Origin: Azolla caroliniana
Lineage: Eukaryota; Plantae; Polypodiophyta
Assembly: GCA_043228905.1 (NCBI GenBank)
Contig: JBHGNT010000002.1
Coordinates: 15,128,001-15,192,000 of the forward strand
Direction of reading: 5' to 3'
Length of the DNA stretch: 64,000 nucleotides
Shown here: positions 1 through 64,000 of the stretch, in pieces
Position numbering within the stretch: position 1 is the first letter of the stretch
Layout of the letters: the number at the start of each line of letters is the position of its first letter
Program-made: the position numbers and the translations under genes
Notes under the pieces: model-generated
Databases searched by the model: none
What the model saw: the letters and a program-made list of their open reading frames with translations, nothing else
Told to the model about the DNA's origin: nothing

Positions 1-55
1 GTCTGACTCGGGCTTATTCAGCCGATCCGGATCTGGTTGAGCTTGCCGCTCAACA
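1..55 (-). repeat. Partial 3' LTR of Copia A
   Basis: Aligns to about 5398-5452; followed by PPT at 56-67. Confidence 0.9.
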
Positions 56-269
56 CTCCCCCTCAAGTTCAACTTGAGGTTGGATCGTAGTGTCACTCTT
101 CCACCTGGCTCCTTCTAGCGCCACTCCGCCTTGCTCAAGCTCCTTGTATGGTCTGGTCTTGTTTGCCGCGAACCTTCTGATTTTGCGCACCTTGACCTCC
201 TCGGTCGGCTTGTCTGCTCAATAGGCCTAATTCAGCTCCTTCACTGCTGTGACTTTGGCGCTTGCCGAT

Positions 270-3200
270 TCACCGATTCCTTCGTGTTGGCGTCAACTTT
301 CGCTGCCTTCTCATCCTCTTCACCTTGAATTGATACGGTTCTTCTGAATCCGTCTGTTGAACCGAATCGGCTGTCTCCGATTCGTTCCAGCTCTTGTCCG
401 AATCAGTCGCTCCCAATTTGTCTTCCGGTTCCATGCCCTTCACCACATCGGACCATGTCCAAGTCTTGGCCTTCTTCTTCCGGTCGGCTCTGTCCTTCTT
501 GACTCTGCCGCCGCTATTGGTTGTTCCGACTTGTTCGGATTTGTCAACTTCCTTTGTCAACTCGGCTCCTTTCTTCTTCTTGTCTCTCCCTTTGTCAGTT
601 CTTCCCTCACCGGCACAATCGGTAGTTTCATTGCCTTTGGTCGTTCCTGTGTCTTTGCCCGTTCTCCCCCTCAAGTGTTGCACGTCGAGATGCTGAACAC
701 CAAGCATTTCGGTGAAGTGCTTAACTTGTCCGATCCGAGCGGTTTGGTGAAAATGTCGGGGCAACTTGTCGATCCGTATGAACATACCGAAGTTTGACTT
801 CACCACTCGGGACACGCTCACGCACGAATTGGTAGTGCACTTCTATGTGCTTTGTGCAAGCATGGAATACGAGGTTCTTGGTGAGCTGCATGCTGCTTAT
901 GTTGTGGCAGTAGACTAGGATCGGGGTCGGCATTTCGATCTGCAGGTCGTGCAATAGTCGCCAAAGCCAAATGGCTTCACAAATGGCAACGGTAGCGCCC
1001 CGGTATTCAGCCTCAGTGCTCGAAAGGGCCAGTGTTGGCTGCTTTTTGCTACTCCACGCAACAACCGTGCTATGAAGCGAAAACATATAGCCGGACGTGG
1101 ATCGGCAATCCGATGCATTGCCGGCCCAGTCGGCATCGGTGTAGCCAATTAGCTCTTCGGTTATACCATGCCGGTATAACAGTCCCCAGTTCACATATTG
1201 CAAAATTCGATACGTGCACAGAAGGTGCTCCACGGTCAGCTTCTGCATATATTGGTTGATCACGCCGATTGGATAACTGATGTCGGGTCAGGTAATTGTC
1301 AAATACATAAGGCTTTCGACGATTTTTCGGAACTCCTTCTCATCGTAGGCCGGTCCAAAGTCCGGACGGAGCTTCTGGTTCTAGTCCAGGGATGTGGAGA
1401 TTGGTCAGCATTCTGTCATGCCGAACTTGTACAACATATTCAACACATAGTGTCTTTGTGAGAGCAATATGCCGTCGGGGGTTCAGATCATCTCGATCCC
1501 AAGGAAATAGTGAAGGTCCCCTAGGTCCTTCATTTCAAATGCATCCGATAAGTGGGACTTGACTCGGCTGATTTCATCGAGTTTGGGTCCGGTGATGACT
1601 AGATCATCAACATACAGCAAGATGCAAACCGGACCGTCCGGACCTTCTCGGATGAACAACAAAGAGTCGGACTTGGAGGCCTCAAACCCCATCTTACACA
1701 ACTGGTGCATGATCTTCCCATTCCAAGCTCAAGGGGCTTGCTTCAGGCCATAAAGTCATTTCTTCAGCCGGTATACCGCCGACTTGTTCATCTCCGTGTG
1801 GAAACCGGGGGGTTGGGTCATAAAGACCTCTTCTTTAAGATCACCTTGAAGAAATGCATTCTTCACTCCCATCTGGTGAAGATGCCACCCCCTTGCCGCA
1901 ACAACCGCCAACACCACACGAACCATCGTCATCTTCGTTACCGGAGCGAAGGTCTCGTCGTAGTCGATTCCGTGGGTCTGCGCGTATCCCTTTGCCACTA
2001 ACCAGGCCTTGTACTGGTTAACCGAACCATCGGTATTGTACTTAATTTGTACACCCACTTACATCCAATCGGTTTACAGTGTCAGGGAGGGTCAACTAGG
2101 TCCCATGTGTCGTTGGCATCAAGTGACCACATTTCTTCCTCCATAGCGGCATGCCAATTTGCGTCCTTTGCCGCTTCTACGTAGCTCTCCGGCTCACGCA
2201 CTTCCGGCACCTTGGTTATGTACGCATAGTGATGCGCCTTGTACTCATTGTACCCGTACTACTTCACGGGGTTCTTTTGGCGGGAAGACCGGTGTAACTT
2301 ATCGTTACCCAATTTGAGGCCCTTCTTGCCCGGTTCGGTCTTCGTTGCCGAAGATCCGCCTTCTTCTTTTTCGGAGTCGGATCTGCTCCGATTCGACTCA
2401 CCATTTCCGAGCTCGTGCTCCGACATCTTCCTCTTCCCCTTTTCCTTGCGTGTGAACCGTTTGCTCGGTGCCTTGCGCGTAGGGAACACGACAGAGTCTC
2501 CACTACTCACCGGTTCATCTTCTGACTGGTCTGTCTGACCCAGTCGCTCATTCGGCCCGCTCAACTGAAACGATTCCGGACTCACATCTTGAGTCTCGAA
2601 CCCTTCGTCTTCTAACTAGACCGGTTCAGGCTCACTACCCTCATCCTCCAATATTGGGTCGGGGTCGAAAGTTGGAGCCGGTAAGGCCTACCATGATGCC
2701 GTCTCATCAAACTCAACATCCCAACTAACTCGGACCTGCTTCTTCTGGGGGTAATAACACTTATACCCCTTTTGCTCATGCGAGTAACCGACCAAGATGC
2801 ATTTCTCTGACTTTGCATCCAACTTCCTCCTCTTCTCATCCGACACATGCACATATGCAATACTACCGAATATCCGAAGGTGTCTCAAATTCGGCTTGCG
2901 CCCGAAATGCAGTTCATGCGCGAACACCTTGTCACCGATCCGGTTTTGGATGTAGACGGCCGGCCGGACTGCCTTAGCCCAGTAGAATTTGGGCATGCTC
3001 TTCTCCTCCAGCATTGCCCTTGCCGCGTCGACAATTGACCGGTTCTTCCTCTCAGCCACACTGTTTTGCTCCGGGGTGTATCTGCAGTTGAACTCTCTCC
3101 GAATTCCATTTTGTTGCAGATAACTATTGAATTGGCCGAAAAAATACTCTTTTCCTCCATCTGACTGCATGCACTTGATCTTCCTCTCCGTTTCCCATTC

Positions 3201-4943
3201 AACCAGGCTTTGCAGGTTCCGGAAACACTCGAAGACTTTGCTATTCCGCTCAATGAGGTAGATCCATGTGTGCCGGCTATAGTTGTCAATGAAGGAGACA
3301 AAGTATCGCCTCCTGCCAAGACTAAAGTTCTCTACTGGTCCCCATACATCCGAAAGGATTAGATCGAGCTTGTTGCGGCTCCGGTTTCATTCAGTGGGGA
3401 ATGGAAGCCGGTGTTGCTTCCCGAGTTAGCAGGCTTCAAATACCTGGGCCTTCCAACTACTAAACCTCAACAAACCGAAAACAACTTCTTTCGTTTGTAG
3501 GTCTTGAAGCCTCCGATAATTGACGTGGTCGATCCGCTTGTGCCAGAGATCAATATCCGATTCAATCTTCTGTCCTTTGGCGAACAAAGCGGTGCCGACG
3601 TCATTGGCGTCGAGGATGAACATCCTCTTGTCTCGGCGCCCTTGTGCAATAATCGGCCCTCTTCCTCGATGAAGCACCCAAGGTGTGTAAACTGCACCTG
3701 CATCCCCTGATCAACAATCAGACCGACTGACACCAAGTTCTTCGTGATAGTCGGATCGTGTAATACGTTCATCAGCTTCCCCCTTTGTCCAACGTGGCTC
3801 AAAGGGACTTGTCCGACATGCACGATTGCATGAGTGTCATCTCTGGTTTCGACGACTCCCGGTTGTTCCGGTTTCTCCAAGAAAGAGAACAACTCTTTGT
3901 GGCTCGTCATGTGATTCGATGCATCGGAATCAATGTACCACACTTCCTCCGATTTGGAAGTGGTCTTCTTCATCGAGTTATCCTCGTGTTTCATCACGAA
4001 GGCTGGCCCTTTACCAGCTTTTCCGGTTTTGGATCCTCTCGATCATTCTACGTAGTGCGAATATTGACGATTCTCTCTGTCGGATCCGGATCTGTCCGAA
4101 TCAGCGCGCTTCTTGCAGCACTCGCTTTCTTTGTGGCCCTTTTTAGCACCAGCATTCCGTGTCGGCCTTTCCTTGCCGACCTCCGGCGCCGCCTTGACTC
4201 CCCTTGCTTGTGGAGGGTCTGGAACTGTTGTCGGCACGTTCTCTGTGCCTTCGGTCTTGTTCTTGCTGGCCGCTACCATTGCGACCCAACCCGCCACGTC
4301 CACCACGCCCACGGGGCCAACTCGCCTCCGTGTACAACATCCGGTTGTCGGTGGGTGCACTTGTTGACGCACCGGCATGGTTCTCCTCTACAAGGAGCAT
4401 CGACTGTAAGTCGAAAAATGGCAGCATGTTCTCCCTTGTACATACCGCCATTCGGAATGCTCCGAACTTAGACGCTAGGCCCCCAAGACAGATCTGCACC
4501 ATCTCATCTTCCTCTACAGTGACATTCATAGAGGCGAGTGAGTCACAGATCTCTTTGATTCGGGCCGTGTAATCGGCTACTAACATGTCCGTTTGTCGAA
4601 CATTGCTCAACTCCTGTCGGAGTTGCAGCTTCCGGGCCGTAGTGCTTGCTGCAAAAACCTTCATTAGGTTTCCCCAAGCTTCTTTGGGTGACTTGGCATC
4701 TCGGACATGGCTCAGCACCTAGTCTCCGACACTGGACGCGAAGCAGTACACCACTCTGCTTGCCGCTTGTTCCCACACTGGGAAGTCCTTGTGTCCCGCA
4801 TTAGGTATTGTGTCGTTAGCTCCGTCGACATAGCTCCAGTAACAATGCCCAAGCAGGTACTAGTGCATCTTGTATGACCAAGATGCGTAGTTGGATCTGG
4901 CGAGCTTCTCCACCGGGAGCGAGCAAGCCATTCCTCTGTCCAT
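270..4943 (-). pseudogene. gag-pol of Copia A with stops and frameshifts, plus a C-terminal tail after RNase H
   Basis: gag (NYASWSYKMH, RKLQLRQEL), PR (WYIDSDASNHM), GAG-pre-integrase (LWHKRIDHVN), integrase (SDGGKEY, YTPEQNSVAERKN), RT (LLYVDD), RH (YTDADWAG, KHIEVHY). Confidence 0.93.
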
Positions 4944-5023
4944 CACTTCACTTTCTATTCTTACCGGGTCTTAGGGTTTGTCTTCAGATGTTAATGTTGG
5001 TTGTAGAGGTTCTCAACCCTCGC

Positions 5024-5035
5024 GCTCTGATACCA
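5024..5035 (-). promoter_or_regulatory. PBS (tRNA-iMet) of Copia A
   Basis: Minus strand TGGTATCAGAGC directly after the LTR end. Confidence 0.92.
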
Positions 5036-5452
5036 TGTAAACACGAAGGTGCGGAAGCGTTAGACAACCGGATTAGCCGGTTAGGAACAGAGAGAGAGAG
5101 AGATTAATACACAGAAGGTATGCAGGAGAGATAGAGAAAGAGCAGAACAACATAAATCTATTATCAACAACTCTATAAAATTCTCTATGTATACAACGTG
5201 CTCAACAACACTATTTATACAAGTCCTAAGAGGACTGACAAAGGTACAGTGTACTTCAATGATCACACAAGCGTCTGACACTAACTACGAGACATTAACT
5301 ACCTAGCAGCCTAGGCTGTTACTAGGCTTCTAGTTACTGCTTGATCCGGCTCCCCAGCTCACCGGCTCACCGATCCGGCTCATCCTTCTGGATGACGGTC
5401 CAACTCAAGCTTATTCAGCTGATCCGGCTTTGGTTGAGCTTGCCGCTCAACA
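5036..5452 (-). repeat. 5' LTR of Copia A
   Basis: Minus strand starts TGTTGAGCGG and ends TTACA; adjacent PBS. Confidence 0.92.
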
Positions 5453-7885
5453 GACTGGAAGGTTGGATGACAAAGACTACAGTGGTAGCTTTTGAAACGA
5501 CAAGTGGAAGTTCTGCCGTGGAAACCTCATCGTGGGCCGAGCACAAAAAGAAGGCACATTTTGTATGATGCATGCCCGACTATGCAAGTCGGAAGCGAAT
5601 GTGGCAACCGACTCGGGAGGTGAGTTATGACATAAGTGACTCAGCCACATGAGTGAAAAGGGAATGCACATCCTGGCCGACTAGGAACTTCTCCCAGAAA
5701 TGAAACGACTGCACTTGGAGAAGTGTGTCGACTGCTTAGTTGGAAAGCAGAACAGAGCAACATTCCATTCAAAGCCACCGAGAAGAAGGGGATAATCCAC
5801 TAGAACTAGTGCACACCGATGTGTGCTATGTAGATGCTCCATCACATCGAGGTGGACAGTACTTCGCGACGTTCGTTGACGACTATAGTTGGAAGACATG
5901 GGTCTTCATACTAAAGTCAAAGGACCAAGTTCTATCATTCTTCAAGGAGTTCTAGGAAAGGGAAAAACCAAAGTCGAGTCGGAAGTTGAAGGTTGTTCGA
6001 ACTGACAATGGTGGCGAATATAAAGGGCAGTTTGAGGAGTACTTCAAGGCCCAAGGTATTCGAATCTAATACACTATACCAAAGACCCCTGAATTGGACG
6101 GGCTTGCAGAGAGGATGAATCAAATGATTATCGAGAGAGTAAGGATCATGTTGTCACATGCCAGGCTACCAAATTTGTATTGGGTTGAGGGTATGTATAC
6201 AGTTGTTTATCTGATCAACAGGTCTTCCTCAATACCATTGAAAGATGATGTTCCACAAAGGGTGTGGACAAGCAAGGATGTCTCCTGCCGACACCTGAGG
6301 GTGTTCGGATGCTTAGTCTATATGCATGTGGCTAAGGATGAAAGGTCGAAGCTCGATAGTAAGTCGGAACCATGCATTTTCATGGGATACTCAGAGGACG
6401 AGTTCGACTTCAAGTTGTGGGACTTGGTCGATAAGAAAGTAGTGAGGAGTCGGGATGTAGTCTTCTTGGAAGACAAGATGATGGAGGACTAGAAGCAACA
6501 AAAGTCGAAATTGACTCCCACTACTATTGACTTAAGTCCTAGTGAACTAACACAATTGGATGTTCGGAGACAGCTAGTTGGCACAGCCGAATCCGAGTTG
6601 GTCGACTCGGACCAATCGACTAGATGAGTTGGAGTCAACGGACCTATTAAATTCATCGAAGAATACGAGTCAAAGACGGCTAATCTTCGGCAACCGATTG
6701 ACATGTATGAACTTGAGCCAAGAGAAGAGTTGGCAAGGATATCCAAACTAGAGCCGACAACGGGTAGAAGGAGATACCCAATCAGAGAAAGAAGAGCACC
6801 AACCACATATGTAGTCAATACATCCTCTTGACTGATGAAGGTGAACTTAAGTGATATGAAGAAGCCATAGCCAATGAGCACAAAGAAAAATGGTTGAGTG
6901 CAATGAAAGACGAGATGGATACCTTGCAGGTAGATTACACCTGGAGCCAAGAGAAGAGTCGGCAAGGATATCCGAACTAGAGCCGACAACGGGCAGAACG
7001 AGATACCCACTCAGAGAAAGAACAACACCGACTACATATGCAGTCAATACATCCTCTTGACTGATGAAGGTGAACTTGAGTGCTATGAAGAAGCCATAGT
7101 CAATGAGCACAAATAAAAATGGCTAAGTGCAATGCAAGACCAGATGGACACCTTGCATGTAGATTACACCTATGAGCTGGTGGAGTTATCGAAACGTAAG
7201 AGGGCACTCAGAAATAAATCCGTCTACAAGGTGAAGACCAGAGAACACGATAGTGCACCCAGATATAAAGCCCGCATTGTGGTGATGGGGTTTCAACAGA
7301 AAAAGGGTGTCGACTTCGAGAAGATTTTCGCACCAGTCGTGAAGATGACATCCATCCTAACTATTCTGAGCATAGCTGTGAGTATGGATCTGGAGATCGA
7401 ACAATTGGATGCCAAGAAAATATTCTTGCACAGGGAGCTTAATTAAGAGATCTACATGCAACAACCTGAAGGCTTTGTGGAGAAGGGGAAAGAGAACATG
7501 GTGTGTCGACTGAAGAAAAGTGTGTATGGGTTGAAACAAGCTCCACGCCCATGGTACAAGAAGTTTAAGTCCTTCATTCTAGAAGACGGGTTCCACAAAA
7601 TACAGGTAGATCACTATGTGTTTGTAAAAAGGTACGATGAAGGTGACTTCTTGATTCTCTTTTTATATGTGGATGACATGTTGATAGTCGAACAAGACAC
7701 AAAGAGGATCGTGAGCTTTAAGGAAGCACTAGGCAAGTCGTCTTGGACTGGCTAAACAGTTGGGGATGTACAAAGTTCGAGATAGAACTAAGAAATTGTT
7801 GTGGCTGTCACAAGAGAAATATGTGACAATGATCTTGGAGAGATTCAACATGTCAGAAACGAAGCCGGTCGGCTCTATGTTGCCA
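5453..7885 (+). pseudogene. Copia B pol remnant (Tnt1/Tork-like; INT and RT), interrupted on the left by Copia A
   Basis: LELVHTDVC, GLAERMN, LRVFGCL, YKARIVVMGF, LYVDDML; same family as Copia H. Confidence 0.9.
6715..7172 (+). repeat. Diverged 229-bp tandem duplication in Copia B
   Basis: gagccaagagaagag...gtagattacacct starts at 6715 and again at 6944. Confidence 0.9.
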
Positions 7886-8176
7886 TTGGGAACGGACACA
7901 AATATAATAATTTGTATCCAATGACGGCGATCAATCCAAAAGGGGACATGACCGTATCCAAAAAGATTGACCCAAACTTATGGCATGGCCGACTCGGCCA
8001 TATGTCACAAGACGGACTCGATCGGCTGATGGCGGTTCACTACATTCCAAAACTCCAAGCAAAGACGGATTTCTGTGAGCATTGTCGATACAGGAAACAA
8101 ACTTGAAGTCTGCACCCTCTCCACTATGCAACGGTATGGAAACCCCTAGAGCTCATTCACACATATATATGTGGGT
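7886..8176 (+). pseudogene. Short Copia GAG-pre-integrase fragment from another copy
   Basis: LWHGRLGHMS...FCEHCRYRKQ then LELIHT; fused directly to Copia B RT. Confidence 0.75.
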
Positions 8177-8439
8177 CGTTGAGAAGCAAAATCAATTTCC
8201 CGTGTGTGGGAACATCCCACCTCCTTGAATAGTAACTAGTGTGTTGTAGAAGTTAATGTTCTATGACACATATTCCTTAGGTAGTTAAGACACGACCTAT
8301 TTCCCAAGAGGCAGTACTAATAAGAGAACTTAGAGAGAAGATGACTACATAAGCACCTCCTGCTTCTCTTTGTAAGTGTTGGCTATTATTGTTTTTCCTT
8401 GTTAATACAACTTTCTGTTTTTTCGTTAATTGCAAGCCC

Positions 8440-8454
8440 TCTCTCCCTCTCTCT

Positions 8455-8501
<47 letters not shown>
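8440..8501. repeat. (CT)n/(CA)n microsatellite in the Copia C LTR
   Basis: Direct reading. Confidence 0.95.
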
Positions 8502-8503
<2 letters not shown>

Positions 8504-11254
8504 ATTCTTCCACTGCACAGAATCGTCATTGATTCCCTACATGGTATCAGAGTGCATGGTAGCTTGATCTAAGATCATCGCTTTCGTGTGTGTTGTGCCT
8601 GATTCCGCGTTCAGAAAGAACTGATTGATCGTTGTAGCAACAATCTGCACAATTTGCATAAAAGATGAAGAAGAAGAAGCTCGACATGAACACACAAATG
8701 GGAAGCGCTCTTCCTACTGAAAAGCTCGGAGAAAATAACTTTGCATCTTGGGAGTACAAGATGCACCAATACCTTGTCGGCCAAGGCTATTGGAGTTATG
8801 TCGAAGGGGCAAACGAGAATCAACCCAAGCCAAAACATGCCGACTACCTAGCTTGGGAGCAAGCAGTGAGTCATGTGTTGTATTGCCTTGCATCATGCAT
8901 CCATGATGACATGCTCGGCTACATCAGGGAGGCCTAAATGTCGAAGGAGGCATGGGGGAACCTCAAGTAGATTTTGCAGCCAATAGGGCGGCAAGAAAGC
9001 TTCAACTCCATCAAGAGTTCAATGGTATACAACAGAGGGACATGTCAATCGACAGTGACACCTTGAAGATCAAGGAGTTGTGTGATGCCCTCGAGTCGAT
9101 CAATGTTTGCATTGACGACGATGAAATGGTGTAGATTTGCCCCTGAGGCTTAGCACCTCGGTTTGGAGCCATTGGGTCGGCAGTCCTCGCAAGGGAGAAT
9201 CCTCCCTCCTTATTCGATCTCCAATTGATGTTGCTAGTCGAGGAGAATCATGTTCGAACAAGAAGGAATGCACAAGAAAGACAAATGCTCTATTCGAACT
9301 TCGATGGAGGAAGAGGACAAGGTAGGGGAAGAACTAGCTGATTTGGCCAAGGCCGACACAACCAAGAGCAACCTCAAGAACATAACTTCTATTACCGACA
9401 AGACGCGTCGAACGCGCGAGGTAGAGCGTCTGAAAAAAGGGGAAGGAATCAGTCAGACCTAGCCTCCAACAAAAAAATCTTGCTAAGTGCGGATACCGTG
9501 GTAAATTCGGCCACTATGAAGCAAAGTGTCGGAAAAAGAAGAGTGATTCAGCCTCCACAAGTCGACAACTCACAAACTACACCTCAAATTCCGACTATGA
9601 CAATCATGGTGGAATGTTTGTGATGAGGCACAGAGTGAACTCCATGATAGCCTCCAACCCGACCAACACCTTCAAACTAGAAGATGTATGGTTTGTCGAC
9701 TTGGGTGCATCCAGCCACATGACATCCCACGAGGATTGGTGGAAGGAGCTATGAAAGCCTGAATGACCCGGCTATGTGGAAATTGGGGATGGTACAATTC
9801 ACCCCATTCAGCATGTCGACAATGTCCCATTTGGGGAAGAAAGCAACAAAACCTACATCAAGAACGTTTTGCATGTTCCTACAATAACAAAGAACTTGGT
9901 CTCACTTGGCCAGATAGTCGAACAAGGCATGCAAGTCCGCTTCAATGATGGAGGATGCTTCATCAAAAAAGAAGGCCGAATCATCGCTCGCGGTCGCAAA
10001 GAAGGTCAGATGTTCATCCTCGACTCTCACGAGACGAATTTGGCAATGTATGCTAAGGGCCATAGAGTCGACACTGACGTAGAACAATGGCAGAAGTGAA
10101 CTGGCCACATTCACCTCCAAAAGCTCAGAGGAATGCAGTCAAAAGGAGTTGTCTTCGGACTTCCGACTTTTACCAAAAAGGAGAGAACAAGTGTGTGCAA
10201 AGCTTGTCAATTTGGCAAACAACACCGTCAACCGTTCCCAAAGGAGAGGATCGTAAGCAAAGGGATCCTAGATGTAATACATTCAAATGTATGGGGACTA
10301 GCCCAGACGACAACATTCGGTGGTTGCCGATACTACATAACGTTCATCAACAACTTTCTCCAGACATACCTGGATCTACCTTATGCGGCAAAAAAGCGAT
10401 GTGTTCGGACACTTCCAAAAGTTCAAAAATGAAGTCGAAAAGGCAACAAGTCGGCATGTCCGATGCCTTCGATCGGTTGGCGGCAAGGAATATTTCTCCG
10501 ACGCGTTTACAACATATCTTTGAGAAGAAGGAATTCGATGGGAGTTTACCTGTAGACACACACCTCAGTAGAACCGAGTAGCTGAACGCAAGAACCGGCA
10601 CATACTTGAGGTGGCAAGGGAAGTTATGAACAAGAAACATTTGCCAAGGTCATAATGGGATGAAGCGGCGAATGCGGCCGTCTATTTGATGAATCACTGC
10701 ACAACATCAGGAGTGCACAATGTTACCCCCTACGAAAAGTTCTATGGGAAGAAACCAGATCTATCCCACATCAGGATATTCGGTTCAATTGCATATGTAC
10801 ATATTCCCGACGAGAAGCAGCAGAAGCTTGATCTCAAGTCGAAGAAATGTATACTCGTAGGGTACTCACTTGAGCAAAAAGGGTATAAGTGCTTCAACCC
10901 TTTTACAAAGAAGGTACGAGTGAGTAGGGATGTAGTATTTGATGAGTCAACATCCTGGTATACAATCAAATCAGCTCCATCTGACACAGTCAAGACTGAG
11001 TTCGACACACAGAAGCAAAGGAGGATGATCGACCGAGGCCCACATCATATGAAAGTCCAATCTCAACCAGGTTGAGTGGACCACAAGAGCCTCCAGGCGG
11101 CCAAAGCACATCACAGCCTACTCTAAAATAAGACAAAGGAAAGGCCAAAATGCCTAAGTAAGAAGACTCAGATGGAAACGAATCAAACCACTCACCTGAC
11201 AATGAGCATGGTGGACTGGATGTGCCCATCATGAGGACACGAGGAAAACCACAG

Positions 11255-11820
11255 TGTCGTGAAGATAATGCTTCATGATGTCGAAACAATGTTAAAAGTC
11301 TATAGAAAGGCATTTCCCATCTGGAGCATGTGCGATTTTTCGCTTCGTGAATCGGAGTTTAGAAGTCCAAGATATAGCCTTCCGAATGATGAATGCTACA
11401 GTTCATGACACAAACGTAATTATGTCAAAAGGGAGATTCGAAATTAAATAAGAGCGATTTTGTAATTTCTCAAATGTACAATTACAAAATTGAATTTGCA
11501 AAATTTATCAATAAATAAATCAAAATAAAATAAATAATAAATATATAACCGCCCCTATATGAGGAGGTTTGTCAACTGCCTCAAGAGGGTGGTTGGGCGG
11601 TTGATCCCCCTATATAAGACACCCCCATGGGGAACGGGAGAAAGAGAAGGGGAAGAGAGGAAGGAAGAAGAAAAAGGGAGTGAAGAAGCTCGCGTGGGTG
11701 CGGGATGCAGAGTTTGCCCAAGAAGATGGTGACTTGCATAAACCAAGACAAAAGTTAAAAGAAATAAAAAGTAAGAAAAGGAAGAAGTTGAAGTGGTGAC
11801 TTTGATTCCTCTCAAAGCAA
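11255..11820 (+). repeat. Truncated Gypsy-type LTR inserted in Copia C
   Basis: Starts tgtcgtgaag like the LTR at 59676; TATA-like ccctatataag near 11610; right end lost together with the Copia C RT. Confidence 0.55.
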
Positions 11821-12299
11821 CTTCTGATGCCGGCTACAGAGCCGACCGACGATTGACATCCGGATTTTTTTTCCCTCTCGACGGTGGTGCGATATCATGG
11901 AGTAGTAAGAAACAGCCGACAATCGCACTGTCGAGCACCGAAGCCGAGTACAGGGGTGTGGTTGTAGCCGCAAGTGAAGCTTTTTGGCTCAAGTCAATAT
12001 TGAAGAACCTAGGCGTTCCCATCAAGGATCCGATTCTCCTCTACTGCGACAATATGAGCAGCATTCACCTAGCTCGGAACGCCATCCTCCACGCTCGGAC
12101 CAAACACATTGAAGTACACTATCACTTCATCCGAGAGCATGTTTTGGCCAGAGATGTGGACATGCAACACATCAGCACGAATCTGCTCATGGTCAACAAC
12201 TTCACGAAGGCCCTGGGTCTTTCGACCATCGACCAGCCGAGCTTGAGGGGGAGCAGGAATCTCGAACAAGAATCTCAAAGATCGAACCGAACCAACTTT

Positions 12300-13460
12300 G
12301 ATCCGACATTGGAGGTAAGTACACCTCCCAAGCTTTCAAACAGTACCTGTCCAACAAAGGGATCAGACATCAAAAGACTGCTCCATACACACCCATGCAG
12401 AATGGAGAGTGGCAGAATGGATGAACTGAACAATCCAAGAGAGGGTGACGGAAATGCTCTAATAAGCCGAACTAAAGCTGGAGTTCTGGGCCGAAGCATT
12501 GCAGACGGTGGTATATCTGATCAACCTGTCGTTGTCGGAAGCAATCAGGCTTGAAGTGCCACATGCACTATGGTCAGGAGTAAAGGAGAAAAGGAGGAAG
12601 TTGGCACCCCATGCAACGAAGTGCATATTTCTCGGTTATGGAACCAATAGGGAATTCGGCTACAAACTATGGGACGTAGAGAACCGGAAATTGATTCGTA
12701 GTACTAACGTAATCTTCAATGAAGACTCTATCCTCTCTAAGCAAAGCCAAAAGAAAATAGTTGGTAAAAAGGTATCCTTCGAAAACAATAGACATGTCGT
12801 AGAAGGACCATACCACTAGGCCGAATCGGAGATCCGAAAACTAGTTGAACTTGAAGACAAAGCCATCAAAGGCAAAGCCGAAGCGACAAGAATAAAAAAA
12901 GGCAAAGTCGACAAGGTGTAAGTCAGAATCGATAGAGTTCAACCTGACTAAAAAAACCCAAGGGTAAGTCCCCTACCTCGAATTTAGTCAATCCCGAAGA
13001 AGGGGAGGATGAAGCGACATCGCTGAACTCCTATTCCAAGGGCAAGTCATACAACAGGAACTCTTGACATAAGTGGTTCAACAAATATTGATCAACCAAT
13101 AGAGTTGATCGAAGGATCCGAACCGATCACTTCCGCACCCAGGAGATTCGGACGAGTTCGAAGGCTAACAGAGTTCTATCAACTAGGCTTTGACTATGTC
13201 AACTACACCGATGCAGGCGAACCAAGCACATACGAAGAAGCTATAGCCGCATCGGAAGCCGATACATGGCTACAAGCTATGCAATCCGAGTTGGACTCGA
13301 TACGAAACAATCAAAGATGGGAGCTGGTCGAACTATCACTAGGAAGGAAGTCACTACCTTGCAAATTGGTCTTCCAAGAATAAATATGTATCCGACTCTA
13401 AGAAACCCAAATACAAAGCTCCCCTTTTTGTGAAGGGATTCAAACAAAAACATAGGGTCA
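12300..13460 (+). pseudogene. Internally deleted Copia INT / RT N-terminal fragment
   Basis: GIRHQKTAPYTPMQNG, KCIFLGY, EPSTYEEAI, GFKQK; second copy at 62896-63820. Confidence 0.8.
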
Positions 13461-14293
13461 AAAAGAGGCAGGACCACTGGGGTCTCGAACCAAGGAGCCG
13501 GTGAGAGTAGGAAGGTTCTCCGGATCGGTGTCCGGATATCTTCGCCGGATCAGTTAGTGGTCACATGTCCGATCTCGATCAGATTAGGGTTCTTGAAGAT
13601 GAGCACACGGACTCCGAGACGCGTAATGTTTCCGGACCAGATGGCAGTTGGCAACGGTGAGCTCTTAGCCTCCCTCACTCAGACACACAACACGACAGGA
13701 TTACACCAAAGAAAGACACAGGAAATCCAAAACGCATGGAGAGATTCCACGAATTAACCATTAAAAGAAGAAACGGGAAGAGATTTCAACCGGCCGCGGC
13801 TGGCAAAAGAGCTTCGAGCTGACTATAAACACACACAGACACTAGCAAGCCTCCGATCATGAGCACACGGGCTACTAGCTCACAACAGAGGCCTCACAGC
13901 ACGACGATAGGGAAAACCGGAAAACGGAGAATAGGAAGGAAACCTGCAAAGCTCAGTCTGGCAGCACTTCCTTCTCCAAAACATCGATTCCTAAAACAAT
14001 CTCAACCTGCCCTTTTATAGAACAAAGGGGAGGTCGTTACATCACCAATAAAGACAACCACTTTTGGAGAGAGATTTCCCTCGATCCTCTTCGTCAGATA
14101 TTAATATATTCTCTAAGCGTGTGGTCTTGAAGTACATATCAAATCACTCGTACCTAGTATTTCTCAACACTTAGACTACCACTATACTTATTTACACATG
14201 ACTATACAAAAGACATTTTGAGTGTACCAATGCACGCCCTTGTTCATGTGCTCTCCGGCCGTTTTTCCCTAGTAGTCAGAAACCCTCACGACA
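13461..14293 (-). repeat. 3' LTR of D, lacking its last ~27 bp
   Basis: 13461-13495 is homologous to the reverse complement of the M LTR end (60300-60334); PPT adjacent. Confidence 0.75.
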
Positions 14294-14940
14294 TCCACCC
14301 CCACCAAACCACACATCCTCTAGCATGTGCCAAGTAGTGAAGCGATGGGGATTCCGGCTATTCTCTAGGCCTCCTCCTACGATCCGTCATCGGTTCGGTC
14401 TTCATTCAACTCCTCGCCATCACCGGCGCTTCCGTCTTCTATCTCCAGATCGATCCGTTTCATGCCGTTTCTTGAAGGCCTTGATCAGTTTCCCTGCAAC
14501 TAGCTTTGAAATTCTCGTTCCATCGAGCTCCGCAAGGTGATATGTGGCGTTGTCGTTGGCGCCCGTCACTACATATGGCCCGAACCACCGTTTTGGGAAT
14601 TTTCCGAGTTGACCTATGTTGATTGTCAAGGTTGTTGTTGTAGACCAACACCCAGTCACCTTCCTCGATCTTCTTTGGCCAGAATCTATGTGTCCAGTCG
14701 AACCGGCCCTTGTTCTTCTTTTGCGCCGCCTACAGATTTGCCTTTGCTCGTTCCACATTCTCCGGCCTCTGCTCGAGTTGCCGGATCGTTGCCTAGTCGA
14801 CCGCCATCCACGAAGAGATTGTCTGCTCCACTAGGATGATTGGCTTCTGCCTGAACATAATTTCCATCGGTATGTACCTGGTTACCGAACTATGTGTAGT
14901 TCGGTCGGCCCATAACGTATAAGGAAGTAGTCTCGGCCAG

Positions 14941-15470
14941 TTCCTGACTCGCTCGTCACATGCTCGCACCAATGCTTTCACAATCGGCCCGTGCCCACAT
15001 TCGATTTTGCCATTGGCTTCTAGATTGTAAGCGTAGTGAGGGAGAGTTTTACCCCTAGCTGGTCAAATAGCTCCTCAGCTTCCAACATGTCCAACTACCC
15101 TCAATTGGCTACAATCTTCCCTATGCAAGTACTAGCAGATCATATCTTTGACCAAGATCCGGCATACCGCGACAGTTGTCTTGGTCGTTAAGGCCCGACC
15201 CTCCACTTGGTTCGTCAAATCTTCTCTTGCAACCACCAGGTACCTCATTTGTCCTACCTTCCTAACTCGTCCGTCGCATGCTCTCACCAATGCTTTCACA
15301 ATCGGCCCATGCCCACATTCGATTTTCCCATTGGCTTCCAAATTGTAAGCGTACTGAGGGAGAGTTGTACCCCTAGCCGGTCAAATAGCTCATCAGCTTC
15401 CAGTGTGTCCAACTCCCCTCGATCGGCTACAATCTTCCCTACGCAAGTACTAGCAGATCACATCTTCGAT
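14941..15470 (-). repeat. Tandem partial duplication of the D integrase core (period ~318 bp)
   Basis: caccaatgctttcacaatcggccc occurs near 14967 and 15285. Confidence 0.8.
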
Positions 15471-16532
15471 TAGGAACCGGTATCGTGTGAAATGGCAAGT
15501 ACTTTATATTAGCTTAATGGCATGTTATAGAAAGATTGATGTTTGAGAAGATAGGGAAAAAAAAAACTATGATTTATCCCACATAGATAGGAAACTTAAG
15601 GCCCTGGCTATATAAGCACTTTAAGACCCCTCATTTTCATTTGTGCTAAGAGCACTTTGGCCACTTTATCTTGATGGAAGATGGTGGCCAAGTTCCCAAA
15701 AATCGGAAGCCGTCGATAAGCAAAACCGGAACCGGGCCGGTAAGCAAACTGAAACCAACCGGAAAGCAAACCTGAACCGACCAGTAAGCAAATCGGAACT
15801 GGCGAAATCGGCAATTGGATGGTGTCGGAAATCGGGTGGATCCGACAACTAGCAACGATCGAGACGAACAAATGATAGGATCATGTGGCTAATTAAAGTG
15901 AAGTGAAGAAAACTAAAGTAAAGGTCGTGTGGACGGCCGCATGCAACTAAAAGAAAAAGCCATGCAACTAAAAATAGATGCAACTAAAAGAAAAAGCTAT
16001 GCAACTAAAAGTAGAGGCCATGAAACAAAAAGTGGAAAGGCTATGATCAACGGAGAACTCTATATATATTCCATTTTTTTTCCTACACTCATACTCTCTC
16101 CATTATTTTTCTTTTCCTTCTCAGTTCCCTTATCTTATGGAAGCCATAACTCTCATAATCCCTAAATTTCCTTATGGAAGCCATAAACCCTAAATTTCCT
16201 TACGGAAACCAAAATCCCTACATTTCCTTACGGAAGCCATAAACCCTAAATTTCCTTACGGAAGTCACAAACCCTAAATTTCCCTACGAAAGCCATATCT
16301 CTCAAAACCCCTAATTTTTCTTTTCTATTAATCTTAGTAAACCTAAAAATTCTAAATTCCAATCTTGGGACATATTGTAATTTCTTCTTCCTTTGTTAAT
16401 GAAAATGATTAAATTTCTTATTTCCGTTAATTGTTAAAAAATATAAAAGCACGAATCTGATATCTTCCGGCCGAAGGCCCCGGGGTCTTGCCTCAAAGTT
16501 CACGTATCCTCATCATATTTTCGGGACATCTT

Positions 16533-16554
16533 TGGTGAACCCGACGTGAATCGA
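16533..16554 (+). promoter_or_regulatory. PBS complementary to tRNA-Trp
   Basis: TGGTGAACCCGACGTGAATCGA is the reverse complement of the plant tRNA-Trp 3' end as recalled; same PBS at 24919-24936 (minus) and 60366-60383. Confidence 0.8.
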
Positions 16555-17395
16555 GGCGCTATGAGGATATCTCATGCAGGCATATAGATACAAAGAGCCG
16601 AAGAGATGCAAACTATACGAGTTCGATCAATGGGTATCATCATTAAAGACCCACCAAAGTGCCATGCATGCTTTCATTGAGTTCAAGTGTCGCTTTGCAC
16701 AACTCTGAGAGTGGGATCCAAGATTGGTGGGGGTGGACAAAGTCCTAATGTTTGTGAAGTCAATCAATCGGAATGCCATTGAAATCTGACTTGAGGATGA
16801 CGATGGTGCAAATGGCCTCACAGAAGATTGGACTAAAGTAGAAAGAGTATGTCGACTTCACGATAAGAGGAAGACAAGATTCTCATCGGCAACAACACAA
16901 CCCATGACGGATGGTGAAAGGAGTACAGGAAGCAACAATAAACTACCACCTAAAGAAGATAGCTTGAAGAGGGAAGGTTCGACGTTACTCGACATAGAGG
17001 CCTTCATAAACGAGGCATATGAGAAATTAAAAGTGAAACTCGAGGCCAAAGAGAATCTTATAATGGAACCAAAACCGATTAAAATGGTTATCAAGGAAGA
17101 AGAGACCTCCCAACAAAGGTGGAGTCATGATATGACCAATACGAAGGCCCAAGTTCGGTACGACAGCATCATGGGAAAAGATGTGGAACAAGACGAGAAG
17201 GCGTCTTGTTCCACAAATGAATCGAGGGTGGCGAATGCCACTTCAAGCGAAGACAAATGTTTCGGAACACACACGTGTCTGAAACATCAAGTAATGAAGG
17301 TGCTAGAATGAGCAAAGCTTCCATGATTGAGGGAGATAAAAAGTGTGAGGCCGACATGATTGAGGAGATAGCCATGAAAAACGACATCGAGTCAG

Positions 17396-17841
17396 TGTTA
17401 GGAATAGTACTAAATAGAGATAGGATTAGTACTAAACAGAGAGAGAATTAGTACTAGAGAAGGGAAGTACTATTAGAACTAAGGATGGGACTACGTAAGA
17501 CTCCCGAGAGAGGAAGAGAGAAGAGGAGACAGAAAGAGATAGCGAGGACAAGAGATGATTATAACAGATTATATATTATAAGAAGAGTAAGTACAAAAGG
17601 GCTATGAGGCTAAAGACTGGCGTTGAACCAATTTGGTTCAACATAATGCCTAGTGCCCTCTTTTATAGTGTTCTCAGGAGTAATCTTGAAGCTTCTAGAA
17701 TGTTCTAGAGAAATCTTTAATTTCTTATAATAAAATGTAAATGAAAATAATATTCTACGTATTACAATAGATGATATAATGGTCAAGAGCTCGACCCATA
17801 TAACCTAAGATCATGGGTTCGAGTCTTGCCATATCATGACA
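17396..17841 (-). repeat. 3' LTR of F
   Basis: Direct repeat of 31082-31531; TG..CA. Confidence 0.93.
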
Positions 17842-19289
17842 CTATCCCCCCTTTAAAACAACGAGTGTCACGAGTCGTTTTGGATGGAGGACCCGGTTTG
17901 TGTGGATATTGCCGATGGAAGTCTTCAAGAAGCGCACGAGCATTGGTCACATTCTCGATCGGTTCCCAAGTACGTTGTCGCGAAAATACGACGAGGATAC
18001 GTGAACGTTGAGGCAAGACCCCGAGGCCTTTGTCTAGAGGATATCAAATTCGTGTATTTATATACTAAGAATTAACCGAAATGAGAAAGATTAACAAATT
18101 TCATTAATAAAAGGGAAAGAAAGATTACAATCAATCCCAAGATTGGGATTACAAAAGTTTATCTTATGGAGATGATTAGAATAATAGATTAGAGGAAATA
18201 AGAGATTATGATTCTTGAGTGATATGGCTTTAACAAGGAATTTTGGATTTTGAGAGATTGCTTCCGTATAGAAATTATGGTTTACTTGAGAGATAACTTC
18301 CGTAGGGAAGATTAGGGTTATTGGCTTTGATAATATAAGAGAGCTCCCCAACAAAAGAAAAAAAATTTAGATAATATGGAGAGTGAGTCCTGGTGTAGGA
18401 AAAAAAAATTGGAATAAATATGGAGTTCTCTCTTGATCATAGCCTTCCACTTTTTGTTGCATGGCCTCTACTTTTAGTTGCCTAGCTTTTTCTTTTGGTT
18501 GCATGTGACTATCCACATGACCTTTACTTTTTCCATGCACTCCTTCTTTAGTTGCTTGCGTCCACATGGCCTTTACTTTAGTTCTCTTCACTTTACTTTA
18601 GTTTGTTGCATGATCCAATCTTTCGTCCGTCCGCGTCCAACCTCGTCCGGTAGCCGGTTCCATTCTGCTTGCCGGTCGGTTCCGGTTCCGGTTTTGCTTG
18701 CCGGCCGGTTCCAGTTTGTTTGCCAGTTGCCGGTTCTGGTTTAGCTTACCGGCCGGTTTCCGGTTTGCCTACCCGTTCCGGTTCCGGTTTTGCTTGCGGG
18801 CCTGTTCCAGTTTTGCTTACCGGCCGGTTTCCGGTTTGCATACCCGTTCCGGTTCCGGTTTTGCATATTGACCGGTTTCCGGATTTGCTTACCGGCCGGT
18901 TTCCGGTTTTAGGGAATTTGGCCACCATCATCCATCAAGACAAAGTGGCCAAAGTGCTCTTAGCACAAATGAAAAATGAGGGAGCTCAAGGTGTTTGTAT
19001 AGCCAGGGCCTTAACTTTCCTATCTATGTGGGATAGTTCTAATTTCCCTATCTAATCAAACTATATTTTCTCATAACTTGATATGTATTTCTCCATTTTG
19101 TATATAGTAAAATATATTTTGAAGCTCTTGAGTATATCCATCTTTCTATAGTAAGCTACTAATCTAATCTATAATAATTATTTCATTATTTTTTTACATA
19201 GTGTGTGAAGATTCACACGACATTCGCCCCCACCAAACCTGCACATCCACCGGTATGTGCCAATTTTGGTGAGGATTCATTTTTGTTTA

Positions 19290-22200
19290 CTATACTTTTT
19301 CATCGATGCTTAAGACTGAATCGTCAAAAGTTTCAAATCCAATTTCTATTCTATCTCTACTCTTGAAGATCTTGATTCTTTTATCGGCAATTGGCAAGGC
19401 AAGTGGTGTACCATCCAGTTCTACTAAATGATATGTTGCATTATCTTCCACTTTCTTCACCACATATGGCCCAAACCATCGTTGTGAGAATTTTCGAGCC
19501 GTACTATGTTGGTTATCTAGGCTACTGTCATAGACTAGCACCCAATCTCCTTCAACGATTTTCCTCGGCCGAAGTCGATGTCGTTTATCGAAGTCTTACT
19601 TGTTCTTTAGCCTTGCATTCTTTAGCCGCGCTTTAGCCACCTCTACGTCTTCCAAATTCTGCTCTAATTGTCGAATCCTCAATGCTAGAAGATCTTCTCT
19701 ACTTATCTCATCTTGCCATGGCAATGCAAACCATGAAATAATACTTTGTTCTACGGGCATTATTGGCTTTTGTTCGAATATGAGCTCTGCCGGCATGTTT
19801 CCCGTCACCGTGCTATGAGTAGTCCTGTCAGCCCATAATGTAAATGGTAATAGACGTGGCCATTCTCCTATTTTCCCATGGCAAGCTTTCACTAGAGCCT
19901 TCACAATCGGTCCATGTCCACGTTCCACCTTCCCATTTGCTTCCGGATTATACGCCATGGTAAGAGATAATTTGATTCCCATCCTCGAGAAGAATTCTCT
20001 AGCTTCATTGGCGTCCAACTCGCCTCTATCAGCCACTATCTTGCCGACGCATCCATATCTGCAAATAACATCTTCAAGAAGGAATCGGCATACCGATGAT
20101 GTCTCCTTAGTTCTTAATGCTCGCCCTTCAACTTGATTGGTAAGATCCTCTCTCGCGAGCACAAGATACTTCATCTGCCATCGTCCCATTGGCATCATCA
20201 CTATGTCCACCATCCACTTGTAATGCATAGCCAACGGGTAAGTCGGATGAAGTCCATCTCGATGGCGAATATTCGAAAACATTTGACATTCCTTACATGT
20301 TTCCACATAAGCTGCTACATCTTTGTAGATGCCCGGCCACCAATATTTCTCCTTAAGCTTCGCAAATGTAGCCCATATTCCTCGATGGCCTGCAAAAACA
20401 CTATCATGAAATTCGGACATTAGTTTTTGTTTGTCTTCTAGCTTGCAGACAACTCTCATCGGAGTCCCATTCTTCTTTTTTGCATGCTTCCAAAGAGCTC
20501 CATCCTTAAGGAAATATTTGTATGCTTTCTTCTGAATTCGATGGAAGTCTTCCGTCGACCATGCTTCATCTTTTTGGAGAGAACTCAAGTATTTCCCGAT
20601 CTCCACGAATTCACCTTCGTAGTCCTCTTCTATGAAAGTAGTCAACACCCGAGCATAGGAACTTGCAAAGAAATCCAAGCCAACATCATCTTCATCAGAA
20701 TGTCGATCTTCTTCTCCGTCGTATCTCGCTCATGATAGCATGTCTGTAACGACATTACGCTTCCCAGCTACATGACGGATCTCCGGGTTGAGTGATTTGA
20801 TATATGCAATCCAACGCAACATGGCAATATCCGGTGTATTACAACCAGATATCATACCCAAAATTGGTAGGCAATCTGTCTCAATTATGACTTCTGCTCC
20901 AATAAGGTAATCACGATCAGATTTGATTGCCGAGACGATCCCCCATAGCTCCCTCTTCACTTGGGCATACCTTCTTTGCCTGTCACTTAACACTTTCGCG
21001 CCAAACCGAATTGCATATCGGTTGCAATCTTCATCTTCTTGGTTGATAACCCATCCAATTCCGATTGGACTAGTATCCACAGTCACGAAAATGGGCTTGC
21101 CGTATGAATAGTCCGCTTTCCGTAATGCAGGTGCCTCCATCAATAATTTCTTCAGCCTTCGGATGGCGATTGTATGCTCGCTCGTCCATTCGAACATCCG
21201 CTTCCTCTTTAGTAGACCATATAATGGCTCAGCAATGTGGGCGTAGTGTGGAATCCAAATATGATAAAACGCGCATGCTCCAAGGAACCTTCGAACCTCC
21301 GTTTGGGTTACACATTCTTCTTTCATGTCTTGAATTGCATTCACCTTGGATGGCGAAGGCTTCCAACCGTATGCTCCACACAAGTGACCTACCACCAGGA
21401 TCTCTGGTTGCCCGAATGCGGATTTTTCTCCCGAAAATGTCAAATTCGCATCTTCGAGCCTTTGGAGCACCTTATCGCAATCTTTCATATGATCCATGAC
21501 AAACTTTCTACATCCATCCTCATCTTTTGATTCATCCTTCTCTTCATCCGAACATCCTTTTATCAGAATATCATCTAAGAATGGCATCGTGATATCCGGG
21601 ATGCAATCCTTCAAGACCTTGTTCATGGCATTCACCATATGAGCTACCGAGTTCGTTGCGCCTTGAGGTAAGGTACACATCCGCACCAACCCGATTGGAG
21701 TTCTCATGGTTGTAATGTCACGACTGTCGACCGCCAACTGGAATTGATCGTAGCCAGAGTAAAGATCGCCGATGGAGTAGATGGACCGGCCCGCAAACTC
21801 CTCGGCAAATTCATCCACACTCAGACCGATTCCAGCATTCCGAATTGTCACCTTGTTGATGGGTTGAAGATCTTGAATGAATCGCAACGATCCATTCTTC
21901 TTCGGCACCGTGAACCACCTATTAGAATAAGGAGCATTCGACGGTTCTAGAATTCCCATCCTCACCTTCTCCTTTAAGAGCTCGATCAACTTCGGTAGGT
22001 GTGCTCTCGGAACCGGTATCGGTTTCAAATTCCAAGGCACATGCGGCACCGTGAAGATCACCATCGGTTCTACCGTCCTTGGATTAGCACACCCGATTTC
22101 TTGTGGAAAAAATGCGAAAGCCTTCCTCTATATTTCAGGGAGGAGGAAATCCTCCATTCCAACTCGAAGCTTTCCCTTCGTCTCTTCAGTGAAGACGTGA

Positions 22201-22715
22201 CCAATTGTATTTGGGTTCCTTAAGCTTGGATCTTTTGCAACTTCCTTCATCTTTTGCCAGCTATCTTCCAGTAGCGGAACTGCAACTGGCTTGATCTTCC
22301 TATCCACAGTTTTATATTTTGTGTTGACTTCGACTTCCTCTATCAAGATGCCTCGATGATATTCATCGATGATAGTATACATGTTGATGGAGTTAACCGA
22401 AATCACATGTTGATGGTGAGGATAGCTCAAATCCACGACTTCCTCGATTTCGCCGATGGTGTCGTTAAATGAGACTTCCTCCAGAATATATGACACGAAT
22501 TCTTCTTCTTCGATTATGCTTTCTTCTTTCAGCACCTCCTCGGAGTCTTGTATCTGACACTTTTCCTTCTTGTTGAGTAGTCTAAGTTTGCATGCGCCGC
22601 CAGGTGTGACGCATGTTGCTTCTCCTTGCAATCCACGCACTTTGCTTCCTTGTGGGGACTTATGATTGCTCGGACTATTTGTGCCCCATGCTTCAATAGT
22701 CCGCTTTAAAAATCC
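19290..22715 (-). pseudogene. pol (RT-RH-INT) of G, reached by -1 frameshift
   Basis: ORF pieces 22128-22640, 20730-22064, 19596-20678, 19290-19541; DLYSGYDQ, LPQGATNS, FLDD, HDSVFAGH..CKEC, WFGPY. Confidence 0.93.
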
Positions 22716-24885
22716 GAGGATTCGCCTCCAAGGCTATCTCGGTTCCTTTCATGATTAGCTCACACCATCAGGAATTGAACGGATCTTTTACTATCAAGAC
22801 TCTTGACGCGCGCGAAGGCTGCTCCATTATCGAACACCTTGGTCTCCATCCGAGACGATGTTATATATGGTTGTCCTAGGATGACGGGATGTGAAGCCGA
22901 GTCTTGCACGAAGAAGTGTTGATCAATTTCTACATCCCTGATCGTGACTTTAACGTTGGGGCAAGCTCCGTACAAGTCCTCCGTAGCCTTCGTCGCCGCT
23001 CGAATCTTCCATCCGTGGTTTGTATTAATCGGCCATCTTCCTTTCTTGTAGAACTCGGTCGACATGAGGTTGATCTCAGAGCCATGGTCAATCAAAGCGA
23101 CCATGGTCTCTTTCTTCTTCCCGATCTTCACCGGTGTCTCCGTTGTCGCTCTTGCCCAATGAGGCCGCGAGTAATGGCTATTCGCCACCACTTCTTCTTC
23201 TTCCTCCTCTTCCGATCTTGTCATGGTTATGGCACTTGTTTTCACCTCCTCTTCATCAGATTGTTGCCGCTTCCTCTTAATAAGGTCCACGATAGTATCA
23301 TGGAACTCCTTCTTCGCGATCCAAAGTTGCTCTCTCAAGGTAAGGTCGACATGACTATCTAAAACCTTCTCCTCAAGGACCTTCCGCAAGTTAGTTGTTT
23401 GTTCTATGTCCGACCTTAGCTTGTAAGTCAGTGCCGCTCGTTCTTTTCCTTTCTTCGTTGATTCTTCGACTTCCATCCGAGCAGGTTGGCTCGATCCACC
23501 GGGCTTCATGTTTGTTTCACCAATCTCTTTTCTTGGGATAGGTTGGGGTGGCCCTTCTTTCCCTCCGTTCCTCGTGTTAGGTCGCTTTGATGTGCCATCT
23601 TCTTCACCGGTTCTCTTCCTCTTCTCTTCGACAAGGGCTTCATAGGTGTCACACACAACCTCCGCAAAGCTTGTGTTTTCGTCGATTGGATCTGGCCATC
23701 CGGTTGCTCGTCGCACGTTTCAGTCAGCAAGTTTTAGATCCTCCGAATTGATTTTGCCTTTTTCTTCGCACTCGAAGACCGTTGGCCAAAACCCAGCTCC
23801 TGGCTTGATCATTTTAAGATTCTCTTTTCCAACTCATATCCCAGCCGAAGCGGCATAGTGCATAGCCTCCACATGCCTTGCATCTTCTTCTTCTACAATC
23901 TTTTTCAGCCCACCTCTTCCGAAGTTCACTCGTAGTGGCTTCCAGGTCTCGCTTGAGTGAATCATGTTGCCGTCCAAATAGACGACATTCTTGCGGATCA
24001 CATCTTGCAAGTCAGCACATTCCCTTCGTGAGTGTTCAAAGCTATCGCACCACACACATCTATACGCTTCTTTTCCCTTGGGCCCGCGTCGACCTAAGTT
24101 GGTTAGCGATACCGCTTCAAACTTCTTGGAGAGCTCTTCGATTATAGACTCCTCCATTGCTTTCTTGTCGAAATTGTTGATCGGCTTACTAGGCTCAATC
24201 GTCGTAGGTGCCTTCTTCCACAATTGTGGATTCTCGACCTCAGCTTCCTCTTGCCATTGTCGCCGCTTATCAAAACGGTTGCAAGCCTTCTTCACCGCCA
24301 CCCAGTCCGCTACCAAACCATTTGGTTGTGTTTCGTCCTCCAAGAAACTACCCAATTCTCTCTGATCTTTCGCATCCATTGCCTTTAGGAATAGTAAGAC
24401 TTTATCTCCGTCGAGAACTCGTTGCTCGACACTCGGAAGTCGGTTGTACTTCTGGTCGAATTCGGCATAAATTCCCGATGCACACAGATTCTTCCCTTTC
24501 TTCTCAATCCAATTCATTAACGTATGCCGAGTCATCCGCGATGCGTCTTCAAGCATGTATTCAGTGAGAAGAGCCCTTTCGAACTCCACCCAAGTTGCAT
24601 GCTCGTTTTGGATCTCCATCACGTGCTCACGGATCCCGGGTTCTACAACACGCTTAAAGCTTGAAATTTGTTTTGGATCATGGACATCTCTTTGTTGCAT
24701 CTCATTCCGGTAGGTAGCAAGGAAATTTGTGATGTTCTTCCCACCGAATCTTCCAGTTGTCTCCACAGTTCGGTCAACAGCTTGGTCGACTAAAGCCTCC
24801 CGATCTCTCTCTTTCAGCATGAATTCGACGACAGACACCATGCCTTTCGTCAATTCTTCTCCTTGAGTTCCACTTGTCGAAGCCA
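22706..24885 (-). pseudogene. gag-protease of G
   Basis: MASTSGTQ start, knuckle CVWCDSFEHSRREC, PR LIDHGSEIN; in-frame TGA stops; natural end GAT TTT TAA at 22706. Confidence 0.9.
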
Positions 24886-26215
24886 TCTTCGTACTTGATA
24901 TCCTCCTACTACCTCGTTTCACGTCGGGTTTCACCAAAGATGTCGCGAAAATACGACGAGGATACGTGAACGTTGACGCAAGACCCCGGGGCCTTTGTCT
25001 AGAGGATATCAAATTCGTGTATTTATATACTAAGAATTAACCGAAATGAGAAAGATTAACAAATTTCATTAATAAAAGGGAAAGAAAGATTACAATCAAT
25101 CCCAAGATTGGGATTACAAAAGTTTATGTTATGGAGATGATTAGAATAATAGATTAGAGGAAATAAGAGATTATGATTCTTGAGTGATATGGCTTTGACA
25201 AGGAATTTTGGATTTTGAGAGATTGCTTCCGTATAGAAATTATGGTTTACTTGAGAGATAGCTTCCGTAGGGAAGATTAGGGTTATTGGCTTCGATAATA
25301 TAAGAGAGCTCCCCAACAAAAGAAAAAAAATTTAGATAATATGGAGAGTGAGTCCTAGTGTAGGAAAAAAAAATTGGAATAAATATGGAGTTCTCTCTTG
25401 ATCATAGCCTTCCACTTTTTGTTGCATGGCCTCTACTTTTAGTTGCCTAGCTTTTTCTTTTGGTTGCATGTGACTGTCCACATGACCTTTACTTTTTCCA
25501 TGCACTCCTTCTTTAGTTGCTTGCGTCCACATGGCCTTTACTTTAGTTCTCTTCACTTTACTTTAGTTTGTTGCATGATCCAATCTTTCGTCCGTCCGCG
25601 TCCAACCTCGTCTGGTAGCCGGTTCCATTCTGCTTGTCGGTCGGTTCCGGTTCCGGTTTTGCTTGCCGGCCGGTTCCGGTTTTGCTTGCCGGTCTGTTCC
25701 GGTTTTGCGTACCGACCGGTTTTCGGTTTGCATACCCGTTCCAGTTCCGGTTTTGCTTGCCGGCCGGTTCCGGTTCCGGTTTGCTTACCGGCCGGTTTCT
25801 AGATTGCATAACGGCCAGTTTCCGGATTCGCTTACCGGCCAGTTTCCGGATTTACTTACCGGACCCGTTTTCCGGATTTGCTTACCAGCCAGTTTCCGGT
25901 TTTAGGGAATTTGGCCACCATCATCCATCAAGACAAAGTGGCCAAAGTGCTCTTAGCACAAATGAAAAATGAGGGAGCTCAAGGTGTTTATATAGCCAGG
26001 GCCTTAACTTTCCTATCTATGTGGGATAGTTCTAATTCCCCTATCTAATCAAACTTTATTTTCTCATAACTTGATATGTATTTCTCCATTTTGTATATAG
26101 TAAAATATATTTTGAAGCTCTTGAGTATATCCATCTTTCTATAGTAAGCTACTAATCTAATCTATAATAATTATTTCATTATTTTTTTACATAGTGTGTG
26201 AAGATTCACACGACA

Positions 26216-29200
26216 ACGTTCGATGGGACTATAGCCTAGCCAATCGACTAGATAGTAGAGCTTGTTGCGAACAATCTTGGAATCAAGGATGGCGGCAACC
26301 TCGTATTCTAGTCCATCTTCAAGCTCGATCGGGGGTGGAGGTTGTATAATACGCCCTAGGATGGTGCTCTCATGATAGGGTTCGAGGAGAGAACTATGAA
26401 ACAACGGATGTATCCGAAGTTGAGGAGGTAGATCGAGACGAAAAGTGACATCATTAATCTTCCCGATAATACGGAAAGGACCTAATCGCCGATAATCCAA
26501 CTTCTCACATGGGCGAGTAGTCTTGATGTGTTGTCGTAGCAGCCACACCCGATCTCCAATGTTAAAACTAGATGGAAGTCGATGACGATCCGCTTAGACC
26601 TTGTGTGTTTGTTGAGCTTGCTGGAGATGAGTAGATAAATCTACTTGTATCTTGTGTAACTGCTCCAAACAATCCTCCGCGCAAGGATTTGTGGACACCT
26701 CTAGGGTTTCAAGTACACTCCACCGAGGGTGACATCCCGTATAAGCATAAAATGGCGAAACTTTAGTCGATGCGTGGATAGAGTTATTATAGGCAAATTC
26801 GGCGAAGTGGAGAATATCTACCCAGTTATCCTGATGATAGTTGAGAAAGCACCGTAGATATTGCTCTAGCGTTTGATTTGTTCGTTCGGCTTGGCCGTCG
26901 GTTTGTGGGTGGTAGCCGGAGGAGAGGTTACAAGTGACCTTGAGCATTTAAAAAAGGTGCTTCCAGAATTTTGACACGAATTGGGAACCACGGTCGCAGG
27001 CGATACTATCGGGAAGTCGATGACGCCGACATACTTCACGCATGACAATTTTGGCGGTGTCTTCACTGGAGATTTCCTTAGTACATGGCAAGAAATGAGC
27101 CATCTTCGTATATCGATCTACCACTGTTAGAATCGCATTGAACCCCTTAGAGACTGGAAGATCTGTGATGAAGTCGAGAGTAATGAATTGCCATGGCTTG
27201 CTTGGAATTGGTAATGGTTCTAATAAACCATAGGGATGATGCCTTGGCATTTTCGCTCTACAACATGTATCACAAGTCCGAACAAAATCTTCGACAAATT
27301 GTCACATACGGGGCCACCAAAATGATCGTTGTACTAAATCTAATGTTTTAGTACTACCAAAATGCCCAACTGTATATGTGTCATGACAGTTTTGTACTAC
27401 TCGAAGGCGGCAAGAACCATTAGGAACATACAAAAGTTCTTTAAAGAAGAGTAATCCATCATGGTATTTGAATTGCCGATAGTCCGTACCTGGTGGTTGT
27501 GACTATGAACACGACGCTCGAGAGGGATCAATTTGTGCTAGTATAGCTTGGGCAAAAGCATCTATCTTTAGGTCCGCGTGTATGATATTGATAACGTGGG
27601 AATCCATGGGCATGCCAAAAACCTGTGTTGCTTGCAGTTGTGCCGGTCCCAAGATTACTTGCTTTTGGTTATCGAAAGCCGGCTCGCCGGGACACGGTGT
27701 TAGATAGGAACGCCGTGATAATGCATCTGCCTTCCCTTAGTGCTTCCCTGGACGATATGTAATTTTGAAGTCGAAACACGTGAGGAAGTGGGCCCACCGA
27801 GCTTGACGTCGATTTAACACACGAGCATCCTGAAAGTAGGCAAGGTTTTTATGGTCACTGAATACGGTGACTTGATGAGAGGATCCCTCTAAAAAATGCC
27901 TCCATTGCATAAACGAGTCCACTATTGCCAATAGCTCCTTATCATGAATTTCTTAATTGATTTCGGCGGTGTCAAACTTGCGTGAGTGAAAAGCCACAGG
28001 ATGTAGCTTCTCATCATGACCCCGTTGTGACAGAATGCTCCCCAATGCGAAATCTGATGCGTCAGCTTCGATAATGAATGGTAGTTCCGGATCGACATGA
28101 GCTAGAATTGGAGCCGATGTAAATGCCTTTTTAAGACTCTCGAAAGCCATATCTGCTTCTTCAGACCAAACGAACGATTCTCCCTTCCTGGTAAGCTGTG
28201 TGAGAGGCAGAACGAGCTTTGAGTAATCTTGTATAAACTTCCGGTAAAAATTGGCAAAGCCTAAAAAGCATTGCACATCCCGCACCGAGCGCGGAGCCTG
28301 CCATTCTACCACCGTCTTGACCTTAGCTGGGTCCATGGAGATGCCTTCTGATGAAATGACATAGCCGAGAAATTCCAACTGGTTGCACCCGAAACTACAT
28401 TTTTCTAGCTTTGCATAAAGACCATGTTCTCGAAGTCGTTTTAGTACTAACAGTACATGAGAATCATGCTCTTCTTTGGTCTTTGAATAAACCAGTAGAT
28501 CATCCAAGTAGATGATCAGACACGCATCCAAGAGATCTCGGAATATATCATTTGCCATGTGCTGGAAGACGGCTAGCGCATTAGTGAGGCCAAACGGCAT
28601 GACCGTATACTCGAAGTGCCCATATCTAGTGCAGAACGCAGTCTTCCATTCATCTCTTGGTCGGATCCGTACGAGGTTATAGACCCCCCCGTAAGTCAAT
28701 CTTTGTGAAGAACCTGGCACCATTGATCCGTTCTAAAAGATTTGAGATAAGGGGAAGTGCATACCTATTGCGGATTGTAACTTTATTCAAGCCACAGTAA
28801 TCTACCACCAGACGAAGTGAGCCATCCGTTTTCTTGACGAAGAAAATGGGTGCGCCGGCTGGAGATTTCGAATGTCGAATGAATCCATTCTCCAAATTCT
28901 CCTCTATATAGGCTCGAAGGACTTCTAGCTTGGTTGGTGACAAATTGTAGATCGGTCCCCATGGTGGCTCTTTCCCCGGTTGTAAATCGATGGGGCAATC
29001 ATATGGTCGATGGTGAGGAAGTGTATTGGCTCGTACTTTATCAAATACATCAGCATAATGATGATACTTCTTTGGAAGCTGAACGATGGACTCCTCTTTA
29101 ATGGTGTCGGAGGGTTTTAGTGATATTGCGAAGAGAAACATTTCTTCCTTGCGTCCTTCTTCCCGCAACTGATGTAGTGAAATGGTGGCAATCTTCTGAG

Positions 29201-31011
29201 TAGATCTTCGGGTTTGTCGACACTGGATTTCTCTTGTTCTCCAATCTATGTCTGGGTTATGTAACTCGAACCATGGTAATCCCAAAACGATGGGATGTTC
29301 TGGGATACTAATAATGTTAAATGATACTACACATGCTAAGTTATCTAGGACAATATTAACGGGTTCTGACTATTCTATGATATTTCCGGAAGCAATGGGA
29401 CGACCATCAATGACGACTACAGAGGCTAGACACGGAAGTTTTCTAAGAGATATCTGATGAGCTTGGGAAAAATTCCTATCCATAAAGCAAGAATTAGCTC
29501 CGGAGTCTAGAAGTGTTAAGACGTGTACTGGAGGGGTACTTTTAGTACTAATTGTTACTTGGGCTACGAACACATTGCTAACTTGCTTAGAGGTAATGGA
29601 ACCACTAATGGGCTGCACAGATCTAGGGTTGTCCAACCAAACTAGACACGGAAGTTTTCTAAGAGATATCTGATGAGCTTGGGAAAAATTCCTATCCATA
29701 AAGCAAGAATTAGCTCCGGAGTCTAGAAGTGTTAAGACGTGTACTGGAGGGGTACTTTTAGTACTAATTGTTACTTGGGCTACGAACACATTGCTAACTT
29801 GCTTAGAGGTAATGGAACCACTAATGGGCTGCACAGATCTAGGGTTGTCCAACCAAACGGCTCCTATTTTGGCTGGACTTAGTCGTTTAACTCTTCTTCT
29901 AACTAACTAAGGACATCAAATTTGTTCGCTAGATCTAGGCTATTAGTACTATTAGTACTATCAGATATCCCTACTGTAATAGGCTCGGGTTTAGTACAAT
30001 TAGAACTAGCAACTATTTGGTTTACATGTCTTCTTGGACTATGGGGACAATTTATTGCAATGTGTCCTGGTCCACCGCAGTAGAGACATAGTCGATTTGT
30101 TCGGTGACACTGCTTTTCTTCTTCGGATAATGGTCCTCGACGACGTGTAGTGTCAATCTCCATCGGAGTCGGAGTATTCACTGGAGGCGCATTTTATAGT
30201 ACTCCCTGGGTAAAGGTTTTGCTACCATTGAGGCGTAGGTGGGCTCTGATCTTGCCCTCGGTATTTGTAGCTGTCGTTCTGAACGTTGCTCAAAGAGGAG
30301 GTTATCACATCTTACCGTGTGACTGATTGCTTCTGTTAAGGACTTTGGCTCTTCAGGGAAAGTCAAGAGTAAATCCTTGACATCGTTGTGTAAACCATAA
30401 CGAAATTGCTCCATCAACGCTTGATCATCCCAAGGGATGTCAGCGGCGAGTAGATAGAAATCTGCAGCGTATGCAAAGGCTGGACGGTCTCCTTGGCGTA
30501 ATCGCCGGATTTTGTTGATTGCGGTCCTTATGCTTTGAACTCACCTATAAAATCTTTAAAGTTGTTGAGTAATGGAGACTCCTTTTCCAACAATGGAGCG
30601 AACCATGCCAACTCTGAGCCACTTAACAGCGTCCCTACTAAACCCACTCATGATGCATCGGTAGGATATCGGGAAGGATGCATTTGAATAACTAATCGTA
30701 CCTGATTAAGGAACCCTCTAAACTGCGATTGTGTTCCATCGAACTTCGTGGGAAGGCCAATCTTGGGTTCCTTATGAATCCCTTATGTTCCGGGGCCTTG
30801 TTGTTGCATCGCTACGATGGCTGCTTCGAGTTGTTGCACGCGTAATGCAAGTTCCCCATGTTGTTGTTGCGTTTGCTGCTTTTCTAAGGAGATTTGTTGA
30901 AGATCCCCCAACAACCATTGATTTTCTTGTTCCAAAGCAAGGAACTTCTCTTTCAAGCATTGAAACTCCGAGAAAACAGATTGATATTCCTGAGCGCTAA
31001 TTGTGGCCATG
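26216..31011 (-). pseudogene. gag and pro-pol of chromovirus F
   Basis: ORF pieces 30783-31079, 29903-30417, 29370-29852, 28677-29285, 27953-28723, 26171-27250. Confidence 0.92.
29426..29857. repeat. Apparently perfect 216-bp in-frame tandem duplication in the F protease
   Basis: 29426-29641 equals 29642-29857; LDSGANSCF appears twice in ORF 29370-29852. Confidence 0.95.
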
Positions 31012-31081
31012 GGATGAAAAGAAAAGAGAAATAAGAGATTAGTATGAAGGGAGAGAGACAGAAGGGCAAATTGGTTCAAAC

Positions 31082-31531
31082 TGTCAGGAATAGTACTAAA
31101 CAGAGATAGGATTAGTACTAAACAGAGAGAGAATTAGTACTAGAGAAGGGAAGTACTATTAGAACTAAGGGGACAGGACTGCGTAAGACTCCCGAGAGAG
31201 GAAGAGAGAAGAGGAGAGAGAGAGAGAGATAGCGAGGACGAGAGATGATTATAATAGATTATATATTATAAGAAGAGTAAGTACAAAAGGGCTATGAGGC
31301 TAAAGGCTGGCGTTGAACCAATTTGGTTCAACATAATGCCTAGTGCCCTCTTTTATAGTGTTCTCAGGAGTAATCTTGAAGCTTCTAGAATGTTCCAGAG
31401 AAATCTTTAATTTTCTATAATAAAATGTAAATGAAAATAATATCCTACGTATTACAATAGATGATATAATGGTCAAGAGCTCGACCCATATAACCTAAGG
31501 TCATGGGTTCGAGTCTTGCCATATCATGACA
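31082..31531 (-). repeat. 5' LTR of F
   Basis: Direct repeat of 17396-17841; TATA (minus) at 31351-31357. Confidence 0.93.
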
Positions 31532-33492
31532 GTTAGAGATGGCTATGGACGAGTCAATGGCGGATGGCCGTGTCGAGATTTTCTCCACACTTGTTCTAGA
31601 GACTTGGGCAGTTGCATCAAAAAGTAAACGTGAGACCCAAGAGACGGAAGGTGGTGGCGAGGGAGTGAAGGCCGAGGATAACACATGCGAAGGAGATGTC
31701 AAGATGAAGAGGGTAGACGATGATCATGAAGAGACTTTCCCCACAAAAGTTCTTGAAACTTGGGCATTAACCGATGTAAGACCCAAGAGACAGAAGGTGG
31801 CGGCAAAGAAACAAAGGTCAAAGACAATGCGAACAACCATAAGGTGAAAGTGGCTAAGGGTAGCACGACAAAGGCAAATGCCAAACTACAAAATTCCTCC
31901 ACACTCGTTTGAGAGACTTGGGCATTAACCGATGTAAGACCCAAGAGAAGGACGATAGTGGCGAGGAAGCAAGGGTGAAAGCCAATGTGTTGAACAAGGA
32001 AGTAAAGCAAAGCAAAATGATGAAAGTCCATGCGCGCGACAAAGAGGTCAAGCAAAGCAAAATGATGAAAGTCCATGCACGCAACAAAGAGGTCAAGCAA
32101 AGCACGAAGACAAAAGCTAATGTGTGCGACAAAGAGACCAAGCAAACCTCAAAAAGAAAAGATATGGGCCAAGTGAGCCAAGCGGATACGAAAGATGTGA
32201 TCACAAAATTTAACAAGGATAATACTAGTGTAGAAGTCATAGTCAACTTAAAGACGAGAGTATACCACAAAAGTGGACAAAGTGGGAAGCATGCAATGTA
32301 GTTACTTAAGGACCTACAGGAGAGCATGTCGTTAAAGAATGGACCACTAAGAGTACTCAACCATAGTATTTCGATAAGGCTTTTGAAAGACATGCATGGA
32401 ACAAGAAAGAATGATAAGAGAAAATTAGATGGCTGAAATGAAGGTGGCACAAGCATAAGGAGTGAAGCATTATGCTCTAGAGGAGCAAAGAGAGCCATGA
32501 CAAATGGTCATGGAAATGCAAAGACTCAATGAAGAATATGGTGGATCGGATGGCAATGACGATTCGGGTACATCAATAAAAAAGTAAACTAATCAAAAGT
32601 GGAGCCTCACCAAAATTGGCACATATCAGTGGATGTGCAGGTTTGGTGGGGGTGAATGTCGTGTGAATCTTCTCACACTATGTAAAAATAATAATAATAA
32701 AATAAGTACTTTATATTAGCTTAATGGCATGTTATAGATAGATTGATGTTTGAGAAGATAGGGAAAAAAAGAACTATAATTTATCGCACATAGATAGGAA
32801 ACTTAAGGCCCTGGCTATATAAGCACTTTGAGACCCCTCATTTTCATTTGTGCTAAGAGCACTTTGGCCACTTTGTCTTGATGGATGATGGTGGCTAAGT
32901 TCCCAAATTCGGAAACCGGCCGGTAAGCAAAACCAGAACCGGGCTGGTAAGCAAAACCAGAAATCGGCTGGTAAGCAAAACCGGAACCCGACCGGAAAGC
33001 AATCTGGAACCGGCGAAATCGGCAATTGGATGGTGTCGGAAATCGGGTGGATCCAACAACTAGCGACGATCGAGACGAACAGATGATAGGATCATGTGGC
33101 TAATTAAAGTGAAGTGAAGAAAACTAAAGTAAAGGTCGTGTGGACGGTCGCATGCAACTAAAAGAAAAAGCCATGCAACTAAAAATAGATGCAGCTAAAA
33201 GAAAAAGCTATGCAACTAAAAGTAGAGGCCATGCAACAAAAAGTGGAAAGGCTATGATCAATGGAGAAGTCCATATATATTCCATTTTTTTTCTTACACT
33301 TATACTCTCTCCATTATTTTTCTTTTCCTTCTCAGTTCCCTTATCTTATGGAAGCCATAACTCTCATAATCCCTAAATTTCCTTATGGAAGCCATAAACC
33401 CTAAATTTCCTTACGGAAGCCAAAATCCCTAAATTTCCTTACGGAAGCCATAAACCCTACATTTCCTTACGGAAGTCACAAACCCTAATCTT

Positions 33493-34241
33493 TGACAGGA
33501 ACTACACGCTTCGATGAACAACGCTCGGCCACAACCGAGTCTAAAATCAAGCACAGAAAACGGGTAATGAACACACGACACAAAAGTGAGAGAAGAGTGC
33601 ACAGGATGTTTAACGTGGAAAACCCTGAGAGGGAAAAACCACGGGAGTCCACCGACTCCAAACTATCACTATATCACAATGATTACAACAGTGAGTTCAC
33701 GGAGGCAACAACCTCGTGCTCACGATCTTCGCCACAGGCGGCGGTTAAAATAGAGGCAACGACCTCTTCCTCTCTTTCTCTCTCTGTGTACACTGTTACA
33801 CACTCTCTAGTCTTGCACCAACAAGAATGACAACAACAACAACTAAAGTTTGCCCTAAGTCATATTTATACTAATATGACTTTTCGGCTATTTACAAATA
33901 TAGCCCTGATGGACTCTCAAAAACATATTTACGAATATGTCCCTTCATCCAGTGAGCACTCCTCACCAGGCCTGCATCATCTGGCGCTTGCCGGGTGCAC
34001 GTCATCCGGTTCTCACCCGGTCTTCCATTGCTGGGTACCCCACATCCGGTTCTCACCGGGTCTTCACCATCCGGCTCTTGCCGGGTAATCGTCATCTGGT
34101 TCTCACCGGGTCTTCCGTAGTCGGGTCTTCGTCATCCGGCGCTTGCTGGGTACACCACATCCGGTTCTCACCGGGTCTTCCGTAGCCGGGTTTAGGGATT
34201 GTTCTTCTCACTTCCCATCCGGAAGGACCTGGTTCCTAACA
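33493..34241 (-). repeat. Solo LTR of the Copia H family inside the 3' LTR of E
   Basis: Homologous to 46085-46736; TSD atctt/atttt; E LTR sequence resumes on both sides. Confidence 0.9.
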
Positions 34242-37200
34242 ATTTTCCCTATAGAAGCCATATCCCTCAAAACCCCTAATTTTTCTTTTCTATTAATCTT
34301 AGTAAACCTAAAACTTCTAAATCCCAATCTTGGGACATATTATAATTTCTTTTTCCTTTGTTAATGAAAATTATTAAATTTCTTATTTTCGTTAATTGTT
34401 AAAAAATATAAAAGCACGAATCTAATATCTTCTGGTCGGAGGCCCCGGGGTCTTGCCTCAAAGTTCACGTATCCTCGTCGTATTTTCGCGACACCGGCAT
34501 ACCGCGATAGGTTTCTTGGTCGTTAAGGCCCGACCCTCCACCTTGTTTGTCAAATCCAGAGGGACCTGTTTCCTAACTAACTCCCCCTTCACTTCGGCAT
34601 GGGATGTCTTACTAATCCGATCCGCTTCAGGCATGCATCCAGCTTGTCGGGTATCAGTACTTTAGTCAGCATATCTAACCCGTTCTCGGCCGTGTGTATC
34701 TTCGTCAGCGCGAACTCCTGGTCATCTACTCTTTCCCGGATCCAGTGATACCTTTGCTGGATATGCTTCGTCCGGGAATGTTAGGCCGCATTCATAGCAA
34801 GGTGGATGGCACTTTGACTCTCGCAATAGAGCCGGTATTCATCTTGCCGGATACCGAGCTCTCCGATGAAGTCCTTCATCCATAATATTTCCTTGCCGGC
34901 TTCCACAGTCGCCATGTACTCTGCCTTTGTGGTTGACAACGCAACCGTCTTCTGCAGCCTCGACTGCCACGAAACAGCTCCCCCTACATATGTCATTACA
35001 TACCCGGATGTAGACCGGTTGGTATCCACATTAGTCGACATGTCCGAATCGGTAAAACCGTCAAGTTGAGGTTTTCCGGAGCCGAATCGGAGACACATAT
35101 TTGAAGTGCCCTTCAAGTACCGGAGTATCCATTTGACCGCATTTACAGTGCTCCTTGTCGGGATTGCTCATAAACCGGCTCACCACTCCGACTGCGTATC
35201 CAATATCCGGTCGAGTACACACCATTGCGTACATTAAGCTCCTGATAGCAGAGGCATATGGAACCTTCATCATATCAGCCTTCTCTGCTTTTGTCCGCGG
35301 GCTTTGCTTACTAGATAATCTGCAGTTTGCCGGGAGTGTTGATCCAACCGGTTTCGCTTCTAACATGTTGAACCGCTGAAGCACCTTTGTCACGTACTTC
35401 TCCTGTGACAGCCACAATTGCTTCGTTGGACGGTTCCGGATGATATGCATCCCTAGCATCTGTCTTGTCGAACCCAAGTCCTTCATTGCGAAAGTTCGGT
35501 TGACAGTCTTCTTCAGCATCCGTATTCTGGCTTTGTCTCGTTCGACGATCAACATGTCATCCACGTACAGAAGGAGTATCAAGAAGTCGCCTCCTTCGAA
35601 CTTCTTCACAAACATGCAGTGATCGGCTTGCGTCTTGTGGTACCCTTGATCGGTCATGAAGGAGTTGAACTTCCGGTACCATTGTCGGGGAGCCTGCTTT
35701 AGTCCGTACAAGCTCTTCTTCAACCGGCAAACCAGATGGACCTTCCCTTTCTCCACGAATCCTTTCGGTTGCTGCATGTAGATCTCCTCTTCGAGGTCGC
35801 TGTGAAGGAATGCCGTCTTCACGTCCAGCTGCTCTACCTCGAGGTCCATGCTTGCTGCTATACTCAGTACCGTCCGGATGGAGGTCATCTTTACTACCGG
35901 GGCAAATATCTCGTCGAAGTCCACACCCTTCTTTTGTTGGAACCCCTTCACCACAATCCTGGCTTTGTGTCTCGGGGGGTTGCCGGCATCTCCCGGTTTC
36001 AACTTGTACACCTACTTGTTTCGGAGTGCTCGCTTTCCTTTCGGCAACTCCACGAATTCGTACATATGGTTCTCATGCAGGGAATCCATCTCACCCTGCA
36101 TGGCACTTAACCATTTGCGTCTATGGGGGTCACTTTTAGCTTCCTTGAAGCTTTCTGGCTCCCCCTCATCGGTCAGCAGCACATGCTCTGTATCCGGAAA
36201 TCTCCGGGGGGGCCTTCTCTCTCTGAGAGGATATCTCCATCTTTGGGCTTCGGTAACCGTCTCCTCCATTTGCTCTTCATCCGAACCCGATTTGGGATCT
36301 TGGCCGGTTCCGGTTTCAACTTCCTCTACTTCTTCTGCCGGTTCGGTATCCTCACCGTAACCGGCTGGTTCCTCGAGTGCTAACCGGTCTTTTGCCAGTT
36401 GGGTCTGCTCATCGTAAAATCGATCCTTACCGGTCGACTCGGAGTTCATTATCTTCTTCTCCGACTCCCAATCGGCGAGTGTCTTGTCCTTCATGAAGAT
36501 AATATCTCGACTCCGGAATACCTTCTTGTCGACCAGGTCCCACACTTGGTAACCGAACTCATCGTCGCCGTAACCGAGGAATATGCATGGCCGGGTTTTC
36601 GGATCTAGTTTTCCTCTCCGGTCCTTAGCTACATGCACATACGCAAGACACCCGAATACTTTCCGATGCCGGTAGGACACTTCCTTACCGGTCCAGACTC
36701 TCTGTGGCGTGTCTCCGTCCAAGGGTATTGAGGGTGATCTGTTTATCACATATGTCGCCATTGACAGTGCCTCAGCCCAAAACTTCTTGGGTAGTTTTGC
36801 ATGCACCAGCATACTCCGGACCCTCTCCATTATGGTTCGGTTCATCCTCTCGGCCAAACCGTTTTGTTCCGGCGTCTTCGGCATGGTAAATTCGAGCCGG
36901 ATTCCCTTCAAGCGACAGTACTCCTCGAACTGTCCCCGGTATTCTCCTTTGTTATCTGCTCGAACCGCCTTCAGCTTTCGGCCGGTTTCTCTTTCCACTC
37001 TCGCGTGGAGCTCTTTGAAGACGGATAGCACCTGATCCTTCGTCTTCAACGGTGGGGCCCACAGCTTCCGGTTGTGGTCATCTATGAACGTCACAAAGTA
37101 CTGCGATCTTGCATGTGACTTCGTGTCCACTTGACACACATCAGTATGCACCAACTCCAGTGGTGCATTATGTCTCATCGGTGGCCTTGGTCGGAAGGAG

Positions 37201-38099
37201 GTTCGGTTTTTCTTACCGGCCTGACAATCAGTGCACCTCTCCAAGTGCACGTTCTTCACTGGTATGAGGTTGTCATCTGCAAGCCTCTTCATCCCCTTCT
37301 CGCTCATGTGACACAACCTTTTGTGCCACAACTCACCGGCAGTGTCAGATGCCACATTCACTTCCTCCAGACATAACCGGACATTCATCAGGTACAACGT
37401 GTTTACCTTCCGGGCCCGAGCCACAATCAGGCTCCCTTTACTGAACTTCATAACACCGTTCCGGATGCTACCCGTGTAGCTTTCATCATCTAGCCGACCG
37501 GCTGATATCAGGTTCAGATGAACCTCCGGAACGTGTCGGACATCCTTCAGTAGCAGCTTGCATCCGGTTGGTGTTGTCAGCCACATGTCTCCTATGCCGA
37601 CAATTCGGCATGTACCTTCATTCCCCATCCGGACACAGTCGTGATCACCGGCTGAGTAGGATGAGAAGCATTTCCGGTCTGGGGTAAGGTGAAACGACGC
37701 TCCGGAGTGGACCACCCAGGTCATCCTTTCGCCGGCAAGATTTATCTCACTCTCCTCGGTGATGAGCATCAACTCTTCTTCACTTGCCGCGATTGTCGTC
37801 ATTCCCTTCCGGTCCGTTCCCCTCCGATCTTTACCATTCCGGTCCGGTGTCTGCTTCGAATCGGTATCGTCGGTTTCCTTGTCTTTTCGGAAATGCCGAC
37901 AGTTCTTTTGGAAGTGTCCCGGCTTGCCGCAATAGAAGCAAGTAGGCCTCCCCCTTGACTTTGACCATGTCCCCGACTTCTCCCGGTTCTGGGGACTACG
38001 GTTCCTTTATCTTCCGCGTTCCGATTAGGTAAGGAGCGCTTTGGAGTCGGAGCTCGTATCCTTATCTTTCCGACGCGCCTCCTCATCTAGCAAGCTCGA

Positions 38100-38490
38100 T
38101 GTAGAAAGTAGCGTGCGGAAGCAAGTATGAAGACCAAACAGAAGGGAGGAAACTTAGGTTTAATGGAGAGCTTGAGCTTACACGGTGTACGCAGGAGAGA
38201 CAGAGAGAGAGAGACACACAAAAAACTATATTCAACAATAATACTCAATCTGTACATAAGACGTGCTTCAGTGAACACTTTTATACAAGTCCTAGAAGGA
38301 CTGACCAAAGTACTGACAGTACTTCAATGCTCATCAAGAGCTCCTACACTAACTCCCAAATATATTCCTCACGGAATATCTTTCCTAACGGCCTCCCAGT
38401 TTACGCACTCGGCCTAACCGATCGGTCCCAACCGATCCGGTTCTCGGCTTCTTCAGCCGATCCAGCCGATGTTGAGCTTGTCTCTCAACA
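38100..38490 (-). repeat. Solo LTR I (Copia A-related) in the gag of H
   Basis: TGTAG..CAACA termini; perfect TSD ctcga at 38095-38099 and 38491-38495; shares blocks with 5036-5452. Confidence 0.92.
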
Positions 38491-38650
38491 CTCGACTTCA
38501 CCCTTGCTAGGGATAACCGTTTCCCTTCCGGCCCGGCGTTGCCCAAAGTGACAACCAACGTCTCCCAACTATTTGGGAGGGAACCGAGCAGGAGTAGCGC
38601 TAGTACCTCATCGGCGAGAGTTACTTCCAATGATGTTGCCTGGTGGATCA

Positions 38651-41600
38651 TGTTACGGGCATGACCATATAATATCCCGTGGTAAGAATTTACCGTAGTA
38701 TTCTATACACATGGATAAGTGTGAGGGTTAAATGAGAGTGTAAAGAAGGGGAGGATTACTTTTAATCCTCGGGATTGAGACAACCCATTAGGTCAAGTGT
38801 GAACTTGCCTGGGGGCCTTGGGTTTCGCTATAAATAAGAGGCCTAGCTACCCTCATTTGATCATCTTTTGACTACATCGAGACTCTGCTCGTGTGGCGGG
38901 TCAACTCTTGTAGCGAGCGCGCCAGCACCAGGTACGACTCGACGCCACGGCGGTGGTATGGGACGCCGATCGAGGCTCGAGTCCGTCTCGATCCCTTCGC
39001 TCGGGGGTGGTCGGGTGGATCGGCACCCTTCTTTCTCTTTCTCCTTTCTATCTTTCATTTCTTTATCCTTATCTTAAGCTTACGTTAGTACCAAGATCTA
39101 TAATATTTGGTATCAGATTTTTGTACTAATGTTTCTTTGTTTTTCATTTGTCTTTTGATTCATGCTGATCGATCGTTGTGCGGTTGGCCTTGATCCAGAC
39201 AACGATCAACAAAGAACTTCGGTAACTCTTTCCATAATTTTCTTTCTATTCTCTCTTCTCCCATCTAATCATGTGTTTAGTTTATATGTAATTTTTTTTC
39301 ATTAAGTCAATGATGTTGTAGTGGTCTTTAATTGATTATCTAAAACGTTTACATATGTGCACGAGTTCAATACCTCGTTTGACATGTTAATAATATGTGA
39401 TGAGTGTCGTATGCGTACGAGGTTAATATCTCAATTACGTATTACGTTCACGAACATATGTTACGTTTGCATATGAGTTTAATACCTTGATTTGTTGTAA
39501 ACGATATGCGTTTGGTCTCGTATGCGTAAGAGGTCAATACCTCCATTGCGTATTACGATGATCTCTTATTTGTGGATGTTTCGTGTGCGTAGAGGTATAT
39601 ACCTCGATTACGTATCTCGATCACATCATTTGTGGCTATTTACTATAACGATATGTTGAATATAGGCATATGTGGTCACATATATACGTATTTGATCGTA
39701 TATATGTGATAAGTAAACATATGTGTATATTCGTTATTACGTGATTATATCGAAAGTTGTCATGATCGGGAAAAGGATGTTGGTGGCCGTCCTCACATTT
39801 TTGTGAGAATGGCGTTGTCACCATCCCTTTTTCAACATTTTTTTATTGTTGATAACCCCGTTGACGACCTCGATTTCGTTACGTAAAGAAACGCCAATAG
39901 CCAAAATGATGTTGAGTACGTAGGGCTTGACCCACTTCAAGTGAGGTCGCTCCAATGACGCGCGTATCCAACATCCCTCCCTCGTTACATGGATACGATG
40001 CCACCATGAGCTCGTTCTTACGAGAGGCATTCGTAATGACGTGACCATGTGATGGCGCACGTGAGCCTACTACGAAACGAGGGCTCATTTGGCTTGACCA
40101 TTAGGTTGCACTTTGGCGTATGCCATCGTAATTACGAGACTTGAGGTTAGGTAACGTACCAACATAGTTTTGGTAAATGAGGGCGAAATAAGGACCCTTG
40201 ACATATATGTTCTTTTAAAAAAACATATATGATCAATTGCCTCGCATATCTCTTATACGCATCAAACATTAAACATTCGAGAAGACCAACTTACTTGGTT
40301 GGCTCAAGTGTTTAATGTATTTGTTCTCGAGGTCTCGAGTTCAAATATGACCAAGACCATACGACATCCTTGATACATATGACTATACCACATGTTTAGA
40401 CTTAAGGTCTAAGTGCACCTCGGGGTCCTCGTAATAGGACTTAAAGAGCCGAAACCACTTATGTGGGCACCAAAACATAGTTTATTGTTAACATTTTTTT
40501 CGTGTATAAACTATTCATGACGCGAACATACATGGTTGAGCCTCGGGGAGCCACCATGAAAAAATCGATATAGAGATCAGGGAAAGACATTTATTTGTCA
40601 CCCCCATGGTTTTTAAAACACCTTTGTGTTACCATAGTAACCTGATCTTGAACCTCATCTCATACGTCTAGAGGGGTATTGACGTGAGATAATGATATCG
40701 ATTAATGCTCGCCCATGATATGTTTACATCACGACATGATGTTATGACTATATCTCTGACCTTATCCTATTTCTTTTCCAGAAATAATCTTTAATGGCTC
40801 AAATTAACGACCCGATGTCATCCGCTCAAGCAGAAGGAACTCAAGGGAATCCTCCTGGACAAATGTCCACTGAGATGTATTTGGCACAAATAACCCAATA
40901 CCTTAGTTTCACCGCTCAACAGATGACCGAACTTCGGCAATCTCAGAGTGCTCTTGAGGCACGTGTCATTAGTCTACAACGTGAGACTAATAGACCTGAT
41001 GAGCGACAGGGTGAACCATCATTTGTCGTTAAGCCATTTACGGGAGACAAAAAAGAAAGAACCGAAGAAGCAATCTGCACATGGCTGGGACGATGGGAGT
41101 CTCATTTTGAGCTCTATCCCACGCCAGATAGTACGAAGATTGCATATGTCGGCTGAGAACTCGGGGGTAAGGCCGCCGCCTGGTGGCGTGGCCTCCGTAC
41201 TATGGGGAAATTGCCCGATACCTGGACAGATTTTGTCACGGTTTTTAAGGGCCAATTTCTGCAACCTCCCTCTCGAACCGAGGCAGCACAAGCTTTAATG
41301 AACCTCTCTAGCAGGAAATTTTCCTCGCTAGAAGACTATGTTCACCATGCTAGAACCCAAATCCAAAAATCGGGTCTAGAAGGGGACAATTGGTTGATAG
41401 CTTGTTTTGTCAATGGCATCCCCAATTCGGACTATCACTGGATAGTGCACGATAAGGATCCAAAATCCTTCGAAGAGGCCGTTGAAATAGTTCTTCGCTA
41501 TCAACACACTTCGAAGAAGGACCATAACAAACCCAACGAAGCGCCCGGGACTAACCAGTTGCAATTTGTTGGGAAACGCAAGACACCCAACGAATTCCTG

Positions 41601-44600
41601 GATCGCGATTGTAAGCGACAACATCCTTTTTGTGTATTCTGCAAAAAGAAGGGTCATACAAAAGATCAATGTCGAAAGCTCCAACGGAAAGAGCACGACA
41701 ACAAAGCTAAAGCTGCAGACCATAAAGGTCAGATTCCTAATGTCCTTCAGGTCTATACACATCATTTAAGTAATTGTCAATGTTCTTTCCCTCACTATGT
41801 ATTGGGTCCCAATGATTTACTACGTGCAAACGGGTATATCAATGGATCTCCCGTACAATTTTTATTTGATTCGGGAAGCTCACACAATTTTGTGAATGAT
41901 CGTTTGGTTCGGATATGGGGAATCCAACCCACCGTAAGTGATCACACCTACACGGTGCACTTGGCTGATGGAAGAGTACAATACTTCAACGGGGCGATTC
42001 ATTCATTAGGAATTTCTATTGATACTTATATAGAGGAAGTAGACTTCCATGTAATGAATCTTTGTACCACCGATGTAATACTGGGTTATCCCTGGTTTTA
42101 TAATAAAAACTCTTCTTTATTTATTGATTGGGTTCGTCATTCCATTTCTTTTGTACTGAACGATTGTACGCATTTTATTCAATGTGTAAAAAAACAATCC
42201 CTCTCGATTGTTTCCTCGTGTCCATCAATATCCGAGTTGTCTTGTTCTACGTTATTTTATTGTGTACTTGATCTGGACATTCACGTTTACAATATCGATA
42301 ATGTCCCGATTCAATTAACATATTTTGAACAACAACAACTTGATGAAATCTTAAATGATTTTCATGGTGTTTTTCCAAGTGAACTACCTGATGGGTTACC
42401 TCCTAAACGTAATATAGACCATCGTATAGATATTGTACCTGGTGTTGCACCAATAAGTATACCTCCGTATCGCTTAAGTCGATCCGAAGAAGATGAGGTA
42501 TCTAAGCAACTCAAGGACTATTTACGAATGGGTTATATACGTTATAGTAAATCTCCATGGGGTGCACCAGTTCTCTTGGTTAAAAAGAAAGAGGGCACAT
42601 GGCGTATGTGTATTAATTACCGACGCTTGAATAAAGTGACGATCAAGAATTCGTATCCATTGCCCCGGGCTGACGATCTAATTGACCGTCTCCAGGGAGC
42701 TCGGTATTTTACGAAACTTGATCTCCGTACTGGCTACCATCAAATACGAATAAGTGAGGACGATGTTCCTAAAACGGCATTTTGTACGCGCTATGGCCAT
42801 TACGAGTTTTTGGTTATGCCTTTTGGTTTGACCAACGCTCTGGCTACTTTTCAACAAGAAATGAATGACATTTTCCGAGAACAACTTGGAAAATTTGTCG
42901 TTATTTTCTTGGATGATATTTTAGTTTATAGCCGTACATTACAAGAACATGCTAGACATGTCCGCTTTGTTTTACAAACATTGCGTGACAAACAGTTTTA
43001 TGGGAAGATCTCAAAATGTGAGTTCTTCAAGAAATCAATTACTTATCTAGGACATCTCATAACCGAACGAGGAGTTGAAATTGATCCTTCTCGCATTGAG
43101 AAAATCAAGCTTTGGCCCACTCTTCGGAATATTCGAGAAGTTCGATCATTCCTTGGTTTTGTGGGGTTTTTGCGAAAGTCTCTTCGTAATTACTCCCAAT
43201 TGACGACGCCGTTTACTGATCTTTTAAAAGGTCAAACGCGTAAGTCTACAAAACCTATTGTGTGGAATGCTACACTAGACCTTGCCTTTAAGGAACTCAA
43301 GGACCTGGTTTGCAAGGCTCCTTCACTTCTTTTACCCGATCCTTCAAAACCTTTTGAGGTTGAAACCGATGCAAGCGATTATGCTATAGGTGCTGTCTTG
43401 TATCAAGATGGTAAACCAATAGCATTCGAGAGTAAGAAACTTGATTCTACTCAATGTCGCTATACCGTTCAAGAAAAGGAATTATTTGCAGTTATACATG
43501 CGCTCAAAACATGGCGCCATTATCTTTATGGAAATCACTTTGTGGTAACCACGGACCACGAGTCCTTGAAATATTTTTGTGACCAACAAGACTTGAAAGG
43601 TCGTAAGGCACGATGGGCAGATCTCATCCAGGACTTTGATTTTTCCATACGATATCGTAAAGGTTCCATGAACACTGTCGCTGATGCACTAAGTCGCATC
43701 CGTGAAGTTAACATGCTTAGCTTCACTGAAATATCATCAGATCTTTATGATCACCTTCGAGGAAAGTATCCTGATGACAGTTATTTTGCAAAATACTGGG
43801 CAAGAGTTGAGTCTGGAACAGACACCACCACATCCTCGAAGGAATACTTCCACATTGCTAACGGTTTGCTCTACCGTAATGGGAAGGTTTGTGTTCCAGA
43901 TTTACCCAAGGTCAAAAAGAGGATTCTTTTTGAATGCCATGATGCACCCTGAGCAGGGCACCCTGGAATACATCGTACACTCGTTCTCATCTCCACTCAA
44001 TTTTATTGGCCTAAGATGCGTCCTGACATACATAGCTATGTGACTAAATGTCACCAGTGTCAGGTTAACAAAGCCGAGCGACTTAAAGCCGAAGGACTTT
44101 TACATCCCTTGGACATTCCCAATAATAAGTGGGAAAGTATATCCATGGATTTTATTGTTAGCCTTCCTCGCACCCAAAAAGGTCATGATGCCATCTGGGT
44201 TGTCGTTGATCGACTAACTAAAATGGCCAGATTTATTGCTACTAAAACCACGGTAACAGCTCCTGAATTGGCTTACCAATTCGTTGACGAATTGTTTCGT
44301 TTTTATGGGTTACCGATGGATATCGTGAGTGATCGAGATCCAAAGTTTACTAGTGACTTCTGGACACAAGTCTTTAAGAAGTTAGAAACTACGTTGAGCA
44401 TGAGCTCCACGGATCATCCTCAATCCGATGGACAGACAGAACGAGTAAATCAAATTATTGAGGACATGCTTCGAGCATACGTTGGTGCAAAACCAACAAA
44501 ATGGGAACGTTATCTCCCAATTTTGGAGTTTGCTTATAACAGCTCCAAGCATACGTCGACGGGATATAGTCCTTTTATGTTGATGTATGGTTTTCAGCCA

Positions 44601-45668
44601 CGAGCCCCGATTGATGTTACTATCCATCATGATGAGTTGCGAAGTACGCAAAACTTTCTTCGGGATATGCAAGATATGTTGCATATTGCACGAGATAATA
44701 TAAAAACAGCTCAAGATAGAGCGCGTTTTTATGCCGATCATCATAGGCAACCTCGTGTATTCAACCCTGGACAGAAGGTATTTTTACGTGTACCTCACAA
44801 TTCTAAGACATTGTCTACGGGTAAGTGCGCTAAGTTAGCCCCACGGTTTTGTGGACCTTTTACAGTCCTCAAACGCATTGGGTCATCAGCCTATCGTCTC
44901 GCTCTTCCCGATGGTGTTGGAATTCATCCAGTCTTTCATGTGAGTCGTCTAAAAGAACTTCTAGGTTCTGGCGACAATACAGTTACGACTGAAACTCTGG
45001 TTACTTCTGAAGAATTATCTTCTAAACCACATGTGCTAGAAAGAATTCTCGATGTTAAAACAAAAAAATTACGTACTAAAGAAATCCGAGAATTTAAAAT
45101 AAAATGGATGGATAAATCAATAAAAGATGCCACATGGGAACGCGAAAATACCGTTAGAACTAACTTCCCTAACTTTCCATTGCAAGAGTGCAATGTTTTA
45201 AAGAGGGGGAGTATGTTACGGGCATGACCATATAATATCCTGTGGTAAGAATTTACCGTAGTATTCTATACACATGGATAAGTGTGAGGGTTAAATGAGA
45301 GTGTAAAGAAGGGGAGGATTACTTTTAATCCTCGGGATTGAGACAACCCATTAGGTCAAGTGTGAACTTGCCTGGGGGCCTTGGGTTTCGCTATAAATAA
45401 GAGGCCTAGCTACCCTCATTTGATCATCTTTTGACTACATCGAGACTCTGCTCGTGTGGTGGGTCAACTCTTGTAGCGAGCGCGCCAGCACCAGGTACGA
45501 CTCGACGCCACGGCGGTGGTATGGGACGCCGATCGAGGCTCGAGTCCGTCTCGATCCCTTCGCTCGGGGGTGGTCGGGTGGATCGGCACCCTTCTTTCTC
45601 TTTCTCCTTTCTATCTTTCATTTCTTTATCCTTATCTTAAGCTTACGTTAGTACCAAGATCTATAATA
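38651..45668 (+). mobile_element. Young chromovirus J (Ty3/Gypsy, tRNA-iMet PBS, group II-type chromodomain)
   Basis: 455-bp LTRs 38651-39105 and 45214-45668, two differences noticed; TSD gatca; PBS tggtatcaga at 39108; PPT aaagagggggag ending 45211. Confidence 0.97.
40794..45227 (+). pseudogene. Single-frame gag-pol of J with two premature TGA codons
   Basis: ORFs starting 40794, 41202 and 44016 share one frame; stops at 41154 and 43950; [36 protein letters not shown], chromodomain ERILD..IKW..ATWE. Confidence 0.95.
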
Positions 45669-46358
45669 GATCAGCTCCTGGAAGGCATTCATGTGCTCCG
45701 CCATGCTGGAGCCATCTTGGTACCGGAGTCTTACTAGCTTCCGAAATACCGAAACCTGATTAACAACATTTTTGTTCTAAAACATAATGCCGATCTTCTC
45801 CCAGAGCTCATGAGCCTTGCTCTCTTCATTGAAGTTGTTGTATAGACTCATGTCGATGAAGCACTGTATGTACGTCGTTGTCTTCATGTGCATCTCCTCC
45901 CATATCGCGGCGTCGATTTTGTCTGGTCTCTTGTTCGCGAACTAAACCGGCAGCCAAAGCTCTTTAACCACGAGCATGTCCCTCATCTTCAACTTCCACA
46001 CCGAATAGTTGGAGCCGGTGAGCTTGAACATGCCTCCCAATGAATCGTCCATTTTTTCTGTGTCGTTTCGCTCTGATACCACTTTGACAGGAACTACACG
46101 CTCCGATGAACAACGCTCGGCCACAACCGAGTCTAAAATCAAACACAGAAAACGAGTAATGAACGCACGACACAAAAGTGAGAGAAGAGTGCACAGGATG
46201 TTTAATGTGGGAAACCCTGAGAGGGAAAAACCACGGGAGTCCACCGACTCCAAACTATCACTATATCACAATGATTACAACAGTGAGTTCACTGAGGCAA
46301 CAACCTCGTGCTCACGATCTTTGCCATAGGTGGCGGTTAAAACAGAGGCAACGACCTC

Positions 46359-46400
<42 letters not shown>

Positions 46401-49400
46401 CACGGTTACGCGCTCTCTAGTCTTGCACCAACAAGAATGACAACAACAACAACTAAAGTTTGCCCTAAGTCATATTTATACTAATATAAATTTTCGGCTA
46501 TTTACAAATATGGCCCCGATGGACTCTCAGAAACATATTTATGAATATGTCCCTTCATCCGGTGAGCACTCCTCACCGGGCCTACATCATCCGGCGCTTG
46601 CCGGGCACACGTCATCCGGTTCTCACCGGGTCTTCCGTTGCCGGATACTCCACATCCGGTTCTCACCGGGTCTTCCATAGCCGGGTTTAGGGACTATTCT
46701 TCTCACTTCCCATCCGGAGGGACCTGTTTCGTAACAATTTTCCCTATAGAAGCCATATCTCTAAAAACCCCTAATTTTTCTTTTCTATTAATCTTAGTAA
46801 ACCTAAAACTTCTAAATCCCAATCTTGGGACATATTATAATTTCCTTTTCCTTTGTTAATGACTTTATATACGCGATCCACATGAGCATCATCAAGTCTG
46901 GAGTCGCACATCGGGAAACCATGTCGAGAATCGGCAAGCAGTTTGTCTCGATAATTACTTCCACCGTTATCAAATAGTCTTTGTCGGCCTTAACAGCCGA
47001 AACGATACCCCTGAGCTCGCGTTTAACGGCAAATCCTCATTGTCGGTCGCGTAGTACCTTCACGCCGAACCGGATGGGAAACCTCATGCCGGCCTCGTCG
47101 TCATGATTGATCACCCATCCGATTCTGGTCGGGCTCGTGTCCACCATCACGAAAACGGAGTGCCCTTCTTGTACGCCACTTTCTGGAGAGCCGGTGCCGC
47201 CGTTAGCTTTTCCTTCAGTCTCCGGATCGCCTCCATGTGCTTGTTGCTCAATTTGAATTTCCAGCCTTTCTTTAGCAAGCCATAGAGTGGCTTGACAATA
47301 TGTGCGTAGTTCAGAATCCAAACGTGGTAGAAGGTGCACGCCCCAAGGAACCGTCGGATTTCCGTGACCAACCAATACTCTTCCTTCATCGCCGAGAAGG
47401 CCTCTACCTTCGGCTGAGACAGTCTCCAGCCATATGGCCCGCATAGGTCATTGACTACTAGGATCTCTGATTGTCTGAAAGCCTACTTCTACCCGGAGAA
47501 GGTAAGTCGAGCGCCCTCAAGCCTGTGCCATATCTTCTTGCAGTCAGAGATGTGGTCCAAAACAAATCCCAGGCATCCGTCTGCCACGATCGACTCATCT
47601 TTCGCGTCCTATGAACATCCCTTGATCGGGATGTCCAAAAATGGCAGGGTGATGTTCAGGATGCAGTCCCTCAACACCTTGTTCATCGCATTCACCATGT
47701 GCGCCACTGAATTGGTTCCCCCTTGCGGTAGGGTACACATCCGAACTAGGCCGAGAGGGGTTCGCATTGTTGTGATGTCTCTACTCTCCACAGCTTGTTG
47801 GAACTAGTTATACCTAGAGTATAAGTCGTTGACCAAGTAGATAGACCTTCCAGCGAAGGCCTCTGCAAACTCGTCGATCGTTGGACCGACTCCTTCATTT
47901 CGAATGGTCACCTTGTTGACCTGATGCATGTCTTGAATAAAGAGCAGTGTGTTGTTCTCTTCGGCACCATAAACCACTTATTCGAGTATGGGGCGCTTGA
48001 CGGCTCAAGGATACCCATATTGACCTTCTCCTTGAACAGCTCCATCAACTTCAGGATGTGAGCTGTTGGTACCGGAATCGGTTTGAGGTTCCACAGTACA
48101 TGCGACACTGCGAAGATCACCATCAGTTCTACGATTGTCGGGTCAATGCACCCAATCTCCCCCGATGAGAATACAAAGGCTTTCCCATGCATCCCGAGCA
48201 TCCTCTAAAACCAGTCCAACTCTGTCGGCAGTAGGAAGCCAACCCCACCAATCTTCAGCTCCCGTAGCGTCTCATCGGTGAACCAGTGCCCTATGTCGGC
48301 CAAATCTCATAAACTCGGGTCCATCGCGACCCCTTTCATCCATTCCCAGCTGTCCTCCGGCAAGGGAGCCATGACTGGCCTCACCTTCCAGTCCACAATC
48401 TTGTACTTTGTATCTACTCGAGCGGTCCAATCCGACCTGATCATCTTCCCGAAGTCCGCCATAACTTCGTACATCTCGACGGAATTTACTGGAACAACCC
48501 GATCTTCGCTAAGATACTCCTCCACTACCCTCTTGATCTCCCCAAGGGTGTCATCGAATGAGACCGCCTCTACGACACTACTACTCGAGTTGTCAAGGTC
48601 CAAGGCTCCACGTGCCTTCAGACGCCTTTCAACTTGCTTCTTCTCCCGACCACCAATGCCGGCTATAGTACATGTGTGGGGTTTCTAGAGAGCCAAAATT
48701 TCCTACTTATGTACATGTGTGGGGTTTCTTCCGGTTGTCCGGACTATCATGGCCCCATGCCTTGATAGTCCTCTCTAAAGATCCTCTCGGCTCTCTCCGT
48801 CGAGAGAATCTCGGTTTTGTTCATGATTCGGCCTTACTGTTAAGAAGTGGACGGAGTGCTTACCGTCCTGACTCTTTACCCTCACATATGTCAAACCGTT
48901 GTCCAGCACCTTCATTTCCATCCAAGCCGCCATAATGTAAGGTTCACCAAGAATTACCGGGTGGGAGGATGTCTCCTACACGAAGAAATGTTGGTCTATT
49001 TCGACGTCACCGACCTTCACCTTGATGTTCAGGCACACATCATGAAGCTCCTCGGTAGAGCGGGTTGTCGTGCATATCTTCCAATCATGCTTCGTGTTGA
49101 TCGGCCACTTCCCCTTTTTATAGAAGTCCATCGACATCAAATTGATTTCCGATCCGTGGTTGATCAACGCCACCACCGGCTCCTTCACATCCCCGATTTG
49201 GACCGAGGTCTCTGTCGTCACTCTGGCCCAGTGTAGGATCATATAGTGGCTATCCGGAAACTCCTCTTCCATCGCCACCTCTTCGATGTGGGCCGCATTC
49301 ACTTCAACCGGCTTCTTCGACCCTGGCTCCGTCGAAAACCGCTTCCTTTTTACCACGTCCATGATGGAATAATGGAATTCCCTCATTGTTATCCCTAGCA

Positions 49401-50391
49401 CCTCCCTCAAGGTGAGCTCCACCCGGTTGTCGAGGATTCCTTCCTCCAAGACCTTCTGCAGGTCCATTGGTCTCTCTATCTCCGACCGGAACTGAAAGCC
49501 TGACAACCTCGTCTTCTCCTGTGAGCCGGCTGGTCCTTCGTCATTCTTCTTCGGCCCACTCCGGGTGTCATACCGGTTCAAGGACCGGCCTTTCCAGCCC
49601 GCTTATATTCTACTAGAACCTCGTAGTGCTAGCACGTGGCTTCAACGAAGCTGGTTTTCTCTTCTACCAGATCGTCCCATCGGGTGCCCTCTTGGACCCG
49701 TTTCTCCGCACAGTCCGCTTCTTCCTTCCTTAACCACATGCCAGATAGACCCTCTAGCACATGTGACGAGAGTCTAGTACTACTTCCGGATCCGATGCCC
49801 TTCTCTTTGCCTACCCAGGTCCCTACCGACACCGAGTAGTGAATGGCCTTGGCATTCCGAGCCACGGCTTCCTCCATTTGCCTCTTCATGCCACATCTTC
49901 TGGTGTTCACCTCGAGAGGCCTTCGCGTGTCACATACGTGCACCCATCCATTCTAGAGGTACACAACATTGTTCTTGAGTGCTTCAGCAATATCGGTTCA
50001 CTCTCTCTCTGCATGTGGCCGAAGGCATTACACCACATGCACCTCTGGTCGTTCGGTGGGCGCCGATCATGTGATTGGCCGTCGCCTTCCCTCCGGGCTG
50101 GGCAATCTAGAGGTCTCGTACCATCCTCGATAGCTCCTCCAGATTTGTGCCCCCGAATAGGCCTTTCACCACGTCGGTTGGAACCACGCCTGACTCGAGC
50201 CACCTCCTAGTATCTTCTGACCGAGTCGGAATCTCCTCCGTCCTCTTCCCGGTGGTCGGTTCGGCCGCTGACACCCCCGCATCGTTCAACTCCCGCCGCT
50301 TGTCAACATAACTACATACTCTCTTAACAACGGTCCAATCGGTCGTGAGCCCTTTATCCATGAGGAGACCCACCTTCTCCTGATCATGCGT

Positions 50392-53290
50392 TGTCGTGAA
50401 GGTACGACAAAGACACGCGAACTTGAGGCAGGACCTCGGGGCCTCCGACTAGAGGATATCAAAGTCGTGCATTTATACTTTAAGAAGTAGCGGAAATGAG
50501 AAAATTTAGTAATTTTTCATTAGCAAAGAAAAGAAAATTACAATCTATCCCAATATTGTGATTACGGAAGTTTAGGCTTAAAGAGATTAATAGATAAGAA
50601 AAATTAGGGTTTTTCGAGAGATATGGCTTCCATAAGGAAAATTAGGGTTTTTCGAGAGATATGGCTTCCGTAAGGAAAATTAGGGTTTTTGGAGAGATAT
50701 GACTTCCATAAGGAAAATTATGGTTTTTGAGTTATAACCCTTCGATAAGGAAAATTAGGGATTTTGAGAAAGAGATGGCTTCCGTAAGGAAAATTAGGGT
50801 TAGGGTTTTCTCCTTGATAGATTTTTCCTTTCCCCCAAATTCTAAAATTTTCTGAGCCACTCCCCTCGTTTAGGGTTTTTCTTTGTTACCACTCAAAGAA
50901 ACACTTGCATGAAGAAACTCCAGTTTCCATTCCCCCAGTTCAGTTGCATGCGTCCCACGTGGCGTTTTCTTTAGGTGTATGGACTTCACATTCAATTTTG
51001 GCATCCCAAATAACGTTTACTTTAGCTGCATGGCTCCACGTTCAATTACGTGAAGGCTCGTGCACTACACATATTGCCTAGCCATTCTGAACAATTCAGC
51101 AATTACAATCATCCCGACCGATCTGTGCGTAGCATGCATCCTGACCCGTCGATCCCATTCCAAAATTGTTTTTAGTTCATCAACATCAGTTCGTCCAGGC
51201 AATTCAATCGCATCCGTTCGTCTGAACAGTTTGACCTTAATCATCACAACCATTATATGCTCCAAACACACAAATACAAAGTAATGGGTTCTAGGTCTAC
51301 TTATATACTGCTAGATCCGATGTTGTCCTATTTATGTGGGATATCTTACATTTCTATTTCCCATCTTCTCAAGCTTTATACTCACATAACTTGATACGTA
51401 GTTATTTCCCATCTTCTCCCGATCATGCGTTGTCGTGAAGGTACGACAAAGACACGTGAACTTGAGGCAGAACCTCGGGGCCTCCGACTAGAGGATACAA
51501 ATTTGTGCATTTATACTTTAAGAATTAACGAAAATGAGAAAATTTAGTAATTTTTCATTAGCAAAGAAAAAAAAATTACAATCTATCCCAAGATTATGAT
51601 TATAGAAGTTTAGGCTTAAAAAGATTAATAAATAAGAAAAATTAGGGTTTTTGAGAGATATCGCTTCCGTAAGGAAAATTAGGGTTTTTCTAGAGATATG
51701 GCTTCCATAACGAAAATTAGGGATTTTTGAGAGATATGACTTCCGTAAGGAATATTAGGGTTTTTGAGAGAGATATGGCTTCCATAAGGAAAATTTGGGT
51801 TAGGGTTCTCCTTGATAGATTTTTCCTTTCCCCCAAATTCTAAGATTTTTTGAGCCACTCCCTCCTTTTAGGATTTTTCTTTGTTACCACTTGAAGATAC
51901 ACTTGCATGAAGGAACTCCAGTTTCCATCCCCCCAAGTCAGTTGCATGCGTCCCACATGGCGTTTTCTTTAGTTGTATGGACTTCACGTTCAATTACGGT
52001 GTACCAAATAACGTTTACTTTAGCTACATGGCCTCCACGTTCAATTACGTGACAGCCCGTGCATCCCTACCGATCTGTGCGTCCTATGCATCCTGACCCA
52101 TCAATCCCGTTCCAAAATCGTTTTTAGTTCATCCACCTCAGTCCGTCCAGGCAATTAAGTCTCATCCGTTCGTCTGAATGGTTTGGCCTTAATCACCACA
52201 ACTGTTATATGCTACAAACACACAAATACAAAGTAATGGGTTCTGGGTCTACTTATATACTGCTAGATCCGATGTTTTCTTGTTTATGTGGGATATCTTA
52301 CAGTTCTGTTTCCCATCTTCTCAAGCTTCATACTCACATAACTGGATAGGTAATTGTTCGTTTCATATATAGTTTCAGAAGCTCTTGAACACGTCCATCT
52401 TTTAATACCAAAACATTAAGCTAATCTAAAATAATTTTTTCATTATTTTTCATATCGTGTGTGAAGAATCACAGCACATTCACCCCCACCAAACCTGCAC
52501 ATCCACCGGTATGTGCCAAGTGTAGTACCAAGTTACATCCGCCTAGTAGAAATCTTTATTCCTTCTCTGAATATTTTCCTTTCTTCATACCCTAACTATG
52601 TATGATTGAGACTGACCTTGAACCCGCTCATTGCCTACTTAGATCTCTTCCAATGCCATCACGACCACTCTTTCCACCATAGCCATGGGGACCATCCAAA
52701 CCACCAAATCCGTCGACAAAGCTTTGCATCACCACGACCGGTTGTCATGGCCTCCTCCGCCTTCCCTAACCATAACCCTTCATGCACCATGCATGTGTTG
52801 CTTTCATTTTGATCACCTTTATGGACAAGACACTTCAATCTTCCTTCTTCTGTCAATCCAAGCTTGTCTTTGTTAGGCCTTATCCGAACATCGACTTTGA
52901 CTATTCTTTGACTATTCCTTGTAGCCCATGCTTCAGGTACATGCTCACATTTAGGCCCTTAGACTACCAGATTGCATGTTTTCCGCTTCTTCCTTTTTCC
53001 GCTTCATCATATGTATTAGCTTTGACCTTCGCTTCCTCACCGCCACCTTCCATCTCTGGACTTATGTTGGTTCTCGGGCATAACTGCAGAACTCTCCGGA
53101 ACATGTGTGAAGGGATTCTCATCCTTATCAGCTTTTGCTTGTGTCATCTTGTCCATAGCCATCTCTTTGGCTATCTCTCTGTCGGACGCATCTACGTCGG
53201 CCCTTGCTTCCTCACCGGCATTGTCCTTCTCTTGGGTCTTACATTGGTTAATGCCCAAGTCTCTCGAACAAGTGTGGAGGGTGTCATGAT
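50392..53290 (-). mobile_element. Remnant of non-autonomous Gypsy L: tandemly duplicated 3' LTR (50392-~51412 and 51431-52478), PPT and E-like internal sequence
   Basis: tgtcgtgaagg starts both copies, each after gatcatgcgt; PPT cacccccaccaaacc 52481-52495; 53230-53275 matches the internal repeats of E. Confidence 0.8.
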
Positions 53291-54055
53291 AGCACTCACA
53301 TCATGCATCGAAAGGATCATGACACTCACATTATGACTCGAAAGGATTTGATTGAATCTAATATCGGTCGGACGGCTCGATGACGAAGGTTATAGTGGTC
53401 ACTTCCGAAATGGCACATGGAAATTCTACAGGGGGAACTTGATTGTGGTTTGGGTCAAGAAATAAAATACATTATACGTGATGCATGTACGACTGAGCCG
53501 AAATGAGGTAAATGCGGCAACCGACACAATCGGAGAGTTGTGGCATAAGAGGCTATCTCACATGAGTTAGAAGGGTATGGAGATGATGGCCGGAAAACAA
53601 CTCTTGCCGGAGGTGAAGAATGTGCATTTGGACAAATGTGTCGACTGCCTGGCCGACAAACGAAATAGAGCCACCTTTCGATCTAGGCCTCTGATGTAGA
53701 AGAAAACTACCTTTGAACTTTTATAGACCGATGTGTGCTATGCAGATCCAAGGTCTCATTCCGGTGGACAGTACTTTGTAACCTTCATAAATGATTATAG
53801 TCATAAGTTGTGGGCTTACGTGCAAAAGACGAAGGATCAAGTACTGAGTGTCTTCAAGGTGTTCTAGATGAGAGCCGAGAGAGAAACTGGATGGAACTTG
53901 AAGGTGGTCCGAATGGACAATGGCAGTGAATACCGAGTGCAGTTCGAGGAGAACTGTCGGTAAAACAGAATCCGGCATGAGTATATCGTGCCGAAGGCGA
54001 CAATGTTGAATGGCCTAGTCGAAACGATGAACCAGACCATCATGGAGAGAGTTGC
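53290..54055 (+). pseudogene. Decayed Copia (H/B family) GAG-pre-integrase and integrase fragment
   Basis: NLISVGRLDDEG, ELWHKRLSHM, MDNGSEY, GLVETMN read across stops. Confidence 0.8.
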
Positions 54056-54484
54056 CTCTTTAATATTCTCAAAAGTTGTTTAGGATAAAATATTTGTACT
54101 TAAATTCTTTATTCCTTTTACATTAAATGATGTTTGGGGAAATCGTGAGGCTTGTAATGGTGATTTAAGATGCACTTTAATATTGAATGGAAAATTAAAA
54201 GTTATATTGGAACTAACTAGTCATATTATTGAATGGTCAACTTCGAATACATGAAATTCATCATGACGATATTGAAATGCATGCCTTCGGAGCTTTACTT
54301 CCATGATCATGTCACGATGAAATTAAAATATCATTTCGTGCTCACAAAAGTAAGCATGGCCTACAATTAAACTAAGCTTCTACATGTTGTATTCAAAGCT
54401 AGCCAAATCCTTGCAAAGGTCATTCCATATCTCTCTTGAAAACCTCATCATCAGTACTTAGAATTCATCTCAATACTTATAGCA

Positions 54485-55036
54485 ATGGCGTCTAGATATA
54501 ACGTTTCCTACATGAAGATGATGGTACTCATGGTGCTTCTAATGGCGGCATGTGTTGCAGCAAAAAAGAAGGTGGTATTGAAGTACTACACACAACAACA
54601 ACTTGGGGTGAATGAGTTTGGGATGGTCTCAGCAGCTGTTCCTCCGGCCAAAGGCACATTCACTGGTGTTGGCCTTCAAGTGGTTTATAACTACACATTG
54701 ACCAAGACAGGAAACCCAACATCCCAAGTATTGGGCGTCATTCGCGGCACCTCTGTGGTGACCTCCAACACTGTCAATGCCACCATTTTTCTTGTCAACA
54801 CTGTTGTGCATTACGTTAATCCCAAGAAAGGGGGTCTCAAGGGCACTTTCACCACACAAGGTGAGGCCGACTTTGGTAGTGGACAACCCTTCGAATTAGC
54901 CGTGACAGGTGGCACTGGTGACTTTCGTGGCGTCTATGGCTACACTATCGCCAGCAACTTCAATTTTACGCCACCTACTGGCAACTCAACTGCCAAGGTC
55001 ACAAAATTCTATCAAACTCGCCTTTGGTGGCTCTAA
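54485..55036 (+). CDS. Dirigent-like secreted protein, 183 aa, intronless
   Basis: Hydrophobic signal peptide; beta-rich; C-terminal ELAVTGGTGDFRGVYG matches the dirigent GGTGxF motif; N-glycosylation sequons NYT, NAT, NFT, NST; intact ATG to TAA. Confidence 0.85.
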   Translation: MASRYNVSYMKMMVLMVLLMAACVAAKKKVVLKYYTQQQLGVNEFGMVSAAVPPAKGTFTGVGLQVVYNYTLTKTGNPTSQVLGVIRGTSVVTSNTVNATIFLVNTVVHYVNPKKGGLKGTFTTQGEADFGSGQPFELAVTGGTGDFRGVYGYTIASNFNFTPPTGNSTAKVTKFYQTRLWWL

Positions 55037-57449
55037 ATTATAGATGCTTGAATTATCTTCCTCATTTCTAGGATTGATAAAAAAAATACATGGCTTTAGG
55101 AAACTCTTTCTTTCATACCAATTAATATGAATTGGTGAATGCATTGTCTTCATATATGTAGGAAGATTTATTTATTTATTTATTAAGAATGAAACTTAAT
55201 ATCGTGGATCATACAAAACCATGCAAAGATCAATGTCTAGTTTCATTTCAATGATGATAAGTTATGTTACACAATGTTTCACTATAGATGCAAGATGATT
55301 GTGTTCCATATTCGAGGATTCTCATTTCTTTTGTTTAAGCATGTGAATGTGCAACAATAAACAATGGCGTATTGAACATTGGAATATACCTCTTCCCTTT
55401 AAATACATTTGTTTTTTAAATCGAGAATGAAGCCACTAATATATGTCCCACTAGATGGCTAACAAGATGGGGTATGGTGAGACCTATCAAACCACATGTT
55501 TCCACTCTACCCTAACCAAAAACATCGGGTTTCAAATTACAATGTGAAGAAATCCAAATGTCTCCTAATGTAAATCGCTAGTTTACCAAGCTCGAAAACC
55601 TTCTCCAAGTCCACATCCATCCTCAGATGTTTGGTATTGGTTGTATTTTCAATGTTGTAAATATTATTTAGATAGCAAGAAGAACCTTCACCATGTGTTT
55701 TTGAGGCATCTCAAATACTTTATGAGTCCGGAAATACTAGCTCTTGGTATAGCATGATGGTGAGTTGGCTTCTTGCAAATTTTAATCTCTCATGAGGACC
55801 ATAATAAATTAATACGCCAAGAAATATGCCAAATTTACACTCGGTATAAATGGATCAGCCCAGTAGAGTCACTCAAATCTAAAATGTTGTACTATAAGGA
55901 ACACTTCATCCACTTCTCTAAGTTAGTTTTTATTACACAACTAAAATATCTAGATATATTCTTACCAAATGCACTAAGGGTTGTCATCGATAACTTCGAA
56001 TATCGTCTCACGAACTTGATATTGAGAATGGTCGTACTAATGGGGTCCCTAGAGAGGAATGGATATGTAGATTATGTCACATAGAAATAGAGGTGAGTAC
56101 CACTTTACATGCAAGTGTCCAACTTACGCCGAGATAAGGGAAAAATACCAAGACATATTCGAACCTTCTCCCACCCTCTCCAAACTATTAGATACTCTAG
56201 ATATATAGAAGTTAGGTAGATATATCTTAGAGCTAAAACAACATAGAGAGAATAAACTACAAAATATTAACAATAACTTTTCTAATATTCACCAACATGT
56301 AGCCAATGAAGTTTTTCATGGACAGGGGAAGACGATGAATGTGGACACAAATGCACCACTCGTCCACTTCCTTGATGAAGTAGAAAACCAAAGAAGAACC
56401 AAGCGCCCTCAGATGTCGGGTTTCAAAGCAACTCAACGTGGTGTAGAACCAATTAAGAAAATAAGGAAACGTGAGCTACACCGCCTAGAAGCCCCGGTTG
56501 GGGTAGTTGTATAATGTAATAGTTGCATTATATGACAGTTACAAAAGAAGATCGTTACATTCTTGTTCACATGCACATAATTGTGGATGTGTTCATACAT
56601 ATATTTATCCTCACTCACACTCGTATACATTACGCATATACCACAACCCCTTTATCGCGTTTGACCCTTACACCGCCCCATACACTCCTATGAGTAACAG
56701 ATGCCACGCCTGTGGGACAATGCATTGCAAGGTGAACCCAGTTGCCATGTCAACTCTTATAAACCAAAACTCTATCGGTCGTCTCGTTGGTCGAAGATCC
56801 CTCGACCGAATCACAGCTCCACGATCGATAACTTCGATCAGAGGTTTGCTTGACCCAAACCTTCTCATTCGGTCAACACATCTCTCAGTTGGATCACACA
56901 CCAATCGGCTCATCCGCTACGGCATGGGTCGTAAAGTCGTTGCGTGTATGTGTATTCTCCGGTTTCTTAATGTGAGGTGGTGAGTTTAATGTTTTGTACC
57001 CCTTGGTCTTTGATATTTTCATTTTTTACCCTCTCATTTTTGAAATTTTATCATATGCCCTTATGAAATTTAGTTGTATGCCCTCTTGTTTTCGAAATTT
57101 TGTTTTCTACCCCTTTCTTTTTGTTCTACTTTCTTTCCTTGCTTTCTTCTTCCTCTTTTGTCGTCGAATTCTTTAATTTCTTGACATGCTCATCTATGAC
57201 AACCTCCGCTTTTTTTCCTTTCCTGCGTAATCTCGAGCTTCATCTCATGGCTTTACCCATTCTCTCCTCTTTGCCTTTTCTCTTCCTTCTTCTTCTTCGT
57301 CACCTTTTTCTTCTTCGTCTTCTCTCTTTATCTCTTCTTCTTCTTTTTTCTTTTTCGATTTCTTCTTCTTTCTTGATTTTCTCCTTCTTTACTTCATATG
57401 TTGAGCGGAGTACTTTTGTTTGTCTCTATCTTCTCTCTTGATCTCTTTC

Positions 57450-58687
57450 CATCGCCATCTCCATCTTCGTCCATTGCCCGTCGTTATCCATCAGTCGGCT
57501 CTAGGACCGTCTATCTGTCTCTATGTCCAGCTGGTTCTGTCCCCCATTTGTTTGACCGTCTCTCTATTCGACCGGTTGTCTGACCGCCTATTTGGCTCCA
57601 TGCGCCGGTCGTCGCTATTTGATGGTTGTCCGATGATTGTTGGCTATCCAACCAGCTATCCAAACTGTCTTTACAAGCATCGCCTTTCGGCGGCCGGCTT
57701 TGTCATCATCTGTTCGCTTAGTCAGACGTCGGTGGTCACTATATGTGTGGCCCGTCAACCAGCTCTACTGCTCGTCGCTGTCCACTGGCCTCAGTCTCGA
57801 TTTTCAGGTCAGATTTCTCTATCCGTCCTTCATTTGTTGGCCGTCTCTTAGTCCGGCCAACTAGCCGGTTGTTGGTTGGCCCACATTGAGCTTGCTCATG
57901 CAACCCTCTACCTCAAGCTCACTTTCAGGTCGATCTTCTATGTCAGCATCCGCCGATCCTTGTCTCCAGCTCCTCCTAGCATCTTCACGCCTTGCTCAAG
58001 CTCCTTGACTCGTCTGGTCCCGCGCATCTCGGCCTCCTCGATTGGCTTGTCCGCTCATCATGCCCATCTCAGCTCCCTTGTTGTTGTGATATTGACGCTT
58101 CTTGACCCGTCGGCTCCTCCGTGTCAGCATCGACTTTAATGGCCCTCTTGCTCGATCAGCCTTTATGTGATTCAACTCATCCGAATCAAACTACTCGACT
58201 GAATTAGTTGCCTCCGATTCGTTCGCTCTCGTGTCCGAATTGGTTGTCTCCAATTCTTCTTCCTTTTCCAGGCCCTTTACCACATCATGTTCTGGTCCTC
58301 GTCTTTTTTTTCGGTCGACTCTATCTCTTTTGCTTCCTGTTCCAACTCTTCAGTCGATTTCGCATCTAATTCGGCTTTCTCTTGTTGCTCTCCCCTTGTT
58401 GTTCCACCTATTCTCCCCCTCAAGGGCCGCACGTGGAGATGTTGTAAACCAAGCATCTCTGAAAAGTGCTATAACTTGTCTGATCCGAGCGCCGTGGTGA
58501 AGATGTCGACCACCAGCCGATCCATTCAAACATACCGGAGTTTGACTTCACCACTCAAGACCCACTAGCACACAAAGTGATAATGCACTTCTATGTGCTT
58601 CATGTGAGCATATGGAAAACGGGGTTCTTTGCCAACTGCATGCTATTGATGTTGTCGTAGTAGATTGGGATCGGAGTGGGAACATCA
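57450..58687 (-). pseudogene. 3' end of a Copia A-lineage element: RNase H end plus downstream tail
   Basis: SMQLAKNPVFH, KHIEVHYHFV, HFSEMLGLQHL, LRGR (ttgagggggag at 58413-58423), tail homologous to A; left limit approximate. Confidence 0.75.
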
Positions 58688-59650
58688 TGTTAGGAATATG
58701 CCCCTCCTATGGGAGCAGCCAACTGGTCAGGCCAAGTACTGACAATCGAAGACATGAAGAGTTGATTGGGGGAGTCAACAGTAGGATAGTCTAAGTCGAA
58801 AACACGACCAACTAGTTGGGTTGACCGGATTGTAGAAGACAAGGTCGACTAGACAATTGACACTGGAGTCGACTAGTCGATCAGTCGGTTGAATAACTAT
58901 TATTGTTATAATAGGAATGACAGTAGCAGTGGCAACATTTGTAAATAGCCTATACGATGTATAAGTATAAATATACTTAGGGAAAACATAGTGAGTGTAA
59001 AACAAAATAGTTGTGAACCTTTGCTGTTGAGTGTGACAGAGAAGAGAGAGTGGCAGCAAAGTTCAATGAACTTGCTAAGAACCCTAAGCCGGTTATCCTC
59101 TGTGTGCATCAGAGAAGATTGTAAGCGTTTTCTGTATTCGCTTGTATAGTGGATCTCTATTTATCGTGTGGTTTTTTCCCGGTTAGGGTTTCCACGTTAA
59201 ACACTGTGTATCTTGTTCATTTTGTTGTTGTTTTTTCTGTTTCCGAGTTGTGTATTCTCGGCATATCTTTCTCATGAACATTCGATTTGAATTCAACAAA
59301 CTGGTATCAGAACAAAGTTGAAGATGGATGGACGTGTGAGCAGTTTCCCAGGCATTATAGTTCTAAACTCTCAGAACTATGCGGATTGGAAGATAAAGAT
59401 GGAGGACCTTCTCATAGTAAAAAACCTATACGAGTAAATCGACAGAGCAGAAATACCCACTAGGGGTATTAGAGTCAGAATGGAAACTTCTTAACAAAAA
59501 GGCGATGGCCACAATCTGACAATGCGTCAATGTGAGAGTCCTTCTACATGTGGCGAACGACACAAATGCCTATGATGTGGCAGAAGCTATGACGCTTATA
59601 TGAGATGAAGAATGTCGTCAACAAAACAGCCCTGATGAGTGTAAAAGTAT
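58688..59650 (+). mobile_element. Copia 5' end: LTR 58688-59298, PBS 59302-59311, gag N-terminus
   Basis: tgttagg..ttcaaca; tggtatcaga; LNSQNYADWKIKMEDLL. Confidence 0.85.
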
Positions 59651-59675
59651 TTTTAGAATTCAAGCCATTGAACGT

Positions 59676-60239
59676 TGTCGTGAAGAAAACCGGCCATATG
59701 CGGAATCGGAAGAAAAGGCGCATGAACCGGCTCTTACACGGATGGATGCATGAATTGCTATCTTGATATTGATTCCTAAATGGATCAGCGGATGTAAATA
59801 CCAAGTAGTACACATTTATTAGGGTATTGTGCGTATCTTTGTCAGGAGGAGATGGGGAATAAAGCGATTTGACTACGGAAAAAGGGGCACCCCCTTTTGG
59901 GAGTTATTTAAAGCGAGGTAAGAAGGAGAAGAAAGGGGGGCGTGTTGGCGAGGACGAAGTGCTGCTCCAGAACCGAGTGCCGCTCTCTCTCTCTCTCCTC
60001 AAGTCATCGTTCTTTGCGGGTGTCGGGAGTTCGCTGCCTCTGCTTCGTGGACAGCCCGTGTGCTTCCAGCAGAGTCTCTCTCCTTCCCCTTTCCCCTTTG
60101 TTTCTTTGAGTCGTGTGGCTATCGTCGGTGTGCGTGAGTAGGACCCCGTGTCGGGTCCTTTATCGGGTTGCCGGTTGTAAGCTATTGACTATAGTAATCG
60201 TATTCCTATTTTCCTTGCTCTTGATCTCTCTCTGTGTAC

Positions 60240-60302
<63 letters not shown>

Positions 60303-62895
60303 TGGTCCGAGACCACCGTGGTCCTGCCTCTTTCAACACGCACGCGCGTAACAACGCGACATATTTGGTGAACCCGACGTGAAACGGGCAGCAAAGGAGT
60401 CGAAAGATGAGGGGATCGGAGCTAGCAGAGGCAATGGCGGTAGCCGTCGACCGGCTGGTAAGCGCTCGCGAGGGGACGGGTACCCTCAAAAGAGCCATGG
60501 AATCGATCGTCAGCATTATAGGCCAGTTCGGAGGGAAAGACGCCACAAGTTATTTGGAGGCTTACGGGGCCGAAATGATCATGAGGGATATCCCGGTGGA
60601 CAGGCGGCTGTCCGGATTCCCTCGGGTGGTGACGCCGAGCATCCATGCGGAGGTGCTTGAGGTGCTGGCCGGATGTCAGACTTGGGAGGAGTTCCAGTTG
60701 CGGCTCCTTGTGAAGTACGGGTTTGACAACTCACTTCGGCTGACGAGGCCGGACTTCATGGTGTGGGTGGAAAGCCCCGGAAAAGGGAGGAACATGTCGG
60801 TGCTCCTCCAGGAGTTCGAAAAACGGTTCGCGCGGCTGTCGACGCTGGACCGGACAGTGCTCGAAACGAGTCGAGTAGTACTGTTTGTCAAGTCCCCTAT
60901 TGGAAACGGACGAAGGGCTCATGGCAGACTAGGCCGTGGTAAAACAGGTCTGTGGCCGTTTCAACAAACGACGCGATTGGAGCGACGGAAGCTCGTCGGG
61001 GTCAGGGCTGGTCCCGGGGAGGAGGCTCGAGGAGCCGGTATCGGTGCCGGCCGGTAGGAAGGAAGAGACCCGAATCTGGTTAGAGTTGGGATCGGCATCG
61101 AATGACGTGGTCAAACGCCCATCCGGAGGAGCGGCTCTGGAAGAGCTGACGCATATGGTGCGTGACCTGCAGATCACGCAGGCCCGGAGAGACAACGGCG
61201 AACAACCTCACGACCGGAGGCTGCTGGCTGGGCAGCAGTGCATGTGGTGTGACGCGATCAGTCACATTCGGAAGGATTGCGCGGATTTCGCCGATGCGCT
61301 CAGGACCAACGTGGTGTACCTCTAGAACGGGCGGGTGCACGCGAGTGAGACCCGGAGAGCCCTAGAGCTAAATACGGGGCGCGGCGGAATGAAGAGGTTG
61401 ATGGAAGAGGTCGCGGCACGGCACGTTGAAGCCGTTAACTACTTAGTGTCGGCGGGAATTCGGGTCGGGGGTGATGAGACCCGGAAGGCGAAGGACTCCG
61501 GATTCTGGTAGCTAGTGCTAGAAGGCCTCTCCGGAGTTCGGCTGAAGAAGGAAGAGGCAGACTGTGCGGAACAACGGGTCCAGGAGGTCACCGGTTGGGA
61601 CGATCCGGTCGAAGAGAAAACGGGCTTCGTAGAAGCGGCTTGCCAGAACTACGAGGTTTTGGTGGAGGACAAACGGGCAGGAAAGGTCGGAGGGGTCGGT
61701 CCCCCACAGAGGTATGAGACCCGGTTTGGACCGAAACCGACCGGTGCCGGCAACCCAGGTGCGCCGGACGGAAAGAAGCAGGTGGGGTTTCGGTTAAGCA
61801 CCGAAATCGAGAGGACCACAGACCTGCGAAAGGTCCTGGAGGAACGTATCCTCGACAGCAAAGTGGAGCTATCGCTGAGGGAGGTGCTCAGGATTGCCAA
61901 GAAGGAGTTCCACGACTCCATCGTAGACTTGGTGAAGAGGAAACGGCTGTTGACGAGGCCGGAACCAGAGAAGCCGGTGGAGGTGCGGACCACGCACTTG
62001 GAAGACGCGGCCCTAGAAGACGAGTTGGCGGAAAGCCACTACACGAAGCCGCATTGGGCCAGGGAAACTACGGAAACCCCCGTACGGATCGGCAACGTTC
62101 CGGAACCGGTGGTGGCCTTGGTAGACCATGGATCCGAAATCAACCTGATGTCCATGGATTTCTATAAGAGGGGTAAATGGCCAATCAACACCAAGCATGG
62201 CTGGAAAATATGGGCGGTGACACGCGCCACGGAAGAACTACATGGAGCCGGTCCGAACGTACGGGTGAGAATCGGCGATGTCGAGATCGACCAGCACTTC
62301 TTCATGCAGGAGACATCCTCGCATCCGGTTATACTAGGAGAGCCATACATTACGGCAGCACGGATGGAGACCAAGGTGCTAGACAACGGTTTGGCCAATG
62401 CAAGAGTCAAGAGCCAGGACGGGCATCACTCGGTACAGTTCCTGAAGGTGCGACCAAACCATGAGCGTAATTGCGAGGCCCTCGGCGGCAAAACCCGAGG
62501 GGATTTTTAGAGAGGGCTATCAAGGCGTGGGGCCGCGATAGTCCGGACACTCGGAAAAAACCCCACAAATGTACAGTAGGGAAGAAGACCTGTACCATAA
62601 GTAGGAAATTTTGGTTCTCCAACAACGGAGGTTGTACTATGGCCGACGTCAACGGTCGGGAAAGGAAGCGTGCGGAGGAGCGGCTCAGGGGATGTGGAGT
62701 CCTCTTCCCCGACGAGATCAGTGGCGCCGTGGATGCGGTCTCTTTTGATGACACCTTGGGCAAGTTGCGAAAGGTGATTGGTGAAGACCTTAGAGAAGAC
62801 CGGGCCGTTCCGGTAGGTTCGATGGAAATGTACGGAGTCATTGCGGACTTCGGGGAAAGGATCGGGGCGGATCGGACGGCCCGCGTGGATACGAA
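59676..62895 (+). mobile_element. Gypsy element M (D/G family), 5' half: LTR 59676-60361, tRNA-Trp PBS, gag-PR, start of pol
   Basis: tgtcgtg..cgcgaca; PBS 60366-60383; gag FGGKDAT, knuckle CMWCDAISHIRKDC, PR VDHGSEIN ending GDF-stop at 62510. Confidence 0.9.
60245..60300. repeat. (CT)n microsatellite in the M LTR
   Basis: Direct reading. Confidence 0.97.
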
Positions 62896-64000
62896 GGAAG
62901 CAATCAGGCTCGAACTGCCACAGGCACTATGGTCGGGAGTAAAGGAGAAAAGGAGTAAGTTGGCACCCCATGCAACAAAATGCATATTTCTTGGTTATGG
63001 AACCAATGGGGAATTCGGCTACAGACTGTGGGACCTAGAGAACCGAACATTGATATGTAGTACTGACGTAGTCTTCAATGAAAACTCTATCCTCTCTAAG
63101 CAGAGCCAACAGAAAATAGTTGGTAAAAAGGTATCCTTTGAAATCAATAGAGATGGCGTAGAAGGACCGTACCACTAGGCCGAATCGGAGATTCGACAAC
63201 TAGTTGAACTTGAAGACAAAGCCATCAAAGGCAAAGCCGAAGCGACAAGAATAAAAAAAGGCAAAGTCGACAAGGTACAAGTCAGAATCGATAGAGTTCG
63301 ACCCGACTAAAAACACCCAAGGCTAAGTCCCCTACCTCGAATTCAATCAATCCCGAGCAAGGGGAGGATGAAATGACATCGTTGAACTCCTATTCCAAGG
63401 GCAAGTCATACAATAGGACTCTTGACATAAGTGGTTCAACAAATATTGATCGACCAACAGAGCCGATCGAAGGATCTGAACCGATCACTTCGGCACCCAG
63501 GATATTTGGAGAAGTTCGAAGGCTTACAGAGTTCTATCAACTAGGCCTCGACTACGTCAACTACACCGATGCAAGCGAACCAAGCACATACGAAGAAGCT
63601 ATAGCCGCATCGGACGCTGATACATGGCTACAAGCTATGCAATCTGAGTTGGACTCGATACGACACAATCAAACATCGGAGCTGGTCGAACTACTAGCAG
63701 GAAGGAAGCCACTACCTTGCAAATTGGTCTTCCAGGGACAAATATGTATCCGACTCTGAGAAACCCAAATACAAAGCTCCGCTTGTTGCGAAGGGATTCA
63801 AACAAAAACACAGGGTCAAAAAGTGGCAAGGCCACAAGGTTCTTGGACAAAGGAGCCGGTGAGAGTAGGAAAGTTCTTCGGATCAGTAAGAAGATGAGCA
63901 CACGGACTCCCTCGCTCATACACACAACACGACAGGAATACACCGAAGACAAGAAGCGAGAAATCCAAAACACATGGAGAGACTCAACGAATTAACGATG
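62896..64000 (+). repeat. Second copy of 12537-13760 (deleted Copia fragment fused to a D-type LTR)
   Basis: Colinear from ggaagcaatcagg to cgaattaac with the same internal deletion and the same Copia/LTR junction. Confidence 0.9.

Follow-up and report, generated by a model that had tools for sequence, protein, structure and literature searches.

How does a retrotransposon make its polymerase when reverse transcriptase (RT) is encoded in a different frame from the protease that precedes it? This question is raised by a 64,000-nucleotide stretch of the Azolla caroliniana genome (contig JBHGNT010000002.1, positions 15,128,001–15,192,000; hereafter, the window), which holds three copies, M, G and D, of one family of Gypsy LTR retrotransposons. 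In plant LTR elements, the Gag:Pol ratio is generally held to depend mainly on splicing or single open reading frames (ORFs). A first-pass annotation of the window proposed that this family carries a cassette for programmed −1 ribosomal frameshifting between protease and RT, consisting of the slippery heptamer G_GAU_UUU, an immediate stop codon and a pseudoknot. We examined the cassette in the three window copies and in related loci.

Window copies and element identity

In copy M (forward strand), the final open segment of gag-protease (61512–62510) contains a DUF4100 tail and an aspartic-protease-like D-x-G-S-E-I-N region and closes with G GAT TTT TAG (62501–62510), as annotated. The heptamer occupies 62501–62507, with Asp-Phe as the final Gag-protease codons, and the zero-frame UAG (62508–62510) forms the first half of a 6-nt spacer (62508–62513). 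Stem 1 of the predicted pseudoknot spans 62514–62544 (62514–62521 with 62537–62544, plus inner pairs) and encloses the 5′ strand of stem 2. This strand, GUGGGG (62527–62532), is complementary to the 3′ strand CCCCAC (62561–62566), which bears out the loop pairing seen on the first pass. The −1 frame reads GFLERAIKAWG, again as annotated, and forms a protease-to-RT linker (62501–62896) that is truncated by a Copia fragment before RT. The cassette of copy G (reverse strand, 22653–22715) has the expected terminal G GAT TTT TAA at 22715–22706 (heptamer 22715–22709, UAA 22708–22706), stem 1 at 22702–22672 and the 3′ strand of stem 2 at 22657–22653. Its −1 frame peptide, GFLKRTIEAWG, agrees with the earlier reading, but the ORF that contains it extends over 22128–22733 rather than 22128–22640. 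Copy D (reverse strand, cassette 48719–48784) has the mutated heptamer GGAUCUU followed by UAG (48784–48775), an intact stem 1 (48771–48741) and CCCCAC, the mutation and the stem having both been annotated. In each of the three copies, homology to the RT-proximal region carries on at −1.

The stems fold as had been stated, with z-scores of −3.6, −3.6 and −5.5 for M, G and D, and none of 200 shuffled sequences was equally stable. The annotated change between C–G (M and D) and U–A (G), at cassette columns 21/37, is a real compensatory change. It is the only one that the window copies supply by themselves, and the case for covariation therefore rests on related loci. All three copies are also broken: in M, gag is interrupted by stops and a frame break, and the element becomes a Copia fragment near 62896, upstream of RT; G has in-frame stops in gag-protease (23836, 23722 and 22762) and in pol (22130, 20732 and 19598); and D combines its altered heptamer with a later frame change. 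The window alone could therefore not settle the question of frameshifting. The window gave no match in Rfam at gathering scores.

Element G as a whole (17976–26215, reverse strand, 8240 bp) has broken gag-protease and RT–RNase H–integrase frames. Its LTRs (26215–24941 and 19222–17976) are 94.6% identical, have TG..CA ends and are flanked by the 4-bp target duplication ACGT, of the form NCGN, in this one testable element. A conserved primer site, TGGTGAACCCGAC, follows the LTR end in M (60366–60383, forward strand) and in 36 of 82 loci; like the first-pass annotation, we take it to be of the tRNA-Trp type. The primer site of G lies near 24936 and carries one extra base. The domain order is GAG-PROT-RT-RH-INT, as in Phygy, a REXdb lineage of non-chromovirus Ty3/gypsy elements, and a Pfam search (E ≤ 0.01) of four whole pol ORFs found neither a chromodomain nor a second RNase H family in any of them. 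REXdb describes Phygy elements as 7.7–10 kb long and Physcomitrella-specific, with a tRNA-Trp primer site in 81%, a 4-bp NCGN duplication, no extra domain and an ORF organization given as 'ND' (PMC6317226). The window family resembles them in primer type, duplication, length range and lack of an extra domain. It differs in that its relatives also occur in Adiantum and Riccia, and in that GAG-PROT overlaps RT-RH-INT, a layout outside the prevailing types of the REXdb table. Named protease homologues come from Physcomitrium, Adiantum and Riccia; the nearest are Physcomitrium proteins (48–63% identity in the protease region), several of which end in KDFGEVPL or DF. We file copies M, G and D as Phygy-type, an assignment made by features and homologues rather than by placement in a tree of RT, RNase H and integrase. 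The match to Phygy was not part of the first-pass annotation.

The protease–RT junction across the lineage

Our comparison covered 85 loci: the best 80 of 171 related metagenome loci, two loci from prokaryote assemblies and the three window copies. Most were drawn from a single series of related assemblies; the two prokaryote-assembly loci are probably plant DNA within those assemblies. A search of viral contigs found no relative. Protease and RT in a single frame, the arrangement that the first-pass annotation had named as evidence against its proposal, were found in none of the 85 loci. Nine loci were left unscored (the anchor motif is missing from six, one ends early and two are rearranged), and in 58 of the 76 scorable loci the pol frame is open for at least 200 codons or to the contig end. 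In 56 of these 58, Gag-protease closes on G_GAU_UUU/C and pol lies at −1 (52 GGATTTT and 4 GGATTTC); the heptamer there lies in phase at the ORF overlap, as is required of a −1 signal. The remaining two carry AGGTTTTT, with pol at −2/+1. Without the open-pol filter, the first 120 codons are open solely in the pol frame in 61 of 73 loci and in no frame in the other 12.

Protein records give a similar picture. The protease region of M has 123 homologues, 120 of which were listed, and 68 of these are raw ORF calls. Among the 68, 43 terminate in Asp-Phe-stop, though the preceding tail varies in length and sequence, and 18 terminate in Pro-Leu or Pro-Phe, mostly five residues past Asp-Phe. A set of 168 proteins has the endings DF (63), DF+5 (33), NF (3), VF+1 (3), GF+5 (2), VF+5 (1) and others (8); of the remainder, 32 are without the anchor motif and 23 run on (22 eukaryotic gene models and one raw ORF). 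The GF+5 and NF protein endings suggest the variants G_GGU_UUU and x_AAU_UUU, in which Phe would be kept in the A site. The proteins that run on weigh against a frameshift. In the raw ORF (P0178), protease leads directly into pol, and translation ends 71 residues past the QFLTV motif; from its protein, we read it as a decayed copy, and the 22 gene models as the outcome of predicted introns. Distant relatives (protease identity 23–31%; two are raw ORFs) are single Gag-Pol ORFs, and the split between protease and RT therefore belongs to the land-plant clade.

The heptamer appears to be selected as RNA. In all 20 −1 families its first G is unchanged, sitting at the wobble position of 11 different codons that together specify 10 amino acids; the product of the background frequencies is ~1e-11, a figure that is overstated because the families are related. 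The Asp codon is GAT in all 20 families (background 66%), and the Phe codon is TTT in 18 of 20 (background 46%). The zero-frame stop varies (TAA in 29 loci, TAG in 28 and TGA in 12) and lies 15 nt further downstream in two loci. The cassette as annotated thus stands in its heptamer, stem and pseudoknot pairing, but not in its immediate stop, which comes 15 nt later in one subclade.

The pseudoknot was assessed in a gap-free alignment of 22 families, in which stem 1 pairs columns 14–25 with 33–44 and stem 2 pairs columns 27–32 with ~59–64. In the −1 families, the predicted H-type pseudoknot begins 6 nt 3′ of the heptamer, where 5–9 nt are expected. The covariation check in a larger alignment that the first-pass annotation had called for holds: both sides change in 15 of 18 pairs, and none of 500 shuffles matches any of five measures. 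Paired cells amount to 81%, compared with 72% after shuffling and 38–42% in slid registers. Across 11 branch-disjoint family pairs, 11 double changes preserve stem 1 (column-permutation mean 2.2; 1/5000). Stem 1 reaches 12 bp in some families. Pairing is preserved by 21 of 26 changes in its 8-bp core. For the four inner pairs the figure is 9 of 28; these pairs are often mismatched and, counting against the prediction, form in only 10–16 of the 22 families. Two further points weigh against stem 1: it is partly broken in one family (L040), and a common variant (L005 and L019) has a C·A mismatch at columns 20/38, next to a compensated change from A–U to G–C at 19/39.

Permutation also favors stem 2 (345 versus 290; 0/20000). 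Clear compensations are seen in L054 (CAAGG/CCUUG), L077 (GCGAGA/UCUCGC) and L061 (AUGAGGGU/ACCCUCAU), and also in L072. When self-pairing was compared with swapped strands in 11 independent pairs, there were five wins, five ties and one loss. Against stem 2, it consists mostly of a G-run paired with a C-run, and its register shifts between families. We judge the support for the predicted stem 1 core to be strong and that for stem 2 to be weaker. At 80% likeness, contigs from three DNA runs give a depth over the cassette several times that over the protease tail, with no indel listed; depth being no measure of copy number, this pattern fits a cassette sequence that is kept across families.

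Proposed mechanism and competing explanations

The frame split, the −1 position of pol, the heptamer, the complementary stems, their compensatory changes and the coding selection on the linker are features of the DNA itself. They most likely mark a lineage-wide recoding signal that would program a −1 ribosomal frameshift after the protease. With no one-frame locus among 85 and covariation in 22 families, the frameshift put forward in the first-pass annotation is the best reading of the junction. The predicted pseudoknot would pause the ribosome with tRNA-Asp on GAU and tRNA-Phe on UUU. Re-pairing could then be complete for tRNA-Phe on UUU and partial for tRNA-Asp on GGA, and a minority of ribosomes would slip back by one base and produce Gag-PR-Pol, while the majority would end at the zero-frame stop. 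In such a scheme, protease would be as abundant as Gag, and rationing would be limited to RT, RNase H and integrase. Poor P-site re-pairing (GAU to GGA; GUU to AGG) counts against it.

The two frames could also be joined by splicing out an Ogre-type intron between protease and RT. Ogre elements do splice such an intron (PMC6317226), and gene models from Riccia and Physcomitrium fuse protease to RT via predicted introns. We consider this very unlikely for the Phygy-type elements. Across the whole linker, beginning at the heptamer, the pol frame stays open, and dN/dS there is 0.10–0.42 in 12 of 12 pairs. Of the fused Riccia models that we examined, four are without the conserved QFLTV..NHERN motif and a fifth and a sixth join elsewhere; sister models in the same cluster are split in two. 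Eight RNA reads over an M-type junction contain no joint, though they are too few to weigh much, and an intron would leave the fixed heptamer unexplained. It is just as hard to see Pol being made separately, through reinitiation, internal initiation or a subgenomic RNA, with the structure serving that step or packaging. The stop that directly precedes a stable structure would suit such a route, and a structured RNA might also take part in packaging or in the formation of dimers. Against this highly improbable route, Met positions in the linker are not conserved, and in 22 families the pol frame reaches its first Met after anything from 7 to 112 codons; the pol ORF often begins just 3–14 codons upstream of the heptamer; and the wobble G and the choice of GAT and TTT codons would be purposeless. 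Coding selection on the linker, together with the lack of a conserved Met, thus argues against both an Ogre-type intron and reinitiation.

A polymerase or reverse transcriptase might instead slip on the T run and add a base in some RNAs or copies. The run of five Ts, which takes in the first base of the stop codon, invites this idea, but it is short and is broken by the GGATTTC variants, and slippage of this kind needs no downstream RNA pseudoknot at ribosome distance. No indel in the cassette was listed for the three DNA runs, none reaching 5%, and we find this explanation scarcely credible. Stop-codon readthrough was rejected, given that pol lies in a different frame and that all three stops are in use. 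A programmed −1 frameshift accounts for the junction best.

A probable −2 subclade and known recoding systems

Two loci, L061 and L067, have pol in the −2 (=+1) frame. Their Gag-protease proteins end in Q-V-F-D and Q-V-F-Y on C AG GTT TTT (G/T)AC TAG, with AG_GUU_UUU as the slippery site, and their pol ORFs (1153 and 1100 codons) contain RT, RNase H and integrase domains (Pfam). They share 77.5% DNA identity and are sister taxa with an SH-aLRT of 100 in a quick tree, which has a very long outgroup and fixes neither the place of the pair within the −1 families nor the direction of the switch. The L061-type protein cluster has 15 listed members; six of them reach the junction, and all six have the same ending. 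No indel at the L061-type site was found in three of three DNA runs (three studies, three coded organisms). A search of RNA runs with the L061 junction listed none, and one raw RNA run gave two reads on L061, neither of them at the junction. The predicted pseudoknot is fully kept (stem 1 of 10–12 bp, stem 2 of 7–8 bp), and its spacer from the slippery site is 5 nt, compared with 6 nt in the −1 families. After a −1 slip, translation would run straight into a stop in L061 and would reach one five codons later in L067. This subclade does not appear in the first-pass annotation.

The slip at these two loci is likely to be of two bases. AG_GUU_UUU is the −2 site of PRRSV (PMC7618472), arteriviruses also use GG_GUU_UUU (PMC4937337), and −2 shifting is reported to be optimal at a spacer 1–2 nt shorter than that for −1 (PMC3458567). 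With a 5-nt spacer, a ribosome that has slipped by two bases would sit where a −1 slip places it in the other families. This agreement with the published spacer-tension rule makes a natural switch from −1 to −2 likely, and we think it probable that G_GAU_UUU and a 6-nt spacer were exchanged for AG_GUU_UUU and a 5-nt spacer on one and the same pseudoknot. The case for −2 is based on two families, which counts against it. A +1 shift confined to L061 and L067, with tRNA-Phe moving from UUU to UUG/UUU, would reach the same frame, so that frame alone cannot separate it from a −2 slip, and tRNA-Val would re-pair poorly on AGG after a −2 slip. We regard a +1 shift as rather unlikely: the octamer is identical to one already known for −2 shifting, the predicted pseudoknot persists, and the distance from the A site to stem 1 after a −2 slip equals that after a −1 slip elsewhere. 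Moreover, the codon that follows UUU is a sense codon of no special kind, and a +1 move at the stop would not allow re-pairing (GAC/UAC to ACU). Besides the two −2 loci, a Riccia family with the protein ending R-V-F-P-D-S-L-L fits the −1 register with G_GUU_UUY and could be an intermediate. A protein ending in W-V-F-P (P0143) was considered as a third −2 family and was not counted; it is known from protein only, and its cluster partner ends differently.

Among known systems, RSV gag-pol, HTLV-1 pro-pol and IBV resemble the Phygy-type cassette in having a heptamer, a 5–9-nt spacer and an H-type pseudoknot with a long stem 1. In RSV, the protease is encoded in gag. In HTLV-1 pro-pol (PMC5009743), the shift falls between protease and RT, as is proposed for the Phygy-type elements. 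The Phygy-type signal differs from these retroviral and nidoviral signals in belonging to a plant retrotransposon with a single shift, a non-canonical G_GA triplet and, mostly, a stop right after the heptamer. A first triplet of G_GA is listed as an exception to X_XXY_YYZ in some umbraviruses, dianthoviruses and insect flaviviruses (PMC5009743), and G_GAU_UUU with a nearby zero-frame stop is described for dianthoviruses, the umbravirus PEMV-2 and insect-specific flaviviruses (PMC5009743). The likeness to dianthoviruses and umbraviruses drawn in the first-pass annotation therefore holds for the heptamer but not for the rest of the signal, as those viruses use a long-range stimulator, a bulged stem-loop with a distant 3′ element, and the PEMV-2 stop comes 3 nt after the heptamer (PMC5009743), whereas the Phygy-type elements have a local predicted pseudoknot; no homology is implied.

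Frameshifting by −2 is named in phage Mu, arteriviruses and Trichomonas vaginalis virus 1 (PMC5009743). The two −2 loci share AG_GUU_UUU, a productive −2 frame and an early stop upon a −1 slip with PRRSV nsp2TF (AG/GG_GUU_UUU). PRRSV is distinguished by having no RNA structure and by requiring nsp1beta and a poly(C)-binding protein, whereas L061 and L067 have a covarying predicted pseudoknot 5 nt downstream. By analogy, the two loci would work like the PRRSV site without being that system, to which an absence of structure belongs.

Ogre and Retand elements divide their polyprotein at the same place (GAG-PROT / RT-RH-INT), but by other means: Ogre has a non-coding intron, unlike the open Phygy-type linker under coding selection, and Retand has a single in-frame stop after PROT, where the Phygy-type elements change frame. 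Both also bear an extra RNase H domain; the Pfam search of Phygy-type pol detected no such addition. REXdb records an overlap after GAG in Tcn1 and Selgy, an intron after PROT in Ogre and a stop after PROT in Retand (PMC6317226); its organization table contains no overlap after PROT (PMC6317226), while element-level Phygy layouts may be in the supplements. A 2003 survey, as cited in PMC5009743, counted just two types of plant element with separate frames, both +1, and the available text of a 2025 review of plant elements mentions frameshifting in general terms only (PMC12786077). Our full-text literature search, which covered journals outside subscription, found no published description of the −1 or the −2 signal.

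The Phygy-type cassette would represent a short, covarying −1 signal that lends itself to direct testing. Its position is unusual, and the repeat lineage that carries it is a large one, found in mosses, liverworts and ferns. The frame split explains why annotation tools call Phygy-type elements broken or invent introns in them. With the −2 subclade, naturally occurring −1 and −2 signals would stand side by side on one structure, in which spacer length can be tested against slip size. If the two-base slip is true, L061 and L067 carry a natural, cis-acting, pseudoknot-driven −2 signal that is essential for the replicase, and the switch between −1 and −2 would be an evolutionary test of the mRNA-tension model.

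Repeats around the family copies

Copy M of the Phygy-type Gypsy family is broken ahead of its RT by a Copia-type fragment (window 62896-63884) that is 91% identical to another copy at 12537-13526. Upstream of this break, a stretch 3' of the pseudoknot (62587-62630) forms a second, lesser peak of contig depth in three runs and is partially duplicated within copy D (48668-48711); it may mark an additional element under conservation, or else a linker motif that is conserved. The LTRs of the M, G and D family carry short tandem repeat arrays, at 18659-18877 and 25647-25868 in one pair and at 16126-16323 and 33337-33534 in another, with units of about 23-28 nt. A separate young Gypsy element, distinct from this family, lies at 38650-45668. 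Its LTRs are 99.6% identical, and its Gag-PR-RT-RH-INT regions share one frame, broken by a single TGA near 43950.

Public records of relatives

Short contigs of the same plant retrotransposon family (L081 and L082) occur inside two prokaryote assemblies, an uncultured cyanobacterium and Streptomyces, where their presence is probably contamination. Among public gene models, P0189, P0190, P0111, P0116 and many from Physcomitrium span the Gag-protease/pol junction and miss the conserved protease tail. Such models are probably artefacts of gene annotation, brought about by the predicted frameshift.

Variant junctions

The related loci L054 (6519-6543) and L078 (935-959) represent a subclade in which the zero-frame stop is found 15 nt 3' of the heptamer, within stem 1. 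Proteins of Physcomitrium and Adiantum that end in DF plus five residues look to have the same arrangement.

In the sister families L061 and L067, pol lies in the -2/+1 frame relative to Gag-protease, and the predicted family pseudoknot begins 5 nt 3' of AG_GUU_UUU (site and pseudoknot, L061:2835-2900 and L067:2497-2562). Judged by sequence, these are likely -2 frameshift sites. In two runs, T makes up nearly all the depth at L061:2868; this T pairs with the A that faces it across inner stem 1, an arrangement also present in L067. Four Riccia sorocarpa Gag-protease proteins (P0082, P0118, P0204 and P0206) end in R-V-F-P-D-S-L-L, which fits a G_GUU_UUY heptamer read in the -1 register; these proteins are possibly intermediate to the -2 form.
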